Made by a program: the position numbers and the translations under genes. A stretch of DNA of 64,000 nucleotides from a phage. The notes under the pieces are model-generated. The model did not search any database and was not told the origin of the DNA. It worked only from the letters and a program-made list of their open reading frames with translations. Shown in pieces: positions 1-64,000 of this stretch. The stretch is from the NCBI GenBank assembly GCA_025812035.1, contig GCA_025812035.1_4719.1, one strand, 5' to 3'. Positions within the stretch are counted from its first letter, which is position 1; each line of letters starts with the position of its first letter.

Positions 1-50
1 AAAAAAAAAAAAAATGATAGCCACGGACTCTCCAATGAAGGAGAGCCGTG
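1..50 (-). terminator. intrinsic terminator (hairpin 22-50 plus U14 tract)
   Basis: Inverted repeat CACGGACTCTCC/GGAGAGCCGTG directly 3' of the 60-761 stop, followed on the minus strand by 14 T (plus-strand A1-A14). Confidence 0.7.
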
Positions 51-59
51 ACCGTCAAT

Positions 60-761
60 TTAAGATGCAGATAATCTAGCGTACTTCTGGCGAACATGGT
101 TCTTACGGCGAACTTCGTCATCCTCGTTGCGCCATTCGAGATAAGCGACGAATCGACGTAATTGTGCTGCAGTCATCGTTGACGATCGGTCTTCTACATC
201 TAGAATGATGTAACGAATGTCGCCAGCGCCATCGCATTCAACATAACGGAATACCAGAAGACCGTTATCGTATTCAATGATAATAACTTCGAATCGTTTC
301 TCGAACAAATAAAACAGTTCAGATTCAATGATCATCGGAATGACGTATTTATCATCGTGATCGATGATTTTCATCATCACCCGTAACGCACGAGGAGTAT
401 GACGAGCGAACTGCCCATTAAATCGCTGTCTCATCGTTTGTTCCACGTCGTCTGTTTTTGTCCCAAGCCAGGGACGTATGACAGATTTCGGTGGCGTAAG
501 TCGGCATCGGTACGCTTGTATAAACAACAGAATATCGGCGACATTAGGAAATTCATCCTGGTCTTTGTAAAGCTGTCGGATAATATCCGGGATCGTATTC
601 AACAAATATTTCTTATCGCCTCCCACTTTCTCGAGATTAGCAACATGTCCTTCTACCACTGGCTGATAAACGAAATTATACCAGTGACGGTATCTTGCAG
701 CACGTCGGTAGTTCGGGATAAAATTAAGAACGGTATTCATTGCGCGTTTTAATGGGTTCAT
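60..761 (-). CDS. hypothetical protein (233 aa)
   Basis: Long ORF ending in TAA, followed on the minus strand by a hairpin and a 14-nt T-run terminator. No motif recognised. Confidence 0.6.
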   Translation of the reverse strand: MNPLKRAMNTVLNFIPNYRRAARYRHWYNFVYQPVVEGHVANLEKVGGDKKYLLNTIPDIIRQLYKDQDEFPNVADILLFIQAYRCRLTPPKSVIRPWLGTKTDDVEQTMRQRFNGQFARHTPRALRVMMKIIDHDDKYVIPMIIESELFYLFEKRFEVIIIEYDNGLLVFRYVECDGAGDIRYIILDVEDRSSTMTAAQLRRFVAYLEWRNEDDEVRRKNHVRQKYARLSAS

Positions 762-775
762 CAGAAGGATCCTCC

Positions 776-1210
776 TTATGTTTTAATATGCACATCGTCA
801 ATCCCCTCGGTAATCCAGCCGATGGGAAGGACGATCGTTGTTATCGTGTTATGGGTGTAATGATTAAGAAAATGGAAATAGTAATTTGTGTTGGATTGCT
901 CGATGCGTAGGTCGAGCTGTGCGTCTTCAGGTAACCGTAACCAAGCACCGTACAGTTCGTTAAACTTACGCTGAATTTTACCGGGGCTCATTGGAACCCC
1001 TCGACCACGGTGGTGTAGCTGACGCAATGATTCAATTAAACACTCAGAGATACCCGTTGTCGTTCCGTTGTCGCTCGCATCGACAACAATGAACTCTCGT
1101 GACCCACGACCGAGATAAAATCCAGCAACAAAAACAACGGCGGTAACGACAATCGTGCCAATACCTACGTACCAATAGTAAACGTCCATAGCGGCCTCAC
1201 TTAGACCCAA
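776..1210 (-). CDS. small membrane protein (N-terminal transmembrane helix)
   Basis: ORF with hydrophobic segment IGTIVVTAVVFVAGFYL near the N-terminus. Confidence 0.55.
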   Translation of the reverse strand: MGLSEAAMDVYYWYVGIGTIVVTAVVFVAGFYLGRGSREFIVVDASDNGTTTGISECLIESLRQLHHRGRGVPMSPGKIQRKFNELYGAWLRLPEDAQLDLRIEQSNTNYYFHFLNHYTHNTITTIVLPIGWITEGIDDVHIKT

Positions 1211-1734
1211 TAATCAGCAAGTGGTTTTACCTTGTTGATGGGCAGATAAACTTTGCCAATATTTTCCATATAAGCATCGATATAAAGAACGACGCTATCT
1301 ACGCTTCTCTCCCAACGTATTACGAAGCGATCGGGAAGAAGATTCCCTTGTTCAAGCGATGCTGTAACCTGCTGTGTTAAAACAGACAACCAAGCCGGTG
1401 TTAGTGTCGCGATATCTAATTCGTTCGACCATTCAGCACGTTGCTCCACCGGGCGTAACATCCGTTGAACGGTGCGTTGAACGGTCGCAGTGATATAACC
1501 CTTATCTTCGTCACAGATCAGGTTCGGACGAGCCACAAAACGCTCAGCAGGTTTGTGGGTGATATGTTCATGCAATTCGATGAGTGGTGTTGTCATAGTA
1601 CTCGCTCCATCATGTTGTAATCGGGTAACCCGCAGGGTTGTATGCATGGTGTTCAGAAGCGCAAAAGCACCACCAGTAACAACGACACCAAGTACAACCA
1701 AAACAGAAATCATTAACGTGTATTGCATTACCAT
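1201..1734 (-). CDS. small membrane protein (N-terminal transmembrane helix)
   Basis: ORF with hydrophobic segment LMISVLVVLGVVVTGGAFALL. Its stop overlaps the start of the downstream gene by 10 nt. Confidence 0.55.
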   Translation of the reverse strand: MVMQYTLMISVLVVLGVVVTGGAFALLNTMHTTLRVTRLQHDGASTMTTPLIELHEHITHKPAERFVARPNLICDEDKGYITATVQRTVQRMLRPVEQRAEWSNELDIATLTPAWLSVLTQQVTASLEQGNLLPDRFVIRWERSVDSVVLYIDAYMENIGKVYLPINKVKPLADYWV

Positions 1735-1829
1735 CTCCTATTCATACGCATCTTGAAGATTAGTTAAAATCAACAAAAGAAAAAACGTTATAGAGCAAGG
1801 TCCTCTGATATCAGAGGACCTTGGATCAA

Positions 1830-2486
1830 TTAGCTTGCGGCTTCTTCATTTGTTTCAGGTTTGCTTCCCCCTAACAAACCGTCGAACAGACCCGTATGTT
1901 TCAGGTAGAAGAGAGCGATAGCGCCCATCGCCGCTGCGCTCGTTGCTGTTAACGCAACCCCGGCACGATACTGCCATTTACGGTCAGGCTTTTGATCAAG
2001 CGCCATACGACGCATGTATTCAGCCTCTGCTTCATTCCGATGGATTTCGGATTCTGCCAGACGGGCTAAGGTATCGCGGTCAAGGTTAGCATAACGTGCG
2101 TTCATGGTGATTTCCTCTTGTTTGGAAGTTGATTGCTTAGTGAATTCTTGGTCAACAGTCGTTTCGGTTGGTTCAAACGGCTGGTTGTTCATTTTCTGGT
2201 TGTTATTAGACATGATAGACTCCTTCGATTTTTGAGATGAAATTGATTTAAACCATCGTGGGTGGCGATATTCGGTTTTACAGGTACAGTTAAGTTTCTC
2301 GTGTAGTATTGCGTAAAAACGTTTTGCGCCTACACGTAAGGCTTTCAGCATTACCCATCCACGAGCACTCAAACGGTGTAGTTGTTGCGGTATATCAAGT
2401 TTCCTAGCCAAGCGAAAGTATCTCTCAATCACTTCGATAGGAAACCATTGTTGTTCCACATCGGTGAGACTGAAAGTCCTATCCAT
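1830..2486 (-). CDS. hypothetical protein with C-terminal transmembrane segment
   Basis: ORF track gives 1830-2513, but that start is GTG and overlaps the conserved motif. The first ATG is at 2486. C-terminal hydrophobic stretch VALTATSAAAMGAIALFYL. Confidence 0.5.
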   Translation of the reverse strand: MDRTFSLTDVEQQWFPIEVIERYFRLARKLDIPQQLHRLSARGWVMLKALRVGAKRFYAILHEKLNCTCKTEYRHPRWFKSISSQKSKESIMSNNNQKMNNQPFEPTETTVDQEFTKQSTSKQEEITMNARYANLDRDTLARLAESEIHRNEAEAEYMRRMALDQKPDRKWQYRAGVALTATSAAAMGAIALFYLKHTGLFDGLLGGSKPETNEEAAS

Positions 2487-2510
2487 GATTGAAATCTCGC
2501 TGGCTTGCTT

Positions 2511-2534
2511 CACCTAGGTAATATAGCCGTGAAA
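2511..2534. promoter_or_regulatory. conserved 24-nt motif CACCTAGGTAATATAGCCGTGAAA (copy 1 of 4), candidate phage promoter
   Basis: Near-identical copies at 17192, 45348 and 53508. Here it lies in the divergent region between the 1830-2486 (-) gene and the 2636-4099 (+) operon. Confidence 0.45.
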
Positions 2535-2635
2535 AATGTTGGAGTACATCGAATTCCATCATCGTGGCTATTTTATGGGCTAAGAGCCTAAACCAATCAT
2601 CTTCGGAATCATCATCTACGAAATAGGAACCTATC

Positions 2636-3457
2636 ATGGATAAAGTATTTGTTTGTAAGCTGTTTACTAACGGCAATAGCCAACCGATGTATCTGACCGA
2701 TCCTGTTCTGGGTAATCGAAACAGCACCGTATTCAAAGAAGCTATCGATTACGCCAAAAACAAAGCCGTGAGAACACTGACGTCCGATGACTGTGTCAAT
2801 GGTATCACGTGGGCAGAGTTATTAGGTGATGCTGTTAGACACTTCGTTCGGGATGCAAGAAAACAGGAAATCAGCCTCACGACTATTGTTGTGCGTGAAA
2901 ACGCAGAAATTTTATCAAACGTTTTGGTTGATTTTAATGACGTTTACGTGTTTAATCCAGAGAACACTTTTGAGCAATACCTTGCCGCCCTGAACAAACA
3001 GCTTGATAAAGATGTTCATCCCGAATTCGCCAAGTTAACGTATCAAGTGCTTTTTGATGACGTTGATCCGAATACGAAGATCAGTACCAGCTTATCGTCC
3101 CTGGTAAAGAAATACGGATCGGTTATTGCTACGGCAACACCCACCACCGACGGTAGTTATGATATCGAATTGGATGGTCCGTTAAAAGAACAGGAACCTA
3201 CTGGAGTTCGGGCAATACAGCATAACCTCGTCGTTAAATCCGATGGTTGCGATGAGCATTACGCTATGACAAACGATGTAAACAATTACCGTTTAAGTCA
3301 AGCGATTGGTGTTCTGCGTTATACTGAACCAACCGTTGTAGACGATCATACATCGACAACGACGCATACAACGTGTTACATTTTCATTTACCCTAATGAA
3401 AGTGTGTATATTACTGACTGCTACGGCAACACCGTAGATAGCTTGCGTCGCTGTTAA
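2636..3457 (+). CDS. hypothetical protein (273 aa)
   Basis: Long ORF with TAA stop, followed by a canonical terminator. Confidence 0.6.
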   Translation: MDKVFVCKLFTNGNSQPMYLTDPVLGNRNSTVFKEAIDYAKNKAVRTLTSDDCVNGITWAELLGDAVRHFVRDARKQEISLTTIVVRENAEILSNVLVDFNDVYVFNPENTFEQYLAALNKQLDKDVHPEFAKLTYQVLFDDVDPNTKISTSLSSLVKKYGSVIATATPTTDGSYDIELDGPLKEQEPTGVRAIQHNLVVKSDGCDEHYAMTNDVNNYRLSQAIGVLRYTEPTVVDDHTSTTTHTTCYIFIYPNESVYITDCYGNTVDSLRRC

Positions 3458-3462
3458 ACATC

Positions 3463-3490
3463 AAGCCTGTCCTTCGGGGCAGGCTTTTAT
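3463..3490 (+). terminator. canonical rho-independent terminator (10-bp stem, UUCG tetraloop, U-tract)
   Basis: AAGCCTGTCC-TTCG-GGGCAGGCTT followed by TTTAT, 6 nt after the stop of 2636-3457. Confidence 0.7.
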
Positions 3491-3564
3491 GCTGTTATTA
3501 TTGGGAATAAGAATTAACAAAACAGGAAGATGGTGTGGATATAACACAAAGGAGGGAAATGATT

Positions 3565-3681
3565 ATGTTACTCATTCTAATGGAGAGAGCATTGCTGGCG
3601 GGTATATGCGCATTCTCTGTTAAACACGCTGTTACTATCATGACTGAAGAAAGGCGTAATACGCATAATGTATTACGCTGA
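3565..3681 (+). CDS. putative small hydrophobic peptide (38 aa)
   Basis: SD AAGGAGGG sits 8 nt upstream of the ATG. Translation is MLLILMERALLAGICAFSVKHAVTIMTEERRNTHNVLR. Too short for the ORF track. Confidence 0.3.
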   Translation: MLLILMERALLAGICAFSVKHAVTIMTEERRNTHNVLR

Positions 3682-3790
3682 AAACGCTGTCTGCATTAGT
3701 GTATGACGAGAAATCGTCGAGGCCCCCGTCTTCACGAGGGCCAACACCTATGCGCGATTATTTACCATTCACTAAACAAAGGTTATAAAC

Positions 3791-4099
3791 ATGAGCAATT
3801 TGAATGTTGAATTTACTTCAACAACACCTGTCATGAATGGCGTTGGTACTGAAACCAAGATCGTATTAGAACCCATTCCTGGTTTACGTGATCTCGGTGA
3901 TTTTTACCAACTGATGCCACGTATACGGAAAGCCTTAAACAGCATCGATCTTGATTCTGATAAAGATTTCCAACACGATACCGAAAATTCCGATCATACG
4001 TTGCTACCATCAGGGGTAGCAAAATTCACCTACACGCAAACATTGAAAGCCTCTGATGGTGAAATCCGTCGTTTTATCGTTGAAGTAGAAAGCGCATAA
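3791..4099 (+). CDS. hypothetical protein (102 aa)
   Basis: ORF with TAA stop, followed by a conserved family hairpin. Confidence 0.55.
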   Translation: MSNLNVEFTSTTPVMNGVGTETKIVLEPIPGLRDLGDFYQLMPRIRKALNSIDLDSDKDFQHDTENSDHTLLPSGVAKFTYTQTLKASDGEIRRFIVEVESA

Positions 4100-4104
4100 A
4101 AACC

Positions 4105-4134
4105 ATCCTCCCAACCCGTAAGGGAAGGGAGGAT
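4105..4134. terminator. conserved two-tier GC hairpin (family copy 1), putative bidirectional terminator
   Basis: ATCCTCCC-AACCCGTAAGGGAA-GGGAGGAT at a convergent gene junction. Confidence 0.55.
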
Positions 4135-4152
4135 GAAATATGCCGTTAAACG

Positions 4153-4794
4153 TTATTCAGCAAACCCTGCATTCAACAGATTGTCGTAAACACGATTAGC
4201 GACATCACTAGGAGAATGTGTGTTACTGGTGTCTATACATAGCGTTTTTGCGTCGCCGAGATAGTCCATAAAATCCATGTAACGATAACGTCGTTTATTG
4301 AATGTCGCTTCATCGATGTTATCAAACATCTGATGTTTAGCGTGACGAACACGGAATCGTCTTAAATACGTAGGATAGTCGATATCCAGATAAACGTAGT
4401 AAGACGGCATGATGATCGACGGCAGGTTCGGTAACAACGCATCAAACAACTTGACGTTAGCATCATTAACCTGATAAACGTACGTCGAAGCAACCGAACG
4501 ATCGCTAAGCACGGTCTTCCCTTCGTTGAGGGCTGGATGAATCACCTTGTTGAAGAGATGATTACGTTGCGACATCATCGCCAACAGCTCAGTTTCCGGA
4601 TCGAATCTGTTTGTTGGTGTTTGGTCTTCCAGGATAAGTTTACGAATTGCTTCTCCGTAGAGAGTACCACCGGGTTCACGTACAACACAGACATTGTTTA
4701 AACGGCTGTGTAAAGACGAGATAACCGAACTCTTTCCTGAATAATCCAAACCTTCAATAACGATATACTTATTACGAGACATTCCCCGCTCCAA
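4153..4794 (-). CDS. tmk: thymidylate (dTMP) kinase
   Basis: P-loop YIVIEGLDYSGKSS, REPGGT motif and DRS motif align with the N-terminal half of bacterial Tmk. Confidence 0.85.
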   Translation of the reverse strand: MERGMSRNKYIVIEGLDYSGKSSVISSLHSRLNNVCVVREPGGTLYGEAIRKLILEDQTPTNRFDPETELLAMMSQRNHLFNKVIHPALNEGKTVLSDRSVASTYVYQVNDANVKLFDALLPNLPSIIMPSYYVYLDIDYPTYLRRFRVRHAKHQMFDNIDEATFNKRRYRYMDFMDYLGDAKTLCIDTSNTHSPSDVANRVYDNLLNAGFAE

Positions 4795-4798
4795 TTAA

Positions 4799-6025
4799 CT
4801 ACTTCGTTTTTGCCGCCAACGGCTGCGATACTGTAATCTCTACCCGATTCTCATCGGTACGTTTAACGGTGATAAGGCTGCGTTCATCGCCGAATGGTTC
4901 TGCTACCTTGGAAGCCTCTTTAAGATTTTCAAGAATCTCGCCAGAGGGTTCAAACACCGCGAAACCGGAGCTAGTGTCAGTTCTTATTAAACCTACGCGC
5001 GTACCATTTACGGTAATGATGTCGTCCGTCTTGAACCCGCAGCAGGAGGGTAGACAGAACTGGCCGTTAACGCAATTAGCTAGGTATGCCTCACCGCCGA
5101 ACATTTCTATTAACGTTACCGGTTTAAATGTTTTCTCTGGGAAAGCGCTATTAAGGGTATCGTTTCCATTCACGAACCAGATCGTTACTTTATCTTCAGA
5201 ATACTCTAGTCTGTACGGCTGGGTTGCGGACGCTTGCGCTTTATGCTGATTAAATAACTTTGATTTCGTCGCAATCACAACACGACCTTCAGCATCAAAG
5301 TACAGAACTTCATATCCAACACATCCGATAAACACGCGACGGTTATTAAGTTCCGGAATTCTGACTAATAACGCATCACGGTTATAAGTAGGAATGATGC
5401 CCCGTAGGATGATCGATTCGTTGTTCAATGTTGCATTGCTCGCGACGATGCTTCGCATTGCCGCTGGCGTCAGTATTTTATCTGCTGTAGGTTTAAGTTG
5501 CTCCGCTGTTACAGTCATGGATCTATCTTCGTTTTCAACTGGCCAGTTGAAAACGATTGTTTTATTAAGACAAACAATTGGGGTAATTTCGCCGATACTC
5601 CGTATCTTGACTGAGGGGAAATTGCACACATACGGAACAAAAACATCAATATCGCTGGTCGCTTCTTCAAGCATGCTAGCATACGCCATTGCTTCGGGAC
5701 GATCGGTGAGATGAATAACAGCATAGACGATATCGTCTTTTAACCACGCATGTTTCACTCGTCCTATAACACGATTGGTGTCTACAATAACTCTCTGAGC
5801 TTTCATCTCCCATTTTACTGCATCAGTACCACCCGCAACCACATTCGGTTTATCCGCGTTTACACGATGAAGGAAACTATTGATTATTTCCTCATTGATC
5901 TGGATATCCTTTCTCGCAAAATTCAACAGCGGAATAACGAACTCATTGTTACCGCACTTCACTGCTCCGCGAATGATAGGAGTACACTTCTTGTTCTCAT
6001 CTGATCCCCAGATAACTTTAGTCAT
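4799..6025 (-). CDS. hypothetical protein (~408 aa)
   Basis: ORF track start is GTG at 6052. The ATG at 6025 has SD GAAGGA. Stop is TAG. No motif recognised. Confidence 0.6.
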   Translation of the reverse strand: MTKVIWGSDENKKCTPIIRGAVKCGNNEFVIPLLNFARKDIQINEEIINSFLHRVNADKPNVVAGGTDAVKWEMKAQRVIVDTNRVIGRVKHAWLKDDIVYAVIHLTDRPEAMAYASMLEEATSDIDVFVPYVCNFPSVKIRSIGEITPIVCLNKTIVFNWPVENEDRSMTVTAEQLKPTADKILTPAAMRSIVASNATLNNESIILRGIIPTYNRDALLVRIPELNNRRVFIGCVGYEVLYFDAEGRVVIATKSKLFNQHKAQASATQPYRLEYSEDKVTIWFVNGNDTLNSAFPEKTFKPVTLIEMFGGEAYLANCVNGQFCLPSCCGFKTDDIITVNGTRVGLIRTDTSSGFAVFEPSGEILENLKEASKVAEPFGDERSLITVKRTDENRVEITVSQPLAAKTK

Positions 6026-6058
6026 TTTCTGTTTCCTTCTTGGGTTTTGCACAAGTTT

Positions 6059-6700
6059 CTAACGGCGTTTTGTACCAACCTTCCCATTTCGATGGTCATC
6101 AAGAATACGCCATTCTTCGAACAGGAGTTCAGCAGCGAAATAACCTACGGCAATGCTGTCTATCGCATGCTCATCAAGATTCGCTAACACAACACCATTC
6201 TTGGGTGTGATGTTCATGAGGTTCAATACTTTCTGGCGAACATCGTCCTTACCAACGCGGGACGTCATGATCCCAACGGCACGTTTTGCGCTTCGGTTAT
6301 CAACCCCTAAGAAAGACACCGTAGGGTCAAAATCAATAACCGTTGTCTGAATCGCTGAAAACAGTTCACTGAGCGCCATACCGCTTTGCTTGAAACGACC
6401 GATGAACGGTGTCTCACAAGCAACCGCTTGTGGCTGGTACTCTTGCAATAACGTTGTCAGCGAACGACGATGTTCTTGGATACGTGCGGCACGATTACCA
6501 TACCCAAGTGCAATATCGCCATCAGGATCATACCGACGGGAGGCGTGCCATGTCCCCGCATACAGCAGTTCAATATCTTCGACACGCACATCCAAACGCA
6601 GTAACGACGCACCGAGCGTATCGGTGCCGGGGTCGATTGCCAGAATATCGTAAGCGTATTCTGGTGGAATCATGGCGTTACAACAGCCTCCACCGACCAT
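6059..6700 (-). CDS. RuvC-like Holliday junction resolvase
   Basis: LAIDPGTDTLG (first catalytic Asp), ACE (Glu) and DEHAIDSIAVG (C-terminal Asp pair) match the RuvC layout. Stop is TAG. Confidence 0.75.
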   Translation of the reverse strand: MVGGGCCNAMIPPEYAYDILAIDPGTDTLGASLLRLDVRVEDIELLYAGTWHASRRYDPDGDIALGYGNRAARIQEHRRSLTTLLQEYQPQAVACETPFIGRFKQSGMALSELFSAIQTTVIDFDPTVSFLGVDNRSAKRAVGIMTSRVGKDDVRQKVLNLMNITPKNGVVLANLDEHAIDSIAVGYFAAELLFEEWRILDDHRNGKVGTKRR

Positions 6701-7488
6701 GGGAAGGTTTTCGCAATAACGCCTTCCAGGAAGCGCTCAACTTCGGATTGCTCGTATACCGAAAGCTTTTCAAACGGCGTTTGGTCTTCGGTTAAACCCA
6801 CCGCATGAATAGGACCCAGATCTTTAACCAGGGTGACTTCGCCTTTAACGCCTTCACGTTTAACGATGACGGCGTGGTCATTGACCTTAGGATCGTACAG
6901 TACACGCATCATGGTTACCGCATCATTCGGTTCATAACCGAAATCGATAGCAACACGAGCACTCGTCCCTTCTTCATCCAAGAGCTTGCTCAACGCTTTA
7001 CAGCGGTCTTCAATCCAATCCAACGCCACCGCGGTTTCTTGGCGTAGCTGAACCTCAACCTCTTTTCCTTGTTCATCGATACGTTTCACGGTAACAAAAT
7101 CATGCAATAAACGATCCGGAAGGAGAGAAGCGATAAGCTCAACGTTTGGTTCAGGTTTCTCGTTTTCCAGAATGATGGTCGCTTGTGCGTCCAGATGTTC
7201 TTTAAAACGGATGTAGCGCGTTAATCGCAGAACCTCGTCTTGGGATTTTGCGTCTTCGGGGATAATCTCCGTCATGACGTTATAGATCTTTTCAGCGAAC
7301 GTCGGAATTACGGTGATGGTAATTCGTGCTGGTGTGCCACGCTCTTGGTACTCATCGGCTAACTTCTTCGCCATCCCGTTAAAGTAGGTCTGAAGAAACG
7401 GTTGTTGCGTTAGAAACATTTTCTCCAAATCGGAATAGCGATGCTTGCGTGCATGACCTAGCTTCTTCATAGGCTTTTTCATCAACAT
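6670..7488 (-). CDS. hypothetical protein (272 aa)
   Basis: Long ORF in the recombination module. No motif recognised. Confidence 0.55.
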   Translation of the reverse strand: MLMKKPMKKLGHARKHRYSDLEKMFLTQQPFLQTYFNGMAKKLADEYQERGTPARITITVIPTFAEKIYNVMTEIIPEDAKSQDEVLRLTRYIRFKEHLDAQATIILENEKPEPNVELIASLLPDRLLHDFVTVKRIDEQGKEVEVQLRQETAVALDWIEDRCKALSKLLDEEGTSARVAIDFGYEPNDAVTMMRVLYDPKVNDHAVIVKREGVKGEVTLVKDLGPIHAVGLTEDQTPFEKLSVYEQSEVERFLEGVIAKTFPWSVEAVVTP

Positions 7489-7503
7489 AAATCCTTATTT
7501 ATC

Positions 7504-9960
7504 TTAAATAATCGTGACGTGTTCGTTATACGTTTCAGGGAGGATGATATTCGTTTTATCAAGAACCATACACTCAGCTTTACGGAATGATGCATGGTTG
7601 ATGACATAATGGCTGATGAACCATACTTGGCTTACACGGTGACCATCAACCAAACGACGAACAAAATCCATGGCATTAGATTGGTGTTGCGGATCAAATG
7701 TTGATGCGAATTCATCCAGCATCAAGGGATAATCCGTAAACCCTTTGTAATGCATCATCGCGATGATGAACGCGATATTGATAATTTCCTTTTGCCCCTT
7801 ACTCCCATAAACAATATCTTTTCGCGGTGTCGGATACTTCTCGGTTAGAAGCGGGAAACGATAATTCAATCCTTGCGCATCGATAGCACAAGGGAGTATC
7901 TGAAGTTGGTATTCCCAAATACTCGCAATGATGCCGTTCATGTATTCGACGAACGCGTTGATTGGACCAGCGATTGTTTCAGCAATCAGGCCGTTAGATG
8001 GACTTAACTCATCCAGAACAAGCTGTGCGTAACTGAGCTGTTCTTCCACCTCTTTTTGCGTTGTTTCCAGCTGAGCCAAAAGCTGTTGGTCGGTTTTAGC
8101 TTCCTGTAACTGCTGTTCGACATGGCTTATTCTGCGAACCGTATCAGACATCGCAGCGCGTAACGATTTCGTGTAGAGGTGCTGTAGATATTCTAACCAC
8201 AGTTGCGTTAACGCTTTGTCGCTATTATCCGAACGTACCTGATCTTCCATAATCGCCGTGATGGTTTCCAATCTACCTTCCGTAGCCGTAATGGCTTGCG
8301 TTAACCGTTCAACGGTCGTTAGCAACTCCGTCCTGTTCTTATAAAGCAGTTCTCGGCGTTGCTGTAATGGTTCAACATCGACAGCTTGCACACGTTCGAG
8401 CATGCCTTGAAGATGCTTCCGTTCTTGTTCGGCTTGGGTGTAACGCGCAAGCTTCTCAAATGCGAGCAGCCAATCATTAATGATTCCAATACTGCGAAAC
8501 CCTAATCCGTTTTTACGTCCTTCTTCCAGCAGATTGTCCCACATGGGTTTAATGGCGTAATAATCTTTCGTCCAACGTGTTAACTGACGATGCTGCTCCA
8601 TCCAAAGCGTATAACGCTGAACCTTCTCACTCAGCTCAGCTAACGACTTCTCTTGTTCTTCAACCCAAGCACGGCCCTTCTGAATACGTTGTTCGATGCC
8701 TGCTTTGCTGGTCTTTTCCGTTTCACCAACATGAAAGCGATAATTGCATTTTGGACAGCTGGTCTGCGGCTGATGATTCAGATGATCGAGATGCGCCTCT
8801 AAATCAGCTAACGCATGTTTCGCGTTACGTAAGCGCATTCTTGCTGCCTCTTCCTCCTTGATGTAAGCTTCGGCATCGTAAACGTGGTAGGTATTATCGG
8901 TATCAATCCATTCTTGCAGTAATTCCGTTAACGGAGCCTGAACTTGCGTGAGCTGCTGTAAGCAAACCACGGCATCCAGATTCATCGTTAAAAGCTCGCC
9001 CGGATGGTCTTGTTGGAGTTGTTCGTCCAAACGTGCAAGGCGGGCTTTAATTTGATCGATATCACCTTCTCCAGACTGTTTCAACTGGTCAAGGATATTA
9101 TCAATGCCCAGCAATTCATCAACCTGACTTTCGAGTTTCGCATTCGCATTCGCGAGCTGTTCTCTTAATTCAGCCAGATTCTGCTGTTCTTGCTGTGACG
9201 TTCCTCCTTGATAACGAACAACCGCATGAAGAAGCTCGCGATTAAAATGATGGGCACGTTGTGCGGATTCCAGAAGCTGTCGTTGATCAACATCGCTATC
9301 GAATAACGGCAATCCCATCATCGCTTCGAGCGCTGAGCGCTGCTGTTTTAGTTCTGCTTCCAACCCCTGGTGGTCGGTTCCTGTGTATTTCGCTTCAATT
9401 CGCTGTGATGTTTCAACCAGTTTATTCAGTGTATGTTCATTCACCGCTTTCAGTGAACGTACTTGTTGCTTAACAACCTGGAACAGCTCAAGCGCATAAT
9501 CGACATTAACTGGACATATCTGTGTTAGTCGTTCACGACGTTTCATCGGCCCCATTTCAGTGAACTGGTAAGCCGTTTCGTAACCTAACAACAAACGAAT
9601 GGTGTCATCATTAAGTTCGAAATGTTCTTCAATTAGTTTCCATTGAGCGGGTTGTGTGCCGCCGCCATTCAGGTTCTCGCTGTCGTTAACGTAGAACTCA
9701 TGCTTAAACCCTTTTTCTAAACGACTGATAAGACGGTATTGTTTGTTACGATGTTCACAGCGGTACTCGTAATACCCGTCTTTATCAAAATCCGCACGTT
9801 CAGGAACGGTCGGATACAACAAAGGCAGCAGACTACTCTTACCCGAACCATTGCTACCTAAAATGAGTTGTACGGGATTATCTGGCCGGATGACCAGCTC
9901 CCGAATCATCCCGGTATCAAAACGATTGAATCCACGTAAGTGGAGATAGGTGCATCGCAT
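7504..9960 (-). CDS. Rad50/SbcC-like SMC-type ATPase
   Basis: Walker A GSNGSGKSS, long coiled-coil, CPKC zinc-hook-like motif, and C-terminal YGSKGQKE signature plus LMLDEF Walker B. ORF track start is 10023; the ATG at 9960 gives the typical MRCTYLHLRGFNRF N-terminus. Confidence 0.7.
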   Translation of the reverse strand: MRCTYLHLRGFNRFDTGMIRELVIRPDNPVQLILGSNGSGKSSLLPLLYPTVPERADFDKDGYYEYRCEHRNKQYRLISRLEKGFKHEFYVNDSENLNGGGTQPAQWKLIEEHFELNDDTIRLLLGYETAYQFTEMGPMKRRERLTQICPVNVDYALELFQVVKQQVRSLKAVNEHTLNKLVETSQRIEAKYTGTDHQGLEAELKQQRSALEAMMGLPLFDSDVDQRQLLESAQRAHHFNRELLHAVVRYQGGTSQQEQQNLAELREQLANANAKLESQVDELLGIDNILDQLKQSGEGDIDQIKARLARLDEQLQQDHPGELLTMNLDAVVCLQQLTQVQAPLTELLQEWIDTDNTYHVYDAEAYIKEEEAARMRLRNAKHALADLEAHLDHLNHQPQTSCPKCNYRFHVGETEKTSKAGIEQRIQKGRAWVEEQEKSLAELSEKVQRYTLWMEQHRQLTRWTKDYYAIKPMWDNLLEEGRKNGLGFRSIGIINDWLLAFEKLARYTQAEQERKHLQGMLERVQAVDVEPLQQRRELLYKNRTELLTTVERLTQAITATEGRLETITAIMEDQVRSDNSDKALTQLWLEYLQHLYTKSLRAAMSDTVRRISHVEQQLQEAKTDQQLLAQLETTQKEVEEQLSYAQLVLDELSPSNGLIAETIAGPINAFVEYMNGIIASIWEYQLQILPCAIDAQGLNYRFPLLTEKYPTPRKDIVYGSKGQKEIINIAFIIAMMHYKGFTDYPLMLDEFASTFDPQHQSNAMDFVRRLVDGHRVSQVWFISHYVINHASFRKAECMVLDKTNIILPETYNEHVTII

Positions 9961-10074
9961 GCTATGATAATCCTTCTTCGATACCTTCTGAACCACGGGT
10001 TCAGAATGCGAAGCTGAAGCCATACTTCAGCGTTATTTTCTATATCGTTATTTAAATCAGTAGGAGATTACAGC

Positions 10075-11163
10075 ATGAGCGATCTGGCAACAGACAATCG
10101 CACAAAAGGGAGTCAGCTGGCTCCAGATAGCAACGTAAGCGTTTTCCGTATCTTTGCCTTGGGTACTGTTGCTGCTGACTTTTCCAATAAAAGCCTGGAG
10201 GAAGATCCTAATCAGGCGCTGGAGGTCTTTCTTGACGAAATGATGTCAGGTGCTGATGGGAAAGTTGAAGCGGCGGGAAGCGTTAAAGAAGTCAGTGCAA
10301 CAGACGCTCAAGGGAACAGTTATACAGCGAAAGCGGCAACAACAACCAGTGTACAGTGTTATTGGTTACCCTTTGGCAGTAACCGGATGACGGCCCCTAA
10401 CTTGAGGAAAGGTCAGCGTGTAGTGGTCTGGCGTACCGCAGATGAAGAACAGCTGTACTGGCAACCCAAAGGAGGGGATAGTGAGCTGATGACCATGGAA
10501 TCGGTTATCCTGACCGTCAGCGCACGTCCTAACGCTAAGAAGGACCGTAAATCGATTTCAACGGAAGACTGCTATTACCTAATGGTTGACACCTTCCTTA
10601 AGAAAGCAGTTATCGGCACCAGCGCACAGCTTGGTGAAGTTACCCAGGTCTACATGGAACTTAATCTGGACGAGGGTTACTTACAGGTTGCGGACAGCGT
10701 CCATCAAAACCTACTATTGCTCCATTTCGTTGAACATATGCTGCGATATCAAAACCAGGACGACAGCATCATCGACGTGACAAAAAAGAACATCACATTC
10801 CAATGCGAGGATACGCTCAAAGCAATCGCTAAGAACGATATCCGAATGAAAGCCAAAAACATTTATACGGAATGTGAAAACTTCGAACGTGTCAGTAAAA
10901 CAGAAAGCGTTACGAGTCAGAATGTTTCTTTGAAATGCGATCGCTACGCCGCGCAAGTATCAGGACAGACCACGTTCAAATGTCCTAACACGGTATTCAC
11001 AGGAGCTGTGAGCTTCACCGGTGAAGACGGAAACACGATGACGTTGAACGGGAACTTCATCCATATCGCAGGATCGTGGCGTTCACCAAGCGGAACAAAC
11101 GTATACACCCACGACCATGGTGGCGTTAAATCCGGTAGCAGTAGAACCGACCCGTTCCAATAA
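10075..11163 (+). CDS. putative baseplate central spike (gpV-like), C-terminal HxH motif
   Basis: Central region resembles an OB-fold spike domain. The C-terminus ends in THDHGG, like the iron-binding HxH apex of P2 gpV-type spikes. Motif-level only. Confidence 0.4.
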   Translation: MSDLATDNRTKGSQLAPDSNVSVFRIFALGTVAADFSNKSLEEDPNQALEVFLDEMMSGADGKVEAAGSVKEVSATDAQGNSYTAKAATTTSVQCYWLPFGSNRMTAPNLRKGQRVVVWRTADEEQLYWQPKGGDSELMTMESVILTVSARPNAKKDRKSISTEDCYYLMVDTFLKKAVIGTSAQLGEVTQVYMELNLDEGYLQVADSVHQNLLLLHFVEHMLRYQNQDDSIIDVTKKNITFQCEDTLKAIAKNDIRMKAKNIYTECENFERVSKTESVTSQNVSLKCDRYAAQVSGQTTFKCPNTVFTGAVSFTGEDGNTMTLNGNFIHIAGSWRSPSGTNVYTHDHGGVKSGSSRTDPFQ

Positions 11164-11186
11164 ACAAAAAAGAAATACGCCACAAC

Positions 11187-11220
11187 TTCCTTCCCCGGCC
11201 TTGATGGCTAGGGAAGGAGG
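11187..11220. terminator. GC hairpin (family copy 2, variant loop)
   Basis: CCTTCCCC ... GGGAAGG at a convergent junction. Confidence 0.45.
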
Positions 11221-11236
11221 ATTTATAGTTTATTTA

Positions 11237-11626
11237 TTAACGTGTTGCGTTCTGGATAATTTCTTTTCCGATCTTAACCAAAGCAGGTATCTGTACAGCG
11301 GTTGCACCTCGATGACGAAACGCGGTCGTTAACGCGGTATCAATACTTACAGCACGTCCGTGAAGACGATCGAAATAGACTTGAGTAATTGCAGCAGCAT
11401 AATCCTTTCGCTGTTTCTTGGTCTGGTTCAACAGCGCTGTACTACTACCAACAATGAAATAAGCGATTAAGAAGAACGCTGCTGACCGCGAACCAGGTAG
11501 AAAACCTTGTCGCTTAGGAAGCATCTCACAATCACGAACAGTATTATCGTTCGCGAGCTTTTCCATGTCGACATGGCATAATTTTGCATAGGTGTGAAGA
11601 TAGTGGGTAAAAGTTGAATTTAACAT
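11237..11626 (-). CDS. hypothetical protein (129 aa)
   Basis: ORF with SD-like context. Confidence 0.5.
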   Translation of the reverse strand: MLNSTFTHYLHTYAKLCHVDMEKLANDNTVRDCEMLPKRQGFLPGSRSAAFFLIAYFIVGSSTALLNQTKKQRKDYAAAITQVYFDRLHGRAVSIDTALTTAFRHRGATAVQIPALVKIGKEIIQNATR

Positions 11627-11731
11627 TTTCTTTCCTCGGTTACAATGAGTTCAATGTATAGCTTAAACGCCGCAGAACGACGTATAACGGTTTGTTTTAA
11701 TCTCTAAGGTGTTTCCTTGTCTAAGATTGAA

Positions 11732-12094
11732 TTAAAGCGTTCTGAAGAGTTCTGTAGCGTTCTCGTCACGTAAACAGGCTTCGTTCAACAATTCAGCTAA
11801 CAGCTTCGACCGAGCTTCAACGAATGTCCTGAGGCGATGCTTCCATTCTAAACAGACGGTGTATGAACGATCTAGCTTTTTGTGCTCGACGATAGATGAC
11901 GTGCAGTAGGTTTCGCGTTTATTCACATCGTCCCAAACATCACGAATGATCGTCAAGCCTTTCTCAGTACATGTAAACGTTATAACGTAGTGATTGTTCG
12001 CTGCTTCAACATGAACATCAATAAATTCGTTTCGTAGCGATGAGGTATTGGTTAAACGATCAATAGCGAGCGATAAACCGACACGTTGTTGCAT
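11732..12094 (-). CDS. small protein, paralog family S (member 1)
   Basis: Shares FTCTEKGLTIIRD-type motif with the next two genes. Confidence 0.5.
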   Translation of the reverse strand: MQQRVGLSLAIDRLTNTSSLRNEFIDVHVEAANNHYVITFTCTEKGLTIIRDVWDDVNKRETYCTSSIVEHKKLDRSYTVCLEWKHRLRTFVEARSKLLAELLNEACLRDENATELFRTL

Positions 12095-12095
12095 A

Positions 12096-12524
12096 TCAGA
12101 CCCCCTCTTTCAGAATCTCATTAAGGCTATTAGCAACCGCATCTAACTTCGTGTTGATTACTGTTGGTGTCAATCCGTATATTTTCCAAACTATCTCCGG
12201 TTGACGTATTCCATTTGTCAGACAATGCATTTCGATCGACAACACCATATCGTCGGTGAACGTCGTGCTTTCGCAACAACGAAGATAGGCAGCCTCAAGC
12301 AACGTCTTTCCTAACGTGGTACACACAAAAGTCAATCGAACGCAACGCAAAGACAACGTGTTCGCATTCATTGATGCTGAGACCGGCTGAATATGTTCAC
12401 GCAGTTTTTCGTCTTCACGTAATAGTGATAGGGTGCGATGTAAGCTGGTATGCTGAGCAACCAGCGAATGATAAAGACCAACGCGCGCTGCAGTTACTGC
12501 TGATTCGGGCCATTTAATTTGCAT
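12096..12524 (-). CDS. small protein, paralog family S (member 2)
   Basis: CTTLGKTLLEAA matches CSQTGKTLLENA in 12526-12942. Confidence 0.55.
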   Translation of the reverse strand: MQIKWPESAVTAARVGLYHSLVAQHTSLHRTLSLLREDEKLREHIQPVSASMNANTLSLRCVRLTFVCTTLGKTLLEAAYLRCCESTTFTDDMVLSIEMHCLTNGIRQPEIVWKIYGLTPTVINTKLDAVANSLNEILKEGV

Positions 12525-12525
12525 G

Positions 12526-12942
12526 TTATTTTCCTCGATTTTCTAGTTGAGACACAATACCATCGGCAACGTAATGTAACTGGACATTCAGGTCCAGCGG
12601 CGATAATGCGGAAATTGACCAGCAGGCATTTGAGGTCCAATACAACCCACCTTCACCCAAAGAGACTTCCCACGTTAACTTCGTTATGACGTCTCTGGCT
12701 CGCTGCTCACTATATCGAAATGCATTTTCCAACAATGTTTTTCCCGTTTGTGAACATAAAAAGCACAGTTTCACATCTGTGTCCGTCTTTTCAAAATCAA
12801 ACAATCGAAAATGGTCGGTCAAAGAGGTGGTGGAGGCTAGGCATTGCAATGCGTCTTCCAACGCAAGATGGTCTAGCGTTTCTAAGTTCTTGCATGGCTG
12901 TTTTGGTGCAAGTGCGATTGATTTGCAGAATTTAACGTTCAT
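12526..12942 (-). CDS. small protein, paralog family S (member 3)
   Basis: See previous entry. Tightly packed with 1-nt spacing. Confidence 0.55.
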   Translation of the reverse strand: MNVKFCKSIALAPKQPCKNLETLDHLALEDALQCLASTTSLTDHFRLFDFEKTDTDVKLCFLCSQTGKTLLENAFRYSEQRARDVITKLTWEVSLGEGGLYWTSNACWSISALSPLDLNVQLHYVADGIVSQLENRGK

Positions 12943-12990
12943 GGTTATTTCCTCGTAGTGTTAAGTGGGGACACACCTGTCCCCGAATAA

Positions 12991-13461
12991 TTAGATTACA
13001 TCCCAAGCTGCGTTGGGTATGGGTTGGTTACGATCGATGTAATACATCATGCTTTCTTTAAGTTTGGTCAGCACATCAGCAACGATGTTCTCTACGGCAA
13101 TCACCTTTTCCATGTTGCTCATCGTATCTTGCCACGTGAACCATTCGATCACATTGACGATATGTAAGACCTCATTGTCGTCGGTCATGACCTGGGCATT
13201 TTCACGATGGTCTCGAGTTGTGTACAACGGTGTTTGTATATTCGTTTTAATACGCGTCCAAAGCTTCTCAAGAAAGTTCGTCGGTTGATTATTCGTCGCG
13301 ATGATAAGCTCACTGCGTACCAAATGTTCTCCTCGCTTCTCAATGGCAAGTAACCCATCGTAAGTGATGTTCATCAAGTTACGGAGGTCATCATTGCTAT
13401 TCCAGTCTTTTACGACAGCAGGAAGTTGGCTGTTGTAGCCTTCGGGTAATTTTTCAATCAT
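12991..13461 (-). CDS. hypothetical protein (156 aa)
   Basis: ORF in a co-directional array. Confidence 0.55.
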   Translation of the reverse strand: MIEKLPEGYNSQLPAVVKDWNSNDDLRNLMNITYDGLLAIEKRGEHLVRSELIIATNNQPTNFLEKLWTRIKTNIQTPLYTTRDHRENAQVMTDDNEVLHIVNVIEWFTWQDTMSNMEKVIAVENIVADVLTKLKESMMYYIDRNQPIPNAAWDVI

Positions 13462-13906
13462 CGGTTTCTGCTCCTATATCACGTTTAAGGTCGACCACCA
13501 GTTTTTCATAATGGTCTTTTATTACATTAGCAATAACGAATTGCACTTTTCTCACTAGCTGCTCATCGGCATCGTTGAACGTAAAATGCTCACGCACTTC
13601 AACCGGACGTGACGCGCCACCGATATCGTAAACTTTATTCGATGTACGACGAGCGATTACCGGTAGCGATTCCATGGTGTTCAGCGCAGTACAGATTTCC
13701 GTAACGAGTTCTTGAATACTGCTTCTGCCTTCGATGATAACAGAACAGCGATAGACATCCACTTCGTTAAGCTGTTCAACGACATCCGCCTTGATTTTGA
13801 AATTCCCAATAAGAGCGCTAACCAAAGTGCGATGCCAGTTGTTCACTACCCCAACCAGCAAGGGATGATTCTCAAGATCCCTTTTGTTCATCTCTAAGCC
13901 CCTCAA
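13454..13906 (-). CDS. hypothetical protein (150 aa)
   Basis: ORF overlapping the downstream gene by 8 nt. Confidence 0.55.
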   Translation of the reverse strand: MRGLEMNKRDLENHPLLVGVVNNWHRTLVSALIGNFKIKADVVEQLNEVDVYRCSVIIEGRSSIQELVTEICTALNTMESLPVIARRTSNKVYDIGGASRPVEVREHFTFNDADEQLVRKVQFVIANVIKDHYEKLVVDLKRDIGAETDD

Positions 13907-13929
13907 TCGTTCTATAACAAACTTTTATT

Positions 13930-13952
13930 GGAAGGGAATATGTTTCCCTTCC
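13930..13952. other. perfect 9-bp GC hairpin GGAAGGGAA/TTCCCTTCC (family-related)
   Basis: Sits between co-directional genes and has no adjacent U-tract. Confidence 0.4.
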
Positions 13953-13970
13953 TTGGGTTCGGTTATTGCG

Positions 13971-14246
13971 TTACGCAGCTTTACAGCTTGCGTAAACCAC
14001 AATCGTTCCGTTGTTGATTGCCTCAACAATTTCCTGGGTCAGTTTGGTCGCTAATTTATTATCCGTCCCCGGTACGTAATAACCTTCTCCTGTTTCAGTG
14101 ATTAAGCGATAACGTACTAATCCCACCGTACGCTCAACGCGTACCACCTTTTCAAGTTTGTGTTTGATGATCTTCGTCAGACTGATTGTATCTGACGTGT
14201 AGATCGCTTTATAAACTTTGTTCTTTGCTGTCGGTTTCATCAACAT
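13971..14246 (-). CDS. hypothetical protein (91 aa)
   Basis: ORF in the array. Confidence 0.5.
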   Translation of the reverse strand: MLMKPTAKNKVYKAIYTSDTISLTKIIKHKLEKVVRVERTVGLVRYRLITETGEGYYVPGTDNKLATKLTQEIVEAINNGTIVVYASCKAA

Positions 14247-15102
14247 GGTTTCTGTTTTCCTCGGTTTGTTGTGGTGCTAGGTCAGAGATATCCCATCGGA
14301 CATAACCGATCTCACTGATTCGCTCTGCTACCTCTTCGGTTTGCGAATTACGACTAATCATCGGTAACCATTCTCCGTGTCCGGTGATCTTGACTTCCGT
14401 AAGCTGTAAACTCATGTTCCAACGAACATCGTAAACCAACGCATAGCCAAGAGGATGAACAAGTCCATCTTGGGCGTACATCGTCAAAAGACCTCTTACA
14501 TCTTCGCTACGAAGTGATTTCATGGATGGGCGTACGCGTTGAAGTCTATTTGTGATATCGTATCCCAACTCGATGTCTTTCCAACCTGTCATGGCGTAAG
14601 GAATAACGTTACGACGACGGAGCTGATAGTTGTGAGTGGTTTCTTCGGCGGTAAGGTGTACCCAACCGAGATCGCTGTATGCGACAAACCGCACCGTATC
14701 ACCATCGATTGCAGTATGCCCATCTAACGCTGCTGCAACACCGTGGCCTGCGTAATACGGCGGAATAACGTTAATCATTTTAATACGACTTTCTTGACCG
14801 GTATGGTCAGGATCGATATGTGCGTAGAAACAATTATGGCTTACAGGGCGACCTTCCGCCATACGCCCACGGAAGACAGGGTCCTGCATTCCGAGCGGAT
14901 GGTAATACGCGAGCTGTTGCTCTTCACCTTCCCCGATTACCAACAAACGATCTTCACGACTTGGCGTACTAGGATCTTTCACTGTGATGTAACTAACAAC
15001 CGGTTTCAGGTTGTTTAAAATGTCCTCTGTAAGTTTCTCTAAATCCGATGCTGCGTAAATACGGTTAACAACGGTGTTTACAAGGTGTTTTGATAAGCTC
15101 AT
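14209..15102 (-). CDS. paralog family H protein A (unknown function)
   Basis: Shares YHPLGMQD, a second HPLGY motif and C-terminal GYVRWDISDL with 15184-16074. Confidence 0.65.
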   Translation of the reverse strand: MSLSKHLVNTVVNRIYAASDLEKLTEDILNNLKPVVSYITVKDPSTPSREDRLLVIGEGEEQQLAYYHPLGMQDPVFRGRMAEGRPVSHNCFYAHIDPDHTGQESRIKMINVIPPYYAGHGVAAALDGHTAIDGDTVRFVAYSDLGWVHLTAEETTHNYQLRRRNVIPYAMTGWKDIELGYDITNRLQRVRPSMKSLRSEDVRGLLTMYAQDGLVHPLGYALVYDVRWNMSLQLTEVKITGHGEWLPMISRNSQTEEVAERISEIGYVRWDISDLAPQQTEENRNHVDETDSKEQSL

Positions 15103-15183
15103 TTTAGATCTCTCTTTGTTAATGGTAAATAAATAACGGCATAAAAAGGGGACAACGCTGTCCCCGTGTTAGGTATTATCTGC

Positions 15184-16074
15184 TTACGGCTTCAAATCCG
15201 AAATATCCCAGCGTACGTAACCTGTGTGTTCGATATCCTCGACCAATTGCTCGGTTTGATTTTCAACACCGACAACGGGAACCCAATTCAACTGTTGGCT
15301 ACGTATACCGATGTTAACCTCGACACGCTGCAGATCATCATTCCAACGAACCCCGGCCGGTTTCACAAAACCCAGCGGATGGATAAAACTAAGATCGTCG
15401 CTGAAATCACGAAGAACGCGCAATGTATCGATGGATGAAGGGTTATCATAGCGAACAGGACGTACGCTTTGCAGTTTATCGTATACCGCTCGAGCTGCGC
15501 GCTCGTCACGCCAGGTCGTCATGTATACCGGTTTTATACCACGTTTTAGAAGATGATCGATCTGGATCGCGATGTTATCGTGAACATACATGCAGCCCTG
15601 TTCGGTTTCGGTGTTGTAACCACCATCTTCTAACCGGTTCGGATACGTCAGATGGTCTACCGTCACAGCAACTCCTTCAGCGAACGTGTTCAACGGAAGA
15701 AAACGTTGCAGACTCGTTATCGGATAATCGGGCGACATCCCAGGACGGATATGCGCCATCGTCCCCCAACTGTCAGGGAAGCCATGTCGGTATATGTATT
15801 GCCGGAATACCTCATCCTGCATCCCTAACGGATACCATCGTGCAAGCCGCTGTTGCTCACCATCCTGAATAACAAAAAGCATTTCTTTGCGATTCGGCCA
15901 TCGATGATGTTCCACGGTCAAGCCATCAACAACCGGTCTTAAATTGTTCTTGATGTGTTCTGGAAGTTTATCCACCTCTTCACGACGATAAAAACGATCG
16001 ATGACGATGATGTCAACCTTCCCATGATTGAACCAGTTCATGTTAACTCCCTCTGTGGTGCGAAAACAAAACAT
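15184..16074 (-). CDS. paralog family H protein B (unknown function)
   Basis: See A. An alternative ATG at 16041 has SD GAGGGA. Confidence 0.65.
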   Translation of the reverse strand: MFCFRTTEGVNMNWFNHGKVDIIVIDRFYRREEVDKLPEHIKNNLRPVVDGLTVEHHRWPNRKEMLFVIQDGEQQRLARWYPLGMQDEVFRQYIYRHGFPDSWGTMAHIRPGMSPDYPITSLQRFLPLNTFAEGVAVTVDHLTYPNRLEDGGYNTETEQGCMYVHDNIAIQIDHLLKRGIKPVYMTTWRDERAARAVYDKLQSVRPVRYDNPSSIDTLRVLRDFSDDLSFIHPLGFVKPAGVRWNDDLQRVEVNIGIRSQQLNWVPVVGVENQTEQLVEDIEHTGYVRWDISDLKP

Positions 16075-16333
16075 CTAATTGCTCCCGTTGTTCTTTTAAG
16101 TATGCGGGAAGCTGGTCTTCCCGTACCGTTCCGATTTCTAACATGATGTACCAGCGTTGTTCGGAAGCCTGCCATTGAAAACTGCTCTGTAAACGTAGGA
16201 TGCTAGGATCATGTACCTTGCTTGCGCTGTAACGGTTGAACCAGCCCAGGTAAGCGGCTTTCCCCTCCTCATCGGCAACGTAACGCTGCACGCTGTTCTT
16301 CCCTTTGTTTTCGTATCCTGTTGCATGTATCAT
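16043..16333 (-). CDS. hypothetical small protein (~96 aa)
   Basis: ATG at 16333 overlaps the upstream stop as ATGA. ORF track gives 16043-16390. Confidence 0.5.
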   Translation of the reverse strand: MIHATGYENKGKNSVQRYVADEEGKAAYLGWFNRYSASKVHDPSILRLQSSFQWQASEQRWYIMLEIGTVREDQLPAYLKEQREQLDVLFSHHRGS

Positions 16334-17106
16334 GCGAACGTTTCTCCTGTAACGTGTTGTGGGCGTTGCAGCATGGTAGCATCCCAGCATACCAGCTTGC
16401 TTTTCTCAAGCATCTTCCGCGCCGTATCAACGCTAACGCCAGGATGCATGACAGGTAGCCAACGTTCGTTAAGCACCTTGGCTTCCAGGCGTTGCTTGCG
16501 CTTATTGTATTGTACCTCGCTAACCCATGCGTAACCGAAAGGATGGATAACCCGTGGGTAGTAACGTTTAAGCATCATCAGTCTTTGCTGATAAAGCTTA
16601 TCGGAACCCTCACCAACGAATAAGGCAACCCGTTCCAACCGCTTGGTGTAATACGTTCCGGTGGTATGATTGATCCAACCAGGAAGCGTTCGTACATCAT
16701 TTTCGAGTGTTCCTGATACGTTATGCACTTCACCGCTATACACCGTCCCAACAACCTGATTCGTTGCGTCCACCATCGACCGTGGCAAAGCATCCGCGGT
16801 AGGATACAACCATGCATCCCCAAGCTGCTCTCCCGACGCAAGTACCCGTAATCCGCTTGCGCTCACCCGCAACGGATGCTGGCTCTTATGCGCACGCAAC
16901 TGCACCACAGATAAGTCTACCGGATGGGCGATGCAACAGCCACGCTGACGGAACAGTCCAACCTCACCATCCACCCCTTCGATCATGCTTCCTTCCGAAC
17001 CGTTCCACCAACGTTTAACCTTCACGCATTCGGCTTGCACCGTTTCAGGCAACGTTAAATAATCGTGTTCAATAAACACCACATCAAAAATCAATGCTTC
17101 TTTCAT
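16330..17106 (-). CDS. paralog family H protein C (unknown function)
   Basis: Single HPFGY motif and related C-terminus. SD AGAGGA upstream. Confidence 0.65.
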   Translation of the reverse strand: MKEALIFDVVFIEHDYLTLPETVQAECVKVKRWWNGSEGSMIEGVDGEVGLFRQRGCCIAHPVDLSVVQLRAHKSQHPLRVSASGLRVLASGEQLGDAWLYPTADALPRSMVDATNQVVGTVYSGEVHNVSGTLENDVRTLPGWINHTTGTYYTKRLERVALFVGEGSDKLYQQRLMMLKRYYPRVIHPFGYAWVSEVQYNKRKQRLEAKVLNERWLPVMHPGVSVDTARKMLEKSKLVCWDATMLQRPQHVTGETFA

Positions 17107-17191
17107 CTAAAAAGATCCTCTGTTTTTTCACGTTAATTAAACAACGTATTGATTTCTATTCGATAGCAATACGAACATCGTACGTACGCAT

Positions 17192-17215
17192 CACTTAGGT
17201 AATATAGCCGTGAAA
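17192..17215. promoter_or_regulatory. conserved 24-nt motif (copy 2; CACTTAGGTAATATAGCCGTGAAA)
   Basis: One mismatch to the consensus. About 90 nt from the start of 16330-17106. Confidence 0.45.
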
Positions 17216-17858
17216 GGATTTGTGTTACAGAAAGGGTTTTGTTGTGTTTTAAGAAGGGATGGATAGTGATGTTATCTGAAAGGAGGATTTCAAGAAAGGT
17301 CTTGATTGAAGTAGGTGGAGTAAGTGAAGAGGTGAATAAACGAGAAGGGTTAGTTTGGTTGATGTAAGATGTTATCTTGTTATTGTTTTCATGTTTATCT
17401 TAGGTTATGTCTTAATTGTTCATATTCCTGATTGTTTAAGTTGTCTTATTTATCTTGTTTATATAAATAAAATTAAATTATAAAGTCAATCAACATGCTT
17501 ATAAGTTGGATAACTCAAAAAAACCATTTGTGATACTCTTCTTCACGTTGTTCATCAGAGTATCTCGTCTATACTCATTGCATTCGTATACGACATAACC
17601 GTTATACGCTAACGCTACGCTTATAGCTTGATAACTCTAAGGATAAAAACATAAACTCGCTTCGCTCGTTTAGTTTTTCTTTTTCTTAGAGTTATCTTGT
17701 TGCTCGTCTCTAAAGGACTTCGCTCCTCCCCCGTCCCCCGAAGGGGCCGAGGTCGTGGAAATTTTACTTTCCAAATACATTTACAACATCTGTAAACTTT
17801 TACTCCAGGTACTTAATCTTATCATTAGAAATTATCAAAGAGAATAATGACAGCATAA
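17216..17858. other. large noncoding region: candidate replication origin or noncoding RNA locus
   Basis: No ORF. C-depleted purine-rich stretch, AT-rich block (17455-17490), and five or more TTATCTT-type repeats. Confidence 0.35.
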
Positions 17859-17890
17859 CCTTCCTCCAACCCAACAGGGAAGGAGGAAGG
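17859..17890. terminator. conserved two-tier GC hairpin (family copy 4)
   Basis: CCTTCCTCC-AACCCAACAGGGAA-GGAGGAAGG, 3' of the 17906-18799 gene. Confidence 0.5.
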
Positions 17891-17905
17891 GAGAGATTAA
17901 TTCAA

Positions 17906-18799
17906 TTAATCGACAGTGTTATAACCGAATACAGCTTTACCGTAAGTGTGAGTACCGTCGGTTAACGACACCACTAGTACGTGGTTGTATGCGTCGTTAA
18001 CACCCTTGTCAGTAGACCCTGTGGTAGCTCCGTTATAGACAAAGGTAGCTGTTTGCAGGTTGGCTTTCAGCTCGTTAGTGATATCATCGCTGACACCCGT
18101 CTGCTCTTTGATCAGCGTAGTCAGGTTACCTGCCAGGCTTTCACCGATCTTGGTTTCGTTACTGGTGATCGCCTGTAAACCTGTAGTGTAGGAGCTGAAG
18201 TCTAACGGATAGGTTAACAGACGCGCTGAGGTCTTGGTACCATCACCTTCATCAACGTAGGTTAAGTTACCCAGGTTGGTAACCTTGATGATGTTAGACA
18301 GATCCAGCGTTGTGTTATAAACTTTAACTTGAACAGAGCCGTACCACGCCAATGAATCTTCTTTGGCTTCCAGGGTGATCGTCTGGATACCCGATTGCTC
18401 AAAGGTAACCGGCGTAGCTAACGTTTCGGCTTTGATGTCTTTTGCTTTATCCAGGAACTTATCACCAGATGGCGTGATCATACCGTAGCGTTTCGCTACA
18501 AGGTCAACCACATCACCGATGGTGGTGTTCGCATCAACGTTAACACGCACCGCGATCTTCTGGAACCACTTAGCCAGATCCAGACGATGGTAGGTAACAT
18601 CGCGGTTATTGAAGTAAGGAGTACCTTCACCAGGACTGAGTGTTAAAGTTGCTTCTGGAGCAGAAGCGCTTTTAGATTTAAGGACGTATTTAAGGTCGGT
18701 ATATTTAAAGCTGGCACCAGTGTCGGCGTTAAGCTGGTTGATCTCATCAACGATAAGCTGCCATGGTGTTTTTAAAGTAAGCGATACTTGAGCTGTCAT
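17906..18799 (-). CDS. probable abundant virion protein (unknown function)
   Basis: Optimised codon usage and a monocistronic layout. ORF track start at 18832 is TTG; the ATG at 18799 has SD GAGGAAG. Confidence 0.6.
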   Translation of the reverse strand: MTAQVSLTLKTPWQLIVDEINQLNADTGASFKYTDLKYVLKSKSASAPEATLTLSPGEGTPYFNNRDVTYHRLDLAKWFQKIAVRVNVDANTTIGDVVDLVAKRYGMITPSGDKFLDKAKDIKAETLATPVTFEQSGIQTITLEAKEDSLAWYGSVQVKVYNTTLDLSNIIKVTNLGNLTYVDEGDGTKTSARLLTYPLDFSSYTTGLQAITSNETKIGESLAGNLTTLIKEQTGVSDDITNELKANLQTATFVYNGATTGSTDKGVNDAYNHVLVVSLTDGTHTYGKAVFGYNTVD

Positions 18800-18854
18800 T
18801 TTCTTCCTCGATAGTTTGTACATCACTCTCAAAAGATGTAAGTGTTTACAGAAA

Positions 18855-18873
18855 TTAATATATTTTATATTAA
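18855..18873. promoter_or_regulatory. AT-rich perfect palindrome TTAATATA-TTT-TATATTAA in divergent promoter region
   Basis: 8-bp inverted repeat with 3-nt spacer between two divergent, codon-optimised genes. A TATAAAATA element is adjacent. Confidence 0.4.
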
Positions 18874-18942
18874 ATGTGAATATTATGGAGAACGACTCCG
18901 AATCTCCTTTTCGACCATCAAAAAATCAGAGGACACACAATC

Positions 18943-19485
18943 ATGGCCTTAGACTTTAACAAAGCAGCGAAATCCCTTCTGCTCGATCTCATCAACACCA
19001 AAGCAACCCGCGCACTGTCCGAAGAAGAACTGCAGTTCGGTACTCCGACAGCATCTTCCGAACATGAAAAGAACACCGTTATCCAGCTGAATGCTGCGCC
19101 TGAAGCAGCTAACCTGCAGGGTACCTAGCAGTTCTTCTACAATCGTCTGGCTCTGTCCGAAGTTTTCGCTGACGTAACCGGTGATGTTACTTTCGAACTG
19201 CCGCACGGTACTGACAGCATTCAGGCTTCTGAGCTGGTAAGCAAGCTGGTCACCAAATTCGGTCTGGCTTCCCTGACCGGTGAAATCAATGAAGAAACCT
19301 TCCAGCTGTCTGCGGGTACTGTTGGTCAGGTAACCCTGACTGCGATCGAGGGTGGTATGGTATATACCGGCACTCTGCAGGTTGCACTGACTTATGCAGC
19401 AGCACCAAAAGACGAACTGGCAACCGTTCTGGCGAATAACGTAGCTGAAGGTTTCGAGAAACCGACCGTTAGCGTTGTTGGCTAA
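18943..19485 (+). CDS. highly codon-optimised 181-codon gene interrupted by in-frame amber codon (TAG at 19126-19128)
   Basis: SD GAGGA, ATG at 18943, frame open to the double stop TAATAA at 19483-19488 except for one TAG. No ATG in the 119 codons after the TAG. Confidence 0.6.
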
Positions 19486-19682
19486 TAAGCGCATAGAGCA
19501 ATAGTATGGGTTTTGTACAGCTCGGCTATTGCTCTTCTACAATTTGGTTGTAACAATCTGCGTGGTTGCACGCTTATCTTTTTCATTGAGCGCTTCGTAT
19601 GAAGCGTAGTGTTGAAAGGGTTGTGGATCTCCTCAAGCGGCCAGGGACCCAGACCAACCTAAATAAACACAAACAAATCTTA

Positions 19683-19720
19683 AGCCCCTCCTCAGCCCTT
19701 ATCGGGTTGGGGAGGGGTCT
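19683..19720. terminator. conserved two-tier GC hairpin (family copy 5)
   Basis: AGCCCCTCC ... CCCTTATCGGG ... GGAGGGG between convergent genes. Confidence 0.45.
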
Positions 19721-19781
19721 TATTACGTCTTTATGCGTTTCGTTCGTTCTGGTGTGCTTTAGAACGGTTTATGGTAGAGTT

Positions 19782-20417
19782 TTATTCAACACTGAAACCA
19801 TTCAAGCAGATAGCTTCATAACGCTTACGTTCACGGCGTTTGCGTGCTTGCCATCCGTAAATGAATTTCTCGTCTTTCTCACGACGCTCAGCCAATTCGA
19901 TGTAATAGGTGCTCTGCATGTCCAGCATCGCATCGATGAGATAATCCTTACCGGTTGCGCCACGCTTAGCGATGTAGGCATCAAGAGCCGCCAGTGTTTT
20001 GGGACCCATTGCGCCATCAGCGTCGATATTTTTCCAGTAAGTTTGGCGGTTGTTCATGACGTTCAGATAACGCTGAAGGTTCTTAACCGGTACGGTTTTG
20101 CCTGCGTTGATGCCCAGGTCAAAGAGACGATCAGCCAAGAACACGGAACGTTTCATGACCTCATCAAGCTTCATCTTATCCCAGAAGTGGGTCTTGTAGA
20201 TGAAGAACGCCATTTCCGTGGTAAGGTTACGCATATTACCGTCCCACCCGAATTTCGTTTTCAGCGTGGTTTTGTATTGGTTGGCAAGCGCTTGCGTAAT
20301 GCCGTGGTTAGTGATTCCGCCCGAGTCATCGGGATCGTCGACGTAACCTGCTTCGATGCTAGTTTTATCATGAATGATAAATTCGCAAGTAAAATCTTTT
20401 TCAGTAATCTTGGCCAT
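19782..20417 (-). CDS. endolysin, GH108-type lysozyme with PG_binding_3 domain
   Basis: EAGYVDDPDDSGGITNHGITQ matches the GH108 N-terminal signature. DADGAMGPKTLAAL matches the peptidoglycan-binding motif. Confidence 0.8.
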   Translation of the reverse strand: MAKITEKDFTCEFIIHDKTSIEAGYVDDPDDSGGITNHGITQALANQYKTTLKTKFGWDGNMRNLTTEMAFFIYKTHFWDKMKLDEVMKRSVFLADRLFDLGINAGKTVPVKNLQRYLNVMNNRQTYWKNIDADGAMGPKTLAALDAYIAKRGATGKDYLIDAMLDMQSTYYIELAERREKDEKFIYGWQARKRRERKRYEAICLNGFSVE

Positions 20418-20542
20418 TAGAACTCCTCGTTGGAATAACGTTTTAGAGGAACAGGGAAGCCCTAGAACACGATAAACGATTTAATCCAGGCAAACCCAGA
20501 CTAAACTTTTCTAAGCGTTAGAACGCGTTCTAGAGCGCAATA

Positions 20543-22591
20543 TCAAATACCTTTGGTTCCCTTCACGTGATGTGCAATTTCTTCAACCATTGCACGCAAC
20601 GCACGAAGCTGCTGGTCGTGTTCGTACCAACCACCCAACAGAACCCCGCTGTACACCATGGTGTCAAGACTTAACAGTCCTTTATCTGATACGTTGATCA
20701 TTTCCGGGAACTGTTCTTGAACACGCTGTGCGATGACACCGATCTTCTCTACATCAGGATCGTAGTTGTGACGGAAACGGGCAAGCCCGCTGCGCGCCAT
20801 TTCACGTAAACGTTCGCTAAGAGATTCCGGATGGTCTTTCAGGTAACGGATGTCATGTTTACTACGCTCATCTGAACGGATGTATGCGTTAGGAACATCG
20901 ATGTTACTGTTGAAGTACAGCGCGCTACCACCACCTGCAGAGTTACCCCAATAGAAGCGTGTGATCTCGCCACCACCATTTTCCGTGATGATAACATGTT
21001 TACCTAAACGCGTGCCACCATTGCCGTCAACGAAGACCAGTTTGTTTCCACTGTAAGAACCCCAGAACAAACGGGTATCGATGATGTGCGTTGCAGCGAG
21101 ACGAGCGTTACGCGGTGTAGAATACACAGTGTTAACATCTTGCTGTGCTTGCGCATCGGAAGCGATACCGTAGTTCTGTACATTACCTAACCCCACCTGC
21201 GCTTTCGTAACAGCGTGTGGGTTATCTCGACGGTTAGCGTGAGCGTTAACCAGATCGCCCGCCAGTTTTTGAATAGCCCAGTTGGTAGACTGTGGTGTCA
21301 TGTAGCGGTTCGTTGCAGAACCACCTTGCGCCTCAGCTTGGTTAGCGGTTGGGTAGTTCTCAACGCTTCCTAACCCCACTTGTGCTTTAGACACTTGGTG
21401 CGGGTTGTTCTTGTCAGCGATGTGTGCATTAAGCGGAACTAACGCAAAGGTCTCGATGGACGCTTTGGTTGTGTTCGGTGCCATTAATCGGTTAGCTGCA
21501 ACACCGGCACGCGCTTCATCCTCAGACGCCATTGGGTAGTCTTGCACGTTACCCAACCCAACCTGCGCTTTGGTTACTCTGTGTGGGTTGTTGTAATCGG
21601 CTTTATGTGCGTTAAGCGGAATCAATGCGAACTGTTCGATCGCTGCAACGGTACGTAGCGGCGTCATGAAACGGTTGTTCGCGGTTCCGCCCTTCGCCTC
21701 GCTATCCGAAGCGGTTGGGAAGTTATCAACGTTCCCAAGGTTAACCTGTGCTTTGGTGACGCTATGCGGGTTATCTTTACGGTTAGCGTGAGCATCGACT
21801 AGGTCACCAGCCAGTTTAGCGATTGCCCATCCAACCGTTTGTGCGGTCATGTATCGGTCGGGTGCGGTACCGGCTTCTGACTCCGCCTTGTTTGCGGTAG
21901 GATAGTTCTGTACATTACCTAACCCAACTTGGGCTTTGGTGGTTTCGTGCGGGTTATCGGTACGGTTAGCATGCGCGTAATGCAGATCGGTAAGATTTTT
22001 ATCCGCTGCTTGCATGTCTTTGCGTAACTGATCGATTGCTGCCCAGAGACGGTTATCGGACGCAGCGTCACCGATAAGTATCGCGGCTTTCAGCGAATAG
22101 ATCGCTAAGCAAAGATGTTCGGTACCGTAGATAGCACTAACGTGGTGGATGTGTGGTTCAGGCGGATAAAGTTCCGGTTTGTTCTTGATATCATCCCAGT
22201 TGATCGGTCGATCGTCAAGTTTGAGTTCTTCGATAGCCTGATATAACGCGTCAATAAGACTTACGTAAACACCACCGATGATACGATAGTCGTTAACTAA
22301 CGTACCCTCGATGTCGTCGTTGATGATGGCGATGGCTGCACAGATTTCTTTACCAGCGTAAAGTGTAGCGTCCTGATACAAGAAGATGGGTTTATAATCC
22401 ACGCCTCGCACCAGTGTCTTACCGGTAAGCTTTTCGGTGATAACCAGACTTTCGGTGAAGAACGGTCCGCCATCGAGGGCGTAACATTTATTCTCGGTTC
22501 GTGGAACGGTATGCTCTTCACCAACGATGTGGTTGCTATCGAGTGTACCGGTCCAGTCCTCGGGGTACTTCAGGGTAATTGGTGTTGACAT
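20543..22591 (-). CDS. tail fibre protein with C-terminal intramolecular chaperone (peptidase S74-like) domain
   Basis: Five or more repeats of NPHxVTKAQVGLGNVxNY. C-terminal SDERSKHDI and IGVIAQRVQEQFPEMI match the self-cleaving chaperone domain of endosialidase-type fibres. Confidence 0.8.
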   Translation of the reverse strand: MSTPITLKYPEDWTGTLDSNHIVGEEHTVPRTENKCYALDGGPFFTESLVITEKLTGKTLVRGVDYKPIFLYQDATLYAGKEICAAIAIINDDIEGTLVNDYRIIGGVYVSLIDALYQAIEELKLDDRPINWDDIKNKPELYPPEPHIHHVSAIYGTEHLCLAIYSLKAAILIGDAASDNRLWAAIDQLRKDMQAADKNLTDLHYAHANRTDNPHETTKAQVGLGNVQNYPTANKAESEAGTAPDRYMTAQTVGWAIAKLAGDLVDAHANRKDNPHSVTKAQVNLGNVDNFPTASDSEAKGGTANNRFMTPLRTVAAIEQFALIPLNAHKADYNNPHRVTKAQVGLGNVQDYPMASEDEARAGVAANRLMAPNTTKASIETFALVPLNAHIADKNNPHQVSKAQVGLGSVENYPTANQAEAQGGSATNRYMTPQSTNWAIQKLAGDLVNAHANRRDNPHAVTKAQVGLGNVQNYGIASDAQAQQDVNTVYSTPRNARLAATHIIDTRLFWGSYSGNKLVFVDGNGGTRLGKHVIITENGGGEITRFYWGNSAGGGSALYFNSNIDVPNAYIRSDERSKHDIRYLKDHPESLSERLREMARSGLARFRHNYDPDVEKIGVIAQRVQEQFPEMINVSDKGLLSLDTMVYSGVLLGGWYEHDQQLRALRAMVEEIAHHVKGTKGI

Positions 22592-22604
22592 AACCTGGAG
22601 GTCC

Positions 22605-25208
22605 TTATAACGTGACTGTACCTAATTTGGTTGTCTTATTGAGATTAATGACAGAGATCTGGGTATCGCTGGTCGTAATCGTTCCGATATTAACGCGCTG
22701 TCCTTTATCATCCTCTTGCTTGTGGATGGTTAACTCCAGCTCTAACTGGTTACCGTTAGGAACAACGGAAACGTACCATGTTTTATTACCCGGGGAGCTA
22801 TTATAGTCTTTTAGGTTATAATGGCCTTTAGGTAGGGTCATGACTTTACCAGCAAACAGGCAGGTGATATCTTCGTTGATGTAGATATCGTAGCCGGAAG
22901 CGGCAACGACCGTAGAAACCATATAACGATTTTTAACAGCGATGGCTGTATATTCCGCAACGGAATTACCGACAGCGTTAAAGACCTGACCGCCATTACC
23001 CATCACCGTAGAGACGGCGGTATCAACATAACCGATTCCCCACACCGGATGTACGTTCCAGCGATAGCCGCTTGTCTGTAGATAAGCATACATGCCTTCG
23101 AATGCGATGGTTGTCCAGTTCCCATCGTTCTGTCGCCCAGCTCGGAACTGATAAGTGTTCTGGTTCCCTGCGGACTGACGAGAATACGGAACATGTCCCG
23201 CAACAAGCCATCCATCACTCACCTTCTTGTAAGCTAATACACCCCAGGCAGCATCCTGACTACCGATATTTGTTGAATCGGGTTCTTCGACATAACCCAG
23301 CAATTTGGTTACGCCCGTCACCGTAATAGCACCTTTACGTGCGGATACGGTAACCTCTGCAGCGATTCGTCCATGTACGCGTGTGCTGGTATTACAACCA
23401 GCAACAAACAGGATACAGGGCGCGTTTGTACCATCTGGAGGCACTGCTAACGCATGTCGCCACTGACTTACCCCCGATAACTTAGATCCTGTATATGCGT
23501 TCCACACAAGCTGACCGCCCGCCTGCAGATTCGCTGCGGTTATGCTGATGGCTTCACCGGATGGTGCAAGTTTGGTTGCATCGTAACCGATTTTGCTTGT
23601 TAGGACCGCATCGGTTAAATAAGACCCGCTAACCACCGTATTGTCATCGCTTAAATGCACGGTTAGGAAAGGTAACGACATTTGACCCGTTCTAACCACC
23701 ACGTTGTTGGAAGGCGGAAAACCGTAAACATTAATACCCTCGCCCTGATAATGGTAATTGAGGTTCCAGTCATAGGTCACTAGACGAGCCTCAAAATTAC
23801 CCTGTCCGCCAGCCGTACGCGAGTTAACAAAAACCTTGTTTTTAGAAAAGAAACCCAGGTAACCATGGGACGCGAGTGCACCAACGACGCGATCCCCGAC
23901 GCTTTTCCAGTTTGAATCGTACTGTCTTCCACCGGTCGGGCCGAGTTTGGCGAGTTCGTCGAACACGTTTCCAGAGAAACCTTTGATGGTGTACGATCTC
24001 GCTTGGGGGGCGGATAAGTTATCGTTTTGGATAAGAGCTACCTGACCACGTTCGTTGATTTCGATATTCCCGGTACCGTTACCCGAACCCCATTGCCAGA
24101 AACCATCGTTATATGCACTTGTCCCCTCCGTTGTGTTAGAAGGTCCTATCCAGTCAATACCGCTGCTGGTTGACGTGTAAGTCGATTGTCCAGCGCCTGG
24201 GTTCATGCTGTAACTGTTGTTGGCGGTTTCAAAATCCAGATAAAACTGATGCAGCCCATTTTTATTCTTGTTATTGCGGTTGTTCGTCCACCATGCCGAA
24301 GCAATCAGAATGCGTGCTTTAGTGCCTTTGGTTGCTGCGAGCAGACGAATCTGAGCACGCCAGACGGTTTGACCGATCCCGTCAGAAGGGAAATCGTTCG
24401 CAGTTATGCGGTTGCAGACAATCATCTCGGCGCTGTTGCTTATTGCCGTTCCTTCTATCGTTCTACCGCTGATGTTCGTAAGTTGCGTAGCCGCCACACT
24501 ACCACCGTTAGGTCCGATGGAAGATTTGGTTACGGTATAAACGTTGATGTAAAGTTTATAGCCGTTGCCGTTCGCAATAGCAATATAGATTTTACCGTTG
24601 ATTTCCCAGCAACAGACATTAGGTGAGGTGTCTATGAAGCTGGCGAGACTACCATCGAGGTACGCTGCTATATGCTTGCTTGAATCAAACGTCCCGTCGG
24701 TCAATGCAATAAACATTTTAGGGCTGCTACCGTCTTCAAAAGCAGCTTGACCTAACATGATACCGTTCTGGTGGCAGTATATCACAGTAGGAATACGATC
24801 GAGCGTCGCGGGCTCATAACGACGACTGGTTGGGATAACTTCGGTGATTTGCCCGTTTTGATCTGTTTTACAGATAACGTAGTAAACCCCTTTCTTTACG
24901 CTGTTCGTTGCTGAACGCAATAACACGATGGTACCGTCCGATTCACGACATACGCCGTAACGACGGTATTTGTCGTTTAGGGAGATAGCACCATCAGCGG
25001 AGCCTTCAATTGCCAGAGGAAAATAACTTTGGTCCCCAACCTGTTCGATATCGGTTACGCTGATATCGATGTATTTTTCCATCTCGGTGTTGAACTCAGC
25101 GGTACTGTAGGCCCCAAGATCACTCGCTTTTAGTCCCGTTGGGTTGTCGCGACTGGCGATACGCGTATTAACGCTACTCACCAGTTCGCTGAACTTTTTC
25201 ATTGCCAT
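22605..25208 (-). CDS. putative tail fibre / receptor-binding protein (867 aa)
   Basis: N-terminal SELVSSVNTRIASRDNP motif shared with the neighbouring small fibre genes. Lies within the fibre cluster. Confidence 0.5.
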   Translation of the reverse strand: MAMKKFSELVSSVNTRIASRDNPTGLKASDLGAYSTAEFNTEMEKYIDISVTDIEQVGDQSYFPLAIEGSADGAISLNDKYRRYGVCRESDGTIVLLRSATNSVKKGVYYVICKTDQNGQITEVIPTSRRYEPATLDRIPTVIYCHQNGIMLGQAAFEDGSSPKMFIALTDGTFDSSKHIAAYLDGSLASFIDTSPNVCCWEINGKIYIAIANGNGYKLYINVYTVTKSSIGPNGGSVAATQLTNISGRTIEGTAISNSAEMIVCNRITANDFPSDGIGQTVWRAQIRLLAATKGTKARILIASAWWTNNRNNKNKNGLHQFYLDFETANNSYSMNPGAGQSTYTSTSSGIDWIGPSNTTEGTSAYNDGFWQWGSGNGTGNIEINERGQVALIQNDNLSAPQARSYTIKGFSGNVFDELAKLGPTGGRQYDSNWKSVGDRVVGALASHGYLGFFSKNKVFVNSRTAGGQGNFEARLVTYDWNLNYHYQGEGINVYGFPPSNNVVVRTGQMSLPFLTVHLSDDNTVVSGSYLTDAVLTSKIGYDATKLAPSGEAISITAANLQAGGQLVWNAYTGSKLSGVSQWRHALAVPPDGTNAPCILFVAGCNTSTRVHGRIAAEVTVSARKGAITVTGVTKLLGYVEEPDSTNIGSQDAAWGVLAYKKVSDGWLVAGHVPYSRQSAGNQNTYQFRAGRQNDGNWTTIAFEGMYAYLQTSGYRWNVHPVWGIGYVDTAVSTVMGNGGQVFNAVGNSVAEYTAIAVKNRYMVSTVVAASGYDIYINEDITCLFAGKVMTLPKGHYNLKDYNSSPGNKTWYVSVVPNGNQLELELTIHKQEDDKGQRVNIGTITTSDTQISVINLNKTTKLGTVTL

Positions 25209-25220
25209 TATTCACCTCGA

Positions 25221-25706
25221 TTAAATAGGCGAGTCGGGAAGCTGACCGTCATCGATCTCGATGGTGGCCACCTTACGTGTTGCAGCAAGATGCGATGTAC
25301 CCTGGACTTTGTTCCAGGTACCGATACGCATGGTGTTTTTGTAGTTGCTATCGCTATCGTTCAGCGTGTAAACAAAACCACGATCGGTTACGGCAAGATA
25401 GATCCAGCCCACAGACTCACTGATACCAGACACATCCAAAGTCGTTGCTGGTACTGTCCCTATCATCGTGTTGTATTCCGCTGTACCTTGACCAATACTG
25501 ATCTGCCCGTTGCTGTAACTGGCTACCGGAAGCGTTTTATTTCGACTGAAGAAAAGAAACGGAAGGTAACGCTGAGTAACAAGCGGTGCAAGTTTAGGGG
25601 CCACTTCGGTCTTAACGTAGACATTTGTTTGTGCTGGCGTTACCTCGTGAGGGTTCTTTTGGGTGAGATACGCTCCCCATTCAGAAAGCAATATTGATAG
25701 CTTCAT
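25221..25706 (-). CDS. small tail-fibre-family protein
   Basis: N-terminal KNPHEVTPAQ motif related to the fibre repeats. Confidence 0.5.
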   Translation of the reverse strand: MKLSILLSEWGAYLTQKNPHEVTPAQTNVYVKTEVAPKLAPLVTQRYLPFLFFSRNKTLPVASYSNGQISIGQGTAEYNTMIGTVPATTLDVSGISESVGWIYLAVTDRGFVYTLNDSDSNYKNTMRIGTWNKVQGTSHLAATRKVATIEIDDGQLPDSPI

Positions 25707-25710
25707 GTGG

Positions 25711-26226
25711 TTACCCCATGTAACGTTTTTGGCCGAGGATGAAGACTTTGTTGAATACCACTGAAGTGATTCCTGATGCGTTACAGCTCACCTGCCCGAC
25801 GCGAATAGCTGTTGACGTATCGACCCCAGCACTACTCTGCCAGATCCAATCGATCGATCCGTCTTTCTGGCGAATGAAAAGATAACCGGTCTTGTTCGCC
25901 CAGTCGGAAGTAAGATTTTTGATGTCTAGCGTTCCTTTCGCCAGAATATAGTCGGTACCCGCAATCATGACAGGTATTTCAGGATACGAGATTACCGTAC
26001 CGCTAGCGGTAACGTTGCTGATACGATCGTTACGAATATCAGTGCAATCACCGAAATACGCTACGGGGAGTATCCCCTTGGGTAGTTTTTGTTCGATTCT
26101 CGTATCGATCGTGTTTTTATCGGGTGCGTCTATTTGCGCTGCGGTGACTTGGTTGGGGTTATCCTTCCTTGTGTACCATGTCGTCATGCGAGCACCCAAC
26201 TCACTCATTTTTGTGCCCATTTTCAC
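25711..26226 (-). CDS. small tail-fibre-family protein
   Basis: N-terminal RKDNPNQVTAAQI motif. Paralogous to 25221-25706. Confidence 0.5.
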   Translation of the reverse strand: MKMGTKMSELGARMTTWYTRKDNPNQVTAAQIDAPDKNTIDTRIEQKLPKGILPVAYFGDCTDIRNDRISNVTASGTVISYPEIPVMIAGTDYILAKGTLDIKNLTSDWANKTGYLFIRQKDGSIDWIWQSSAGVDTSTAIRVGQVSCNASGITSVVFNKVFILGQKRYMG

Positions 26227-26278
26227 GTCCTATCGAAAAAATAAAAAGATGGAAAGGTGGGCAGAACCCACCCATCCG

Positions 26279-28432
26279 TTATAACGTCTCGAAGTCTTTT
26301 GCCTTGATGACCGCGTTGAAGTTGGCAAGGAATTCCTTAAGCAATGCTTGGAAAACATCGCGGAACGCCGCGTTCGTCTTCAAGCTGGTTAAATAGTCGT
26401 TCTTAAGGTAATCGCTTAGCTTACCGATCTTCTGCATCTTCACGCCATCATCGTTCTCTCCGGGTTCTTGGCTATTGATATTAGCCCATTTGATCCCTTC
26501 GAGATCACCATCGGCAAGGAAGTTCGCTGGTGTCTCATCATCGTTCAGGATTTTGATCGTATCGCTGGATTCAATACCACCGTAAGCTTCCAGAAGCTGG
26601 TTGATGGCCAACTTATTGACGTTGATTGAACCATTAACACCATCGATACCGATACCAGTACCTGTGATGGATGTCGCCGAAAGATCGATCGGTCCGGTTA
26701 ACTTACCCCCATTGATAGGAAGCGCACCGACTTGCTCGGCAGTGTGGGTGTGGTTGGCTAACGCAGCAAACGCCGCAATCGACTTGTAGGTCGAGTACGG
26801 TGTCATGTATGTCGTCTGGTTAGTCCTGTCGGCAGCTTGCGTGTCGGTGGCAACAGCAAAGTCCTGCACGTTGCTGAGACCGACCTGCGCTTTCGTTACT
26901 CCATGCGGGTTGCTCTTATCGACAACGTGTGCCGCAAAACCGTCACCCGCTAAAGCGATGATTGCTGCTTTTGTCGCAGCTGGTGTCATATAGCGGTTGG
27001 TCGCCACACCTGTTTCTGCTTCCTCATCAGAAGCAACAGGATAGTTCTGTACACTGCCTAACCCAACCTGTGCTTTGGTTACCCTGTGTGGGTTCTCGGT
27101 ATTTGCGATGTGACTACTGAACCCTTGACCAGCCATTTGCTCGATTGCGTAACGAACAAGTATTGGTGTCATGTACTTGTTGTTAACCTGACCGTCGATA
27201 GCTTCTTGGGTAGTAGCAACCCCAAAGTTCTGCACGCTTCCCAGACCGACTTGGGCTTTTGTCACCCCATGCGGGTTATTGGTGTTGCCAATGTGTTCGG
27301 TTACGGTCGGGGTGATTAACGCTGCGATGGCGGCTGCTGTAGTTGCAGGCGTCATGTATTTGTTGTTAGCGACACCGGCACCGGCTTCTACGTTGGATGC
27401 TACACCGTAGTTCTCAACGCTTCCTAACCCCACCTGAGCCTTGGTGACCCCATGTGGGTTGCTTTTGTTTCCGGTGTGGCTTGTCAGCGAAGCATTAACG
27501 TTATCGATACGCGTACTTAAGCCATCAGTGATTGCTTTGATTGCCGCTCGTACGCCCGCAGGAGTCGTGTACAGGTTAGTGGCTGTACCGGTAATGGTTG
27601 TATTACTGTCGGCTACACCGTAGTTCTCGACGTCCCCGAGTCCCACCTGGGCTTTCGTAACCTTGTGTGGGTTGTTGCGGTTGCTGATGTGCGCTGCGGC
27701 ACTATCGCCACTAAGGTTAGCGATCATCTTACGTGTCATCGCCAACGTCATGTACAGATTTTCACCGACGGTTTCCAGATCGTTCTCGGTCGCCGTTGTG
27801 AAGTTCTGCACATTCCCCAACCCCACCTGAGCCTTGGTTACTCCGTGGGGATTATCACGTCGATTCTCATGCTGCACTAACGCAGTCATTGCTTTATTGA
27901 ACCCTTCTTCAAGCGGTTCTTTCAATGACTCGATTGCAGCTACCACATCGTCCCACGTCATCGTGTCGGTTTCGACATTATGTTGGTGGTTGATTGGTGG
28001 GAATACGGAAGGAACGTCAGCAACCTTTTCCCAGAACGTGACACGAGGATCGTAAAGGTTGTTGGCTAAAACGTTAAGAATCTGTTGTTGATCAAGTGTA
28101 AACTCACCCCCCAGTGAATAGTAGTTCAGTTGCAACTGTCCACTGAATGCGGTGTCCAACAGCATGATGGAACCGTATAATTCCAGGCCGGTCAGCGCAG
28201 CCATGGCACGGAAGGGGTGAGTGCATAAAAAGTCAACGCCTTCTTCCAGATACGCGTTTGTTTCAGGGTTGTAGATCCTTAACCCATTACGAAAATATGG
28301 CGCGTATTTAGGAACGAGAAAGTTAAATCCGGTCCCCGTGGAAGGACGGACAGTGACGAGTTCTTCTGGAACCCATGCGCCATCCAAATTCCCCTGCGGG
28401 TTATACGGAAGGCGTTTAATTTCATCTGTCAT
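26279..28432 (-). CDS. tail fibre protein (repeat-containing)
   Basis: Eight or more NPH(G/K)VTKAQVGLG(S/N)V(E/Q)N(Y/F) repeats, homologous to those in 20543-22591. Confidence 0.75.
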   Translation of the reverse strand: MTDEIKRLPYNPQGNLDGAWVPEELVTVRPSTGTGFNFLVPKYAPYFRNGLRIYNPETNAYLEEGVDFLCTHPFRAMAALTGLELYGSIMLLDTAFSGQLQLNYYSLGGEFTLDQQQILNVLANNLYDPRVTFWEKVADVPSVFPPINHQHNVETDTMTWDDVVAAIESLKEPLEEGFNKAMTALVQHENRRDNPHGVTKAQVGLGNVQNFTTATENDLETVGENLYMTLAMTRKMIANLSGDSAAAHISNRNNPHKVTKAQVGLGDVENYGVADSNTTITGTATNLYTTPAGVRAAIKAITDGLSTRIDNVNASLTSHTGNKSNPHGVTKAQVGLGSVENYGVASNVEAGAGVANNKYMTPATTAAAIAALITPTVTEHIGNTNNPHGVTKAQVGLGSVQNFGVATTQEAIDGQVNNKYMTPILVRYAIEQMAGQGFSSHIANTENPHRVTKAQVGLGSVQNYPVASDEEAETGVATNRYMTPAATKAAIIALAGDGFAAHVVDKSNPHGVTKAQVGLSNVQDFAVATDTQAADRTNQTTYMTPYSTYKSIAAFAALANHTHTAEQVGALPINGGKLTGPIDLSATSITGTGIGIDGVNGSINVNKLAINQLLEAYGGIESSDTIKILNDDETPANFLADGDLEGIKWANINSQEPGENDDGVKMQKIGKLSDYLKNDYLTSLKTNAAFRDVFQALLKEFLANFNAVIKAKDFETL

Positions 28433-28536
28433 GATGCGCCCTTTACAAGTTGTTAGTAAGAGTGGGATACCCTGGGGTATCCTGTGTTAACAGCGGTAAA
28501 ATATTACTGTAACTATAAAATAAGGGGGCCTCTCCC

Positions 28537-29817
28537 ATGTATACATTGGTAAAAACTTACGGATTACCCGTAGGTTCTGGTACGGCCTGGACAGCACTTG
28601 AGGCGGGTGAAAGTGTCCTGAGTACGTTGTTCTCAACGTATCAAAAACTCAAGATCCAGGTTCATGAAAGTTATGCTGATCAGCAACAAGTTATTGATCT
28701 GTACGCGTTCCAATCCGAGCTTCAAAACAGCAGCGATACGCTTAATGCGTGGCTGAAGGCGAAATCGGACGCACATACTAACCTCCGTGGACAGCCAGGC
28801 GAGCTGTCGATTAAAACACACAAGCTTTATTGCCACGACGTTATTACGGTAGGCTTTCTCCCTAAAGTTGGTAACAGTGGCTATCATCCAAGCAACCCGA
28901 TCCCTGAGTCGGAGCGCACGGATATATTGCTAACAAAAGCGAATACGAACTACGAAAATATCGGCAAGCATTGTTTGTTTACCGTGGGTGGTTATGTTCA
29001 TCCTCACGTTTACGGTAAAGACGTCGGTGTCTATATCCAAGGCGGGTTCAAAACAGCACAACGCAGCCAAGAAAATGATATTGGCATGATTGATTTTAGC
29101 CGTATCGGGAGTTTGGAAATCCATGCCATCACAGAAGAGATGATTGCTGATTCCACGAAGCTCTTGCCGTATAAGGACGAGATGTACTTACGACTACCAC
29201 GCAAGGTAGCTGAAGGTGAGACCGTCGCGTTAGTGTTCGGAGGGTATTTACATCTTCTTGACGATTGTTATACCATCGTTAGTGACACAACAGCGAAAAT
29301 AAACTTCGTTAACATGTTTCTGTACGAAAGATACTTCCGCTCTCGCAAATACCTTGATTTAACATCCCTTGGTATTTTGCTGGATGAAGAAAACCCGCAG
29401 TCCGACATCGTTGCTAACCGCTTATTGTCTGATAAAGTATTGAAAGCGTGGGTTACACACCCTTGCAGTTTCTGGGTGTATATCAAAGCAACATCAATCC
29501 AGGTCACGCAAGAACCTTTACCACGTAGCGGCGTACCAGGACAATATTTCTTAGGTAAGAAACCGGAAGGGCTGATTCGAGCCGATCTTGGCGAGTTACC
29601 GGCTTATGTGCAGACCTATGAAAAACCGTTATGGGTACTTCACTCACGCTGGGGACTTCGTAAGAACATGTTGTTTGAAAACACGCTGTACAAGCATACG
29701 CGTGTTAAGCGACTTAACGATACGCCTTATCTTCATCAGGTTTGGTTGGAAACGCATGCGACGTTGCAGACAGTGCACAAGCTCGAATTGATCGATTCCA
29801 GCCAGAAAAACAAATAA
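28537..29817 (+). CDS. hypothetical protein (426 aa)
   Basis: SD AAGGGGG and TAA stop, followed by a family hairpin. Confidence 0.6.
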   Translation: MYTLVKTYGLPVGSGTAWTALEAGESVLSTLFSTYQKLKIQVHESYADQQQVIDLYAFQSELQNSSDTLNAWLKAKSDAHTNLRGQPGELSIKTHKLYCHDVITVGFLPKVGNSGYHPSNPIPESERTDILLTKANTNYENIGKHCLFTVGGYVHPHVYGKDVGVYIQGGFKTAQRSQENDIGMIDFSRIGSLEIHAITEEMIADSTKLLPYKDEMYLRLPRKVAEGETVALVFGGYLHLLDDCYTIVSDTTAKINFVNMFLYERYFRSRKYLDLTSLGILLDEENPQSDIVANRLLSDKVLKAWVTHPCSFWVYIKATSIQVTQEPLPRSGVPGQYFLGKKPEGLIRADLGELPAYVQTYEKPLWVLHSRWGLRKNMLFENTLYKHTRVKRLNDTPYLHQVWLETHATLQTVHKLELIDSSQKNK

Positions 29818-29827
29818 ACGAACATAA

Positions 29828-29859
29828 CCCTCCTCCAACCCGTAAGGGAAGGAGGAGGG
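29828..29859. terminator. conserved two-tier GC hairpin (family copy 6)
   Basis: CCCTCCTCC-AACCCGTAAGGGAA-GGAGGAGGG at a convergent junction. Confidence 0.55.
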
Positions 29860-29868
29860 AATATGTTG

Positions 29869-30774
29869 TTATGCTGCGTATAACGTCAGATAACCTTCGA
29901 TGAGCGTATTCATCACACTGAGTTGGAGCACGACAGCTTTACTAACATCTGTACGTACACCGAATGGCAGTGCTTTGAATTGCTCTGGATCGGTTATTAC
30001 TTTCGCATTCTGTAAGTTGAGTGGTCCAGGTATTGCTGACAATACCCAGAGATCGTCCGTCGTAAGGTCGTCGATCTCTTCAGAGAGACCTAATTGCAAC
30101 GCGTTCATTTCCGCAATCAGTGCTTCCGATCGCGTATCACCTGAGGTTAACGTATACCCATCAGTGAGCGACGCTAGGACACCAGCTGACACGAACCAGT
30201 TGTACGAAACAATAGCACCTGGGAGTTTATCGCTATCTCGATCGATGAGATAATTCAGCCCAGCCAACATATTGTTGCGAATGAGGTTGTTAAGGTCGTT
30301 ATGTCCTGAAGTTAACTCAACAAGTAATTCACCAACCCATACTTGGTTACTGGGTTTAGGTGTTATCGCAATATGTATCGGTGATTTGGACTTATCCAGA
30401 TTCGCGTCGACGATTTCGGTTTTGTCGAGAAGGATGCCGTACGTTGATGCCAGGACAGGCAGTATCTCAGAAACCTTGGTTAACGCATCTAAGGTTTCGA
30501 TCTCGACAGGCCAGCGATGCTGTCCACCAGACCAAATACCCAGTTTGCCAAGATCGATGCGGTTATAATAGATGTCGACAGAGTTCACCAGCCCTGAACC
30601 AGGCTGGGGATGCACGGTTAACTTACTATTACGTTTGTACCCGGTACTTTCAGAAGCCTCACCGATAATCAGTTTATCCAGCGTCACGCCTCGAGCATCG
30701 AAATCGCTATGTTTTCGAATCAAACGAAAGAGAATTTCTTTCGATTCTAACCCCAGGATTTCACTGTACTCCAT
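29869..30774 (-). CDS. virion-module protein, paralog family V (member 1)
   Basis: YYNRIDLGKL motif shared with 31691-32542 and 32553-33488. Confidence 0.55.
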   Translation of the reverse strand: MEYSEILGLESKEILFRLIRKHSDFDARGVTLDKLIIGEASESTGYKRNSKLTVHPQPGSGLVNSVDIYYNRIDLGKLGIWSGGQHRWPVEIETLDALTKVSEILPVLASTYGILLDKTEIVDANLDKSKSPIHIAITPKPSNQVWVGELLVELTSGHNDLNNLIRNNMLAGLNYLIDRDSDKLPGAIVSYNWFVSAGVLASLTDGYTLTSGDTRSEALIAEMNALQLGLSEEIDDLTTDDLWVLSAIPGPLNLQNAKVITDPEQFKALPFGVRTDVSKAVVLQLSVMNTLIEGYLTLYAA

Positions 30775-30789
30775 TTAACACCCCTTAGG

Positions 30790-31674
30790 TTACGGTAGGA
30801 TTTCCGCGCCCGTCGGGCCTGCCTTACGGGCTTCCAACGCACCAAGGTCGTATTTCAGTGTCAGTGTATCGTTGGTGGTAAATAGGTTGTGATAAGTCGA
30901 AATCAAATCGGTAACTTGCGCACCTACGATTTCGTTCATGTCGAAGGTAGAACCTTGACCATCATCAGCACGAACGATTTTATCGCTGGCGGAGACGATC
31001 CCAATTTCAGAAATAACCGCGTACTCTTCACCACCTTCGGTGAGTTTCGCCACATTGAGGTATTCGTTAATATCCCACGGCGTCCAAACCAAAGATACTT
31101 TACAGCTATAATCGTAATACTCTCCGGTCGCTACCAGAATTCCGGTTGTTGGAATATCCGGTCGAGGTGGGTTGAGGTTCGCGTCGGTTGGGTGCCATTC
31201 GATGGTCTGAGCAACACCGTCGATGTACTTGGTATAACGCATGGAGCGGACAACGTTATCGAAATCAATACGGCGACCGTAATAACAGATGTATTTTTTA
31301 CCGCTTTCCAGTGTCTCAATACGACGTAATCCAAATTTAGCACGTTCGTCCGTGGTCAAATCGTTACCAATTTCACGCATCACGAAAGGTTTGATTTTCC
31401 AAGGTGAAAGATCGCTTGCTTCGTGAGCGATCGGCATCGAGGAAGGGATACCGTTAGCGTTGCGGATGAATTCGTGCCCTTGGTTGCCGATACAGAAGTA
31501 ACGTACCGCAGGATTACCCTCAGGGTAAATCTTTGATTGAATCTGAAGCTTTTCATTCAAGGTGCTATGTTCTTCCCATGCATGAGGAAGACCGAGCGTA
31601 AGGTTGGTTTGTACTTGACCGCCGATAATCGTACGGACGATACGATCGGTAGCACGGATTTGTGTAGAAGCCAT
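30790..31674 (-). CDS. hypothetical structural-module protein (294 aa)
   Basis: ORF between paralogs. Confidence 0.55.
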   Translation of the reverse strand: MASTQIRATDRIVRTIIGGQVQTNLTLGLPHAWEEHSTLNEKLQIQSKIYPEGNPAVRYFCIGNQGHEFIRNANGIPSSMPIAHEASDLSPWKIKPFVMREIGNDLTTDERAKFGLRRIETLESGKKYICYYGRRIDFDNVVRSMRYTKYIDGVAQTIEWHPTDANLNPPRPDIPTTGILVATGEYYDYSCKVSLVWTPWDINEYLNVAKLTEGGEEYAVISEIGIVSASDKIVRADDGQGSTFDMNEIVGAQVTDLISTYHNLFTTNDTLTLKYDLGALEARKAGPTGAEILP

Positions 31675-31690
31675 GTCTTTTCCTATTTAA

Positions 31691-32542
31691 TCAGTTATAT
31701 TGCATCAACAGGATACCGCCGTAGTTCGTGCAGTAATCTTGGCTAAGCGTAACGATAACAGCGTTAGCGAACGCAGGGTTAACAGGATAACCCTGTGCGA
31801 TAAGCTCTGTTGTTTTACCGGTTGCGAGTACGGTGGCCCCGTAAAGGTTGTTTTCGTCTTCACGACCGTTATAAACCCATGGGCTCGGTGCAACATTGTT
31901 GAATAAGCTAACCAACGCGCTTAGGTTACCACCAACTTTTAACCCAGCAAGATCGGAACGGATAGCTGTGCAGTCTATAGCGTAACTGTAGACCAACGCC
32001 TGGATACGGTTTGCGGTGTAGTACGGGAAATTGAGACCAGCCATCACAGTGGTCTTCATCATTCCCGCAATATCGCGTGCGCCATCGAGGAGATAGAACG
32101 TAACGCTCCCCGTCCAAGCCAATCCGGTTGTTTTCAATTCTACGACGTGCGGGAACGGGTACGTATCTCCTCGCACAATCGGAGAATCGACACAACTATC
32201 CTGATCGATAACGATTCCGTACGTTGATTGGATCAGAGGGATAAGGTCATGTGTTGTTTTAACGCCAGCATCGATAGCGAGCTTCGGTTCCATCCCCAAG
32301 AAGAAGTCTTGGATAGGAATACGGTCGTACCATACGTAGCTGCTTTCGCGATACAACGCTGGTGTGACTGTTGCTGAAGGTGATACCTTAGCACGAGTAT
32401 TTCGGTTATACGCATGGTTTCCGTTTTCAGCAACATCCGTGATATCAAGCGCGTCGAAGTTAAAGTCGAAGTCAGGATTGGCGGCCTGAATAAGCTCGGC
32501 GACCAGTACTTTAGGACTTTTGTTTAACAATTTCTGACTCAT
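31691..32542 (-). CDS. virion-module protein, paralog family V (member 2)
   Basis: VWYDRIPIQ, LAWTGSV and QDYCTNYGG motifs shared with 32553-33488. Confidence 0.55.
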   Translation of the reverse strand: MSQKLLNKSPKVLVAELIQAANPDFDFNFDALDITDVAENGNHAYNRNTRAKVSPSATVTPALYRESSYVWYDRIPIQDFFLGMEPKLAIDAGVKTTHDLIPLIQSTYGIVIDQDSCVDSPIVRGDTYPFPHVVELKTTGLAWTGSVTFYLLDGARDIAGMMKTTVMAGLNFPYYTANRIQALVYSYAIDCTAIRSDLAGLKVGGNLSALVSLFNNVAPSPWVYNGREDENNLYGATVLATGKTTELIAQGYPVNPAFANAVIVTLSQDYCTNYGGILLMQYN

Positions 32543-32552
32543 TGTTTATTCC

Positions 32553-33488
32553 TTAGCCTTGTTCTTCAGGAGAACGACCCTGGAGGCTTGCGGTATGTCC
32601 GTCGACATTGTAATAGAAAATCAATGGACCACCGACAGCAGTGCAGTAGTTTTCATCCAGACCGATTTCGATACCGTATTGGTAACCAGCTCGTGCTGGA
32701 ATGCGCCCGCCTAATTCACCGTTGAAATCCACTCTAGCGTTATACAAGTTGTACGGTGCTGTGTTGTCGTCGAGTACCCAACGATCGGCAGTCATTTCAG
32801 CCAGAAGATCGGCGACCATCACATCACTAATAACGGTACCCGTTACCAGCGAAGCCAACAATTCGCCGTAATTAGACGTATCGCGACTGTAACTATAGAT
32901 CTCACCGCTAGCACGTACACCTTGCCCGAAGAACTTAAGACCGTCCAGCTCTTTGATCGCGATAATATCATCAAGATTCGGTACACGCGATTTCATCAAG
33001 ATGCGAACGCTCCCCGTCCAAGCCAGACAGTTAGATACGACACGAAGCAACTGCCCGTTAACGGTATCCCAGTTAAGTTCGTCATTGACGATTTCTTCGG
33101 CGGTAAGACCAAGACCGAAACGTTCCTTGATGATAGGCCAGATATCACGCATCTTGGTGGCGTCTGGCGCATCAATAAGAATAGGTGCTACGTTACGCAG
33201 ATATGCACCGATGTTAATACGATCGTAATACAGCGTCGTTGAACCTTCATAATCGTCTAACTCGGTAAGCTTAGCGGTTGCCGTTGCTGTAATCTGGGTG
33301 TCGCGCTCGTAGGCGCTTTGGTTGGTGGTTGGTGTTCCTAAAACCAATAATTCAGGTGTTAGAACATGTTCTCCGTTCTGAGGTGGGTTATCATGGTTGA
33401 TAAGACCATACACGAGATCGGATGAGGGTAAAGAGACGTCGACCGGGTAAAGTTCGGTGTCGTCAATAGTTGTTACCGTATCACTCAC
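32553..33488 (-). CDS. virion-module protein, paralog family V (member 3)
   Basis: LYYDRINIG, LAWTGSV and DENYCTAVGG. Confidence 0.55.
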   Translation of the reverse strand: MSDTVTTIDDTELYPVDVSLPSSDLVYGLINHDNPPQNGEHVLTPELLVLGTPTTNQSAYERDTQITATATAKLTELDDYEGSTTLYYDRINIGAYLRNVAPILIDAPDATKMRDIWPIIKERFGLGLTAEEIVNDELNWDTVNGQLLRVVSNCLAWTGSVRILMKSRVPNLDDIIAIKELDGLKFFGQGVRASGEIYSYSRDTSNYGELLASLVTGTVISDVMVADLLAEMTADRWVLDDNTAPYNLYNARVDFNGELGGRIPARAGYQYGIEIGLDENYCTAVGGPLIFYYNVDGHTASLQGRSPEEQG

Positions 33489-33547
33489 GGTGGCCTCCTC
33501 GCCAGGAAATAGTTAAAAAAGACATTACGATTTGCTGCGCTATCACG

Positions 33548-35959
33548 TTAAGCGTCCTTGGTAGGCAAAGGTTTAACAATCAAACGATTGAGCGTATTCG
33601 ATAAACGCATGCCAATAGGCTTGTACGCAACATGATTCGTTTCACTTAGAACCGCGGATTTGAAACGACCATTCAACTGTTTGTAAATCGGCTCTATCCA
33701 GAGACCCTGAAGATCACGTTTACGGAAACGTTGCTCAAACGGTTTGATTGGGTTTACGGTCAGACCATGCAACGATTCTGATAGCAGACGTTCACGAAGA
33801 TCACGCGGTGCTCTACCTGGGAACGGTGCAAGCCACAACCCGTTGAGCGGGTTTTTACGGAAACGCAACGAGACAGGATCGGTAATAACTTGCGCCCAAT
33901 ATTGCGTACTGAATCGTACGGTTTGAGTATTCTCGTAACCGCTACAATCACACCAGGTTGGTTTTGGAGGCGCTTCCAAACTTTCAACCGCCGATTCACG
34001 CCAGTTCGTCATCGGGTTGTTATCGTGTACGAATTTGATAACTTCCGTAGCCTGGTTATCCGTATCATGAACGCATGCTTGTGCCCAGTCCTCCCACAGT
34101 TCTTCACTACCGCTTACTAAACTCGAACCAAGACGGATGGCAATTTTGTTCAGCGGTTTGATAGGATCGCTGTTGATTGTCTGGATAAAATGGATGGTGT
34201 AACTACTCAATGTCTTGAGCAATTGCAACATTCCGTATTGAATATCCTTAAGGCTGGTGACATCTTCCAAGTCTTGACCGGTGGCCTTTGTGAAGATATC
34301 GAGAGCCAGAATTCCCGCCTCTTCTTGACTGATTGCGTCAAGCTCCCAATCCATCGCTAAGAACCATTCCTTGTAAAGCTGTCCAATACCGAAGTCGACA
34401 CCAACATCCATGTAGAAATTCTCAACGATCGCTTCAGCCATACCTCGAGCTTGATAATGCTCTTGGAGCTGATACATGAATTGATGGCGACGCCAGCCCT
34501 GGTAGATCTCGGTAACGACGTTGAGAAACTCTTCAGTACTGACGACCGGACGCAATGTTACTTGCTTATCTAAACACCACCAGATCAGTTTATCGGGAAT
34601 GATAACAGGATCGGTAATACTGCGGAGATGGTCGAATGTCGGTAACGTTAACACCCGGACATGATTGGCATGTATCTTAGGTACTTCAATCAGCGTCATG
34701 CCCATCGAATAGTTCAGCAAATACAAGAACAGCTTGTAGGCATCTTTCATCGACATCGTCATGGTATCACCCGTCACCGGGTTGGTTGTCGTCAACCGTG
34801 ACTGATACATGCCTATCGCGCTAAGATGGATCCACTCATTCAGCAGGAAATCATACTTAGGATACAATTCACTGTCTGTAAGGTCTTCTGCTTCACTTTC
34901 CAATACCTTGGTCGTTAAGGTATTGTTGTCGTGCATCGACATCTTCTCTATCGTGCGGTTAAGCTCGGTATAATACTCTGCTTCGTTATCCCGCGCTAAA
35001 GGGAACTGTTGCTGCATGACGGTGGTGACCTTACGTCTAACCGTACCGTTGCCGACGATCTCTTGAAGGTTCAGCGGTTTACGCTCCATGTAAACGGTAG
35101 GTTTTAACGTCTGAGGTATCTCGGAAGCGTCTTGTTTGATTGAGAACGCACCGATTGGAATTCCACGATCGGTTAATACCTTTTGAATGAGCTTATCGTA
35201 GTTTTCCGTTCTACCCATGTTTCTTTCAACGTAAGCGATGTTACGATAGAACCAGAGCATCTGGGATTCCGTCATGTATCGCTCGAATCGATCAAGACCC
35301 TGATGGCTTGCCAGATAACTCCAGATATGGAAGCTATGGGCATAATGGGTATGACAGTTTTCCCAACGAATACCTTTTATCATCTCAGGTATTTGTGTGA
35401 ATAGAATGGCGTATAACGCAGGCCAATGAAGCATATCGACGCTTTCATACGCCGGATGTTCCCAACGTCTAAAGTAATCGTCGATTTCCTGCTGTAATCG
35501 CGGGATAAGGTTGGCCTCGCGTGACTCAACCTCTCGTGTATCGTACCAGAGAATCTCATGATTGCGAGCCGCAATTGCTTTCTCGATATCGATGGGGTTA
35601 AGGATACCCAAAATCAACATACGTTGTTCTGGGTACCGCGCAATTAAACGATTGAAATAATCTCCGCCGTACGCGTATTCTCTTGCGGTCATGCGATGCC
35701 GTAGCATGTTTTCCTTGGTGAACTCGATCTCCTCGAGCGTATCCAGGGAATTTACGGTCATCATTGTCTGACAAGGATGATACTCGCCAGCGAGATTCAT
35801 GTAGTATAACCACGTGCGTGGGTCGTCCCCGACGGCCATCTGGTAGACTTCGGAAACCTTGAGGTTTAACCGTTCTGCCGTGATGTCACTTTTAATAATC
35901 AGGGTGTCCGTTAGACGCTGCACGCTTTCCGAATAAAGCTGATAGTCAGTGTTGGACAC
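33548..35959 (-). CDS. large hypothetical protein (~800 aa) with C-terminal internal repeat
   Basis: ORF track start at 36028 overlaps the divergent gene. A GTG at about 35959 has SD GGAGGA. C-terminal FRK..L.GLW repeat. Confidence 0.55.
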   Translation of the reverse strand: MSNTDYQLYSESVQRLTDTLIIKSDITAERLNLKVSEVYQMAVGDDPRTWLYYMNLAGEYHPCQTMMTVNSLDTLEEIEFTKENMLRHRMTAREYAYGGDYFNRLIARYPEQRMLILGILNPIDIEKAIAARNHEILWYDTREVESREANLIPRLQQEIDDYFRRWEHPAYESVDMLHWPALYAILFTQIPEMIKGIRWENCHTHYAHSFHIWSYLASHQGLDRFERYMTESQMLWFYRNIAYVERNMGRTENYDKLIQKVLTDRGIPIGAFSIKQDASEIPQTLKPTVYMERKPLNLQEIVGNGTVRRKVTTVMQQQFPLARDNEAEYYTELNRTIEKMSMHDNNTLTTKVLESEAEDLTDSELYPKYDFLLNEWIHLSAIGMYQSRLTTTNPVTGDTMTMSMKDAYKLFLYLLNYSMGMTLIEVPKIHANHVRVLTLPTFDHLRSITDPVIIPDKLIWWCLDKQVTLRPVVSTEEFLNVVTEIYQGWRRHQFMYQLQEHYQARGMAEAIVENFYMDVGVDFGIGQLYKEWFLAMDWELDAISQEEAGILALDIFTKATGQDLEDVTSLKDIQYGMLQLLKTLSSYTIHFIQTINSDPIKPLNKIAIRLGSSLVSGSEELWEDWAQACVHDTDNQATEVIKFVHDNNPMTNWRESAVESLEAPPKPTWCDCSGYENTQTVRFSTQYWAQVITDPVSLRFRKNPLNGLWLAPFPGRAPRDLRERLLSESLHGLTVNPIKPFEQRFRKRDLQGLWIEPIYKQLNGRFKSAVLSETNHVAYKPIGMRLSNTLNRLIVKPLPTKDA

Positions 35960-35986
35960 GATCGGTCCTCCAAGGAGCCAGTGTAA

Positions 35987-38893
35987 ATGAACGATATAAA
36001 TAAAGGGCGCGTCGCCCTCGAACGTCAAATGAGCAATAATGACGTTGCGAAGGCACTCATGAACAAATTTGTCGCTCCTGCCCCGCAGTCACGTCTTTAT
36101 AATACACGTGAGGCGGAAGGAGGGAACGGTCGTTTCGGGTTAGTTGTTCCCGACCAGATGACGATGAACACGGTTACGCGTGCGACAGCGACAAACATCG
36201 AGGATAATAAAAACATTCTCGAGTTGTTCCCTGAACTTAAACGCGTGATGCAGATCTATGTTGCCGCGTTGACGAACCCTAACGATCTTAAGACGGTCGA
36301 GATGTTTATCGATAGCGAAGATTTCCCCGGCAGAGTCGCAGAAATCGTTCAGCCGATGATCGATACCATCGACACGCATTTTAAGAATATCTATAAAATA
36401 AAGACGCTTATCCCTCGTATCATCGAAGACGTCTTCTTTATCAAGGGTAGTTATAACTTCGTTGTTCTGCCCGAAAGTACGCTCGATCGTGCTATTAACG
36501 GTAACGGCCAACTGAAACTTGAAGAATACGGATTCAGAGATAACCATTTTGCAAGTTGGGGGCTTTTAGGTAACGATAGTCGCAAGCGTCAAGAAAACCA
36601 ACTGCCCGCGACGGTTTCGATGGAAGATTATTTCTCAGGCGTTAACGAAACCTTATCGTACGATCCGGTTGTTCGTATAGACAGCATTAAGTTTACCAAT
36701 ACCCTGCTTCGTGATAAGGATGGTAAATTCATTGAAGCGAAGATCGATATTCCGGATATGGTTACGGTTGTCGATAACCCGGATATCCTCCGCATGCCCA
36801 TTTTGCATCAGCGTCGAGCAGCGACAGCGGTGCAACGTGCGTTACGTGCAAACACATTAGGAGGTAGTGGTCTGGTAACGCTGTCTGGTGATCCGACTCA
36901 AACCGCAAACCGGCGTGAGCTGACGCAAGAACAGGTTAACGAGATCTGGAATAAACTCAACATCCAGCGTCATACCAAGGTATCTCCCGTTTACGCGTTG
37001 GCAACCCCAGATACGCTTGACCGTCAAAGCGTTGGTCACCCCGGCGTGATGCATGTACCGCCTGAGGCATTAGAACCAGTACATGCGCCAGGTGATCCGG
37101 AGAACCATATCGGGTATTTAGTTCAGTTGGATGAGTTTGGTTATCCGGTGCGTTTGGTTGAAGATGCGGCGTATTACAAGCAGTTGGAAGGTCGGTTGTC
37201 GAAGATCACCGCGGATATCGCAGGTACTTCAAGCAATGGCATGGCGAGCGAGATGATTGGTGCGGCCAAGAACATGGTCCAAGGTACGTCATGTAATCAG
37301 GTAGACATGTCGGCCTTCGTATCATCGTACGAATCACTGATGCAACGCTACATCGTTGAACGTATTGTCAACGGTTATCTAGGTAGTGCAGTGGAGATCG
37401 GTGCGACATCATCGTTTTACCTATCGATGCTTGCTCGTAGTCTCGCCCACAAGCAGACTCGTGTTTTGTTTATTCCTCGAGAGATGGTTACATACATCGC
37501 TTATGAATACAACAAATACGGTATCGGCCGTTCGTTGCTTGAAAGCACGAAGATGATCTCGTCACAACGCGCCATGCTCATGGTTCAGGAACTGATGGCG
37601 AAAATCAAGAGTTCGTTGAACTACACAACGCTAAGTGTAATGCTTGAAGACACCGACAGAAACCCGGTCGATACCGTCGAACAAGCGTTACATAGCTTCG
37701 CTCGTGTTTACCAGTCTGGTTTCCCACTGGGTGAAACTAACCCAATGGATATCATCAATGCGTACGAACGAAGCTCGATTCGATTGAAGGTCGAGGGGAA
37801 TAACCCACGTTTCCCGAAATTGAATACCGATGTTAGCGTCGAGCAGCGTAACTATCAGTCCCCTGATAATGAATTGATGGATCGTTACCGTCGTGACCAT
37901 TTCATGGGTCTGGGTGTTTCTCCAGAGATCGTTGATACTTCTTACCAATCTGAATTCGCAGCTTCTGTGATTACAGCTAACGCGATGCAAGAGAAACAGT
38001 TCACGGTTTGTCGTGAGGTTATCGTGAATGGGTTAACCGATCACATCAAGAAGTACACGGCTTACAGTCCTGTACTGCTGACGTCGCTGCGAAACACGGT
38101 TCGTGCGAACATGTCTAAGCTCTCCCAAGCACAATTGAAGCAGCTTTTTGGTAGCGATTTCGAAAACGGTGTCATTCGTAACGTTAACGCTTACCAGGAG
38201 ATCGATGACCAGTCAGCAACGATGGATCTGGATTACTCTAAACCAGAAGTTCAGGAAGTTATTGCCGATGCTTACGTATCCATGTTCTTAAACAGTCTGC
38301 AGGTACGTTTACCGGATAGCAATGCTCGCCGCCTTGAAGATCAGGTGCGGGAATATAATCAGTACAAGGAAGCGATTACCGCACAACTTGATGATTATTT
38401 AACGCCTGATTACGTTATGGGTCTGGGTGGAGTCGATGAAACAACATTGCAGATGATTCGTGCGTGCATTATCGGTACTGCAATGCGTACTTGGGCAAAA
38501 GAGAACAACTTCAATCAGGAGTTAGCGGATCTCTTCAGTCTCGATGATAAGAAGAATGCCGTGCAAGATTGGAAACGTGCATCCATGGAACATATCGAAA
38601 TCATGGGTAAATGCATGGGTGATTTTGCACTGTATATTCAGAATCTGACGAAGAAGATTGAAGAGAAGATGGGAGATCAAGCGCAGGACGGTAGCGTTTC
38701 ATCTGATGGCTCTTGGTCGTCTGATTCAAGTAGCGATACAGGTTCTTCTGATGACTTCGGTGGTGATGATTTCGGGGATACCGATTTCGATACCGAAACG
38801 GTGGAGGAAACCTCAACAGAGGAGACAACTACGTCTGAGGATACGACTACCGACACAACGTCGGAAGACGAGACTTCAGGTGATATTGTCTAA
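35987..38893 (+). CDS. large protein (968 aa) with acidic Ser/Thr/Asp-rich C-terminal tail
   Basis: SD AAGGAG and a long ORF. The last ~70 aa are low-complexity, S/D/T/E-rich. Confidence 0.65.
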   Translation: MNDINKGRVALERQMSNNDVAKALMNKFVAPAPQSRLYNTREAEGGNGRFGLVVPDQMTMNTVTRATATNIEDNKNILELFPELKRVMQIYVAALTNPNDLKTVEMFIDSEDFPGRVAEIVQPMIDTIDTHFKNIYKIKTLIPRIIEDVFFIKGSYNFVVLPESTLDRAINGNGQLKLEEYGFRDNHFASWGLLGNDSRKRQENQLPATVSMEDYFSGVNETLSYDPVVRIDSIKFTNTLLRDKDGKFIEAKIDIPDMVTVVDNPDILRMPILHQRRAATAVQRALRANTLGGSGLVTLSGDPTQTANRRELTQEQVNEIWNKLNIQRHTKVSPVYALATPDTLDRQSVGHPGVMHVPPEALEPVHAPGDPENHIGYLVQLDEFGYPVRLVEDAAYYKQLEGRLSKITADIAGTSSNGMASEMIGAAKNMVQGTSCNQVDMSAFVSSYESLMQRYIVERIVNGYLGSAVEIGATSSFYLSMLARSLAHKQTRVLFIPREMVTYIAYEYNKYGIGRSLLESTKMISSQRAMLMVQELMAKIKSSLNYTTLSVMLEDTDRNPVDTVEQALHSFARVYQSGFPLGETNPMDIINAYERSSIRLKVEGNNPRFPKLNTDVSVEQRNYQSPDNELMDRYRRDHFMGLGVSPEIVDTSYQSEFAASVITANAMQEKQFTVCREVIVNGLTDHIKKYTAYSPVLLTSLRNTVRANMSKLSQAQLKQLFGSDFENGVIRNVNAYQEIDDQSATMDLDYSKPEVQEVIADAYVSMFLNSLQVRLPDSNARRLEDQVREYNQYKEAITAQLDDYLTPDYVMGLGGVDETTLQMIRACIIGTAMRTWAKENNFNQELADLFSLDDKKNAVQDWKRASMEHIEIMGKCMGDFALYIQNLTKKIEEKMGDQAQDGSVSSDGSWSSDSSSDTGSSDDFGGDDFGDTDFDTETVEETSTEETTTSEDTTTDTTSEDETSGDIV

Positions 38894-38923
38894 ACGGATG
38901 TAAAAAAAATAACACATAGTTAA

Positions 38924-38958
38924 CCTTCTCCCCAACCCGATGAGGGAAGGGGAGAAGG
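38924..38958. terminator. conserved two-tier GC hairpin (family copy 7)
   Basis: CCTTCTCCCC-AACCCGATGAGGGAA-GGGGAGAAGG at a convergent junction. Confidence 0.5.
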
Positions 38959-38975
38959 GCTATGCGCTATTTAAT

Positions 38976-39281
38976 TTATTTCGAGGTTAACCACGATTCA
39001 ATTGCGGTGAGGTTGCATTTCAGTTCACGCCAACTAGGGTGTGGTGGGATCACAGCACCTTTGTCGATTATGGTTAGCTGAACCTGGTACTTCTGTTGCA
39101 TACGCGCTACCGTATCGCTTGCCGAGAGGAAAAGCTGGTAACGTTCGTACGCCGTCAGTTCGCGGTCCTGATAAACCGCGTAGGTGGCTAACGTAACTTC
39201 GCGTAAGTCCTTTGCGTCCACAGAGACGGTGATGAGTTTATATTGACTCATACGGTTTCCTTTGCAACTAGGGTATTGCAA
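38976..39281 (-). CDS. hypothetical protein (101 aa)
   Basis: ORF. Confidence 0.5.
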   Translation of the reverse strand: MQYPSCKGNRMSQYKLITVSVDAKDLREVTLATYAVYQDRELTAYERYQLFLSASDTVARMQQKYQVQLTIIDKGAVIPPHPSWRELKCNLTAIESWLTSK

Positions 39282-39313
39282 ACGACAATACCCATCATCG
39301 GATGATAACTTAA

Positions 39314-41857
39314 TTACTGCTCTTCACGTTCCAACAGATACTCGGAAGCGGTAATACCATTTACCGTACGTACTGCTTTCAGACGAGTATCATCGTTCAG
39401 AATCACGGTAACAGACTGTAGACCTTTTACTTTGGTCTCGAAGGTCTTGAACACCTGATCCAGCATACGAGCAATGCTTGGGTTGGTTGCAGCTGACGCG
39501 TGAGTGTAACCGCTCTGGTTCAGATTCAGAATCTTGGCATTGGTCGGTACGCGAACAACAACATGCGGACGCATAGCGAACACGCTGTGATTGAACCAGT
39601 AAGCATCGTTGCTGTCTTCGTCAGTGACGATGTCTGGATTAACACGCATATCCTCAACAGCCGCATCAGCCAAACGACGTTCGATTTCGTCAGCGTCCAG
39701 AGAGCCATCTTTCTCCAGTTCTGCACGATACTCACTCATGGCAACCAAATGACGTTCACGATTCACCGTAGATTTTTCGTGAGCGACTTTCAGGTAGTCA
39801 TGCATGTTGTACAGTTCTGCCATAGACAGACGAATGTTCCACTGACCATCACCGTCACGGTTGCAGTAGAGACACTTCAGCATGTTGACCCAGGTATGGT
39901 AGCAATTGGAGAACTCATCTTCAATAAACTTCTGATCCATTTTAAGATCGTGAATCAGCCAGCCGGACAGTTCTCCGATATCATCAACGAAGCTAGAGAT
40001 GGTGGTTTCAGAGAAGTCCTTCGGTACGATACGTTTGATCAACTTGTTGACGTCTTTGGTCATGCTATCGTTCAGGAAATGCCAAATACGCAGAGGAATG
40101 ACATCTCGATACTGTTGCATGATCTGACGATAAGCCGCAATATCGTCGCTACGACCTTTATCAATAGACAACGCATCCAGGAATTCATGGATAGCATCCA
40201 GCTCTTTGTCGGTATAAGTTCCCAGATAGGAATTGACCGTGGCAAGGAATGCTAATGCGTCGTTTTGGTTGACGTCGGTGTTGGTCTGCTGGATGATCGC
40301 CACAGCAGCTTTGGTTTCAGCATCCTCAACGCTCGATGCTGCGATCGCATCGGTAACGGTAAACAGTTTCATTTCGCGTTGTTCGCCGACAACGATTGGT
40401 TCACGTTGAACCGGTTTGTTGAGGCTAACGCGGACAACCTCCGATTGCGCGATGCGGTCCAGTTTTATCATTTCCTGCTCTGCCATACGACGAGCGGTTG
40501 GATCTGATTCAAGTTCGATGTATTCCACTTCTTCCTCCGTGAGGGATGTAATGTCAACAATGGTTTCATGAAGAATTCCGTTTTCGTCGATACGTGCTCG
40601 ACGAGCGAAGTGCCTGAAGTCATACAACGTTGGCCAGCGACAATTAGGTGCGTAGTCTTTGGCCTTCAGACGCATCTGCATAAATTCTTCATGTTGAACA
40701 ACACGACCGTAACGCTTAGCATCTTCGGTCGCATCAATGGGATTAACGGTCTTTGTTGCCGTAGCGGAACGAACCGTACGGATGGGTTCCGGTTTAGTCT
40801 GCACAGGTTCAGGTTGAACAGGTTTCTGCTGTCCAGACTTAACATGCCATTCGGGTTCTTCGTACCGTTCAGCGAACTGTTCGGCTGCTGCAAAGATATC
40901 GTTGATACCACCGACGTCTCCTTCGGGATTCGTCGAGTAGATACGTGGTTGTGGTGCCTCGTAACGCGGCGCTGTGGTAGCAGGTGCATCATCAACGATA
41001 GGATCATCACCAACATCATACAAACGGTTGAACGCACAATCCTTCGAATCAATGTACGATGGAGCTTGTGGTTGAACAACCGTCGGTCGAGGTTGTGCGC
41101 CGTATCCTGGCATCGTTGGAGCCATACCACGCATAACCGCTGGACTCGGTTGGTATTGCGGTTGCGGATAGGTTCCATATGCAGGTTGCTGCGGTTGACC
41201 GTACCCGGTGCTGGCCATCGCATTTGCTTGTGGTCCGCGATACGTCATTCCCATCTGCATCACCTGTTGCTTCAAACCACGCGATTTTTGCGCGATTTGC
41301 GCCAGGCTCCCGTTTTTATTGAGCTGTGTATACTTATTCGCGGCTTCCGGGTTAACGCGTGATAACTCAATCGCACGATAATACTCCGGGTATTGATTAG
41401 GTTCAAAGAGCCACGTTACAAGATGATACAGCGCAACCGTGCTCACGGCAGCAGTGACGATCTGGTCGGTGGACGCATTCTGCGGCATCGGGTTGATGTA
41501 AGAGAATACGTTCCAGCAGCAATCTTCAACAAGCGATTCCATCATCATATCGCTATTGGTATAACGCGCGACGAAATCGGTTTGTATCTTATCTTGCTGT
41601 GCGAAGTCTTTCAAGACGTTAAAGATAGCCTGACGGATTTTGACGATCGTTGCTTCTTGGGTGATGAAGTTATAGTTCTGCTGATACGCCGGTTGCTGGT
41701 ATTGTGGTGGTTGATAGGTGTTATTCGGGTATGGGTTGTACGGCGGTTGCTGGTATTGTTGCTGACGTACCTGCTCCGCGGCATAATTAATCGTGCTCGC
41801 ATAAGGGTTTTCGCTATAGCCCATTTGCTGGTACATGTTGTTACTACCATTATACAT
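39314..41857 (-). CDS. large protein (847 aa) with Q/Y/P/N-rich prion-like low-complexity domains
   Basis: N-terminal region is QQ/PY-rich; a second Q/P/Y-rich stretch lies near residue 190. The remainder is a normal globular sequence. Confidence 0.65.
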   Translation of the reverse strand: MYNGSNNMYQQMGYSENPYASTINYAAEQVRQQQYQQPPYNPYPNNTYQPPQYQQPAYQQNYNFITQEATIVKIRQAIFNVLKDFAQQDKIQTDFVARYTNSDMMMESLVEDCCWNVFSYINPMPQNASTDQIVTAAVSTVALYHLVTWLFEPNQYPEYYRAIELSRVNPEAANKYTQLNKNGSLAQIAQKSRGLKQQVMQMGMTYRGPQANAMASTGYGQPQQPAYGTYPQPQYQPSPAVMRGMAPTMPGYGAQPRPTVVQPQAPSYIDSKDCAFNRLYDVGDDPIVDDAPATTAPRYEAPQPRIYSTNPEGDVGGINDIFAAAEQFAERYEEPEWHVKSGQQKPVQPEPVQTKPEPIRTVRSATATKTVNPIDATEDAKRYGRVVQHEEFMQMRLKAKDYAPNCRWPTLYDFRHFARRARIDENGILHETIVDITSLTEEEVEYIELESDPTARRMAEQEMIKLDRIAQSEVVRVSLNKPVQREPIVVGEQREMKLFTVTDAIAASSVEDAETKAAVAIIQQTNTDVNQNDALAFLATVNSYLGTYTDKELDAIHEFLDALSIDKGRSDDIAAYRQIMQQYRDVIPLRIWHFLNDSMTKDVNKLIKRIVPKDFSETTISSFVDDIGELSGWLIHDLKMDQKFIEDEFSNCYHTWVNMLKCLYCNRDGDGQWNIRLSMAELYNMHDYLKVAHEKSTVNRERHLVAMSEYRAELEKDGSLDADEIERRLADAAVEDMRVNPDIVTDEDSNDAYWFNHSVFAMRPHVVVRVPTNAKILNLNQSGYTHASAATNPSIARMLDQVFKTFETKVKGLQSVTVILNDDTRLKAVRTVNGITASEYLLEREEQ

Positions 41858-41891
41858 TTCTTACGATCCTTTTTATTTATTCGGTTATGTG

Positions 41892-43691
41892 TCAATCGAT
41901 TATGTCACGATCGTTAATTTCTACAATTTCTTCATCGAATCGACCGACGTCTTTCTTCAAGCCTGCATTTGTTGCTGCAACGTCATTTGCAATTTGTGGG
42001 GTAACGATTAACCGACCACGCTCGTCGATAGGTGCGTACATACTGAACTTCTGACGTCCGGTTGGTTCGGAGTGTGGAAGATTCAGATAGCTCGCACAGA
42101 ACGGGATGGAACCACTAACCAAACGACTCTCGTCAGCCAACGCAGCACCGCCTGCGTTTTGGCTCTGGAGAACAACATGCGTGCTCACTTTGAACAGCAT
42201 GCAATCACCCGGTGACTGAATCGATGTTGCCACTTTCTCACGCTTATCACGATTGCTCTGGATATTGAGAATCGCTTCTGTTGCAACTTGATTTCGCAAC
42301 GCCTTCTGTACATCGCGATTGGTCATCTCTTTACGGTTGTTCTGTCGTTTACCACGTTCTGTGGTTTTAAGATGGAACCCCAGTTTAAAGATGCTCTTAC
42401 GCACATCCTCCATGACATATTCCAACACCATCAATTCCTTACCGAACATCGTCGTGGTATCAACACGACTCATTTCGATAGTAACATTGTCAATCAGATA
42501 CGCCATAAATTCGTAGAAGTCATCGCAAGGAATATTTTCCTGTTTGAACTTCTTCTGCTGAATTTCGTCGACGTAAAGATCAAGGCTATCGATGTGGTGG
42601 TTTACATCACGCAACAAACGCGCATCCGCGTTGTTGTTATTAAAGATAATCAAACCGAGTAATGTACGCCAATGGTCTGGCGCATTAGCGAACTCTTCAA
42701 CCGGATAGTCTTCCGGAAAACGATCGTAATAGCGGTCGATGAGATACAAGAACGCACCGACAAGGCCAAGAACAATACGTTCCGTGCCTCCACGTCTTAC
42801 AGCAATTTGAATATCAGGATGTTTATAACGTACAGCGTTAGCGCTACGGCTTTTACCGCTCTTACTAATACTAAAGCCTTTAGGAATAACCCCCATGGTG
42901 CGATAGATTACCCATTGGTCGCGCGGAAAATCGCGTTCAGCAAGATTCCGTCCGGTTACCGCTTCGACACCCGCGAAACGTCGGAAACATTCACCTACCC
43001 CGTACTTCGCAAAGAGATAGTGACCCAATGTGGTTACACTGGTGTGGTTGATGTTGTCACCGTTCACTTTACTTTGTTTGGTAAGATGATAGATTTGCGA
43101 CCAGGGTAACGATAGATAGTGACGATAATCGACACCGGTTGGAGTATCATTACTCAGGAACTGATACGGCGTACGTTTAACTGTGATTTTGTCACGCGGA
43201 AGCATGATGAACGCCATGTCTTTCGTGTAACTGATTACAGGGTCAGCGAGTACCGCACTGAGAATAAAGTTTGCACCACGTAGACGCATTTTACCACCCT
43301 GCCCTACTGCGGGTAATAGGAGAGGGTGTCGGATAATGCAGTAGTCCTTTCCTGGTTCACGACGGTCACCTGATTCCATCGCGCCATACCAGCGGAATTC
43401 TAACATCACCATAAACACATCGGACGGCGCAAGGTCAAAGGTCAGCTTACCGCTATCCTTCCCTTTGGTTTTCTTTCCTCCGCTTAAGTAGTGAAACTGT
43501 TCGCGGGCCACACAACGACGTAGGCCATGATACACCAGATCCTTAGGTAAACTATCTTTGCTGTTCCGCCAAAGACGATCAACATAGGACTCAACATCTT
43601 GCATCTTATCGACGACGATGTTGCGCGCTATCTTCTCGTTCATCTTCGGTGCAAGCCCAGCGACAGCTTTGCAGAATCTAGGATCCATCAC
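41892..43691 (-). CDS. hypothetical protein (599 aa)
   Basis: Long ORF. No motif recognised. Confidence 0.6.
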   Translation of the reverse strand: MMDPRFCKAVAGLAPKMNEKIARNIVVDKMQDVESYVDRLWRNSKDSLPKDLVYHGLRRCVAREQFHYLSGGKKTKGKDSGKLTFDLAPSDVFMVMLEFRWYGAMESGDRREPGKDYCIIRHPLLLPAVGQGGKMRLRGANFILSAVLADPVISYTKDMAFIMLPRDKITVKRTPYQFLSNDTPTGVDYRHYLSLPWSQIYHLTKQSKVNGDNINHTSVTTLGHYLFAKYGVGECFRRFAGVEAVTGRNLAERDFPRDQWVIYRTMGVIPKGFSISKSGKSRSANAVRYKHPDIQIAVRRGGTERIVLGLVGAFLYLIDRYYDRFPEDYPVEEFANAPDHWRTLLGLIIFNNNNADARLLRDVNHHIDSLDLYVDEIQQKKFKQENIPCDDFYEFMAYLIDNVTIEMSRVDTTTMFGKELMVLEYVMEDVRKSIFKLGFHLKTTERGKRQNNRKEMTNRDVQKALRNQVATEAILNIQSNRDKREKVATSIQSPGDCMLFKVSTHVVLQSQNAGGAALADESRLVSGSIPFCASYLNLPHSEPTGRQKFSMYAPIDERGRLIVTPQIANDVAATNAGLKKDVGRFDEEIVEINDRDIID

Positions 43692-43727
43692 ACACTCCTT
43701 TCAGAAAGTTGCTTAAGCAGATTAAAG

Positions 43728-45203
43728 TTACTTTTTCGATGAAGCTTTCTCAAGAATCTTGAAAAAGGTCATACCTATACCAACAACGGCCGCGGTTATA
43801 CTCGCAGCGGCTTTCCAGACATCGACGTTACGTTGACGTCGCGCTTCTTCCGCTTCGCGTTGTCTTTTTGCTTCATCATCACGACGGCGTAGCTCAGTTG
43901 TGAATTCATCGTGCTTACGTTTCGCGTCCTCGTCTCGGCGACGCATTTCAGCGATAAGCTCATCATGCTTACGTTTTGCCTCTTCATCACGACGTTTAAG
44001 TTCAGCTTGATGTTCTTCTCGTATTTGTTTACGAAGATCATCTTGACGTTTCATTTCGGCTTGGTGGTGTTCCATCCTACGTTCAGTATCGTCTTTAAGC
44101 TGTTTAACAATTTCCGCATGTTGCTTATTTTGTCGTTCCGCATCGGTTTTATACAATTCGTGTAATTGCTTTATTTCCGATGCGTGAGCGTCAGCCTGTC
44201 GTTTCATTTCGTTGGTATGATCGACCTGCAGTTGCTTTATTTCAGCCATCAGCCCTTTAAGGGTTTCTTCTGTTGACTTACGTTCATAGCTACGTTGGTC
44301 GAAATCATTTTTGTAGGCTTCTTTTTGGATGGGGTCGCGCCAATGCAATGCCGATTCACGTGTCGGAAAAACATTGTACTTCCACATCTCTTTTTCCAAA
44401 TCTTCGACCGGTACGAAGACGGAGTCATTATTCCCGAAGGTAACCAACATACCTGGCGCGCCTGCTCCATTCGTTGGTTTTATTTCGAACGCTTTTCCCA
44501 GAACGTTAACCCATAAGCTATACGGATTATGAAAGTCTGGTGGCGTCCAATGGATAGTGAGTTGCGTTCCGAGAATCCGGAAACCCTCTGTTTTTCCCGT
44601 CAAGCTTCGCGCACACGTTGCGATGTAGGGGTGATCAATCCCTTTCGTAACGTGGTCTGCGCTTTTGTATTCTCCTTTAACTTTTACGACTGCCACGTTG
44701 ATTTGCGCGACATAAATAGGTTGATTAAAGTTCAACGTGTTGAGGTCAATTTGGCATACTTCATCCAGCGTATCGTACCAGTCTTGCTGGTCTAATAGAC
44801 GCGGTATTTTCTCCGTGTTAACGATGCGACGGATATGCGGTTTCCTTATCGCGTAACCTGTGCCGTTTTTAACACGAAGTATATCCCGACGTCTACCCGC
44901 GTAGACGAAGTTTCTGAATGCACCATTCGCATTAGATACGTCATGGCTGTCAACTATTACAGGACTACGAAATTTTGAACGCCTTACGATCCTGAATGTA
45001 TTGCCGTCCTCAACCCTACCAGGAATGTACTGGAACATATTGTCGGAGGTGATAACCAACACGGTATGGTTGGATTCATTAATACACGCCCATCCTAATT
45101 CCAGGTCATATAACGGTTCAGCATAACCGTCAATGCGATATGCGTGCGTACCATCCCACGGTTCGAACGCGGTATCACATATTGGCATGGAGGGCATCGT
45201 CAA
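43728..45203 (-). CDS. tail-anchored membrane protein with charged coiled-coil repeats
   Basis: Globular N-terminal domain, about 150 aa of K/R/E/D-rich coiled coil including three 18-aa tandem repeats, then C-terminal hydrophobic anchor AAASITAAVVGIGMTFF. Confidence 0.65.
   Translation of the reverse strand: MTMPSMPICDTAFEPWDGTHAYRIDGYAEPLYDLELGWACINESNHTVLVITSDNMFQYIPGRVEDGNTFRIVRRSKFRSPVIVDSHDVSNANGAFRNFVYAGRRRDILRVKNGTGYAIRKPHIRRIVNTEKIPRLLDQQDWYDTLDEVCQIDLNTLNFNQPIYVAQINVAVVKVKGEYKSADHVTKGIDHPYIATCARSLTGKTEGFRILGTQLTIHWTPPDFHNPYSLWVNVLGKAFEIKPTNGAGAPGMLVTFGNNDSVFVPVEDLEKEMWKYNVFPTRESALHWRDPIQKEAYKNDFDQRSYERKSTEETLKGLMAEIKQLQVDHTNEMKRQADAHASEIKQLHELYKTDAERQNKQHAEIVKQLKDDTERRMEHHQAEMKRQDDLRKQIREEHQAELKRRDEEAKRKHDELIAEMRRRDEDAKRKHDEFTTELRRRDDEAKRQREAEEARRQRNVDVWKAAASITAAVVGIGMTFFKILEKASSKK
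43860..44020. repeat. three imperfect ~54-bp tandem repeats inside the 43728-45203 CDS
   Basis: Encode ELKRRDEEAKRKHDELIA / EMRRRDEDAKRKHDEFTT / ELRRRDDEAKRQREAEEA. Coordinates approximate. Confidence 0.5.
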
Positions 45204-45347
45204 CCTCCATCAGATTGAAAACTATCACGCATAATGCATTTCCCTTTTCTTGTTCTTATCGAGCCGACAGCCGACGGTTTCAGCATCGTTCCTAGCGCGA
45301 GAACGACCTTACGTGTTGTCTATGCCTTATTCATCGCAGGCGTCTGT

Positions 45348-45371
45348 CACCTAGGTAATGTAAGCGTCAAA
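45348..45371. promoter_or_regulatory. conserved 24-nt motif (copy 3; CACCTAGGTAATGTAAGCGTCAAA)
   Basis: Part of the ~90-bp cassette 45348-45437 with a family hairpin. Confidence 0.45.
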
Positions 45372-45403
45372 TTTTTTCTATTTGCAACGATAAACAGCAT
45401 AGA

Positions 45404-45437
45404 AGCCTCCCCCAACCCTTGCGGGCTGAGGGAGGCT
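45404..45437. terminator. conserved two-tier GC hairpin (family copy 8)
   Basis: AGCCTCCC ... GGGAGGCT, 3' of the 740-aa gene. Confidence 0.5.
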
Positions 45438-45534
45438 GACTTATGTATCACGGTGCCGGATGAATGTCCGGTGCAATGAAACCATCTGCAACGTTGTCGT
45501 CAAGAATATCATCCAACGAAGCAGCTACGGTAGT

Positions 45535-47757
45535 TCAGTTAGTCTGAACCGGCAGCTTGATGTTTTCAGTGTAGACCTTACGCAGGTTCACGACGTTAAT
45601 CAGACCCAGCAGCGGGCAGTTGTTAACGAAGCGGCAGCGCGGCTGAACCATGGTTTCTTTAGAAACCTGACCGTTACGGGTAACCTGAGCAACAGATACC
45701 AGTTCCGGTACATACAGGAACATACCGAAGGTCAGCGGATCCGGAGAACCCTGGATACCACGAGACAGGGTCACGAAGATCTTATCACGCAGCAGGACGT
45801 TCGGGTTATCTACAACCACGAAGTTGAAGCTTACACCAACGGTACGGAAATCACCATCGGTCTGCAGGAACTGCGGGATGTAGTTGTCGGTTGCTACTAC
45901 GCAACGCGGTTTCTCATCAGCGTTGGAAGACAGCAGCTGCAGAGCTGGCTGATAACCAGACTCAGAGTACATGCGGTATGCCATCTCACGAATCACGTTC
46001 ATGATCGCAGCGGACACTTCAGCACGACGTTCTGCAGTGGTGGTACCCTGAACGGATTTCGCCAGGTCCAGGTTGATTTCTTCGAACCACGGACGGATCA
46101 GGTAACGACCGAAACCTTCGATCTGGATGTCACCGAACTGACGGAAGCGAGAGGTCGCAACTGCTTTCAGTGCGTCTTTGTAGCTGAACAGTTTCTCAAC
46201 CATCAGGTTGTCGAAACGTGCGTTAGCCGCTTGGATCAGAACGTCCAGGTCAGCAGCGTTTTCTTCCCAATCAAGCGGACGAGGAATGGAGAACGGAGCC
46301 AGCAGACCGATTGCGTAACGCTCTTGCTTCATGTTGAAGTCAAGGTGCTTACCACGTTCACGACGGTTGCTGTTGTTACGACGGATACGCAGTTCGTAAC
46401 CAACCAGTTTGAAGCTCAGGTCGTCAGCCAGGTCTTTGAATTCTTGGCTCTTACGCGGCTGTTCGATGTTGTCCTGATCAACCAGGCGATACAGTTCAGC
46501 GTTAGCGCCGTTAACACGCAGACCCGCTTTCTCTACGTTGGAAGAACCGTAAACTTCGATAGCCAGCTGAGCAGCGGATTTCGCATCGATGATGTCCTGC
46601 AGCGCTTCGGCTTTCGCACCTTTAACGTCAACGGTGTTCTCATCAACGAAGATGGAGTGAGTGTCGAACGCCAGGGTCATTTTGCGGAAGTCGCCTTCCA
46701 GAGATTTCTGGAAACCGTTGGTGATCAGACCGGATACGTCGAACGGAACGTAAGAGGTTTTGCTGTGCTTAGCGGATTTGATTTCCACCAGGATTTTGGT
46801 CAGCGTGATCTGAGCATCCAGCGCGTCGGTGTTGTCGCTGTAACCGTTAGCCAGAATGCTATCGTCTTCAGCGATACCGATCATGTCGATCAGTTTATCA
46901 ACAGCCAGGTAAGACGTTTTATAAGTTACGCCTTTAATTTCGATGTCACGCGGAGCAACGATAGCTTTGTCAACGAAGTACTGCGCGTTAGCATCGTCAG
47001 CACGATAGATCGGGTGCAGGTCGGTCACGTCGTTGGACAGAACGTCGTTGTACATGAACGCGTCCAGCAGCGGACGACGTACCCAATCAGCCGGAGTACC
47101 GTCAGCGTTACGACGCAGATGGTTGAATACCAGCGGACGACGGAAAGATACGTCATAACCGATCTGGTTCGGAGCCAGAACGATGGTGTTGTACAGTTCG
47201 TTACCCATGCGGCTCAGACGAGAAGCCTTCACGTTGAACACAACGGAGTACGGCATCATGTCGCGCAGTTCTTTCTGGTCGTAGGACAGCTGAACCAGTT
47301 CTTCAGATTCGCAACCGCAGGAATCAGCAGCCATCATGACGAAGTTAGAGCTGTCAACTTCACGACCTGACGGAGTGGTGCTGATGTTCATGGAACGTGC
47401 TTGTTTAGCGTATTCCACCGGGTTACCATGAGCCAGCATGATCAGTGCTGCTGCACGAGCCTGCTGTGCGTTCATGGTGAACAGCTGTTCTTCAATACGC
47501 TGCTTCTCTTCCGGAGTGGTGGTTTCGAAGCCCAGCATAGACAGAACCGGTTCTTCTGCTTTACGGATGTCGCTGCTGAAGCTCTTAACATCCATATCGT
47601 TAACCAGTTTGTCCATGGATTTGAAATCAACCTTAGAAGCAGATTCCATAGACAGGAAGGTGTTTTCCAGACCTTTGTCTGCTGGTTTGCTACCATTAGC
47701 GGTCAGGAACTGGCGAGTGGCCGCGACCTGCTGGCTAAGAAGGGTTTTATCATTCAT
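45535..47757 (-). CDS. major virion structural protein (~740 aa; major capsid candidate, tail sheath not excluded)
   Basis: Strongly optimised codons (CTG, CGT, GGT, ACC, GAA). Monocistronic between a promoter-like region and a hairpin. Size is typical of jumbo-phage capsid proteins. Confidence 0.5.
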   Translation of the reverse strand: MNDKTLLSQQVAATRQFLTANGSKPADKGLENTFLSMESASKVDFKSMDKLVNDMDVKSFSSDIRKAEEPVLSMLGFETTTPEEKQRIEEQLFTMNAQQARAAALIMLAHGNPVEYAKQARSMNISTTPSGREVDSSNFVMMAADSCGCESEELVQLSYDQKELRDMMPYSVVFNVKASRLSRMGNELYNTIVLAPNQIGYDVSFRRPLVFNHLRRNADGTPADWVRRPLLDAFMYNDVLSNDVTDLHPIYRADDANAQYFVDKAIVAPRDIEIKGVTYKTSYLAVDKLIDMIGIAEDDSILANGYSDNTDALDAQITLTKILVEIKSAKHSKTSYVPFDVSGLITNGFQKSLEGDFRKMTLAFDTHSIFVDENTVDVKGAKAEALQDIIDAKSAAQLAIEVYGSSNVEKAGLRVNGANAELYRLVDQDNIEQPRKSQEFKDLADDLSFKLVGYELRIRRNNSNRRERGKHLDFNMKQERYAIGLLAPFSIPRPLDWEENAADLDVLIQAANARFDNLMVEKLFSYKDALKAVATSRFRQFGDIQIEGFGRYLIRPWFEEINLDLAKSVQGTTTAERRAEVSAAIMNVIREMAYRMYSESGYQPALQLLSSNADEKPRCVVATDNYIPQFLQTDGDFRTVGVSFNFVVVDNPNVLLRDKIFVTLSRGIQGSPDPLTFGMFLYVPELVSVAQVTRNGQVSKETMVQPRCRFVNNCPLLGLINVVNLRKVYTENIKLPVQTN

Positions 47758-47906
47758 TGAAAGTATCCTTTACAGAATTAACTTATATAAGTCGGTCGAT
47801 AGACCATAGCGTACACGCGTGCATGCGCCACTATAGTATCAGTAAACACTTACCGTTGTTTAGGCTGTGATACAACACTAAAAATGCCGCATAACTTTTT
47901 CCTACG

Positions 47907-48527
47907 TCACAAACGACGCAGGCGATAATGGATGGAACGATTGGTGCAATATGAACGGAACAGCGGCAATTGCGCAACTTCCGCAAGACTCATATTAATT
48001 CGCAGGTGTTCAATAACGGCGCTGTAGTTATCAGCAATACGATCGCTCAATAACTCTTCTGCCAATAAAGGAAGACAATCGACAACAATCGCGATCATAT
48101 CCTCATTAACATAACGCACCCGAACACTCAACGGACGTTTGTCTGGGCTGTAAGTTGGATCCGCCAAACGACGTTCAATATCACGCGGATAGCTCGTCAG
48201 TAAATGGTAGTAACCATTATCATAACGATTGATGTACTCACACAGCACATCAACATTCTTTTCTGGCGGCAAACCTGTTTCGTCATAGTGATACGCAAAC
48301 ATACCACCAAGCAGGTTGTTAAGATGAACTGCAGGGTTCGCTTGTTCGTGTTCTTTCGTGATGAAGAAAGGCACGTTCTGAGCTGCGAAATAAAAACCTA
48401 CATCATTGGGCGATAGTATGCCGAAAAGACTTTTAGGATCCAACAGCACCTGTAAGTCATCACGCGCATTTCGAATGATTGCGTGTTCTACCCAATTCGG
48501 AACGACGAGATATCGGAGTTCCTTCAT
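47907..48527 (-). CDS. hypothetical protein (206 aa)
   Basis: ORF with SD AGAGG. Confidence 0.55.
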   Translation of the reverse strand: MKELRYLVVPNWVEHAIIRNARDDLQVLLDPKSLFGILSPNDVGFYFAAQNVPFFITKEHEQANPAVHLNNLLGGMFAYHYDETGLPPEKNVDVLCEYINRYDNGYYHLLTSYPRDIERRLADPTYSPDKRPLSVRVRYVNEDMIAIVVDCLPLLAEELLSDRIADNYSAVIEHLRINMSLAEVAQLPLFRSYCTNRSIHYRLRRL

Positions 48528-48566
48528 TATGATTACCTCTTTGTAAGTATCGAAAGGATTGAGTCG

Positions 48567-50177
48567 ATGGACCCAAAACAGATAGCCATTAAGATTATTA
48601 CGTTACTGTTTCGTAACGCACAATTGAACCATCCAGATCCCAGTACGATCGACCATGTTAAATCCGTCTTAGATAAAGTCGAACCCCCGAAAAACCATCT
48701 CGCTACGGACATAGATAGAGAGGTTTTCAACAACCTGATGAATACCATTCATTGGATGTTGGAACAACCATTATCGGAACCTTTCGATAAACAACAGTTG
48801 TTACAAAGGATACGTTTGGATTGTCTTGAGCAAAGCAATCTTTACGAGATTCTTGCCGACGGACTGTACGATATCGAAGACGATGCTCATATCAGTAAGG
48901 TCTGTTCGCTTTATTACAACGAATTGCGTAACTTGGTTACCCGTCGTCGTGTTTTCGAAACCTTTAAAAACACATACATGGATATCAGTAATGGGCGTCT
49001 TGGGGATAAAGAATTTTTCGACGCGATGGCGAATTTGAAACTCTCGCTAGACAGTATCGAAATGGATACCGAAAATCCCGAAGAGATGTCGTGTATGATT
49101 GACGGTTTTATCGCCGACAGTGAAGACGATATCGAGAAAGTCGAACGTATGTTCATCAAAGCGATGGAACGTAACAGTCCTGAAGGTGGATTTGTAACCG
49201 GCTGGCAAGGTTTTAATAAAATGCTAGGGTCGGTCGGTGTTTTACGTCGCGGTACCTTAGGACTGATTGGTGCGATGCAGCACAGGAACAAGTCGGGCGT
49301 GCTGTTAAAACTGTTCACACATCTGGCGTTGTACAATAAACCTCATTTCTTTTTTCCGGAGCGAGCAAAGAAAGCATTACTGATTCATTTGTCAACAGAA
49401 AACGAAGTAGAAGAAAACACGCTTCAGATATACAAAAACATGCGAGAACAGGAAACAGGCGAATATGTCGATATTCGTAAGATTGACCCTCGCGAGGCAT
49501 CACGTTATGTGTTGAAGGTTTTCAATGACGCGGGTTTCTCTGTGTGTATGCGTCGTGTTGATGGGATGAGCTATAAACAACTTGCGAACCTCATCGACCA
49601 TTTTGAACGCATGGGCTATGAAGTCATGGCGTTGTTCATCGACTATCTGAAAATGTTCTCATCGGAAGGGCTGGATAGAAACGGACCAACCGGCGCATGG
49701 CTACAAGAACTCTTCAACAAAGTCCGTAACCTCTGCAGCGTTAAACGTATTTTAGGTATGACCGTACACCAGCTATCATCCGACGCGAAGATGCGTGCGC
49801 GTGACGGTAACGATGAAGAGTTTGTTGACCAGGTCGCAGGCTTAAGTTACTGGGATGGCTGTAAAGGGATTGACCGTGAGATCGATCTTGAAGTGATTGT
49901 TGATATCGTTAAGGAACCGGGTAAACGTCAAAGCTGGCAAGTCTTTGCATTAGGGAAAGACCGTCAACCGGATAACGGTTCAACGAAACCTGAGGATAAA
50001 CATTTCACGATGCCGTTCCAAACCATCGGGATGCTTCCTGATGATTACGGTAAGAAAGCAGTATACTGCCGCAAGGTTGGCGGACAACCTGTCTCTGAGG
50101 GAGGCAAAGGTCCGTGGAACAAGTTCGATGAAAACGCAGCGCCGAGCAATGAATTACAATTTGATTTAGAATTTTAA
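48567..50177 (+). CDS. DnaB-like replicative helicase (RecA-fold), non-canonical P-loop
   Basis: Walker B-like ALFIDYL, H3-like VHQLSSDAK, and a P-loop-position segment GAMQHRNKS. ATG at 48567 has SD AAGGA; ORF track start is 48483. Confidence 0.5.
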   Translation: MDPKQIAIKIITLLFRNAQLNHPDPSTIDHVKSVLDKVEPPKNHLATDIDREVFNNLMNTIHWMLEQPLSEPFDKQQLLQRIRLDCLEQSNLYEILADGLYDIEDDAHISKVCSLYYNELRNLVTRRRVFETFKNTYMDISNGRLGDKEFFDAMANLKLSLDSIEMDTENPEEMSCMIDGFIADSEDDIEKVERMFIKAMERNSPEGGFVTGWQGFNKMLGSVGVLRRGTLGLIGAMQHRNKSGVLLKLFTHLALYNKPHFFFPERAKKALLIHLSTENEVEENTLQIYKNMREQETGEYVDIRKIDPREASRYVLKVFNDAGFSVCMRRVDGMSYKQLANLIDHFERMGYEVMALFIDYLKMFSSEGLDRNGPTGAWLQELFNKVRNLCSVKRILGMTVHQLSSDAKMRARDGNDEEFVDQVAGLSYWDGCKGIDREIDLEVIVDIVKEPGKRQSWQVFALGKDRQPDNGSTKPEDKHFTMPFQTIGMLPDDYGKKAVYCRKVGGQPVSEGGKGPWNKFDENAAPSNELQFDLEF

Positions 50178-50202
50178 ACGCAAAAAAAAAGAATGTACGG
50201 TT

Positions 50203-50234
50203 CCCTCCTCCAACCCGTAAGGGAAGGAGGAGGG
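50203..50234. terminator. conserved two-tier GC hairpin (family copy 9)
   Basis: CCCTCCTCC-AACCCGTAAGGGAA-GGAGGAGGG at a convergent junction, preceded by A9. Confidence 0.55.
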
Positions 50235-50249
50235 TTATGACCGTGTTGG

Positions 50250-50576
50250 CTAACTTATCGTCATGAATTCACTCGGTGAGAATTTCCAACCATTCTCATT
50301 GAGAAGTGTGTTGAGTTTCGCTGCAACGATAAGCCATGCATGCATAGCCGTTACGTCGTATTGGCGATTTACCCGACGTTGGTTTTCGATATTGATTTGC
50401 TCCTGTTCAGTGATGTTTGGATAAAGTGCGATAGCGCTGGGCTTACCCAAAGCGCTAGTCATCACCGCGGTACATTCACTGATAATGTTGTTTAAGTGGT
50501 AGTTGTACACCGTTCCACGCATGACACGATGACGGCATTCGATAATAGCGTCGTAAATGATTTCTCGAGTAATCAT
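50250..50576 (-). CDS. hypothetical protein (108 aa)
   Basis: ORF. Confidence 0.5.
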   Translation of the reverse strand: MITREIIYDAIIECRHRVMRGTVYNYHLNNIISECTAVMTSALGKPSAIALYPNITEQEQINIENQRRVNRQYDVTAMHAWLIVAAKLNTLLNENGWKFSPSEFMTIS

Positions 50577-50582
50577 GATAAC

Positions 50583-51086
50583 TTAAAACATGCGGTCGTT
50601 TTTAGCACGGGCGTCCATTACGAGATCGTAGATACCTGCGGTTCGTAAACATTCTTCGTAATAACGATGTGTGCCTTCCTCAGCCATCCACGATAATCCT
50701 CGGTTATCCGCAACAATAACCAGTTTGTTATTGTTGAACGCGCACACCACACGGTAGGTCGCGTTGTTATTCGGATCGCGAGTGATAAGCTCGTAGACGC
50801 CATTGACAGGTTTACTGAATTCACCGTTTAACGGGACAAGTTCAGTAGTACCTTCAGCGAACGTCGCGTTGATTGGTGATGGATCTTTAGCGATAACTGT
50901 ATATTCCACGTTATGTTCTTTACTGGTCATAATGCCGAAGTAAGAACTAATAGGGGAACGTGGTACACTAAGAATATTAAACATGAATGTTGTCCTCTTA
51001 TTTGGATTTAGATTGTTGGGTTTGTCATTGAGAAATGAATTAGACGATGAGCGCCCAGGTAGTAAGCACACCGCTTGCGAATTCAA
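50583..51086 (-). CDS. hypothetical protein (167 aa)
   Basis: ORF. Confidence 0.5.
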   Translation of the reverse strand: MNSQAVCLLPGRSSSNSFLNDKPNNLNPNKRTTFMFNILSVPRSPISSYFGIMTSKEHNVEYTVIAKDPSPINATFAEGTTELVPLNGEFSKPVNGVYELITRDPNNNATYRVVCAFNNNKLVIVADNRGLSWMAEEGTHRYYEECLRTAGIYDLVMDARAKNDRMF

Positions 51087-51609
51087 GCTTAAGACGTTTG
51101 CCGATAAGTTGTTGTTGGATCATCTTCTCAGTGGTACGACGATCTTGCTGAACAGCTTTATCGAACGCTTCTTTCGCTTCGGCCTGGTAGAAGTTCGTTT
51201 CTTCGTTTTCATCGATCTCCTCGAGCGTACCCTCGTCGATGTCGGCAAGTTTTACTCGACCGTTCTCATCGGGTTGTTCTGCAGGTTCATTGTCATAAGG
51301 CGTGTCTTTTGTTGGTGCGACACGATGCTGCAACTCGACCTGTGTTAACATGATCTCCATCTCACCATCGATAGGAATGATTTCGTCGGCGCAGCCGTTT
51401 TCGGTCAGCTCTCGACTTTCCAGTAACGTCGTGGTAACAGAGAACACCTCTTCAACAGGAACCTCATCATCGTCGATGGTGTTAACCGTATTGCTGGTAA
51501 CTTCGGCAACAACCATCAAATCGAACGCGTGAGGATCGCCTGGCATTTTGATTCCTGGAAGTTTGTTGAGATACCAAGGATCAAGAATCATGATTTCTGG
51601 ATTGAACAT
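51040..51609 (-). CDS. acidic hypothetical protein (189 aa)
   Basis: D/E-rich ORF. Confidence 0.5.
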   Translation of the reverse strand: MFNPEIMILDPWYLNKLPGIKMPGDPHAFDLMVVAEVTSNTVNTIDDDEVPVEEVFSVTTTLLESRELTENGCADEIIPIDGEMEIMLTQVELQHRVAPTKDTPYDNEPAEQPDENGRVKLADIDEGTLEEIDENEETNFYQAEAKEAFDKAVQQDRRTTEKMIQQQLIGKRLKLEFASGVLTTWALIV

Positions 51610-51683
51610 CGTTTTACCTTTCTATGTTAGGTGGGTTGCGGATAGAAGAATCAATGCATAGACTGATTTAAGTTTGTTAAGGT

Positions 51684-52586
51684 TTACTTAGTCTTCGAGT
51701 TACAAGGACTGACCTGTTGTTGTACTCGTTGAATTGTGTCGTAGTACGGGTTAGATTGGTTGAACATGTTGTTGTGTGGATGATAGCCGTATGGCGCATT
51801 TTGCCTTGTTGATGAGAAACCTTGTTGAGAAGGACGATTTGAATTAACCGCGAGTACGTAGTAAACCAAATTTTGACGGTCGAACGTTCCTTCGTTTTTG
51901 AAGGTGTCGGCGTAGGTGCTTATCGCTGGAGCGAGTCTATCACCATCGGCGGTAATAATTGTACCGTCTGGGTAAACTTCACGAACGACGCACCATGTTC
52001 CGATAAGAACGTCTTTGGGTGGCGTATTGCCGTATCCGGTTGTAACGGTAAGGTAAGTATCGAACCCTTCAGAACAACAAGGATGACGATAGATAGGTCC
52101 TGTCATTTCCGTTCTATCGGTATCATCGCATTTCTCTATTGAGAGCGATGATGTGTCGGTTTTGAAATTGTCAAATTCTTTCTTTAAGTCGATTACAGGT
52201 TCTTTCGTATAGTACTTCTTGATTGCTTTGACGTAAAGATCAGGAACGGTTGTCAGCATTCCGTTATACCTGATTCTCAGGTTTTCGAGTAATCCAAAGA
52301 TACTCGCGCATGCTTGTTCGCGAGGTTTTGTAAGATAAGAGATCCCCCCAGGAACGCTGGGATCTTTGAGAAAGAAGATTGCGTTATTGTCGTTGTGTGG
52401 TGCATTGAAGAAAACGATTGATTCGATATATACGGAGCATAGGCTGTCGTTGGCGTCGTCAGATAACACCCAGATGCACTCATCGGTCGTCTTGTTTAAA
52501 AGTTCTGTTTTGTCCACCAAACGTTGTTTCATTGCGAGGAAATGTGCCTGTTGTTCAGCGGATAATTCACGATAAATAGTGGTCAT
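51684..52586 (-). CDS. paralog family Y protein (member 1)
   Basis: VREVYPDGTIIT and CxxxxDxYLT(V/I)T motifs shared with 52672-53451. ATG at 52586 has SD AAGGAG. Confidence 0.55.
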   Translation of the reverse strand: MTTIYRELSAEQQAHFLAMKQRLVDKTELLNKTTDECIWVLSDDANDSLCSVYIESIVFFNAPHNDNNAIFFLKDPSVPGGISYLTKPREQACASIFGLLENLRIRYNGMLTTVPDLYVKAIKKYYTKEPVIDLKKEFDNFKTDTSSLSIEKCDDTDRTEMTGPIYRHPCCSEGFDTYLTVTTGYGNTPPKDVLIGTWCVVREVYPDGTIITADGDRLAPAISTYADTFKNEGTFDRQNLVYYVLAVNSNRPSQQGFSSTRQNAPYGYHPHNNMFNQSNPYYDTIQRVQQQVSPCNSKTK

Positions 52587-52671
52587 ACTCGGCTCCTTGA
52601 TTACGATAAGGATGATTGCGGTTTTGTGATGCTGGTAGGGCCCTAAACAAAGGAGCCCTACCAATATTGGG

Positions 52672-53451
52672 TTACTCAGGATCGGCGTAGAAATGATGGG
52701 GATAGCCGGAGTACGATCCCGCGTTACCGGCTATGGATTTTTTCTGGGAATCGACGACGAGCGCATAGAACTGTCGGGAATTTGTTAGCGTTGAGAAATA
52801 AGAGGAAAGGACTTTTTCATTCAACGCATCGCAAGGTAGACAGGTGCGACCGCAAAACGTCACAATACGACCGTCAGGATAGATCTCACGAATCATTCTC
52901 CATTCGCCGATATCAACCGGCGATGGCGCTGCTACAGCACCCGTTATTGTTAAGTAACGATCGTACGTGGTGTGGCATTCTGGATGAATGTAGATCGGTT
53001 GGGTATCAGTGCTTTCGTTTTCTACCTGATCTTTGCTTACGTATACCTCAAGATAAATCGTTGGTAGTCCGGTTAGAACGCCGGTATCGCGACGTTTTTT
53101 GGTAATCCGGGGACGGATATTATCGAGCACACCTTCCAGTTTTTCTGCGATTTCGTCAGCCGGTAATATATACCCGTATGTTGGTTCTAGATCATCATCG
53201 TGACTGAATAAGATACGACAGTCGTTGTTATTTTCTGGTGCTTCAGGCGGAAAGATGATGGCTTGAACCGTATGACGTTCTGCGATATAAAATCCTTCAG
53301 GTCCCTCAGTTTTGGTAAGTGTAAAGGACCAGGATGAATGATCTTCAAGTGATGTGCCTTCCAGGAAAAAGTTCGTCCGGATTGGTGCGTCCCATTTTGT
53401 GATCATATTGGCGTGACCGATAGCGCCTAACTTTTGATAAATATCTGTCAT
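52672..53451 (-). CDS. paralog family Y protein (member 2)
   Basis: IREIYPDGRIVT. ATG at 53451 has SD GAGGA; ORF track start is 53547. Confidence 0.55.
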   Translation of the reverse strand: MTDIYQKLGAIGHANMITKWDAPIRTNFFLEGTSLEDHSSWSFTLTKTEGPEGFYIAERHTVQAIIFPPEAPENNNDCRILFSHDDDLEPTYGYILPADEIAEKLEGVLDNIRPRITKKRRDTGVLTGLPTIYLEVYVSKDQVENESTDTQPIYIHPECHTTYDRYLTITGAVAAPSPVDIGEWRMIREIYPDGRIVTFCGRTCLPCDALNEKVLSSYFSTLTNSRQFYALVVDSQKKSIAGNAGSYSGYPHHFYADPE

Positions 53452-53507
53452 GATTGTATCCTCGGTTGTTAAGAGAAATTTACAGCGATAACAGTAACCG
53501 TTGTTAT

Positions 53508-53531
53508 CACCTAGGTAATATAGTCGTGAAA
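53508..53531. promoter_or_regulatory. conserved 24-nt motif (copy 4; CACCTAGGTAATATAGTCGTGAAA)
   Basis: Part of the ~90-bp cassette 53508-53597. Confidence 0.45.
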
Positions 53532-53565
53532 TAAACTGGATTAACAAGAATAAGACAGCATAGAA

Positions 53566-53597
53566 CCCTCTCCCAACCCATCAGGGAAGGGAGAGGG
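53566..53597. terminator. conserved two-tier GC hairpin (family copy 10)
   Basis: CCCTCTCCC-AACCCATCAGGGAA-GGGAGAGGG. Confidence 0.5.
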
Positions 53598-53601
53598 AAT
53601 A

Positions 53602-54969
53602 TTAAACGGTTGGACGAACGGTATTGTCTTTTTCTGGTGCAATCCATAACGTGACTGTGCCATGGCATGTCCACTGTGGTTCGCGTACAGATGAACCTGC
53701 CATTGTGACAGCGCAATCGGTGCGCATGATGACCCCGTACGCTTCGCAGAGGTTGTTATCCTGCATCCACACAACTTTAGCGGGCATACCGGGATACAAC
53801 AGATCCATGTTTGCATACTCCCACACCAACTGCATTGTCCTGCCGCGTAATCCAGCAGTATTACTTAATTCACGCCATCGGTTATCGGTTACGCGCCCCA
53901 TCCCTTTCGCCACCTTCACGTTATCGCTACGTTCTTCAGTTACGTACTCGCTGACGTTTACGGTACGACTGATTATCGTATCGCCTCCTTTTGATAATGT
54001 CATTCCCTGACTCATCTGACTTGCCGAAACAAAACGTCCGCCAGCATTACCTAATAGCGAAGACGCGTTATTGATGTCGCTTACCGACGCCCCTCTCGTA
54101 CATGCAATTTCCACGTATTTATCACGATTGATCCAGGTTTTGTCCATACCTGGAAACATATCGGCAGGATAGTTGTAAAAGATAGCTGTACGTCGACCGT
54201 CAGAGAAACGGGTTTCGTCGTATAACGGATAGATATACAGATACGGAGATTGATAATAACAACCGACATCCGCTGAATAAATACCAACCTGGTTCTGGAT
54301 TTTATCTACGAGATCCATTGCGTTGGTACCGTGGGGGAGAATAAGCAATTTGAATGGGTTGTCGTTATTCGGTGCAACGATATCCACACCCTGCATTTTG
54401 AATCCGGTGTCAGCTTCAACCGCAGAAAGTATCTTACTGAATTCGAGTCGCAATACATCCAGAACTTTCGATCCGGTATAGTTTTCACCGGTTTCTGATT
54501 GCATGAAGCTTTCAAGAACAGGATCGAACAGTTGAAATTGAAGATCGACCATTTGTTCGTAGTCTTTCTTCGAAGAATCGGTTGCGGTGCGTTCATCGGT
54601 AGCAGACATACGGCTGTCTACGGTTGTTAAACAAACCGCCCGATAGACATAGGCTTGTGTAGCATCGTCTACGGTTTGGCGTTGTCCACGCATCAGGCTG
54701 TATGCCTGTACGATGACACGCATCTTAAGTTGTTGTTGATACGGTAAAATGTATTTTCCGTAATTGCCTGGTGGGAACTTTACAGAGATATAAAGTTCAT
54801 CTCCTGCGTTACGTTCGTAGTCCCGATACGTGTGGACTTGAGTCACTAAAGGAACAGACACCGTCATTGACGGCGTGATTAATTCCGCGGTGACTTTATA
54901 CGCAACAGCAACTGCCTCCTGCGCAAACGTACCGATATACCGTCCTAACGGCGTCTGTTTGTAATCCAT
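53602..54969 (-). CDS. hypothetical virion-module protein (455 aa)
   Basis: Long ORF. Confidence 0.6.
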   Translation of the reverse strand: MDYKQTPLGRYIGTFAQEAVAVAYKVTAELITPSMTVSVPLVTQVHTYRDYERNAGDELYISVKFPPGNYGKYILPYQQQLKMRVIVQAYSLMRGQRQTVDDATQAYVYRAVCLTTVDSRMSATDERTATDSSKKDYEQMVDLQFQLFDPVLESFMQSETGENYTGSKVLDVLRLEFSKILSAVEADTGFKMQGVDIVAPNNDNPFKLLILPHGTNAMDLVDKIQNQVGIYSADVGCYYQSPYLYIYPLYDETRFSDGRRTAIFYNYPADMFPGMDKTWINRDKYVEIACTRGASVSDINNASSLLGNAGGRFVSASQMSQGMTLSKGGDTIISRTVNVSEYVTEERSDNVKVAKGMGRVTDNRWRELSNTAGLRGRTMQLVWEYANMDLLYPGMPAKVVWMQDNNLCEAYGVIMRTDCAVTMAGSSVREPQWTCHGTVTLWIAPEKDNTVRPTV

Positions 54970-54971
54970 GT

Positions 54972-55577
54972 TTAACGACTCCGTTGCTGTTGTTGAATGA
55001 TGAACTCTTCGATCTTCGTACCACGGAATTCGCTGTGACGAACCGCTTGCAGTTGTTCTTCAACGGTTGGGCCAGCATTGAGACCGCCACGACGTGCGCG
55101 GTTGATACCGATTCGGCGACGTTGACCGATCTCACGTAAACGTGAAGATAATCCGCTCATCTCAGTAGGGTCTTTAATACGACCACGTGCGACGTTCCAT
55201 AAACCACCCATGAACTCTTCGAGAATACGGCTGGCTTCGAGGGACGGTACTCGCGCGTTAGGATCGTTTTCAAGATTGTATTTAACGTATTCCGTGTGTT
55301 CCAGAAGAAGCATGAACATCTTCATGGCGTTCACGTCAGGATTTGCGATACGCATAGGGACACCACGAGAATGTTTTTCAGCAGCCTGCGGTACAGTGAG
55401 CTGTGCGGGCACCTCTTCGTTCATGGCCATATCGTCGATTTCTGCAACACCTGAAGAGTAGACACCGCTGACTTCGTTGGTGTAATTATCCACCATGAAT
55501 TTACGGGGGATCCAGAATTCGAATTTACGTTCAAATAGACGTTTGGTTGGGGTATCTTTAACGTGTTGTAGACTCAT
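54972..55577 (-). CDS. hypothetical protein (201 aa)
   Basis: ORF, coupled to the upstream gene by an ATGA overlap. Confidence 0.55.
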   Translation of the reverse strand: MSLQHVKDTPTKRLFERKFEFWIPRKFMVDNYTNEVSGVYSSGVAEIDDMAMNEEVPAQLTVPQAAEKHSRGVPMRIANPDVNAMKMFMLLLEHTEYVKYNLENDPNARVPSLEASRILEEFMGGLWNVARGRIKDPTEMSGLSSRLREIGQRRRIGINRARRGGLNAGPTVEEQLQAVRHSEFRGTKIEEFIIQQQQRSR

Positions 55578-56890
55578 GGTTCAATAGCTCCTGCTCGTAA
55601 CAGCATAATAACGAACGGTGTGAAATAGTAACGATCCAGCGGAGAAAGCAATGGCACTGCGTCAACCATCTGCTTCAGTGCCGGATGGCTGATCGCTTTC
55701 TCATCGACCATATCACGTACCATACTCTCAATGATTGTCATCGGGGGTTGGTTGCGATAGAACGCCTCTGTGAAAACATAGTACGGATCGTCTGTTATTG
55801 ATGGAAACAATGGAACACCGTCATACTCCATCGATGTAAGGTTGGTCACCAACGGGTTTGTTGGGGGCGTGATTTCAGGTACAGCCAATTCTTTACCCAC
55901 ATCTTCGCCGAGTGACGTGGTCGCAGGCCACATACAGAATCGCGCACCACTAAAACGAATCCCGCCTGCAGCCGGGTATTGATAGAAACGCTTGGTTGAC
56001 AGCAGTTTGAATTTCACCGTCATCCGCGCTTCGTCTTCCCGACGTCCTTCCATTACCCATTCAAAGACAGAAATCGCATTCGCTTCCTGGTTGTCATCTA
56101 CGTTAAGGCGTCCGAAGTTCCATGATGGTTTTCCTTCAAGTGCCGACCATAATTTCGTAAACGCGTTAACACACCAGGGATCGTAGGTTGCGGCATCTTG
56201 ACCAGGAACCAGCAACGTGTTTAGTTCACGGCTGTAGAATTCATGGTAGTACGCATAACAAAGTCCCAGCGCGCGACGGAGATAATCATACTTACGATTG
56301 TATTTCTCCGTTGCCATTACGGGATGTTTCCCGTGCTTTAACTGGTCTTGGTCGTACAGTGTATCCTCAACGATTTTCGCTTCCAGTTCGATAAGCTGCT
56401 TTTCATCAAGAATACGCTGGAAGGAAATATCGCATTCGTAAGCCGGTGCTAAGCTGATGTTCTTCGGCGTGATTCTGGTGATCGTGTAAACAGCAATACG
56501 ATGATCGAGACCGGAGATTAACAGCATGTTACCTAAAAGGGGAACCGACACCGCCGGAAGTATACATGTACCCTCGGATTGAAAACGTGCGGTGCCGTTG
56601 TCGTACGACGGTGTCAATGACGACATTAACTTGATAGGGTAATGTCGGATACGACGGTATTGTTGTTCAGCGATATCACGGTTAGCTTGAAAACTGCTTT
56701 GTTCATCATCACGACCGAGAATCTGTTCGTAATAATCACATTCTACGGAATAACCGGATGCGTAATTCACCAACCCGATTTGACTGTTGTATTGCTCATC
56801 CACCACCGCAGAACGATAAACATCATCGCGAGCCTTCGCGGGTTGTTGGGGGTTGATGATAGGTTTCGCGGGCTTCTTAGCGAGCGCCAT
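55574..56890 (-). CDS. hypothetical protein (438 aa)
   Basis: Long ORF. Confidence 0.6.
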   Translation of the reverse strand: MALAKKPAKPIINPQQPAKARDDVYRSAVVDEQYNSQIGLVNYASGYSVECDYYEQILGRDDEQSSFQANRDIAEQQYRRIRHYPIKLMSSLTPSYDNGTARFQSEGTCILPAVSVPLLGNMLLISGLDHRIAVYTITRITPKNISLAPAYECDISFQRILDEKQLIELEAKIVEDTLYDQDQLKHGKHPVMATEKYNRKYDYLRRALGLCYAYYHEFYSRELNTLLVPGQDAATYDPWCVNAFTKLWSALEGKPSWNFGRLNVDDNQEANAISVFEWVMEGRREDEARMTVKFKLLSTKRFYQYPAAGGIRFSGARFCMWPATTSLGEDVGKELAVPEITPPTNPLVTNLTSMEYDGVPLFPSITDDPYYVFTEAFYRNQPPMTIIESMVRDMVDEKAISHPALKQMVDAVPLLSPLDRYYFTPFVIMLLRAGAIEP

Positions 56891-58469
56891 AACGTTTCAC
56901 TCCTACGATGGTACCGACAAGAATTCTCGGCACAAATAAACTACGATGTTTGAACCATGAAGCTGTTGTTGGGATACGTTTGATGGCTTCGATAAGCCCA
57001 GTCAACGTATAGCACCCACGGCTGTTCTTCTTAGGCCAGTATTTCTTATCTAAACCTAATACCGCGAACAGTTCATCCACCAGATCGGGATAACAACATA
57101 ATGCTTCAAGCGTCTCAACCTGTAATTGACTTAAGTCTAACAATATCGCCAGACGAACATGGTAATCACTGCGTAAGTCTAACGGATCTTTCGCTTCAAG
57201 ATCACCAACGTCGGTTAACGTCCACGCGTCTCGTGCGTAACGGTATTTACCCTTCCAAACCTCAAGGAAAAACGGAGATTGGTAATGGCATTTTGACCAT
57301 TCTGGATACTCACGAAACCATCGAACAAGATCGGGATGGAACTCGCCTTCTTCGGCTAACGAATCCAACGTCACCAACAGGTTAGGTTGTTCAGGATCGA
57401 TAGCAAGTAATGCAGTGAAAAGCGTGCTTGATGGAAGCTCGGTCTCTACGCTCGATGGAGGCAACCATTCATCCAGATCAGGATACCGATACGCTTGAAT
57501 CGTCGCACCCTGTTCGGGCAAGAACGAATCGCGAAGAATGTCCTGATACTGTACTACCATACCACCACGACGCACGCGGGATTTATCGCGCACCGAGAGG
57601 CTCGGTTTGTAGAGGTACTCTTCGGGGAGTACCTGCTGGTGCACTTGAACGGGATACCGCGCTACGATGTGTGTTGGTGTGTCGTAGGTGTAACGGTAAG
57701 AGAATGTTGCGTTGTACGATGAACTGTTCTCGTTCTTCTCGGGTTTCGGTGCGTCGGTGAAATCAAATTGACCAGAGATCTCTTCCTGCATTTCCCTGAT
57801 AACCAGTTTAACGCTTTTACCATCACCTGCGACTGTCGTCATGGTGGTTGCACGGTTGTCGAATCCGTCTCTAAGATACTCACTGAATTTATCCCCATAT
57901 CCCGCGATTGCTTCTCGGTGCGTGTGAATAACCTTTAACAGCATGAGAAACTGCGTGGGGATCGCATAGCTGTATTCAGCACTGAGAAACGCTGCAACAT
58001 GCTGACTTGTCAACAAGCGTTTCATGTCGTACCACCAACGTTCGGCGGTGACCTGATCCTCGAAACGTTTGGTGATCTGCATGGTCGCAACCATCGTGCT
58101 GTACGCGGGCACTAACGATACGCCAAGGTTACGGTCTTCGAATACGGGAAGACTGTTTCGTTTATAAACGGTGTCGTACATTGATGCCTGTTCTTCAGGC
58201 ACGATATTGAGTTCAATTTGAATAAACCCGTCTGCTGGACCTTTTACATCTTGGTTGACGACCTGCGGTGGTTGCTCGTTTGCGGCGCTCATTTTAGCGT
58301 GAATCGCTTCGCCACGGAAAAGAATATTTTCGCGATTATAATCCCACCCACAAAGCTCGCTAATCTGTCGCAATACTGCGATCGCGATAGGTCGCGTTAC
58401 TGTCGCATACACGTCATTGATTTTTCGATCAAGTTTAGGCATCGGTGTCGTCCTCGCTAAATTCCTCAT
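56877..58469 (-). CDS. hypothetical protein (530 aa)
   Basis: Long ORF. Confidence 0.6.
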   Translation of the reverse strand: MRNLARTTPMPKLDRKINDVYATVTRPIAIAVLRQISELCGWDYNRENILFRGEAIHAKMSAANEQPPQVVNQDVKGPADGFIQIELNIVPEEQASMYDTVYKRNSLPVFEDRNLGVSLVPAYSTMVATMQITKRFEDQVTAERWWYDMKRLLTSQHVAAFLSAEYSYAIPTQFLMLLKVIHTHREAIAGYGDKFSEYLRDGFDNRATTMTTVAGDGKSVKLVIREMQEEISGQFDFTDAPKPEKNENSSSYNATFSYRYTYDTPTHIVARYPVQVHQQVLPEEYLYKPSLSVRDKSRVRRGGMVVQYQDILRDSFLPEQGATIQAYRYPDLDEWLPPSSVETELPSSTLFTALLAIDPEQPNLLVTLDSLAEEGEFHPDLVRWFREYPEWSKCHYQSPFFLEVWKGKYRYARDAWTLTDVGDLEAKDPLDLRSDYHVRLAILLDLSQLQVETLEALCCYPDLVDELFAVLGLDKKYWPKKNSRGCYTLTGLIEAIKRIPTTASWFKHRSLFVPRILVGTIVGVKRYGAR

Positions 58470-58818
58470 CTCCTTGTTGCCGGTATCCAGTATAATGAAT
58501 CAAACTGCTCTGTAAAAGCTCTTTAACGAGCCCTAGACGCGTTTTATCTACGTCGTTAGCCGTTCCTATTAATGTTTCGATTTCGTTGTTTAAAACGGCG
58601 TATAGCGCTTCTAATGGCAATCCCTGAATGATCGGTTTGTTGATACCTTCTGGTAGGGCCGCAACAGGAATCTGCACGACGGTCTCATGCGCGGTATGTG
58701 GGTTAATACGGCAAATATACATACCCGGTAACGAATGTCGCGGACACGCCGCTACCAAACATGTCTGTTGTTGCGCACCGTTAAGTGCGAGTGGAAGAAA
58801 TTTTGCTTCACGTGTCAT
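58435..58818 (-). CDS. hypothetical protein (127 aa)
   Basis: ORF. Confidence 0.5.
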   Translation of the reverse strand: MTREAKFLPLALNGAQQQTCLVAACPRHSLPGMYICRINPHTAHETVVQIPVAALPEGINKPIIQGLPLEALYAVLNNEIETLIGTANDVDKTRLGLVKELLQSSLIHYTGYRQQGDEEFSEDDTDA

Positions 58819-58906
58819 CGCAGATTCCTGTTTGAAAGATAAGATATCACATGATGGTTGACAGCATAAAGCCCACCCCGAAGGGCGGGCTGTTTATGCG
58901 TACTGG

Positions 58907-61900
58907 TTACTTGTAGGCACCGCAATGTGCTTTGATGAGGAAAAGCACCGCTTGCATCGGCTTATTGAACTGCTGCCATAACGTCAATGCAGGATGGAAC
59001 AACCAATCTTCCAGGCCAAGAACAATACCATAGTTAACGACATTATTAACATCGTTCTCAACGTTGAGTTCGCTATCCAGGAATTTATCGATTGAACGCA
59101 GGGTCTGCATGGCGTTGTCAGCGATGAGCCAAGCCTCATGCGCTTCACGAGCCGCACGTAGCAACGCATCCAGCTCGCTGACGCTGGCTACCGGTAATTC
59201 CTCGCTGGTGAGGTCGTCAGAAACCGTGAAGCTGCGGTTGATACCGGTATAGATCCACTGCATCAGTTTCGCTGCTTCCTCGTTCGGGTTGTTACGCGTT
59301 GTCGCATAGGTTGCGCTCACCTTCACGATATGCGTTTCACCGAGATACGCTTTGGAACCAACACCTTTACGATCGCTGTCTTTCCATGGCTGTACGGTAG
59401 CAACCATAAGCTTATCCCATTTCTGGATAGGAATACGCTTCAGACCAACAACCGAGCCAGTGGACGTGTCGGACTGGTTGCTCTTCCGCACTTCGCTGAG
59501 CTCACGATCGATAGCGACGATTAATTCGCGTGCCATGTTACCGAGCATTTTGATTTCACCCAACGCAGCGATGAGTTTCTTCACATCGGTAACAGGCTCA
59601 CCACCGATGGTAAGATGACGGATGAATCGTTTCAGAATAATCCGTTCCGCAGCTGGGTTACCGTGACGCGCTTTAGCTAGTGCTTGCTGTGTTTCGGCGA
59701 ACAGCTTATCCCATGGAGCCGTAGCAGCAGTGTAGTAACGGTGATTGGTTTCGATCCAATTCCCGATACGGTTAACCGCGTTCTTAACGGTATCCATGAA
59801 TCCTTCCATCGCGATTTCGGTAGCTTCAACGTTACCCCGGAAGTTATCAGGACCGATCTCGCGTGCCGCTACCAGAATACCTTCCACCGCACTTACCGCA
59901 TGGCGACCGATAGCCAGATTTCGCTGTGCTTCTTCAGCACGCTCAACGAATTCCACCACAGCCGGATCGTCAACGATTTCCGCTTCGGCAACAGCACGTG
60001 TACCTGCATCGCCTTCCAACGTCTCGATGGTGACAACAGGATCGTTTTCACCAGCAACGTCCTGATACTCTTCCTGTTTGAGATCGCCGTTATCAGCCGC
60101 TGCGACAGCGGTGAGTATACGGACAGTAACATCGCCGAGTTCTTTCGCTGCGAATCCGTAGACGGTGCATGCTGTTGTCGCAAAGTTCATCAGCGTACGT
60201 GTACGTTTAACGATGTAACCAACACCATAATCGCTACCGCTCTTATCGATGTCGCGGATTAACTGTTCAGCCGTCTCCTGAAGTTGAGTAGCTGCTTTCA
60301 GAAGGTTTTCGTCAAACAGTTTCGTTGATGCACTGATCAGCATTTCAACGCTGACATTGGACGGCACAGCATCGTCCTGCTGTTTCATGGCGCTAAGTTC
60401 GTCACGGAACTTACGAATACCGTCTAAAGCGGCATCGGCGTTATGTCCGAATGCGGCTACGCCCGACATTGTTGTTGCTGACAACATATCCGAATCGGCG
60501 TTTGGACTTTCGCCTTCTTTAAGATCCTTCAATTGGTCGAAGAATTTACGGGACGCGTCGGCAATACGTTTACTGTCTTTGACTGCGTTTACGATTTTAT
60601 CGACCGATTTAGCATCGTTCGCAAGCAGCGTATCGAGCTTGTTCCATTCGACGTCGACTTTCTTCGCATCCGCAGTATTACTCGGCGGAGGAAGCAGTTT
60701 CATCACTGGCGTTGTGCGTTGTTCTTTGGTGAGCTTACCAGCCTTCTCATCGATTTTCTTTTTACTAACACCGAAGAGCTTTCTTAGGCGTGCTACGAGG
60801 GCTTTTAAGAACTTCACAACCGCTTCGTAAACCGACTTCAGGATCTGCTTAAAGCGACCTGGCTGTTTTTCCCCGTCTTCCAGATTGAGATCGCTGTTCA
60901 ATGCGATATCAAGCTGTTTGTACGATTCCATGATGTATTCGTCTTTGATTTCAGGACGAATCTCGAAGCTTTCCATCGGACCTTCAGCCGGACGGAATTC
61001 CATTTTCAGTTCGCCTTGCAGGGTAGGGTCGACAATAGCGATAGCTTCGCCCTGGCCATCCGCATTAAAACGTTCAGCGTAACGAGTACGACGAACGATA
61101 ACGCTCTTATCCCCTTCAAAACGACGTACCACCATGGTGCCTGGAATGTACGGTTGTTCTGTTTCGATAACGGTAACGCCTGTTTCACCTTCACCGAGAA
61201 TAACGGAGGCCTGCTGCTCAACAACAGGAACATCTAAAACACCACGTGCTTCCAGCTCTTGACGAATTTCGAACGACTCTTGTTTCAGATCTTCATCTTC
61301 TTCGTTTTCGTCGTCTTCATCGTCGTCACCTTCGGTGTTTTCATTACCCTCGGTGGTTGTGGTGTCTGTGTTGGTAGGTTCTTCGGACGCAGGTTCGGTG
61401 GTGCTGTCTTCGGCAGGCGTTTCGTCAGCGTTATCGACGTCAACATCACCTTGCAGCTCCGTTTCTTGAGCAACTGCTTCGGCTTTCTGCTCGCCGGTAT
61501 TGCCGTCATTAGCGTCAACAACCGGTTGTTCGTCAGCGACGGTATCTTCAACCTTTTCTACTTTCTCCACGACGCGTTTAATCACGGTGACTTTGATGGG
61601 TTCTTCCGTCGTTTTGGTTTCTGGTGTTACATCGGCTGCCGTGGCTGTTGTTTCAGCTGCAGGTTCTTCTTTTTCCGGTTCGACGACATTACCTTTAACC
61701 CCTTGGGTGGTTTCTGCCGGTTGCGCAGCCTGTTCGATTTGTGCCGGGTTGGTTGGATCGATGGCGTTAGCCGCATCCTGAATCTTGTTCTTCAGGTTGT
61801 CGCGGTCAGCGCTGATGGTCGGGTCATTGGTCACTTTCGGTGCCGGTGTTTCGGTCGGTGCGTTTGCCGGATACGGGTTCTTCGGTTCTTCGCCTGGTGC

Positions 61901-62272
61901 GGTCGGTACCGCGATCAGAACGAACGGCTGAACATCGTTACCGTCTTCCATGGTTACACCGCCGTTACTTGGTGTGAAACGAATGCGCAAACTCCCATCA
62001 ATAGGACGGGTTACAATAACAGCACGTACGACGTCTTCACCGTTCTCATCCGTGCTACGAATCACACGAACGGCATCATCAACGGTGGTCCCTTCCTCGA
62101 GCGTATCTGATTCGATCGTCGCTTCGATGCTGTCTGGCCGTGCCGCGGTAGGTAACGCGATCACTTGCTCTTCTTTATCGGTAGAAAGCGTTGCTTTGAC
62201 TTCGATAGGGGTATCGCCGCTTTCCAGGTTAAGATGCGACTTACGCATCAGATCAGCTAACGATTTTTTCAT
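58907..62272 (-). CDS. very large protein (1121 aa) with internal acidic/PT-rich disordered region
   Basis: Long ORF. Residues ~130-330 are E/D/T/P-rich, including a DDDEDDENEEDED stretch. Confidence 0.65.
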   Translation of the reverse strand: MKKSLADLMRKSHLNLESGDTPIEVKATLSTDKEEQVIALPTAARPDSIEATIESDTLEEGTTVDDAVRVIRSTDENGEDVVRAVIVTRPIDGSLRIRFTPSNGGVTMEDGNDVQPFVLIAVPTAPGEEPKNPYPANAPTETPAPKVTNDPTISADRDNLKNKIQDAANAIDPTNPAQIEQAAQPAETTQGVKGNVVEPEKEEPAAETTATAADVTPETKTTEEPIKVTVIKRVVEKVEKVEDTVADEQPVVDANDGNTGEQKAEAVAQETELQGDVDVDNADETPAEDSTTEPASEEPTNTDTTTTEGNENTEGDDDEDDENEEDEDLKQESFEIRQELEARGVLDVPVVEQQASVILGEGETGVTVIETEQPYIPGTMVVRRFEGDKSVIVRRTRYAERFNADGQGEAIAIVDPTLQGELKMEFRPAEGPMESFEIRPEIKDEYIMESYKQLDIALNSDLNLEDGEKQPGRFKQILKSVYEAVVKFLKALVARLRKLFGVSKKKIDEKAGKLTKEQRTTPVMKLLPPPSNTADAKKVDVEWNKLDTLLANDAKSVDKIVNAVKDSKRIADASRKFFDQLKDLKEGESPNADSDMLSATTMSGVAAFGHNADAALDGIRKFRDELSAMKQQDDAVPSNVSVEMLISASTKLFDENLLKAATQLQETAEQLIRDIDKSGSDYGVGYIVKRTRTLMNFATTACTVYGFAAKELGDVTVRILTAVAAADNGDLKQEEYQDVAGENDPVVTIETLEGDAGTRAVAEAEIVDDPAVVEFVERAEEAQRNLAIGRHAVSAVEGILVAAREIGPDNFRGNVEATEIAMEGFMDTVKNAVNRIGNWIETNHRYYTAATAPWDKLFAETQQALAKARHGNPAAERIILKRFIRHLTIGGEPVTDVKKLIAALGEIKMLGNMARELIVAIDRELSEVRKSNQSDTSTGSVVGLKRIPIQKWDKLMVATVQPWKDSDRKGVGSKAYLGETHIVKVSATYATTRNNPNEEAAKLMQWIYTGINRSFTVSDDLTSEELPVASVSELDALLRAAREAHEAWLIADNAMQTLRSIDKFLDSELNVENDVNNVVNYGIVLGLEDWLFHPALTLWQQFNKPMQAVLFLIKAHCGAYK

Positions 62273-62287
62273 AAAGCGTTATTCCTC

Positions 62288-63457
62288 TTAAAAGTAGTAT
62301 TTCAGCGCCTCGCGAGAGACCTCAAGCATAGCCGCCGTTGAATTCGTAAAGAACTCGGCATAGCCCACAAGCGGCACCTTGATCCACGCGGTATACGCTG
62401 TAAGGTATCGAGAAAGGGCTACCATAGCATCATCAGAAGCAGTAGCAACTGACAACTGACCTTGTTGACGATAAACGTCGTTAAGTTTTGCTTGTAGATT
62501 CCCTGCAATTTCGAGTAACTCGTTGGCGTACTTTTTACGGTGGTAAGCAACCAGCAAATCAACGCCCGTATTTACCGACTCGAGTAGAACACCAACTTGT
62601 TCTAATGATGGCATCGTAACCACCATATCTCGTTCAACGGATGGTATATCCTGAACTTCAAACCGCGCCGATTGAATAGCGAGGGATTGTTGAATTGAAC
62701 CAGAACCCGAGGTGGTAACCTGATCGAGTCGCAACATACGGTTACCCAGTAACGTGACGTTGACGAGTCTCGATTCGTTCAGTGTGTTGTAGACTTTATA
62801 CAGTAACGTATACGCATCACGGTTAATCACATCGATTAATGCGGTATCCGTCTGTTTTAAGATAATGTCGAGTGCTCTATCTAACGTATTAGCGAACTGC
62901 TTGAAATCGTCACGGAACGACGAAGACAAGAGATATTCAGCGATTGCTAAATTCTGCTTGTATAACGTATTCCCGGTTGTGAAGTCGAACCCAAAACTGT
63001 TTCCATACCGTAGGTGCGGAGCCAGCGTCGACGATGCTTCGAAGCTTTGCGCGATGGGTTTACGACCAACGGCTTTTGTATAATGGCGACGGATGTTACT
63101 GAGTTCGAGCTGTAGTGCGCGACTACGATCGATAAACCGTGCGATAAAAGCAGTAATATTCCGCAACGTTGTCCAGATTGCATCAATGATGGCTTTGATG
63201 ATTTTCATCGCAAGTTGACTGTGCGATTCCATCGTGAGGAGATCAGCACTTTCTGTGGTGTAACCGGTTACCTGGATACCACCTGCTTGCTGATAAATAA
63301 GCTGGTGAATTTCTCGTTGCGTTGCTGTCTCTGGTACAGGTAATGTCTTTAACAAGCTTAACGCTTGAATCTGTCCGTCATAGGTCTGCAGCATTGCTGG
63401 TTTCCTCAAGTTCGAGATGCGCGTCAAGATAATCATTAAGACCATCGATGACGTCAC
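62288..63457 (-). CDS. hypothetical protein (~389 aa)
   Basis: Long ORF. Start uncertain because it overlaps the upstream gene by up to 80 nt. Confidence 0.55.
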   Translation of the reverse strand: MTSSMVLMIILTRISNLRKPAMLQTYDGQIQALSLLKTLPVPETATQREIHQLIYQQAGGIQVTGYTTESADLLTMESHSQLAMKIIKAIIDAIWTTLRNITAFIARFIDRSRALQLELSNIRRHYTKAVGRKPIAQSFEASSTLAPHLRYGNSFGFDFTTGNTLYKQNLAIAEYLLSSSFRDDFKQFANTLDRALDIILKQTDTALIDVINRDAYTLLYKVYNTLNESRLVNVTLLGNRMLRLDQVTTSGSGSIQQSLAIQSARFEVQDIPSVERDMVVTMPSLEQVGVLLESVNTGVDLLVAYHRKKYANELLEIAGNLQAKLNDVYRQQGQLSVATASDDAMVALSRYLTAYTAWIKVPLVGYAEFFTNSTAAMLEVSREALKYYF

Positions 63458-63992
63458 AGACAGTTAACAGGAATCGGGCAAAAGCGACCGCCTGGAAGCC
63501 GACGACGTTACGCGCGATACCCACACGTTGAACGATGGCGGATGATGCGGTATCGCTGCTGTCCATCTGTTGTAGCAAACGCTCGTAAGGTTGAATCCAT
63601 TCGTCCTGGTCGGCAAGGCTTGCTTCAAGACAACGTTTGAATTCCAACTGTCGTAGCGTAGACCATAACGTACTTAGTGCGTTGATTATCGCGTTGGTTC
63701 CGTCGATAACATCGTTTAACGGTAAGAAACGGAATCCGTCTTTTGCTGATTGGAACGGTGCAGCTTCCCACACAACGCTGAACTGCGTTCCTGTTGCGTC
63801 TTCGATGTTGTGTAATTTAAGATAGGAAGCACCGACGGGTACGTCAACGACGATATCGTCTGTTCCGATAGACGTTAACGGCTTCTCGCATAACGCATCG
63901 TTGATGACCTCGAGAATATTCTCCCAGCACGCTTCGTTCTCCGCTGCGATACCTTCTTTGTTATCCGCTGACGGCGCTTTTAGTAGCTTCAT
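63378..63992 (-). CDS. hypothetical protein (204 aa)
   Basis: ORF close to the window edge. Confidence 0.5.
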   Translation of the reverse strand: MKLLKAPSADNKEGIAAENEACWENILEVINDALCEKPLTSIGTDDIVVDVPVGASYLKLHNIEDATGTQFSVVWEAAPFQSAKDGFRFLPLNDVIDGTNAIINALSTLWSTLRQLEFKRCLEASLADQDEWIQPYERLLQQMDSSDTASSAIVQRVGIARNVVGFQAVAFARFLLTVCDVIDGLNDYLDAHLELEETSNAADL

Positions 63993-64000
63993 TAATAACG

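Follow-up and report, generated by a model that had tools for sequence, protein, structure and literature searches.

The stretch of DNA analyzed here (the window, 64,000 nucleotides in length) represents a ~90% relative of the nucleus-forming jumbo phage Goslar, an Escherichia phage. A gap of 799 nt, located between two minus-strand CDSs (16330-17106 and 17906-18832), exceeds every other intergenic gap in the window and contains only ORFs of 30-42 aa, in agreement with an earlier inspection based on the letters alone (the sequence-only reading), which had described the region as the largest ORF-free stretch. The gene at 16330-17106 encodes a homolog of Goslar gp021 (258 aa; 44% aa identity) and opens the hypervariable early-gene block; its product did not match any Pfam or PHROG family, and the corresponding AlphaFold model (pLDDT 47) was unusable. 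The gene at 17906-18832 encodes the homolog of the Goslar virion protein gp022 (DUF7941), which was reported to be among the most abundant virion proteins (bioRxiv 10.64898/2026.04.21.720040). The locus marks the early/late gene boundary of the Goslar-like genome and is composite, consisting of a minus-strand early promoter, a fast-changing repeat spacer, and a conserved block. It is best explained as a lineage-specific noncoding module of ~0.6 kb, framed by a terminator/early-promoter cassette of the kind ordinarily found in Goslar-like phages.

The left border of the region is formed by a predicted phiKZ-type early promoter, i.e., one used by the virion RNA polymerase, on the minus strand (17197-17262, with the motif starting at 17190), as deduced from a consensus match and a conserved upstream part. 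Its core CACGGCTATATTACCT is located at 17197-17212 and includes TATATTAC at 17199-17206, an exact match to the early consensus described for phiKZ (TATATTAC / TTTRARR_BTATATTACDWHDGTG; PMC7058600). The stretch 17190-17216 reads CCTTTCACGGCTATATTACCTAAGTG on the minus strand and precedes the ATG at 17106 by 90 nt; the TATATTAC core thus occurs in the TTTRARR..TATATTAC....GTG context and is followed by a gene of the same orientation. Three copies of the exact core 16-mer occur in the window, all on the minus strand and each upstream of minus-strand genes, and the 18-mer AACACAAATCCTTTCACG from this promoter was found again in Goslar at 142.8 kb. Between the promoter and the ATG, a conserved 5' leader of the early transcript of the gp021 homolog (17107-17196, minus strand) shows about 81-99% identity across relatives. 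Judged by this promoter pattern, the leftmost ~45 nt of the region (17216-17262) are the upstream part of the predicted early promoter of the gp021 homolog and lie outside any origin or RNA. The description of the borders as two halves of a split motif/hairpin cassette was borne out, as the left motif (17190-17215) also occurs at 2510 and 53506 and the right hairpin (17857-17890) at 29823, 50206, and 53573, the two being adjacent to each other at 53.5 kb.

The part of the region next to the promoter is characterized by a pronounced strand asymmetry. The tract 17216-17360 is C-poor and purine-rich on the plus strand and G-poor and C/U/A-rich on the minus strand, featuring only 5 C in 145 nt (minus sense: C=50, G=5). 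As had been claimed before, C depletion extends over the first ~250 nt (17216-17465: 14 C in 250 nt, i.e., 5.6% vs. 23.5% window-wide), and the lowest C content of all 150-nt and 250-nt segments in the 64 kb falls in this tract. Despite indels, all 21 relatives have a minus strand poor in G here, with 6-15 G per 150 nt, and the minus-sense sequence of the tract (17216-17360) was essentially unstructured when folded.

Overlapping this tract, a one-directional TTATCT(T) array on the plus strand spans 17272-17456, with copies at 17272-17277, 17372-17378, 17395-17401, and 17450-17456. Exact TTATCTT copies start at 17372, 17395, 17450, and 17692, all on the plus strand, which amounts to four copies in 327 nt vs. 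15 copies elsewhere in the 64 kb (both strands). The five or more copies listed in the sequence-only reading were, hence, confirmed as a one-directional and non-random array of four exact copies; the copy placed at 17268 reads TTATCTG (17272-17278). The copy at 17692-17698, the fifth of the series, falls inside the conserved block described below. For the segment 17263-17505, none of 20,000 composition-preserving shuffles reached the observed repeat count. The equivalent cluster in Goslar (five copies in 107 nt) represents the only site with at least three copies per 300 nt in this genome of 237 kb. The segment evolves fast, yet two to six TTATCT copies in the same orientation were detected in 21 of the 21 relatives, the opposite orientation being almost absent. 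The repeat units, with the extended consensus GTTATCTTGTT, are 7-11 nt long and irregularly spaced by 9-61 nt (9, 33, 29, and 35 in Goslar; 23 and 55 in the window), and a conserved island AGGTTATGTCTTA (17402-17414) is embedded in the array. The array adjoins an AT-rich block (17455-17490), whose composition of 33/36 A+T (92%) supports its previous designation as such; an AT-rich stretch is present at this position in most relatives. With its G-poor, unstructured minus sense and its AAGAUAA/TTATCT repeats, the spacer 17263-17505 may function either as a DNA site or as a platform for strand-specific binding.

The most conspicuous part of the region is an ultraconserved, hairpin-rich core block (17524-17835), which, based on conservation and fold, is proposed to be a structured ncRNA gene on the minus strand including its promoter. 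The block is present as a single copy and is 98-100% identical in 11 relatives with gp022 CDS identities of 81-92%, and 92-96% identical in a divergent clade with gp022 CDS identities of 77-81%; the adjacent CDS evolved ~3-5 times faster than the copies of the divergent clade. Within the 14.8-kb locus of relative L013, the two longest perfect-match runs are both located in the block, and within the 5.5-kb locus of L005, just one perfect-match run elsewhere is longer than that of the block. About 20 independent genomes, which come from several hosts, show the same sharp boundaries and near-identity of the block. Most relatives carry an extra conserved hairpin module of 85-110 nt beyond the U-run closing the block, which the window lacks. 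The element is missing from the syntenic site in relative L047. In the distant relative L049 (gp022 54% identical), the syntenic element opens with the same palindrome as the block of the window (see below), kept as GTAAGAGTTTAC; a double-helix hairpin of this element matches as well, with its base pairs flipped, and a canonical GC terminator oriented like gp022 forms the end. This match is marginal (19 bits, E about 0.03, rough calibration).

Beyond this lineage, the element was not recovered. Goslar itself was the sole match in a phage database search, a 25-mer scan of the GTDB species-representative genomes yielded zero matches, and a degenerate pattern gave five matches in GTDB vs. ~9 expected, i.e., a chance-level result involving unrelated MAGs. 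No matches to Rfam (release 15) were obtained for the whole window at gathering thresholds, and the E-value mode applied to 17000-18000 returned two chance-level matches only (E 5-6). Neither a tRNA nor a tmRNA was found. The block showed no similarity to E. coli genomes in near and distant search modes and, therefore, is not a host mimic or captured host DNA. A published description of the element was not found in the literature.

In the minus sense, the block folds with -77.6 kcal/mol (z -5.3), compared to -62.8 kcal/mol (z -4.1) in the plus sense, and the minus strand was more stable by about 13-19 kcal/mol in 20 of 20 variants. Its 3'-terminal hairpin (17532-17564) consists of an 8-bp stem (GAUACUCU/AGAGUAUC) with an invariant 17-nt loop and is unchanged in the 20 variants. 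It is preceded by a hairpin (17567-17594) of the type GUCGUAUAC-GA-AU[GCA]AU-GA-GUAUAGAC, the only one featuring a variable apex, a G-N-A triloop that reads GCA, GUA, or GAA among relatives. A long-range pairing model for 17570-17625, deduced from early alignments, was discarded, since it is broken by the divergent clade, which favors the local hairpin. Further upstream in the minus sense, a long invariant hairpin of 67 nt (17630-17696) is composed of a 12-bp base stem and an upper stem with a GCGAAGC cap, and still further upstream lies the small GC hairpin CCCCCGAAGGGG, which forms a cUUCGg tetraloop hairpin inside an outer helix in the minus sense. The small hairpin had been recognized before, but is located at 17735-17746 instead of 17728-17745.

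The pattern of substitutions is consistent with these helices. In the 20-sequence alignment, from which the structure was also predicted, 99.7% of the cells pair, vs. 37-54% with slid partners, and 13 double-change cells were counted vs. 4.7±1.5 in shuffles, none of the 500 shuffles being as high. Compensatory changes occur in two pairs (AU/GC/GU and UA/CG), both in the hairpin 17567-17594. All one-sided changes (columns 44-51, 60-72, 103-124, and 104-123) keep pairing via G·U in the minus sense only; in the outer helix around the cUUCGg hairpin, C-G/U-G is swapped to U-G/C-G (columns 103-104/123-124). Compensatory substitution, as expected for a structured ncRNA, is thus represented by two double-change pairs and four G·U-preserving pairs, a thin basis, because most pairs are invariant and, hence, uninformative either way. 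Furthermore, the same covariation signal would be expected from hairpins in single-stranded DNA of this strand that tolerate G·T pairs.

It was also considered that the block is without a function of its own, being a recently spread or recombination-homogenized segment, or that it is a gene for a small protein. Mosaic variant segments fit the former idea, as relatives L055 and L052 join the 5' type of one clade with the hairpin types of another, and the window and Goslar share long perfectly matching stretches at other places, too, e.g., 320 nt at 23521-23840. However, the same boundaries and near-identity across about 20 genomes, the slow evolution of the divergent-clade copies, and the fact that the observed changes preserve structure make such an origin very improbable. 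The same applies to the small-protein gene, for which a 36-aa ATG ORF (17670-17780, minus strand) is the candidate. This ORF covers one third of the block, no Shine-Dalgarno sequence was found for it, and its changes in the 20-sequence alignment comprise two nonsynonymous and two synonymous ones. ORFs in 17239-17483 are broken by indels in relatives, and none of the ORFs is conserved across the aligned relatives.

A DNA-packaging (pac) site or another DNA-level recognition site, acting, e.g., in terminase recognition or genome transfer into the phage nucleus, appears similarly remote. Pac sites are typically composed of short direct repeats flanking AT-rich, bendable DNA, which resembles the arrangement of the TTATCT repeats and the AT-rich block, and four out of seven large locus-bearing contigs end 3.7-8.7 kb from the locus, the Goslar record beginning 15 kb away. 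However, these contig ends coincide neither with each other nor with the element, the large-terminase gene, at 190 kb, is far away, and strand-specific G·U-type and compensatory hairpin changes are unexpected for a double-stranded DNA site.

Signals resembling those of a transcription unit were identified at both ends of the block. At its right end, the 12-mer palindrome GTAAAAGTTTAC (17792-17803, assigned to the minus strand) is invariant in the 20 variants and represents a promoter-type element. The exact 12-mer occurs four times in Goslar vs. about 0.03 occurrences expected. The wider GTAAR-NN-YTTAC family comprises nine sites in Goslar, 15 out of 18 strand-hits being intergenic in a genome that is 8.6% intergenic; the genes that these sites precede or separate include gp022/gp023, the major head protein gene, chmA, a DNA polymerase gene, and others. 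The other copies of the exact 12-mer are thus found in intergenic DNA in front of highly expressed phage genes. The palindrome resembles the phiKZ middle-promoter motif AAanTTACc, and the TATG following the gp022 terminator corresponds to the late-promoter consensus TATG (PMC4666361), whereas the palindromic 12-mer form and the bidirectional placement have not been described for phiKZ. GTAAAAGTTTAC is proposed to be a middle/late promoter of the ncRNA, whose start site would perhaps be located ~20-35 nt downstream, near 17767. Owing to its symmetry, the palindrome could act on either strand or could be an operator instead of a promoter. In either case, the analysis provides, as a by-product, a palindrome that is a candidate operator or middle/late promoter of Goslar-like phages.

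The role of the TATG (17857-17854) as a promoter of the putative ncRNA is ambiguous. It follows the terminator hairpin of the gp022 homolog, an inverted repeat (17859-17890) with subsequent TATGCTGT (together 17854-17890, minus strand), the usual TATGCTGT tail being present on the minus-sense side only. About six such units of GC hairpin and TATGCTGT exist in the window and 9-10 in Goslar, and since they also follow convergent genes, the TATG may be a mere terminator tail; in four of the eight divergent-clade relatives, it reads TATA. At the other end, an A-run (17517-17523; a U-run in the minus sense) closes the invariant block and is the proposed RNA 3' end. Its length varies between 5 and 9 among relatives, with both sides conserved, and the 3'-terminal hairpin is located 8 nt upstream of it in the minus sense. 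A terminator scan did not call a terminator at this hairpin and U-run, the 8-nt spacer making it a non-canonical intrinsic terminator. Because conservation extends past the U-run into the extra module in most relatives, the U-run may not be the RNA end.

The same signals could alternatively belong to a transcriptional insulator or regulatory spacer, in which hairpins, U-run, and the C-rich/G-poor, rut-like tract block read-through from the very strong late transcription of gp022 into the early genes, with TTATCT repeats and palindrome as operators for adjacent promoters. The module is indeed located between a late terminator and an early promoter, gp022 is a highly abundant virion protein, and the palindrome family is found in promoter regions. 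Rho-utilization (rut) sites are C-rich, G-poor, and unstructured, a composition shared by the minus sense of 17216-17360. However, other terminator/early-promoter junctions function without the module (at 53.5 kb in the window and in L047), and 310 invariant nucleotides including loops are not needed for insulation. Moreover, phage transcription takes place within a vesicle or the phage nucleus, compartments considered in reviews to be closed to host factors, so host Rho is an unlikely partner. This explanation was considered improbable, although less so than those involving a packaging site or a segment without function.

Taken together, the core 17524-17835 is somewhat favored to be a hitherto undescribed minus-strand gene for a structured ncRNA of about 250-330 nt (probability of roughly 0.55). 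The sequence-only reading had suggested an origin or a noncoding RNA for the region; the latter half of this suggestion is adopted here, but for a block that had not been singled out, and the origin half reduces to a pattern resemblance. Transcription, strand, RNA ends, and any function of the core are deduced from comparative sequence data. According to the proposed model, the RNA would be transcribed in the same sense as gp022 by the phage non-virion RNA polymerase, starting from the GTAAAAGTTTAC element and/or the TATG behind the gp022 terminator. It would fold as a chain of hairpins comprising the cUUCGg hairpin, two hairpins capped by 'GA-NN-GNA-NN-GA', and the long 67-nt hairpin, and would end at the terminal hairpin and U-run (17517-17523). 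The element would thereby be a candidate transcription unit, with a promoter-type palindrome inside it and a hairpin followed by a U-run at its end. Since loops and linkers are invariant as well as stems, a specific partner, either a protein or another nucleic acid, is suggested beyond mere folding. As a point against the RNA reading, near-100% identity across 310 nt is more than RNA structure alone usually demands. Among other phage sequences, no antisense targets of at least 13 nt of the proposed RNA stood out; instead, the promoter-type palindrome came to light in this comparison.

Phage ncRNAs have previously been found via expression data, namely 5'UTR-derived ones in phiKZ and ncRNA1/2 in PAK_P3, with lengths of 90-210 nt and mostly UTR-derived (PMC10914365); published RNA-seq of Goslar gives values per gene only. 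The element studied here shares with them the intergenic location, sequence conservation at the genus level, and the organization as a discrete unit between promoter-like and terminator-like signals. In contrast, it is known from comparative sequence alone, has a greater length (about 250-330 nt, and about 450 nt in most relatives) and a conservation far exceeding that of the flanking DNA, and shows no sequence or Rfam kinship to those ncRNAs.

The principal alternative, possible albeit doubtful, is a replication origin, in which the TTATCT repeats bind a phage initiator, the AT-rich block melts, and the hairpin block supplies either an RNA primer or signals for single-strand initiation or priming. 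The repeat cluster is orientation-locked, unique in the 237-kb genome, and present in all 21 relatives despite turnover, and it is directly adjacent to the 92% A+T block as a potential unwinding element. Furthermore, the region is the largest noncoding stretch, is located at the early/late boundary, and features a strong strand asymmetry suggesting a single-strand-specific process; no origin is known from the literature for any chimallivirus. The order of repeats, AT-rich block, and hairpin block corresponds to the layout of the IncQ (RSF1010) oriV, which consists of iterons, an AT-rich segment, and the ssiA/ssiB hairpins. Further similarities to this system are the strand-specific character and the presence of mini-hairpin loops of the GNA type, which are found in ssiA and also in the G4 priming site. 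In contrast to the IncQ oriV, the repeats studied here are short and irregular, the hairpin signals favor one strand rather than forming two opposed ssi sites, the neighborhood contains no recognizable gene for a cognate initiator or primase, and skew support is lacking. Two mini-hairpin sequences on the minus strand of the block, GCGAAGC and GCGTTAGC, have been tied to phage priming sites (review PMC13037366); however, these motifs were given little weight, because their genome-wide frequency equals chance.

Several observations argue against an origin. Iteron origins contain at least three direct repeats binding an initiator, usually of 17-22 bp and helically phased, whereas the units found here have only 7-11 nt and irregular spacing. 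The repeats share the TTATC core for which they had been termed DnaA-box-like; however, no DnaA box TTATCCACA was found at ≤1 mismatch between 17107 and 17905. The cumulative GC skew, for which an inflection had been envisaged at this position, shows no extremum at the locus (15 kb) in the whole Goslar genome. The local change in skew slope is attributable to the codon bias of structural genes, whatever their strand, as the third-position skew tracks gene class and plus-strand gp023 and distant structural genes share the coding-strand bias. No recognizable initiator gene is adjacent, given the gp021 homolog without family matches or a usable model, the element is missing at the L047 syntenic site, and the block with its promoter-type palindrome rather resembles a transcription unit. 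Compared to ColE1 RNA II and T4 oriF, the region features a candidate promoter, a putative multi-hairpin RNA, and an AT-rich region in the same order, and the phage encodes an RNase H (Goslar gp190), but a G-rich minus-sense segment for a persistent hybrid is missing, the minus-sense tail being G-poor.

Nucleus-forming jumbo phages are a major current model for studying the phage nucleus, mRNA export, and protein import, and neither a replication origin nor a characterized functional noncoding RNA has been described for them in the literature. Near the early/late boundary of Goslar, which serves as the E. coli model of the family, no other noncoding sequence is as constrained as this locus, and the sole repeat array of its kind in the genome adjoins the conserved block; the locus thus offers a precise and cheap target for addressing dependence on a structured RNA or the start of replication. 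Both aspects would be united if the module were a control region for replication and maintenance, in which a repeat-array origin and AT melting site are combined with an ultraconserved structured RNA whose task is either to prime or license initiation or to serve as an RNA cofactor essential to the phage-nucleus life cycle. This unified scheme is rather unlikely, more so than an origin as such. If true, such a control region could underlie a plasmid-like persistence of 'virulent' Goslar-like phages in bacterial isolates. Of the 60 known Goslar-like genomes, 59 come from bacterial assemblies.

Escherichia phage vB_EcoM_Goslar, a 237-kb nucleus-forming jumbo phage of the Chimalliviridae, was the only match to the window in the phage collection (~90% identity). 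The region at 17216-17858 is located between two minus-strand genes, namely the homolog of Goslar gp021 on the left (16330-17106) and that of gp022, encoding an abundant DUF7941 virion protein, on the right (17906-18832). The gap of 799 nt was confirmed to be the largest ORF-free stretch of the window, no conserved small ORF was found in the region or its relatives, and the equivalent Goslar site (14,972-15,825) also lacks annotation. No Rfam family, tRNA or tmRNA was found for the region, nor any similarity to E. coli genomes, and the literature search returned no description of an ncRNA or origin in Goslar or chimalliviruses. Sequence comparison suggests that the region most likely represents a new, clade-specific structured ncRNA gene accompanied by a spacer whose repeats and strand asymmetry are conserved in kind, inserted in a terminator/early-promoter cassette. 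All features listed by the earlier note were confirmed, and its interpretation gained partial support.

Comparison of 21 related loci gathered from IMG/VR, metagenomes, Logan assemblies and NCBI isolate assemblies distinguished three parts: a conserved early promoter and leader of the gp021 homolog (17107-17262), an indel-rich spacer showing ~70-80% identity where alignable at all (17263-17505), and an almost invariant core (17524-17835). The core is 98-100% identical in relatives featuring 81-92% identity in the gp022 coding sequence, and 92-96% in a divergent clade, for which gp022 values were 77-81%; the gp021 homolog protein shares only 44% identity with Goslar gp021. Both of the longest perfect-match runs of the 14.8-kb locus L013 fall within the core, and in the shorter locus L005, just one run elsewhere exceeded those in the core, which is single-copy in the window and in Goslar. 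Most relatives carry an extra hairpin module of 85-110 nt, conserved like the core, just past the A-run and before the AT block (L032, L005, L036-L039, L042, and L052-L057); it is absent from the window (~17505), L013, and L041. The module comprises a perfect hairpin (ACATGTGTT...AACACATGT), a GCATTACAC motif and CGTTA repeats, and is accompanied by an additional hairpin (AACGTTTTG...CAAAACGTT) in some genomes. Close relatives were recorded mainly from Salmonella, Shigella, and E. coli isolate assemblies as well as metagenomes; the isolate origin is in line with the report that bacterial assemblies were the source of 59 out of 60 Goslar-like genomes, termed 'persistent virulent phages'.

Folding of the core yielded -77.6 kcal/mol in the minus sense (z -5.3) and -62.8 kcal/mol in the plus sense (z -4.1) relative to shuffled sequence, the minus strand being more stable by 13-19 kcal/mol in all 20 sequence variants. 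The consensus structure deduced from the 20-variant alignment contains 13 helices and 90 pairs, with 99.7% of cells paired, and most pairs are uninformative because they never vary. Its only variable spot is the apex of the 17567-17594 hairpin, where two compensatory pairs (A-U / G-C / G-U and U-A / C-G) are topped by a G-N-A triloop with a variable middle base. Double-change cells numbered 13, compared to 4.7±1.5 after shuffling (0 of 500 shuffles as high). One-sided changes in other helices number four, each of which retains pairing as G·U in the minus sense and would be an A·C mismatch in the plus sense. The small GC hairpin noticed previously is indeed present, at 17735-17746, and forms a cUUCGg tetraloop on the minus strand. 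Together, the folding bias, the G·U-kept pairs and this tetraloop indicate that the functional form is single-stranded and has the minus (gp022) sense. These features fit an RNA, but may also be explained by single-stranded DNA of the minus strand.

A search for sequences complementary to the element revealed a palindrome in the core, GTAAAAGTTTAC (17792-17803), occurring four times in Goslar compared to ~0.03 copies expected. It belongs to a GTAAR-NN-YTTAC family with nine Goslar sites (15.7, 16.8, 26.5, 45.8, 81.2, 173.1, 176.8, 189.0, and 202.8 kb), 15 of the 18 strand-hits being intergenic in a genome with an intergenic share of 8.6%; the window carries such 12-mers at 17792-17803, 18838-18849, 28549-28560, and 47842-47853. 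Sites lie between the gene pairs gp022/gp023, gp029/gp030, and chmA/gp245; others precede the major head protein gene, gp069, gp213, and a DNA polymerase gene. Highly expressed genes are among these neighbors, and the motif may represent a middle/late promoter or operator element of Goslar-like phages. It resembles the phiKZ middle-promoter element AAanTTACc (PMC4666361), and the motif pair upstream of Goslar chmA matches the early and middle promoters reported for its phiKZ homolog PHIKZ054 (PMC8244752). The palindrome is unchanged in 20 of 20 variants and retained as GTAAGAGTTTAC in L049, the sole detectable distant homolog (gp022 54% identical). Downstream of it, this locus shows a hairpin-in-hairpin whose base pairs are flipped and, ~200 nt further, a canonical GC terminator in gp022 sense; the covariance-model match was marginal (19 bits, E ~0.03). 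In the window, the core ends with an 8-bp hairpin, an 8-nt spacer and a U-run, the latter measuring 5-9 nt among relatives. The putative small gene would accordingly consist of the promoter element, a structured RNA of ~250-330 nt and a 3' hairpin with U-run, its exact ends being predicted.

The flanking halves of the split cassette were found again elsewhere: further copies of the left motif (17190-17215) lie at 2510 and 53506, those of the right hairpin (17857-17890) at 29823, 50206, and 53573, and the two halves are adjacent to each other at 53.5 kb. Read on the minus strand, the left half (CCTTTCACGGCTATATTACCTAAGTG) fits the consensus published for early (virion RNA polymerase) promoters in phiKZ-like phages, namely TATATTAC and, for 201phi2-1, TTTRARR_BTATATTACDWHDGTG (PMC7058600), and is a candidate early promoter. 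Its core 16-mer has three exact copies in the window, each lying on the minus strand and preceding a gene of that strand. The right half is the GC hairpin terminating gp022, followed by TATGCTGT, a unit with ~6 occurrences in the window and 9-10 in Goslar. GC-rich hairpins directly followed by (T)TATGCTGT were located at 3488 and 29862 (plus strand), at 17857, 45401, 53562, and 58868 (minus strand), and at many Goslar sites, representing a recurring punctuation unit after genes, convergent pairs included. Since TATG matches the phiKZ late-promoter core, these units may be coupled terminator/re-initiation signals. The usual layout is a terminator with the early promoter directly next to it; here, ~0.6 kb is placed in between. 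At the syntenic site of the distant locus L047 (gp022 51% identical), the cassette is unsplit, indicating that the module is specific to the Goslar-like clade. In L013 (~3150-3200, equivalent to window ~17185), a 43-nt insertion adjoins the early promoter, holds an inverted repeat (CATCATGAA...TTCATGATG) and duplicates the adjacent CATCATGAAGGTAA.

The spacer turns over in length (228 to >420 nt among relatives) and sequence. The C depletion described by the sequence-only reading was reproduced, with 14 C per 250 nt in 17216-17465, which includes the lowest C contents found anywhere in the 64 kb for stretches of 150 nt and of 250 nt, and the AT-rich block reached 92% A+T (17455-17490). Of the five TTATCTT copies proposed, four are exact (17372, 17395, 17450, and 17692, all plus strand), and the one at 17272 reads TTATCTG; the count at the array was reached by none of 20,000 local shuffles. 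The equivalent Goslar array, with five copies in 107 nt, is the sole cluster of its kind in the complete genome. Every relative carries 2-6 TTATCT copies in one orientation and almost none in the other, as well as a G count of 6-15 per 150 nt on the spacer minus strand. Their retention in kind and their link to a single strand speak for a function. The 298-nt spacer was essentially without structure in the minus sense (-20 kcal/mol, z -0.3), and the spacer may serve as an RNA tail with AAGAUAA motifs, a DNA binding-site array, or an origin.

A replication origin, the other half of the earlier interpretation and the main rival to the ncRNA gene, appears unlikely. The layout of repeats, AT block and hairpins speaks for it; however, the Goslar cumulative GC skew reaches its minimum at 215 kb without any extremum at 15 kb, the region lacks a DnaA box at ≤1 mismatch (the repeats share only the TTATC core), and the neighboring gp021 homolog gave no family match and an unusable structure model. 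The mini-hairpins GCGAAGC and GCGTTAGC, linked by a review to phage priming sites (PMC13037366), occur on the core minus strand, but their genome-wide frequency equals the chance rate. These negative results leave the origin reading with the layout; an origin would be compatible with an ncRNA, because it could be RNA-primed. A sign change of the third-position skew of minus-strand genes near 15 kb was rejected as an origin signal, being a gene-class effect. Gene by gene, virion structural genes (Goslar 15-32 kb, window ~17.9-34 kb, and others) strongly prefer C over G at third positions of the coding strand (GC3 skew -0.15 to -0.29) on any strand or position, as seen for the plus-strand gp023 and for the tail sheath gene (197 kb), so that the skew seems to switch at the early/late boundary.

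Small early genes make up a hypervariable block (window ~12537-17106), large parts of which do not align with Goslar, and its flanking DNA is ~90% identical. Four out of seven large locus-bearing contigs (180-248 kb; L054, L055, L058, and L059) end within 3.7-8.7 kb to the left or right of the locus, which in Goslar lies 15 kb from the start of the record; the contig ends could reflect a nearby physical terminus/pac region or assembly breaks in the hypervariable block. Further ORF-poor gaps of 330-460 nt were observed in the window at 47758-48203, 50577-51039, and 3458-3790. The homolog of gp023, which in Goslar is the most abundant of these DUF7941 virion proteins, features an in-frame stop after ~61 codons (window ~18943-19494, plus strand) that could be due to a nonsense mutation, pseudogene status or an error in sequencing, and the listed opposite-strand ORF of 181 aa is spurious.

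Follow-up and report, generated by a model that had tools for sequence, protein, structure and literature searches.

The 143-bp spacer between two divergent virion genes in the 64,000-nucleotide stretch of phage DNA analyzed here (the window) belongs to a known class, the late/middle promoter regions of the chimalliviruses. The spacer is probably a control region shared by the two genes, the orthologs of gp22 and gp23 of Escherichia phage vB_EcoM_Goslar. In this arrangement, a phiKZ-type TATG motif would serve gp23, a GATG start linked to a 12-bp dyad of the form GTAAA-N2-TTTAC would serve gp22, and an AT palindrome would be incidental. The palindrome, which was the feature emphasized in an initial sequence-only reading, is as first described an ordinary one, and the analogy to phage T4 drawn in the same reading is wrong for the Chimalliviridae.

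The window comes from a nucleus-forming jumbo phage that is related to Goslar and belongs to the family Chimalliviridae: Goslar matches positions 17000–21000 with 90.8% identity, and no comparable match was found elsewhere in the phage collection. Both genes flanking the spacer encode proteins that match the Pfam family DUF7941 (PF25613), with E = 2e-51 for the gp22 ortholog and E = 1.6e-20 for the gp23 ortholog. A structural and mass-spectrometry study of the Goslar virion reports ~580 copies of gp22 and ~2140 copies of gp23 per particle and names the two proteins as paralogs that may build a fiber cloud (bioRxiv 10.64898/2026.04.21.720040). In Goslar, the genes for capsid, portal, and sheath belong to the late genes and require the phage nucleus (10.1101/2023.09.20.558163). 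In the window, the capsid gene is a 740-aa gene that encodes a major capsid protein of the phiKZ type (PF25620). Ranked by codon bias (Nc) among 56 genes of the window, the capsid gene stands first, the gp23 ortholog second, and the gp22 ortholog eighth. The proposal that the spacer is a divergent promoter region between two codon-biased genes is supported, both being highly expressed virion genes. The gp23 ortholog carries an in-frame TAG at codon 62 that is unique to the window and beyond which the frame is intact; the same codon is CAG (Gln) in Goslar and in five other relatives. A sequencing error or a recent nonsense mutation could explain this amber codon; alternatively, the phage could be an amber mutant, to be rescued by a suppressor host that inserts Gln.

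Conservation was assessed in eight genomes: the window, Goslar, two IMG/VR contigs, and four metagenome contigs. The relatives are 88–95% identical to the window, and footprints of conserved positions are therefore of limited depth. The features of the spacer, its flanking genes, and the related sites discussed below are collected in Table 1. Across the entire window, scans for Rfam families and tRNAs gave no match.

Table 1. Positions of features in and around the gp22/gp23 spacer and of related sites in the window, with the number of alignment columns that vary among the eight genomes.
Feature	Position	Strand	Variable columns	Remarks
gp22 ortholog, DUF7941 virion protein	17906–18799	−		297 aa; 88% identity to Goslar gp022
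Divergent intergenic control region	18800–18942			143 bp, 31% G+C; between gp22 and gp23 orthologs
Ribosome-binding site GAGGA, gp22 ortholog	18805–18809	−		Seen in sequence
Conserved block TTGAGAGTGATGT	18820–18832	−	Near-invariant	Candidate gp22 start at G18821 of GATG
Dyad GTAAGTGTTTAC	18838–18849		1/12	Variable column is a spacer base; arms invariant
AT palindrome TTAATATA-TTT-TATATTAA	18855–18873		5/19	7-bp insertion in one genome
TATAAAATA, inner part of palindrome	18861–18869	−		In 7/8 genomes; not a T4 late promoter
10 bp between palindrome and TATG			5/10	
TATG, core of phiKZ-type late promoter	18884–18887	+		Predicted gp23 transcript start at G18887
Stem-loop GGAG-AACGA-CTCC (predicted)	18887–18899	+		Begins at predicted +1
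TATG plus stem-loop	18884–18899		0/16	
Ribosome-binding site GAGGA, gp23 ortholog	18929–18933	+		Seen in sequence
gp23 ortholog, DUF7941 virion protein	18943–19485	+		180 codons; amber codon at 19126–19128
Perfect dyad GTAAACTTTTAC	17792–17803			In 799-bp non-coding stretch downstream of gp22 ortholog
Dyad GTAAAATATTAC	28496–28507			Divergent region of gp29/gp30 orthologs
CTTATATAAG palindrome (first described as TTATATAAG)	47782–47791			In predicted capsid mRNA leader
TATG plus stem-loop GGTC-TATC-GACC (predicted)	47794–47808	−		Predicted capsid start at G47805
Second copy of 12-mer dyad, upstream of major capsid gene	47842–47853			Reads GTAAGTGTTTAC on the strand of the gene

On the gp23 side of the spacer, a TATG is found 56 nt upstream of the start codon and runs directly into a predicted stem-loop. 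The late promoters of phiKZ consist of a TATG from whose G transcription starts; every base of the motif is required in vitro, the −4 position matters little, and the downstream sequence is decisive, as in the promoter P119L (PMC4666361). The motif is read by the beta-lobe subunit of the polymerase (PMC12809450). In the eight genomes, the TATG and the sequence of the stem-loop are invariant and the two bases that directly precede the TATG vary, a pattern that fits these requirements of phiKZ late promoters (PMC4666361). The association of TATG with virion genes extends beyond this spacer. Upstream of the Goslar virion genes, TATG occurs 27 times in the sense orientation, compared to 14.0 times in shuffled sequences (none of 500 shuffles reaches 27), and 12 times in the antisense orientation. 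Upstream of the other Goslar genes, 50 occurrences are observed against 49.1 in shuffles, which is no enrichment. The spacer thus resembles phiKZ-type late promoters in having a TATG upstream of a late gene, gp23, and the motif is tied to virion genes genome-wide.

The stem-loop that begins at the predicted +1 is also seen at other virion genes. A perfect stem of at least 4 bp that starts at the G of TATG is present at 7 of the 27 virion-gene sites, compared to 3.2% of TATG sites genome-wide. The corresponding Fisher P of 1.3e-5 is optimistic, as the pattern was noticed first and then tested on the same Goslar genome. The seven genes are gp7, gp23, gp41 (capsid), gp88, gp161, gp214, and gp218 (sheath), and most of their products are among the most abundant virion proteins. 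The resemblance to phiKZ late promoters lies in the TATG upstream of virion genes and in the conserved downstream sequence (PMC4666361, PMC12809450). The difference is that the model late promoter P119L has no +1 stem-loop, whereas several of the strongest virion genes of the Goslar type have one. The combination of TATG with a stem-loop is a lead and not an established result. No description of this combination was found in the literature searched, nor of the dyad family to which the second conserved element of the spacer belongs.

This second element, the dyad, recurs throughout the Goslar genome. When one mismatch is allowed, 23 sites are found, of which 14 are fully intergenic in a genome with 7% intergenic DNA. 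Dinucleotide shuffles of the intergenic segments give an expectation of 1.15 such sites, with a maximum of 4 in 300 shuffles. The binomial P for intergenic placement is 3e-11, again an optimistic value, since the family was noticed first and then tested on the same genome. The intergenic excess is restricted to a spacing of 2 between the half-sites; spacings of 0, 1, 3, 4, and 5 yield between 0 and 2 intergenic sites each. Six of the sites lie in divergent gene pairs (gp22/23, gp29/30, gp79/80, gp144/145, gp245/246, and gp218/219), and further sites are located upstream of the capsid gene, gp214, gp69, an endolysin gene, and others. In the window, intergenic dyads begin at positions 17792, 18838, 28496, and 47842. 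The symmetry of GTAAA-N2-TTTAC is kept in all eight genomes and the site recurs in the genome, as would be required of an operator for a dimeric regulator. The dyad is therefore a candidate site for a dimeric factor or, alternatively, a candidate symmetric upstream promoter element. With a loop of only 2 nt, the dyad cannot fold into an RNA hairpin and would thus act at the level of DNA. On the gp23 side, the distance between the dyad and the TATG is 42.5, 43.5, or 50.5 nt in different genomes, and this variation makes a strict activator geometry for gp23 doubtful.

The closest known counterpart of the dyad is the middle-promoter motif of phiKZ, AAanTTACc, which is centered at about −24 (PMC4666361). 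Each half of the dyad reads AAAnnTTTAC and resembles this motif, and at gp22, gp245, and gp214 the center of the dyad is located 22.5–25.5 nt upstream of a conserved (T/R)ATG. Unlike the phiKZ motif, the Goslar-type dyad is a 12-bp element with a strict 2-bp spacer, its alignment to AAanTTACc is inexact, and it also occurs where no gene follows. No dyad was found in the intergenic DNA of 17 kb of phiKZ.

The gp22 side of the spacer has no TATG. Since phiKZ requires every position of TATG in vitro, the promoter class of gp22 is uncertain. The candidate start, G18821, is located 22.5 nt from the center of dyad GTAAGTGTTTAC, and no insertion or deletion separates the dyad from block TTGAGAGTGATGT in any of the eight genomes. 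The same arrangement is observed upstream of gp245 in Goslar, where the dyad variant GTAAACTTTTAC is followed by the same block, TTGAGAGTRATGT. A possible compensatory change in a hairpin of the gp22 leader, seen in one relative (L007), is weak because one of the two changes is the spacer base of the dyad. The string TTAATT(T)CTGTAAA, which is shared by the upstream regions of gp22 and the capsid gene, initially looked like a late-promoter box. A better explanation is that it represents the dyad flank in gp22 and a half-site together with the context of the ribosome-binding site (TGTAAAGGA) in the capsid gene; following this string led to the 12-bp dyad family.

The upstream region of the capsid gene provides a second instance of the arrangement at gp23. 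The two regions contain the identical 12-mer, GTAAGTGTTTAC, in the same orientation relative to a TATGG with a stem-loop. The center of the capsid dyad is 42.5 nt upstream of the G of TATG, a distance equal to that in Goslar gp23 and at one TATG site of the sheath gene. The capsid upstream region is near-identical in four genomes. The sequence-only reading had compared the spacer to a TTATATAAG element upstream of the 740-aa gene; the palindrome CTTATATAAG is indeed present there, but the real likeness between the two regions resides in the 12-mer and in the TATGG with its stem-loop. In the favored model, TTATATAAG is located downstream of the predicted capsid start site. In addition, the stretch of the capsid promoter that corresponds to the AT palindrome is G+C-rich, so that AT-richness is no shared requirement. 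On the far side of the capsid dyad, at 47858–47880 (+), a TTGTATCAC block resembles the TTGTACATCAC of the gp22 side (18815–18832) and hints at a divergent, possibly antisense, transcript into the gp42 ortholog.

The AT palindrome itself is a perfect 8-bp inverted repeat with arms at 18855–18862 and 18866–18873, as first described. Its interpretation as a true operator or as a bidirectional promoter core, a symmetric site for a dimeric regulator, is improbable. The position between two divergent genes and the perfect arms, which are seen in the window and in one relative (L015), would suit such a site. However, the symmetry is broken in the other six genomes: one arm is variable at each of its three outer positions, where as many as three different bases are seen at a single position, and a further relative (L008) has a 7-bp insertion, TATATAT, within the palindrome. 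In contrast to the dyad, the palindrome also fails to recur, as neither TTAATATA nor TATATTAA has another copy anywhere in the window. A search for perfect inverted repeats (arms ≥8 bp, loops ≤6 nt) gives 20 matches in the window, some of them nested at one locus, compared to 8.5 in shuffled sequences. The chance of such a repeat in this AT-rich 143-bp segment is 0.03, which speaks for the operator, but the chance that at least one of 30 intergenic segments holds one is 0.39. Folded as RNA, the palindrome gives a marginal hairpin (−2.3 kcal/mol, z = −1.8). The features of the palindrome are thus not clearly beyond chance. As the TATG with its stem-loop and the dyad are invariant or nearly so and the palindrome is variable, the symmetry of the latter is under no visible selection, and the palindrome is probably a poorly conserved AT-rich spacer with no specific site. 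Its inner part, ATATAAAATATA, is kept in seven of the eight genomes, which speaks for an operator, and an AT-rich upstream element may therefore still exist here. For the dyad, the alternative is that it has no role in transcription and serves DNA organization, replication, or packaging, or is the target of a nuclease or methylase, with promoters consisting of TATG-type motifs and unrecognized features. This explanation is unlikely, although less so than a palindrome operator. It would account for the roughly 4 of 15 listed sites (the 14 intergenic ones and one at a gene boundary) that have no downstream gene in either direction, for example in the 799-bp non-coding stretch and between a convergent gene pair, and for the differences among genomes in the distance from dyad to TATG. 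It is at odds with the location of most sites upstream of genes, six of them in divergent regions, with the fixed spacing to a conserved RATG block at gp22 and gp245, and with the likeness to the −24 middle motif of phiKZ.

Other polymerases have also been considered for the spacer. A T4-type late promoter, used by host RNA polymerase with a gp55-like phage sigma factor, was suggested by the TATAAAATA on the minus strand, which is one base off the T4 box TATAAATA. Although the resemblance is real, a T4 late promoter can be dismissed almost entirely. TATAAAATA occurs three times in the window, compared to 0.68 expected, with 5 of 100 shuffles reaching three copies, and one of these copies is upstream of the gp30 ortholog. 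The exact box TATAAATA has two copies in the window (17462 and 35995) against 2.27 expected, neither of them within 18800–18942, and it is absent from all 123 upstream intergenic regions that the 247 annotated genes of Goslar yield. With up to one mismatch, 13 matches are found in these regions, compared to 14.1 in composition-matched shuffles, and only 1 of the 23 virion genes that have such a region carries one. The sigma factor that such a promoter would need was not detected either: tblastn with T4 gp55 as the query, run on the complete Goslar genome and on the window, gave no credible homolog, the best match (E = 0.002 in a tiny database) being on the antisense strand of gp178. The T4 assignment was rejected on the absence of enrichment and the negative gp55 search. 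In addition, phiKZ-like phages transcribe their genes independently of host RNA polymerase, with virion and non-virion multisubunit RNA polymerases of their own (PMC7598289, PMC4666361), and genes for RNA polymerase beta/beta′ subunits are present in Goslar. The likeness to the T4 late promoter, which operates with gp55, gp33, and the gp45 clamp, amounts to a structural gene preceded by an AT-rich box of TATA-like sequence; TATAAAATA is one A longer, the box is not enriched, Goslar and the window show no credible gp55 homolog, and the transcription machinery is unrelated. A host sigma-70 promoter was rejected as well, as a consensus scan of 17000–20600 for −35/−10 hexamers spaced by 16–18 bp found no site within 18800–18942. 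The early promoters used by the virion RNA polymerase were examined through a consensus of ~39 nt derived for the Goslar-like lineage, TTAATcCAAaAnnTTTCAcGgCTAyATTACCTAgGTGAt. Its core, TATATTAC, is also present in phiKZ and marks the upstream regions of the Goslar chimallin gene and other early genes. The two copies of TATATTAA in the palindrome match seven of the eight bases of this core, and most Goslar genes are detectable already 5 min after infection, both of which would accord with variant early promoters. That assignment is nonetheless highly improbable. Goslar contains 12 clear sites that score 29–53 bits, one of them upstream of the chimallin gene, whereas the best score within 18800–18942 of a weight matrix built from these 12 sites is −8 bits. 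The region thus contains no early promoter: its palindrome arms differ from the early core by one base, the long flanking consensus is missing, and the minus-strand copy of TATATTAA is not kept in relatives.

The analysis shows the identities of the genes, the pattern of conservation, the enrichments of TATG and the dyad, and the failure of the T4, early-promoter, and sigma-70 readings, whereas the polymerase, the positions of the start sites, and any dyad-binding protein are inferred. The favored reading, a control region shared by gp22 and gp23, can be described as follows. By analogy with phiKZ, both genes would most likely be transcribed in the phage nucleus by the non-virion multisubunit RNA polymerase, without host RNA polymerase or a T4-like sigma factor taking part. 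For the rightward gene, gp23, the TATG at 18884–18887 would be the promoter, and the mRNA would start at G18887, which corresponds to position 16806 of Goslar, with the stem-loop (18887–18899) and have a leader of 56 nt. The stem-loop may contribute to promoter function or to the stability of the mRNA. For the leftward gene, gp22, which lacks a TATG, the best candidate start is G18821 of the conserved GATG, at about position 16741 in Goslar. The dyad GTAAGTGTTTAC may act like the phiKZ middle-promoter element at about −24 or may bind a dimeric phage factor, for which Goslar gp115, annotated as regulator-like, and gp119 (SANT/Myb) are candidates. The AT palindrome would be a tolerant AT-rich spacer between the dyad and the TATG, at −14 to −32 relative to the gp23 start, and its symmetry would be incidental.

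For the non-virion RNA polymerase of phiKZ, TATG is the only promoter element known; a promoter needs it, but it does not suffice. A more tentative extension of the favored reading is that the dyad, as a site for a dimeric phage factor or as a symmetric element, and the stem-loop that follows TATG might supply the specificity of the non-virion RNA polymerase at the strongest virion genes of Goslar-like phages. If true, the two elements would address how a 4-bp TATG defines a promoter inside the phage nucleus. The 12-bp dyad and the +1 stem-loop are two testable candidates for the missing promoter determinants in a model phage that infects E. coli.

Several further observations were made in the window. 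A second TATAAAATA is found at 28514–28522 (+), 7 bp from the dyad GTAAAATATTAC in the divergent region of gp29 and gp30, so that TATAAAATA and a dyad occur together in two virion-gene spacers. As a by-product of the promoter searches, a usable early-promoter consensus for Goslar-like phages is now available. It identifies four sites in the window (40–51 bits), all on the minus strand, at 2509–2547, 17190–17228, 45346–45384, and 53506–53544. The second most enriched upstream motif, a G+C-rich hairpin followed by TTATGCYGT, was for this reason considered as a promoter and rejected. It behaves as a conserved family terminator: it immediately follows the stop codon of gp22 and precedes no gene. 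Examples of the motif are found at 17850–17892, 3488–3495, 53555–53562, and 58861–58868; TATGCTGT occurs eight times in the window, compared to 1.75 expected; and the phiKZ counterpart, a hairpin with TTTATGTTGT, is near-identical. Away from virion genes, many of the TATG occurrences in intergenic DNA are due to this terminator motif. A de novo search for enriched 8-mers (one mismatch, after masking) returned only AT-richness, terminators, and ribosome-binding sites.

Two other parts of the window were also noted. On the minus strand, 14209–15102 and 15184–16074 are tandem paralogs of 297 and 296 aa that are 35% identical and have no Pfam match; in Goslar, this stretch is missing or differs, and it varies among the relatives. 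Downstream of gp22, 17107–17905 comprises 799 bp with no credible gene and no Rfam match, and it is unannotated in Goslar as well. This segment holds one of the early promoters (17190–17228), at least seven GTTATC/GATAAC iterons in both orientations, the perfect dyad GTAAACTTTTAC, and the terminator hairpin of gp22. It could represent an origin-like locus or one for a non-coding RNA.

Follow-up and report, generated by a model that had tools for sequence, protein, structure and literature searches.

A recent amber codon interrupts the gp23 (DUF7941) orthologue of a Goslar-like jumbo phage and hints that this virion protein may be dispensable

Introduction

Escherichia phage vB_EcoM_Goslar (Goslarvirus) is a nucleus-forming jumbo phage that infects E. 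coli. According to label-free MS, its gp23 is the most abundant virion protein outside the atomic model, with ~2,140 copies per virion (bioRxiv 10.64898/2026.04.21.720040). The protein is one of ten DUF7941 paralogues in this phage, and the family has been proposed to build a "fibre cloud" that is anchored at the baseplate and serves in host recognition. Filaments form from purified gp22, while no baseplate location for gp23 has been observed in the Goslar maps (bioRxiv 10.64898/2026.04.21.720040).

In phiKZ, the 177-aa protein gp143, which adjoins the endolysin gp144, is counted as a DUF7941 member by the same authors (bioRxiv 10.64898/2026.04.21.720040). The gene (orf143) tolerates five transposon insertions and is non-essential by TnSeq (PMC12676376), and its product is a proposed holin regulator that modulates holin timing (PMC12894885). 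We describe here a Goslar-like genome in which the gp23 orthologue carries a TAG at codon 62, and we compare this locus with its closest relatives, with known cases of stop codon read-through and with the classical amber mutants of T4 and lambda.

Results and Discussion

The interrupted reading frame is the orthologue of Goslar gp23

The window, that is, the whole 64-kb stretch of DNA analysed, shares ~91-92% nucleotide identity with Goslar and is collinear with it throughout. An earlier note on this DNA, made from the sequence alone, had pointed to a reading frame that starts at a Shine-Dalgarno-preceded ATG, ends at a tandem TAATAA and is open save for one TAG. This layout is borne out from the sequence: the frame runs from ATG 18943 to TAATAA at 19483-19488, and its sole in-frame interruption is the TAG at 19126-19128 (codon 62). 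The features of the locus are as follows.

17906..18799, - strand: gp22 orthologue, a divergent paralogue of 297 aa with full-length DUF7941, intact (175 bits to PF25613)
18928..18933, + strand: Shine-Dalgarno-like AGAGGA, read from the sequence, 9 nt 5' of ATG 18943, kept in Goslar and other relatives
18943..19125, + strand: codons 1-61 of the gp23 orthologue (DUF7941); the 61-aa product is called in Logan contig SRR22004794_286
19126..19128, + strand: TAG (amber) at codon 62, followed by C; ancestral CAG (Gln), C-to-T transition at 19126
19129..19482, + strand: remainder of the gp23 orthologue (codons 63-180), undamaged and still in frame, separated from the start codon by the TAG
19348..19359, + strand: internal GAGG, 5 nt and ATG (codon 139), with the potential for a 42-aa C-terminal peptide; lineage-specific
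19483..19488, + strand: natural tandem terminator TAATAA, read from the sequence, kept in all relatives
19495-19504 / 19526-19535, + strand: perfect 10-bp inverted repeat 3' of the gene (consensus match only)
19560-19583, + strand: terminator-like hairpin GCGTG-GTTG-CACGC plus T-tract, 3' of the gene (consensus match only)
19782..20417, - strand: endolysin (GH108 + PG_binding_3), gp24 orthologue and convergent neighbour, the anchor for retrieving related loci

The frame is the orthologue of Goslar gp023 (YP_009820708.1; HOV27_gp023; 180 aa; annotated as "virion structural protein"). Both position and length agree, with 180 codons lying between the gp22 and gp24 orthologues, and the two halves, once joined, align end to end with the Goslar protein at 87% amino acid identity over 180 residues. 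When the TAG is read as Gln, the repaired protein matches the Pfam family DUF7941 (PF25613) with 74.2 bits and E = 1.6e-20, well above the cut-off of 27, and it also matches phrog_1037 and phrog_2935. The end-to-end alignment of both halves and the DUF7941 match together indicate that the interrupted frame is more than a chance ORF. The Goslar gene and the window gene are alike in length, flanks (divergent gp22, convergent endolysin gp24), Shine-Dalgarno sequence, TAATAA terminator and extreme codon optimisation, whereas they differ in codon 62 (CAG in Goslar, TAG in the window) and by 23 further amino acid substitutions. The wider family comprises ~530 distinct member sequences in 35 clusters, almost all of them 171-184 aa long.

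Downstream of the TAG there are 118 sense codons, not the 119 counted in the earlier note. The first in-frame ATG, GTG or TTG is the ATG at 19357, the one place where translation could restart in frame; it would yield 42 aa, and the gene calls on the Logan contig include this short ORF. Re-initiation at this ATG was considered and set aside as incidental, the site being shared with intact alleles and Goslar having Leu there. If termination at the TAG is efficient, codons 1-61 are the sole translated part of the gene.

Codon usage points to a highly expressed gene on both sides of the stop

Scored against a standard list of codons optimal in E. coli, the gp23 orthologue has an optimal-codon frequency of 0.842. 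Among the 50 genes of the window only the major capsid protein is higher (0.857), and the remaining genes reach at most 0.65. The strong codon optimisation claimed in the earlier note is thus confirmed, and the high expression that it deduced from codon usage alone proved right, given the copy number of gp23 in the Goslar virion (bioRxiv 10.64898/2026.04.21.720040).

The optimal-codon frequency is 0.80 proximal to the TAG and 0.86 distal to it. That the codons past the stop are still optimised might be taken as a sign of ongoing translation. This deduction is wrong: the TAG is so recent that the distal part has had no time for decay, no other base in the gene having changed, as described below.

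The TAG arose from a CAG codon by a single recent substitution

We compared the locus with seven relatives, namely Goslar, one IMG/VR contig and five contigs retrieved via their identical endolysin. The earlier note had asked whether related phages have CAG or TAG at this codon and had suggested an amber mutation from a Gln codon. Codon 62 is CAG (Gln) in all seven (Goslar, IMG/VR L003, L007, L008, L010, L011 and L012), which supports that suggestion and sets the polarity of the substitution. Two of the alleles, in DRR848572 and ERR15003929, match the window gene at 545 of 546 bases, the sole difference being C instead of T at 19126. The genes that flank them are less alike, with mismatches to the window at 27 and 95 other aligned positions. 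The substitution is therefore the only one that separates these genes, and it is recent.

Across the family, Gln62 is kept in at least 90% of 36 sequences, down to ~45% identity. Against more distant relatives, dN/dS is 0.18-0.33 before codon 62 and 0.20-0.29 after it; such low values on both sides of the codon indicate that the full-length protein has been maintained by selection. Because all seven relatives have CAG, two of them in an otherwise identical gene, the TAG is a single and very recent C-to-T transition on a background of purifying selection. A Dcm hot-spot was considered as the cause of this transition and rejected, since the site reads CCCAGC and not CCWGG.

Two assemblies, probably of one sample, carry the T

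The earlier note had listed a base-call error among its explanations. A search of the public index for the exact 61-aa product gave one other occurrence, in the Logan assembly of run SRR22004794 (contig _286, 18.66 kb). Over 6,636 bp this contig is 100.000% identical to the window, TAG included, and the window's gp22 variant was likewise found solely in this run. That a second assembly from raw reads calls T argues against an assembly or polishing artefact, and a base-call error is accordingly disfavoured. The window and the Logan contig probably come from one sample, however, so that their agreement is not an independent biological observation. Our literature search found no papers naming run SRR22004794 or the assembly accession.

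One can still picture a situation in which the majority base at 19126 is C and the T was introduced by a faulty base call or by polishing, or belongs to a sub-population along which the assemblers happened to run. The TAG allele has been seen in one run only, the two contigs likely share reads and so provide no biological replication, and one base separates this allele from those of two other samples. Public assemblies of the gene do hold artefacts, such as the adapter chimera P0051 and a possible homopolymer frameshift in L017. On the other hand, two assembly pipelines agree on the base within 6.6 kb of 100% identical sequence, the change is a substitution rather than a difference in homopolymer length, it lies outside the Dcm motif, and a k-mer assembler yields contigs only along well-supported k-mers. 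With these arguments set side by side, an artefact or a minority variant is unlikely.

Neither programmed read-through nor recoding fits the locus

An in-frame stop ahead of a well-kept distal frame could also be a stop that the phage means to read. The earlier note had proposed programmed read-through with a 61-aa and a 180-aa product; a related idea is that TAG is reassigned to Gln. The 118 distal codons, intact and codon-optimised, would agree with either, as would the C that follows the TAG and the ancestral Gln at this position, Gln being the amino acid inserted in the known TAG-to-Gln recoded phages. However, one would expect conservation of a programmed signal, and TAG is found at codon 62 in none of the seven relatives, including the two with an otherwise identical gene. 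Recency, for its part, fully explains the intact distal codons.

The rest of the window points the same way. When 55 Goslar CDS were mapped onto the window by tblastn and the 50 full-length orthologues evaluated, the gp23 orthologue was the only one with an in-frame stop, so the TAG is unique there. The 50 genes end with TAA (37), TGA (10) or TAG (3), the TAG terminators lying at 4799-4801, 6059-6061 and 50250-50252; the two ordinary TAG stops cited in the earlier note, at 4799 and 6059, are joined by a third. ARAGORN found no tRNA genes in the 64-kb window, and Goslar is reported to be without tRNAs (PMC6563267). No stimulatory RNA structure was found 3' of the TAG, the 100 nt from this codon folding no better than shuffles (z = -0.35), and downstream of it the intact alleles have the very same sequence. 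Recoding machinery is thus absent from the window.

Qbeta A1 and MuLV gag-pol resemble the window gene in that an in-frame stop is followed by an intact downstream extension. Unlike in those systems, the stop is not conserved here, stimulatory context or structure is missing, and the "extension" is the remainder of a single-domain protein. For practical purposes both programmed read-through and a recoded TAG can be excluded, and we give them next to no credence.

Suppression by the host is improbable

As the earlier note had suggested, a real amber may also be suppressed phenotypically by a host amber-suppressor tRNA (supE-type Gln or other), in which case wild-type or near-wild-type gp23 would still be made in useful amounts. 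Since the position originally held Gln, a supE-type tRNA would rebuild the wild-type protein exactly, and expression is so strong (optimal-codon frequency 0.84; ~2,140 copies in the Goslar virion) that even partial suppression could give many copies. The base after the TAG might help as well: C after a stop was reportedly described by Poole, Brown and Tate in 1995 as a weak termination context in E. coli. These arguments have to be set against the lack of a suppressor tRNA in the window, as in the published description of Goslar, and against the rarity of amber suppressors outside laboratory strains. In addition, the lineage differs by ~9% from Goslar, the laboratory model, which makes an engineered amber stock unlikely, and the three window genes that end in TAG would be read through in a suppressor host.

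The classical am mutants of T4 and lambda offer a parallel. As in those mutants, a one-base change turns a sense codon (CAG) into TAG in a virion-protein gene, and an N-terminal fragment is expected without a suppressor. The window allele differs in that it comes from a public sequencing run and not from a laboratory selection, and in that the phage would have no need of a suppressor if the gene is non-essential, as it may be. Taken together, suppression in the host seems distinctly improbable to us, and an unsuppressed nonsense allele remains the reading that we favour.

The stop falls in the central strand of a single predicted domain

To gain insight into the consequences of an unsuppressed stop, we turned to an AF2 model made for an orthologue of equal length and 92% identity (pLDDT 87). 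The model shows a single alpha/beta domain (~residues 1-155) plus a conserved C-terminal tail. Residue 62 sits in the central strand (61-66) of this ~155-residue domain. Residues 1-61 cover just the helix 9-18 and the strands 30-32 and 45-51, and with a stop at codon 62 the remaining part of the sheet is lost, along with the long helix 95-106 and the tail. Because the truncation hits the central beta-strand of a single-domain fold, the 61-aa fragment would almost certainly be non-functional. The tail may be a docking element, as the head-to-tail model of the Goslar preprint implies. Barring suppression of the TAG, virions of this allele would be expected to contain next to no gp23.

A PDB search by sequence gave chance matches only (E = 0.11). 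By fold, Foldseek gave one significant PDB match, 9XQD chain 0 (E = 1.2e-7, probability 1.00, TM 0.72 over ~150 residues). This 150-residue chain belongs to the outer peripheral baseplate of phiKZ, in agreement with the placement of the DUF7941 family in the preprint. This chain, the N-terminal domain of gp127 according to the Goslar preprint, is like gp23 in fold, but the sequence identity is only 15%, and phiKZ gp127 has an extra C-terminal domain that gp23 is without.

Other disrupted alleles are rare

Our survey of the family uncovered other damaged copies of gp23. In SRR28154381 a clean 272-bp deletion removes the start codon and ~90 codons, and with them the N-terminal domain, and in ERR12745733 the gene carries a +1 insertion frameshift in a G-run, which may be a sequencing error. 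A further candidate, the 69-aa sequence P0051, was rejected as a truncated allele, since its tail QIGRAHV is translated Illumina adapter and the sequence an artefact. With the amber included, disrupted alleles make up ~3 of the ~530 distinct sequences. Goslar-like genomes also occur as 235-240 kb contigs in assemblies that bear the labels of E. coli O157 and Salmonella isolates.

One may ask whether loss of gp23 is positively selected, for example during long-term carriage in culture, through altered adsorption or lysis timing, or as an escape from a host factor that recognises gp23, with knockouts recurring as a result. Three different disruptions in different samples (the amber, the deletion and the frameshift) would fit this idea, the contigs inside enteric isolate assemblies suggest carriage in cultures, and phiKZ gp143, also a small endolysin neighbour counted as DUF7941, modulates holin timing (PMC12894885). 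Against it, each disrupted allele was seen once and one of them may be an error, and the gene is under purifying selection (dN/dS 0.2-0.3). The rarity of the disrupted alleles fits transient loss better than adaptive loss. The Avs5 anti-jumbo-phage defence, the sole defence-sensing lead examined, was rejected as a selective agent, its trigger being the unrelated early protein JADA. A selected loss of gp23 therefore appears very doubtful.

In a broader form of this proposal, the amber would be one of several independent natural gp23 knockouts, and some life-styles, for instance carriage in cultures of enteric bacteria, would allow Goslar-like phages to lose the major subunit of the proposed "DUF7941 fibre cloud", or perhaps even favour its loss. 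We hold this to be unlikely. If true, the window and the otherwise identical CAG alleles would form a natural isogenic pair for probing the role of this proposed micron-scale cloud.

A tolerated null allele is the probable explanation

The evidence as a whole leads us to think that the TAG is probably a genuine, very recent nonsense mutation, and the allele a null or strongly hypomorphic one that is either tolerated, gp23 being accessory within a redundant family, or a young and mildly deleterious variant. In the phage population of run SRR22004794, a spontaneous C-to-T change would have turned the CAG of Gln62 into TAG. Release factor 1 of an ordinary host would then terminate at codon 62, leaving a 61-residue fragment without most of the alpha/beta domain and without the conserved C-terminal tail, so that the allele would be null or nearly null. 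Basal read-through of UAG is well under a few percent. By such a leak only, a low level of wild-type protein could be supplied, Gln being one of the residues that near-cognate decoding of UAG places in E. coli proteins (PMC4333366). The phage would survive if gp23 is not a core assembly protein but plays an accessory part within a family of redundant paralogues, of which Goslar has ten; alternatively, the TAG allele could be young and mildly deleterious, with selection yet to remove it. The intact gp22 neighbour is the most obvious candidate for a partial functional back-up. The deletion and frameshift alleles of other public assemblies lend the idea of a dispensable gp23 some indirect support. 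What the comparisons show is the substitution itself, with its polarity, recency and uniqueness, and the lack of recoding machinery; from these considerations we infer that the allele is non-functional, unsuppressed and tolerated.

The transposon data on phiKZ gp143 offer a parallel for this dispensability, by analogy only. Orthology of the two proteins was considered but not adopted, the sequence evidence being below threshold: gp143 scores 18.3 bits against PF25613, under the cut-off of 27, and hhalign of the family alignment (A2) with gp143 gives a probability of 0.85% and E = 0.065. The two are alike in size, endolysin adjacency, virion structural annotation and their DUF7941 listing in the Goslar preprint, but they differ in gene orientation and neighbours, and the proposed role in holin regulation is that of gp143. 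phiKZ uses a different endolysin family, and an endolysin tblastn toward its lysis cassette was uninformative.

Some observations weigh against a tolerated null. Given the abundance of gp23 in the Goslar virion and the purifying selection on its gene, complete loss might well lower fitness. The TAG lineage has turned up in one sequencing run only, and the link in sequence behind the phiKZ gp143 analogy is weak.

Conclusions

In mechanistic terms the TAG is a nonsense mutation of the usual kind, and the locus adds an allele to a gene family that was already known. Gene callers split the locus into "genes" of 61 aa and 42 aa, as seen in the Logan calls, and its proper label is a disrupted gp23 orthologue. 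The affected protein is reported as the main subunit of the newly proposed host-recognition "fibre cloud" (bioRxiv 10.64898/2026.04.21.720040). If the TAG is fixed in the sample, then a population carrying a null allele would be circumstantial evidence that gp23 is not strictly essential. What the mutation mainly does is to hint at the dispensability of gp23.

Disrupted gp23 alleles in public assemblies

Our analysis uncovered two disrupted gp23 alleles in public assemblies besides that of the window, one lying on each of the Logan contigs designated L018 and L017:

SRR28154381_120229 (L018), 985-1356: gp23 allele with a clean 272-bp deletion, by which the start codon and ~90 codons are lost
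ERR12745733_5702 (L017), 849-2004: gp23 allele with a +1 insertion around codon 35, an additional G in CTCCGG(G)GGGC

In L017, the gp22 orthologue next to the disrupted gp23 measures just 156 aa rather than 297 aa, and error-prone reads may be the source of this gp23 allele.

The 69-aa protein P0051 from ENA, which clusters with the 61-aa product of the window, was considered as a second truncated gp23 allele and rejected, its C-terminal QIGRAHV being a translation of the Illumina adapter AGATCGGAAGAGCACACGTC. P0051 is a contig end chimeric with adapter and not a biological allele.

Flanks and opposite strand of the gp23 gene

Over 18011-18758, the gp22 orthologue of the window differs at 17 positions from its two nearest relatives, the related-locus contigs L012 and L008, whereas in the gp23 gene and its leader (18759-19490) the TAG codon is the sole difference from the same two contigs. 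This abrupt shift in divergence suggests a mosaic created by recombination, with its junction between gp22 and gp23.

Three further features were found on the opposite strand of the gp23 gene or in the region separating it from the convergent endolysin gene:

18949-19494, minus strand: antisense ORF of 181 aa, uninterrupted across the entire gp23 gene
19495-19504 / 19526-19535, plus strand: perfect inverted repeat (10-bp arms, 21-nt loop) in the interval between gp23 and the convergent endolysin gene
19560-19583, plus strand: GC-rich hairpin followed by a T-tract, 3' of the inverted repeat

No homology support was found for the 181-aa antisense ORF, whose openness most likely just follows from the extreme codon bias on the sense strand. 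The hairpin with its T-tract likely marks a terminator region between the two genes; in phage Goslar, a terminator is annotated in the equivalent intergenic region, on the minus strand.

Variable and duplicated genes relative to Goslar

Most of the window outside 12-17.5 kb shows >90% amino acid identity to Goslar. In contrast, the gp015-gp021 orthologues, which span the entire 12-17.5 kb stretch, reach only 38-72%, and this stretch is a hypervariable accessory region. Paralogues were found there and elsewhere in the window:

14209-17106, minus strand: three tandem Goslar gp021-like paralogues (297, 296 and 258 aa)
20543-22591, minus strand: gp025 orthologue, a Peptidase_S74-type tail-fibre protein
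26279-28432, minus strand: gp029 orthologue, a related tail-fibre-like protein
51684-53547, minus strand: pair of neighbouring paralogues (ORFs of 326 and 291 aa), flanked by the orthologues of gp046 and gp048

Goslar carries a single copy of the gp021-like protein against the three of the window, the 297- and 296-aa members of which have the C-terminal motif GYVRWDISDL in common. The orthologues of gp025 and gp029 are themselves paralogous (37-47% identity across ~500 aa), and a motif resembling NPHxVTKAQVGLGNVxNYP recurs about five times within them. Motifs common to the 326- and 291-aa ORFs include IY.HP.C and REVYPDG/REIYPDG; except for a 35-residue match to gp047, Goslar has no counterpart of this pair at that place.

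Goslar-like phages in assemblies of enteric isolates

The Goslar-like gp23 proteins P0037-P0042 are encoded on 235-240 kb contigs within NCBI assemblies labelled as isolates of E. coli O157 and Salmonella enterica (Newport, Enteritidis). Evidently, the sequencing of enteric isolate cultures also captures Goslar-like jumbo phages; this co-occurrence may point to a carrier state or pseudolysogeny, and to a host range extending beyond E. coli.

Follow-up and report, generated by a model that had tools for sequence, protein, structure and literature searches.

A Goslar-type tail-fibre operon in a jumbo phage, with a candidate host-specificity cassette in gp026

Among the nucleus-forming jumbo phages (Chimalliviridae), the E. 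coli phage Goslar (vB_EcoM_Goslar, NC_048170) carries a row of genes, gp029-gp028-gp027-gp026-gp025-gp024 (HOV27_gp024-029), in which the annotation of gp025 already includes a Peptidase_S74 domain; gp25 and gp29 are listed as tail fibre in the virion proteome. The Goslar receptor is listed as LPS 'GluII', with galU, hldE and waaF among the screen hits, and the cryo-EM maps of Goslar do not resolve the fibres or the peripheral baseplate. In the Goslar literature examined, no description was found of paralogy among gp026, gp027 and gp028 or of a gp026 cassette. In phiKZ, also of the Chimalliviridae, the peripheral fibres gp131, gp133, gp134 and gp135 (PMC13250141) are paralogues with common N-terminal helical segments, and in both the phiKZ and the Goslar-type clusters one paralogue has a C-terminal or central β-propeller that is thought to contact the host. 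No report of NPH-repeat fibres in phiKZ was found in the literature examined. Outside this family, SPbeta YomR, Erwinia PhiEaH1 YomR and many PHROG tail-fibre families have the same repeat motif as the fibres described below, in the same tandem shaft arrangement; annotated relatives are labelled YomR, tail fibre or virion structural protein.

The locus considered here lies in a 64-kb stretch of phage DNA, called the window below, and is a system of this known kind, a close relative of that of Goslar. The five minus-strand ORFs at 20543-28432 are real and are orthologues of Goslar gp029-gp025 (93-98% amino acid identity), with the GH108 lysin gene, gp024, next. Gene order and lengths are the same, and the region as a whole is 93.2% identical to Goslar at the nucleotide level over 100% coverage. 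At the protein level, identity is 98.4% for gp025, 97.7% for gp026, 92.6% for gp027, 95.9% for gp028 and 93.2% for gp029. The difference of ~7% of nucleotides is unevenly spread: identity rises to 98-99% in a patch at 23400-24300 and is lowest, 83-85%, across the gp029 repeat region. Matches to PHROG families, together with detection of the Goslar orthologues in purified virion preparations, bear out the initial annotation of these genes as tail-fibre and host-recognition genes. We read the region as the operon for tail fibres and host recognition in a nucleus-forming jumbo phage of the Goslar type, with specificity probably governed by the gp026 core. Its features are collected in Table 1.

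Table 1. Features of the operon and the adjoining lysin gene (window positions; aa, residues of the protein).
Feature	Position	Strand	Basis or remark
Fibre E, Goslar gp029 orthologue, 717 aa	26279..28432	-	ORF, PHROG, six motifs
Fibre E N-terminal anchor domain, aa 1-179	27896-28432	-	
Fibre E six 61-aa NPH repeats, aa 180-554	26771-27895	-	
Fibre E C-terminal tip, aa 555-717	26282-26770	-	contains HTHTAEQVGALPINGGKLTG motif
gp028-like small RBP-type protein, 169 aa	25711..26220	-	ATG at 26220
gp028-like layout: helical N-terminal module, then β-domain aa ~66-161			half-repeat RKDNPNQVTAAQ in N-terminal module
gp027-like small protein, 161 aa, gp028 paralogue	25221..25706	-	N-terminal module with QKNPHEVTPAQ
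gp026-like protein, 867 aa, candidate primary receptor-binding protein	22605..25208	-	
gp026 conserved N module, aa 1-80	24969-25208	-	
gp026 hypervariable all-β core with β-propeller, aa 81-760	22929-24968	-	
gp026 conserved RBP-like C module, aa 761-867	22608-22928	-	
Fibre A, Goslar gp025 orthologue, 682 aa	20543..22591	-	ORF, Pfam, orthology
Fibre A N-terminal anchor, aa 1-198	21998-22591	-	
Fibre A five 61-aa repeats, aa 199-503	21083-21997	-	
Fibre A short β-rich tip, aa 504-572	20876-21082	-	
Fibre A S74 intramolecular chaperone, aa 573-682	20546-20875	-	predicted autocleavage site Ser573 (SDERSK)
GH108 + PG_binding_3 muramidase, Goslar gp024 orthologue	19782..20417	-	Pfam

The two large fibres, A and E, are genuinely paralogous (37% identity across 483 aa, E 1e-91). 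Both carry in tandem a unit of 61 aa (183 nt), H-x5-NPH-x-VTKAQVGLGNVxN...YMTP, with eleven invariant columns. Fibre A holds exactly five copies (spacing 61, 61, 61, 61) and fibre E exactly six (60, 71, 61, 61, 61), figures that replace an earlier description of a ~40-aa repeat in 5-8 copies. Back-translated NPHxV(T/S)KAQV has 11 matches in all, every one within these two genes, against 0.00 expected from 100 shuffles. A profile search with the repeat reached 16,707 cluster representatives; the NPHxVTKAQVGLGNV unit is therefore a very common, uncurated phage-fibre repeat. Phage_fiber_2 (PF03406), the profile first proposed as a check, gave no match to either fibre or to three concatenated repeats, even at E<=10, and the repeat has no match to any Pfam or NCBIfam model or to a PDB chain. 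Instead, fibre nature is supported by matches to PHROG tail and tail-fibre families (2163, 13857, 11029, 2712 and others, with four to six matched stretches each), of which phrog_2163 reaches E 1e-147 with fibre E alongside several tail-fibre PHROGs.

Only fibre A ends in an S74 intramolecular chaperone, as had been suggested from the sequence; no S74 domain appeared in a Pfam scan of fibre E. Peptidase_S74 (PF13884) matches residues 573-631 of fibre A over profile positions 1-56 of 58, at 26.1 bits against a gathering cut-off of 22, and the Ser-x4-Lys pair is intact; the match is recorded as weak in orthologues too. The domain stands at the extreme C-terminus (aa 573-682 of 682), after shaft and tip, a position that it has in common with the S74 domains of K1F endosialidase, T5 pb1 and the 6f45 fibre. 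The motifs are likewise common to these proteins: S573-D-E-R-S-K578 aligns with S-D-R-R-I-K (SSDRRIK) of the long tail fibre 6f45_A, and GVIAQRVQ aligns with GLIAQEVE of the same chain, so that S-D-x-R-x-K and G(V/L)IAQ are conserved. By analogy with endoNF and T5 pb1, we take Ser573 and Lys578 to be the catalytic Ser-Lys dyad. The overall sequence match to known S74 proteins is nevertheless weak (26 bits; PDB E 0.043), and the domain follows a very short tip of ~70 aa in place of a large β-helix or endosialidase. Among the listed Goslar virion mass-spectrometry peptides, gp25 shaft peptides and the extreme C-terminal peptide of gp29, ATDFETL, are present, and the two testable chaperone-region peptides, DHPESLSER and AMVEEIAHHVK, are absent. 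The gp25 pattern, resting on these two chaperone peptides, is compatible with the chaperone being shed from the mature virion protein.

The three middle genes belong elsewhere. A degenerate NPxxVTxAQ occurs once near the N-terminus of each of their proteins and nowhere else in the window, so the single related N-terminal motif reported earlier is confirmed. By profile comparison, the fibre-repeat motif is recognized in gp028 (88% probability, E 3e-6), weakly in gp027 (53%) and not in the 867-aa gp026. Judged from sequence comparison, gp028, gp027 and gp026 form a separate paralogous family rather than a set of fibre paralogues; of the proposed five-gene family, the kinship of the two fibres stands and the inclusion of the middle three does not. 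The trio shares a helical N-terminal module containing the degenerate half-repeat, and gp028 and gp026 (gp027 less clearly) also share a C-terminal RBP/TssK-like β-domain. The gp027 and gp028 families align by hhalign with 97.2% probability (E 3.8e-11, ~114 columns), the aligned part of gp027 covering the N-terminal module and the first part of the β-domain. No PHROG or Pfam family matched the gp027-like protein, which differs from Goslar gp027 by 12 nonsynonymous and 11 synonymous codons. Because all homologues of the gp028-like protein begin MGTK..., translation probably starts at ATG 26220 and not at GTG 26226 (171 aa).

The folds of these operon proteins are established at the level of structural models. 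In those models, the β-domain with its N-terminal helix resembles the siphophage RBP / TssK shoulder-type domain, as known from lactococcal p2 ORF18, the phage 1358 RBP and TssK. This likeness extends over only ~100 residues at ~10% identity, the neck and head arrangement of the p2 RBP is absent, and gp026 has in addition a large propeller insertion. That insertion, ~680 aa between the two conserved modules, is modelled with a lectin/glycosidase-type β-propeller; the gp026 model is of moderate confidence (pLDDT 72.7), and the propeller matches are generic, at ~10% identity. Among the structural neighbours of the propeller are numerous glycoside hydrolases and a phage endosialidase; neither catalytic nor sugar-binding residues were identified in gp026.

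Comparison with relatives places the variation in this insertion. In one relative, L003, identity to the window is 95-96% for both fibres and the lysin, whereas for gp026 (protein P0022, a divergent core allele) it is 52% overall and ~41% in the core, and DNA homology is lost only at window positions 22926-24865. In a second, L008, fibres A and E, gp027 and gp028 are 94-99% identical, against 65% for gp026 and ~57% for its core, with the break at 23100-24176. In two independent relatives, then, the fibres are 94-96% identical and DNA homology breaks only inside the gp026 core. Since this is the sole operon segment replaced between otherwise near-identical phages, the gp026 insertion is, on sequence grounds, the most likely primary determinant of specificity. 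The window's own cassette allele is represented by P0012 (94% identical); P0012 and the divergent P0022 both take their names from Salmonella Enteritidis assemblies, so that no correlation of allele with host is demonstrable. Fibre A has a local variable patch in its tip, aa 521-560, which in L008 is 72% identical against ~97% elsewhere, and the fibres may thus also contribute to specificity. L005 and L006 are more distant relatives; their gp025-type fibres cease to be homologous just past the last repeat (aa ~500) and have tips without S74, in place of which either an Invasin_D3 domain or a Phage_tail_APC chaperone, the latter separate, occurs. The gp026/027/028 gene block is kept in every relative examined.

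All six Goslar orthologues, gp024-gp029, were detected by mass spectrometry in purified virion preparations, although these also held chimallin and PhuZ, so that detection alone is no proof of incorporation into the virion, especially for the lysin. Median estimates of copies per virion were 87 for gp25, 75 for gp29, 14 for gp28, 14 for gp27, 13 for gp26 and 76 for gp24; such LFQ values are good to about +/-50%, and those for gp26-gp28 fit 6, 12 or 18 copies. The abundance of gp024 bears on the absence of a holin. As noted at the outset, the GH108 endolysin is directly adjacent to the fibre genes: both Glyco_hydro_108 (E 5.6e-20) and PG_binding_3 (E 2.4e-19) pass their cut-offs, phrog_315 endolysin matches at E 1.7e-39, and the NCBIfam model 'holin-associated muramidase', at 78 bits, falls short of its cut-off of 240. 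Apart from an antisense ORF inside the lysin gene, no ORF with a hydrophobic segment adjoins it, and the nearest real membrane-protein ORFs lie at 776-1734. Because gp024 was detected in Goslar virion preparations at about 76 copies and the phiKZ lysin gp144 is a structural neck protein, the simpler reading of a lysin without a holin would be a virion-borne enzyme. In L003-L007 the lysin gene closes the block, following either gp025 or gp026 (in L008 the contig stops short of this point); co-located with the operon, the lysin may itself be carried on the virion.

Taken with these data, a plausible arrangement is that the two fibres are trimers, whose N-terminal domains of ~180-200 aa would dock on the peripheral baseplate. 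Each would continue into a repeat shaft, with six units in the gp029-like and five in the gp025-like fibre, and then into differing tips. The gp025-like fibre would be folded by its S74 chaperone, predicted to cleave itself at Ser573 via Ser573/Lys578, and the gp029-like fibre would retain its own C-terminus in the virion. The gp026 propeller probably binds or processes the LPS outer core, Goslar's reported receptor, which fits a carbohydrate-binding propeller.

Several other readings were weighed against this one. The initial annotation held that the DNA-level repeats could promote recombination, with all five genes forming one fibre family and receptor-binding modules being shuffled between fibres and phages. 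The repeats are indeed present in two genes of the same operon, one 27-nt exact match joins those genes, and in L005 and L006 the fibres part company after the last repeat, with different tips. However, whole units are only 33-67% identical in DNA, the longest exact matches between repeats are only 20-27 nt, and Tandem Repeats Finder reports no 183-nt array. In Goslar, L003 and L008 alike, each unit is matched best by its positional orthologue (78-95%, against 33-67% for other units), copy number is the same in the window and Goslar, and gene lengths of 682 and 717 aa are essentially constant in L003 and L008 (the S74 fibre has 681 aa in L008). The homology breaks of close relatives sit, moreover, in the repeat-free gp026 core, and the middle three are no paralogues of the fibres. 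Since every unit keeps its positional orthologue, repeat-driven module swapping is not supported, and we consider it improbable. A less remote alternative, though still rather unlikely, is that the tips of the repeat fibres are the primary receptor binders and gp026 is an accessory virion enzyme (e.g. a glycosidase) or a secondary binder, diversified under a different selective pressure. Such a role would suit the classic anchor-shaft-tip layout of gp025 and gp029, their roughly six times greater abundance in virions than gp026, the variable patch in the gp025 tip and the enzymes among the propeller's neighbours. Against it, the tips are 94-98% conserved across phages with three very different gp026 cores, and likeness to true RBPs is seen in gp028 and in the C-terminal domain of gp026.

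The assembly of the trio raises a further question, namely whether gp026, gp027 and gp028 form three homotrimers or co-assemble 1:1:1 through their N-terminal half-repeat modules, in the manner of a phiKZ fibre base. Co-assembly, which we regard as unlikely, would account for the near-equal copy numbers (13, 14, 14, about six-fold below the fibres), for shared helical modules of low pLDDT as monomers in paralogous proteins and for conservation of the gene block in every relative examined; in phiKZ, three copies of gp131 join gp133, gp134 and gp135 through similar N-terminal segments at 12 sites, and the trio's copy numbers would fit about 12 sites. Conversely, the structural neighbours p2 RBP and TssK assemble as homotrimers, the LFQ error allows 6, 12 or 18 copies, and no sequence homology to phiKZ gp131-135 was detected. 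Proteins of the gp131 type consist of an N-terminal segment and a 7-bladed propeller, and phiKZ gp131 is absent among the matches listed in solved-structure searches with gp026; unlike the phiKZ peripheral fibres, the Goslar-type N-terminal module contains the fibre half-repeat. Least probable is that gp026, gp027 and gp028 are purely architectural proteins of the peripheral baseplate and take no part in receptor recognition. In favour, all three are virion proteins of low copy number, TssK, which they resemble, is a baseplate component, and large parts of the peripheral baseplate of Goslar and phiKZ still have no assigned proteins; replacement of a 680-aa core would nevertheless be unexpected where neighbouring genes are 94-99% identical, and the lectin/sialidase-type propeller fold also argues against it.

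Near-identical phages thus differ in the β-propeller core of gp026 and not in the repeat-bearing fibres, and on the preferred reading this core sets specificity. By analogy with phiKZ, a bolder and rather doubtful extension is that gp026, gp027 and gp028 make up one hetero-oligomeric receptor-binding unit, a branched fibre joined via the half-repeat modules, with one strand from each chain going into a pseudo-repeat layer. If so, that layer would stack onto, or mimic, the 61-aa repeat of the gp025 and gp029 shafts, and a single exchangeable gp026 β-propeller cassette would set LPS-core specificity for the whole jumbo phage.

ORF calling in the window recovered the five minus-strand reading frames of the fibre cluster exactly where the initial annotation had placed them. 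Over 100% of its length, the region aligns at 93.2% identity with the nucleus-forming jumbo phage (chimallivirus) Escherichia phage vB_EcoM_Goslar. Save for a replaced segment at 12.5-17.5 kb, the window runs collinear with Goslar positions ~43-50,000; the orthologues of gp024-gp029 also have the same lengths as in Goslar. S74-chaperoned fibres are textbook material and the cluster is the orthologue of an annotated Goslar locus; thus, the finding as originally worded is ordinary. The gp028-like frame, opened mechanically at GTG 26226, probably starts at an ATG six nucleotides downstream, as its homologues all begin MGTKMSEL. Because chimalliviruses transcribe with their own RNA polymerases, a sigma-70 promoter and terminator scan was uninformative (6 promoter-like sites, fewer than the 11.3 in shuffles).

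Coordinates of the fibre operon and its surroundings, with amino-acid identity of the orthologues to Goslar
Feature	Position	Strand	Length (aa)	Identity to Goslar
Segment replaced or strongly diverged	12537-17493
DUF7941 'fibre cloud' gene	17906-18832	-
gp023 homologue	18943-19485	+
Amber TAG in gp023 homologue	19126-19128	+
Lysin, gp024 orthologue	19782-20417	-		94.8%
Fibre A, gp025 orthologue	20543-22591	-	682	98.4%
Fibre A tip patch, aa 521-560	20912-21031	-
gp026 orthologue	22605-25208	-	867	97.7%
gp026 core, aa 81-760	22929-24968	-
DNA homology lost in L003	22926-24865
DNA homology lost in L008	23100-24176
Patch of raised identity to Goslar	23400-24300
gp027 orthologue	25221-25706	-		92.6%
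gp028 orthologue	25711-26220	-	169	95.9%
Fibre E, gp029 orthologue	26279-28432	-	717	93.2%
DUF7941 'fibre cloud' gene	29869-30774	-
DUF7941 'fibre cloud' gene	31691-32542	-

Both large fibres do contain the repeats described initially, but with a period of 183 nt (61 aa) instead of ~40 aa and in five and six copies instead of 5-8; the spacings are 61, 61, 61 and 61 in fibre A and 60, 71, 61, 61 and 61 in fibre E. A six-frame motif scan of the 64-kb window placed all 14 occurrences of NPxxV(T/S)xAQ inside the fibre block: five in fibre A, six in fibre E and, close to the N-terminus, one in each middle ORF, in agreement with the single related motif ascribed to these genes. The back-translated pattern NPHxV(T/S)KAQV matched 11 times against 0.00 expected (100 shuffles), and alignment of the 11 units gave 11 invariant columns (H, NPH, KAQV, L, V and A). 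Fibres A and E are paralogous (37% identity over 483 aa, E 1e-91), each comprising an N-terminal domain of ~180-200 aa, a repeat shaft and a C-terminal end unrelated between the two, and both match many PHROG families (tail, tail fibre, virion structural protein; E down to 1e-147). The assignment of the repeat to Phage_fiber_2 failed in a Pfam scan, even at E<=10; no other Pfam family and no NCBIfam model matched it, and neither the two fibres nor the repeat profile found a match in PDB sequence and profile searches. The repeat is very common: a profile built from all 11 units matched the representatives of 16,707 clusters (50% identity) at E<=1e-3 and still 822 at the stricter E<=1e-30, and single proteins carry as many as ~29 copies. 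When ten unrelated repeat-bearing proteins were scanned with Pfam for tip domains, almost all were domain-free and S74 occurred in one. We flag this fibre repeat, with more than 16,000 clusters, as lacking both a Pfam family and a solved structure.

The repeated DNA was initially proposed to act as a recombination substrate that shuffles receptor-binding modules. The sole point in favour is that the homology of gp025-type fibres from distant relatives ends right after the last repeat. Within the clade, by comparison, the best match of every unit (11/11) is its positional orthologue, at 78-95% identity, in Goslar and in L003 and L008, two relative loci with the same operon. Repeat-mediated shuffling or gene conversion was therefore rejected, the units showing no sign of gain, loss, shuffling or conversion. 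Fibre lengths are the same in Goslar and L003, and fibre A of L008 has 681 aa against 682; thus, the number of repeat units is essentially unchanged. Whole units share 33-67% DNA identity with one another; the longest exact match between the two fibre genes is 27 nt, those inside the individual genes are 23 and 20 nt, and the copies are too divergent for Tandem Repeats Finder, which reported no 183-nt array. The more distant loci L005 and L006 retain the block gp028-gp027-gp026-lysin, with the two fibres side by side upstream; the fibre tips differ, in that S74 is absent, a Phage_tail_APC chaperone is encoded by a gene of its own and there is an end of the Invasin_D3/Big_1 type.

Comparison of the relatives at the sequence level shows the repeat fibres as an apparently conserved scaffold and the gp026 core as the part that differs between near-identical phages. 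Homologues of gp026 in public assemblies are all ~865 aa long, with identities from 98% down to 34%. The modules at the two ends, N (aa 1-80) and C (aa 761-867), hold at 85-100% identity in close relatives, and the core falls into discrete levels of 83-98%, ~57% and 41%. In L003 (GCA_014829495.1, contig VNCB01000001.1, 236,335 bp, from a Salmonella Enteritidis assembly), identity is 95-96% for both fibres and the lysin, 90.5% for gp028, 83% for gp027 and 52% for gp026; in L008, both fibres, gp027 and gp028 are 94-99% identical and gp026 65%. The patch of raised identity between the window and Goslar reaches 98-99% against a background of ~93%. A correlation of gp026 allele with host was abandoned, since Salmonella Enteritidis assemblies are the source of both the allele in the window and the divergent L003 protein (P0022). 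The gp027-like gene, second most divergent protein in L003, differs from Goslar at 12 nonsynonymous versus 11 synonymous codons; in its neighbours, synonymous differences outnumber nonsynonymous ones by 123 to 11 or 82 to 20. These codon counts suggest relaxed or diversifying selection beside the gp026 cassette.

The idea of a single five-gene fibre family held for the two large fibres, whereas the three middle genes form a separate family. Profile comparison aligned the gp027 and gp028 families over ~114 columns (97.2% probability, E 3.8e-11) and gp028 residues 64-167 with gp026 residues 756-861 (94.9%, E 4.7e-8), the latter supported by PHROG 3573 as well. The N-termini of all three share a helical module of ~55 aa with NPxxVTxAQ. 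Against the first half of the fibre repeat, similarity of this module was supported for gp028 (88%, E 3e-6), weak for gp027 (53%) and undetected for the gp026 module on its own. Fold matches to the RBP-like β-domain were Lactococcal phage p2 RBP (8.4), phage 1358 RBP (7.6), the cyanophage A-1(L) long tail fibre (6.9), Haloferax tailed virus 1 fibre gp42 (5.4) and TssK (5.1). Relatives by full-length fold come from many jumbo phages, as uncharacterised "virion structural proteins", and the 350-kb Rak2/121Q/GAP32 group contains sequence homologues at 23-27% identity. The best PDB match of gp026 in a sequence search was at chance level (E 0.27), and homology to phiKZ gp131 was detected neither by sequence nor by fold ranking. 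In the accessible literature, no description was found of the trio's paralogy with an RBP-like domain or of the gp026 core as a cassette differing between near-identical phages.

Quantitative mass spectrometry (MS) of purified Goslar virion preparations lists all six proteins, gp024-gp029, at median copies of 87 (gp25), 75 (gp29), 76 (gp24), 14 (gp28), 14 (gp27) and 13 (gp26), with a stated accuracy of ~+/-50% (doi 10.64898/2026.04.21.720040). In this preprint of 2026, tail fibres and peripheral baseplate are unresolved, and the authors caution that chimallin and PhuZ were also present in the same preparation (doi 10.64898/2026.04.21.720040). The trio of gp026, gp027 and gp028 may form either three homotrimers or one hetero-oligomer; the latter is suggested by their 13:14:14 stoichiometry and by phiKZ gp131/133/134/135 as a precedent.

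Peptidase_S74 was confirmed by Pfam in fibre A only (residues 573-631, 26.1 bits against a cut-off of 22). The closest solved sequence to its C-terminus is 6f45_A, the C-terminal part of a long tail fibre, in which SSDRRIKKDIK...GLIAQEVE aligns with RSDERSKHDIR...GVIAQRVQ of fibre A. A Ser and a Lys five residues on form the autocleavage dyad in endoNF and T5 pb1; as both align with 6f45_A, the dyad is conserved in fibre A. Among the Goslar MS peptides listed, gp25 shaft peptides and the extreme C-terminal ATDFETL of gp29, which lacks S74, are present, and the chaperone-region tryptic peptides DHPESLSER and AMVEEIAHHVK, the only two within the listed alphabetical range, are absent. The absence of these two peptides would fit a released chaperone. 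Just upstream of the predicted cleavage site, the fibre A tip patch is 72% identical to L008, against ~97% over the remaining fibre, and may be a second, minor specificity hotspot.

The lysin carries GH108 and PG_binding_3 domains and no N-terminal hydrophobic segment, and a hydrophobicity search found no credible membrane-protein ORF beside it, as expected from the initial report of a missing holin. It closes the structural block in every relative examined. Given this last position, its ~76 copies in Goslar preparations and the phiKZ lysin gp144, a bona fide structural neck protein, it may be a virion-associated peptidoglycan hydrolase, instead of or besides a lysis enzyme; the contamination by chimallin and PhuZ leaves this role no more than plausible.

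DUF7941 genes lie on both sides of the operon, as in Goslar; therefore, the whole ~15-kb neighbourhood is a host-recognition region. Goslar gp023 is the most abundant of these proteins (~2,100 copies per virion), and codon 62 of its homologue here is an in-frame amber (TAG) in place of the CAG (Gln) of Goslar. Apart from this codon the gene stays in frame, at 87% identity; this gene alone among 47 compared has an internal stop, and no tRNA that might act as a suppressor is encoded in the window. The stop may reflect a sequencing error, a natural amber mutant or read-through. The replaced segment is ~2 kb longer than in Goslar, with gp015-gp021 homologues 38-72% identical and flanks at 89-93% nucleotide identity. 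Assemblies labelled Salmonella enterica (Enteritidis, Panama) contain complete Goslar-like genomes and many fragments (L003; P0012, P0022, P0181), which suggests that Salmonella isolates, too, are infected by Goslar-like phages or harbour them persistently. Public data contain a far wider diversity of Goslarvirus than the single phage in the phage collection.

From the perspective of mechanism, fibres A and E, presumably trimeric, probably form an abundant conserved scaffold on the peripheral baseplate, with gp025 maturing through S74-assisted folding and then self-cleavage. The gp026/gp027/gp028 proteins would be low-copy RBP/TssK-like units anchored through conserved N and C modules, and the gp026 propeller core would be the exchangeable specificity element. 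These structural statements are all at the level of models, and oligomeric states, docking, cleavage and receptor binding are inferred. According to a genome-wide screen, the Goslar receptor is the LPS outer core ("GluII"; hits galU, hldE and waaF), a carbohydrate target that suits a lectin- or glycosidase-type propeller. To our knowledge, the receptor-binding protein of Goslar has not yet been assigned, although its receptor has just been mapped, and the fibres and peripheral baseplate are the parts of the Goslar and phiKZ virions left unresolved by cryo-EM. The comparison of relatives singles out the ~680-aa propeller core of gp026, with its conserved flanks, as a concrete candidate, open to testing, for engineering the host range of nucleus-forming jumbo phages.
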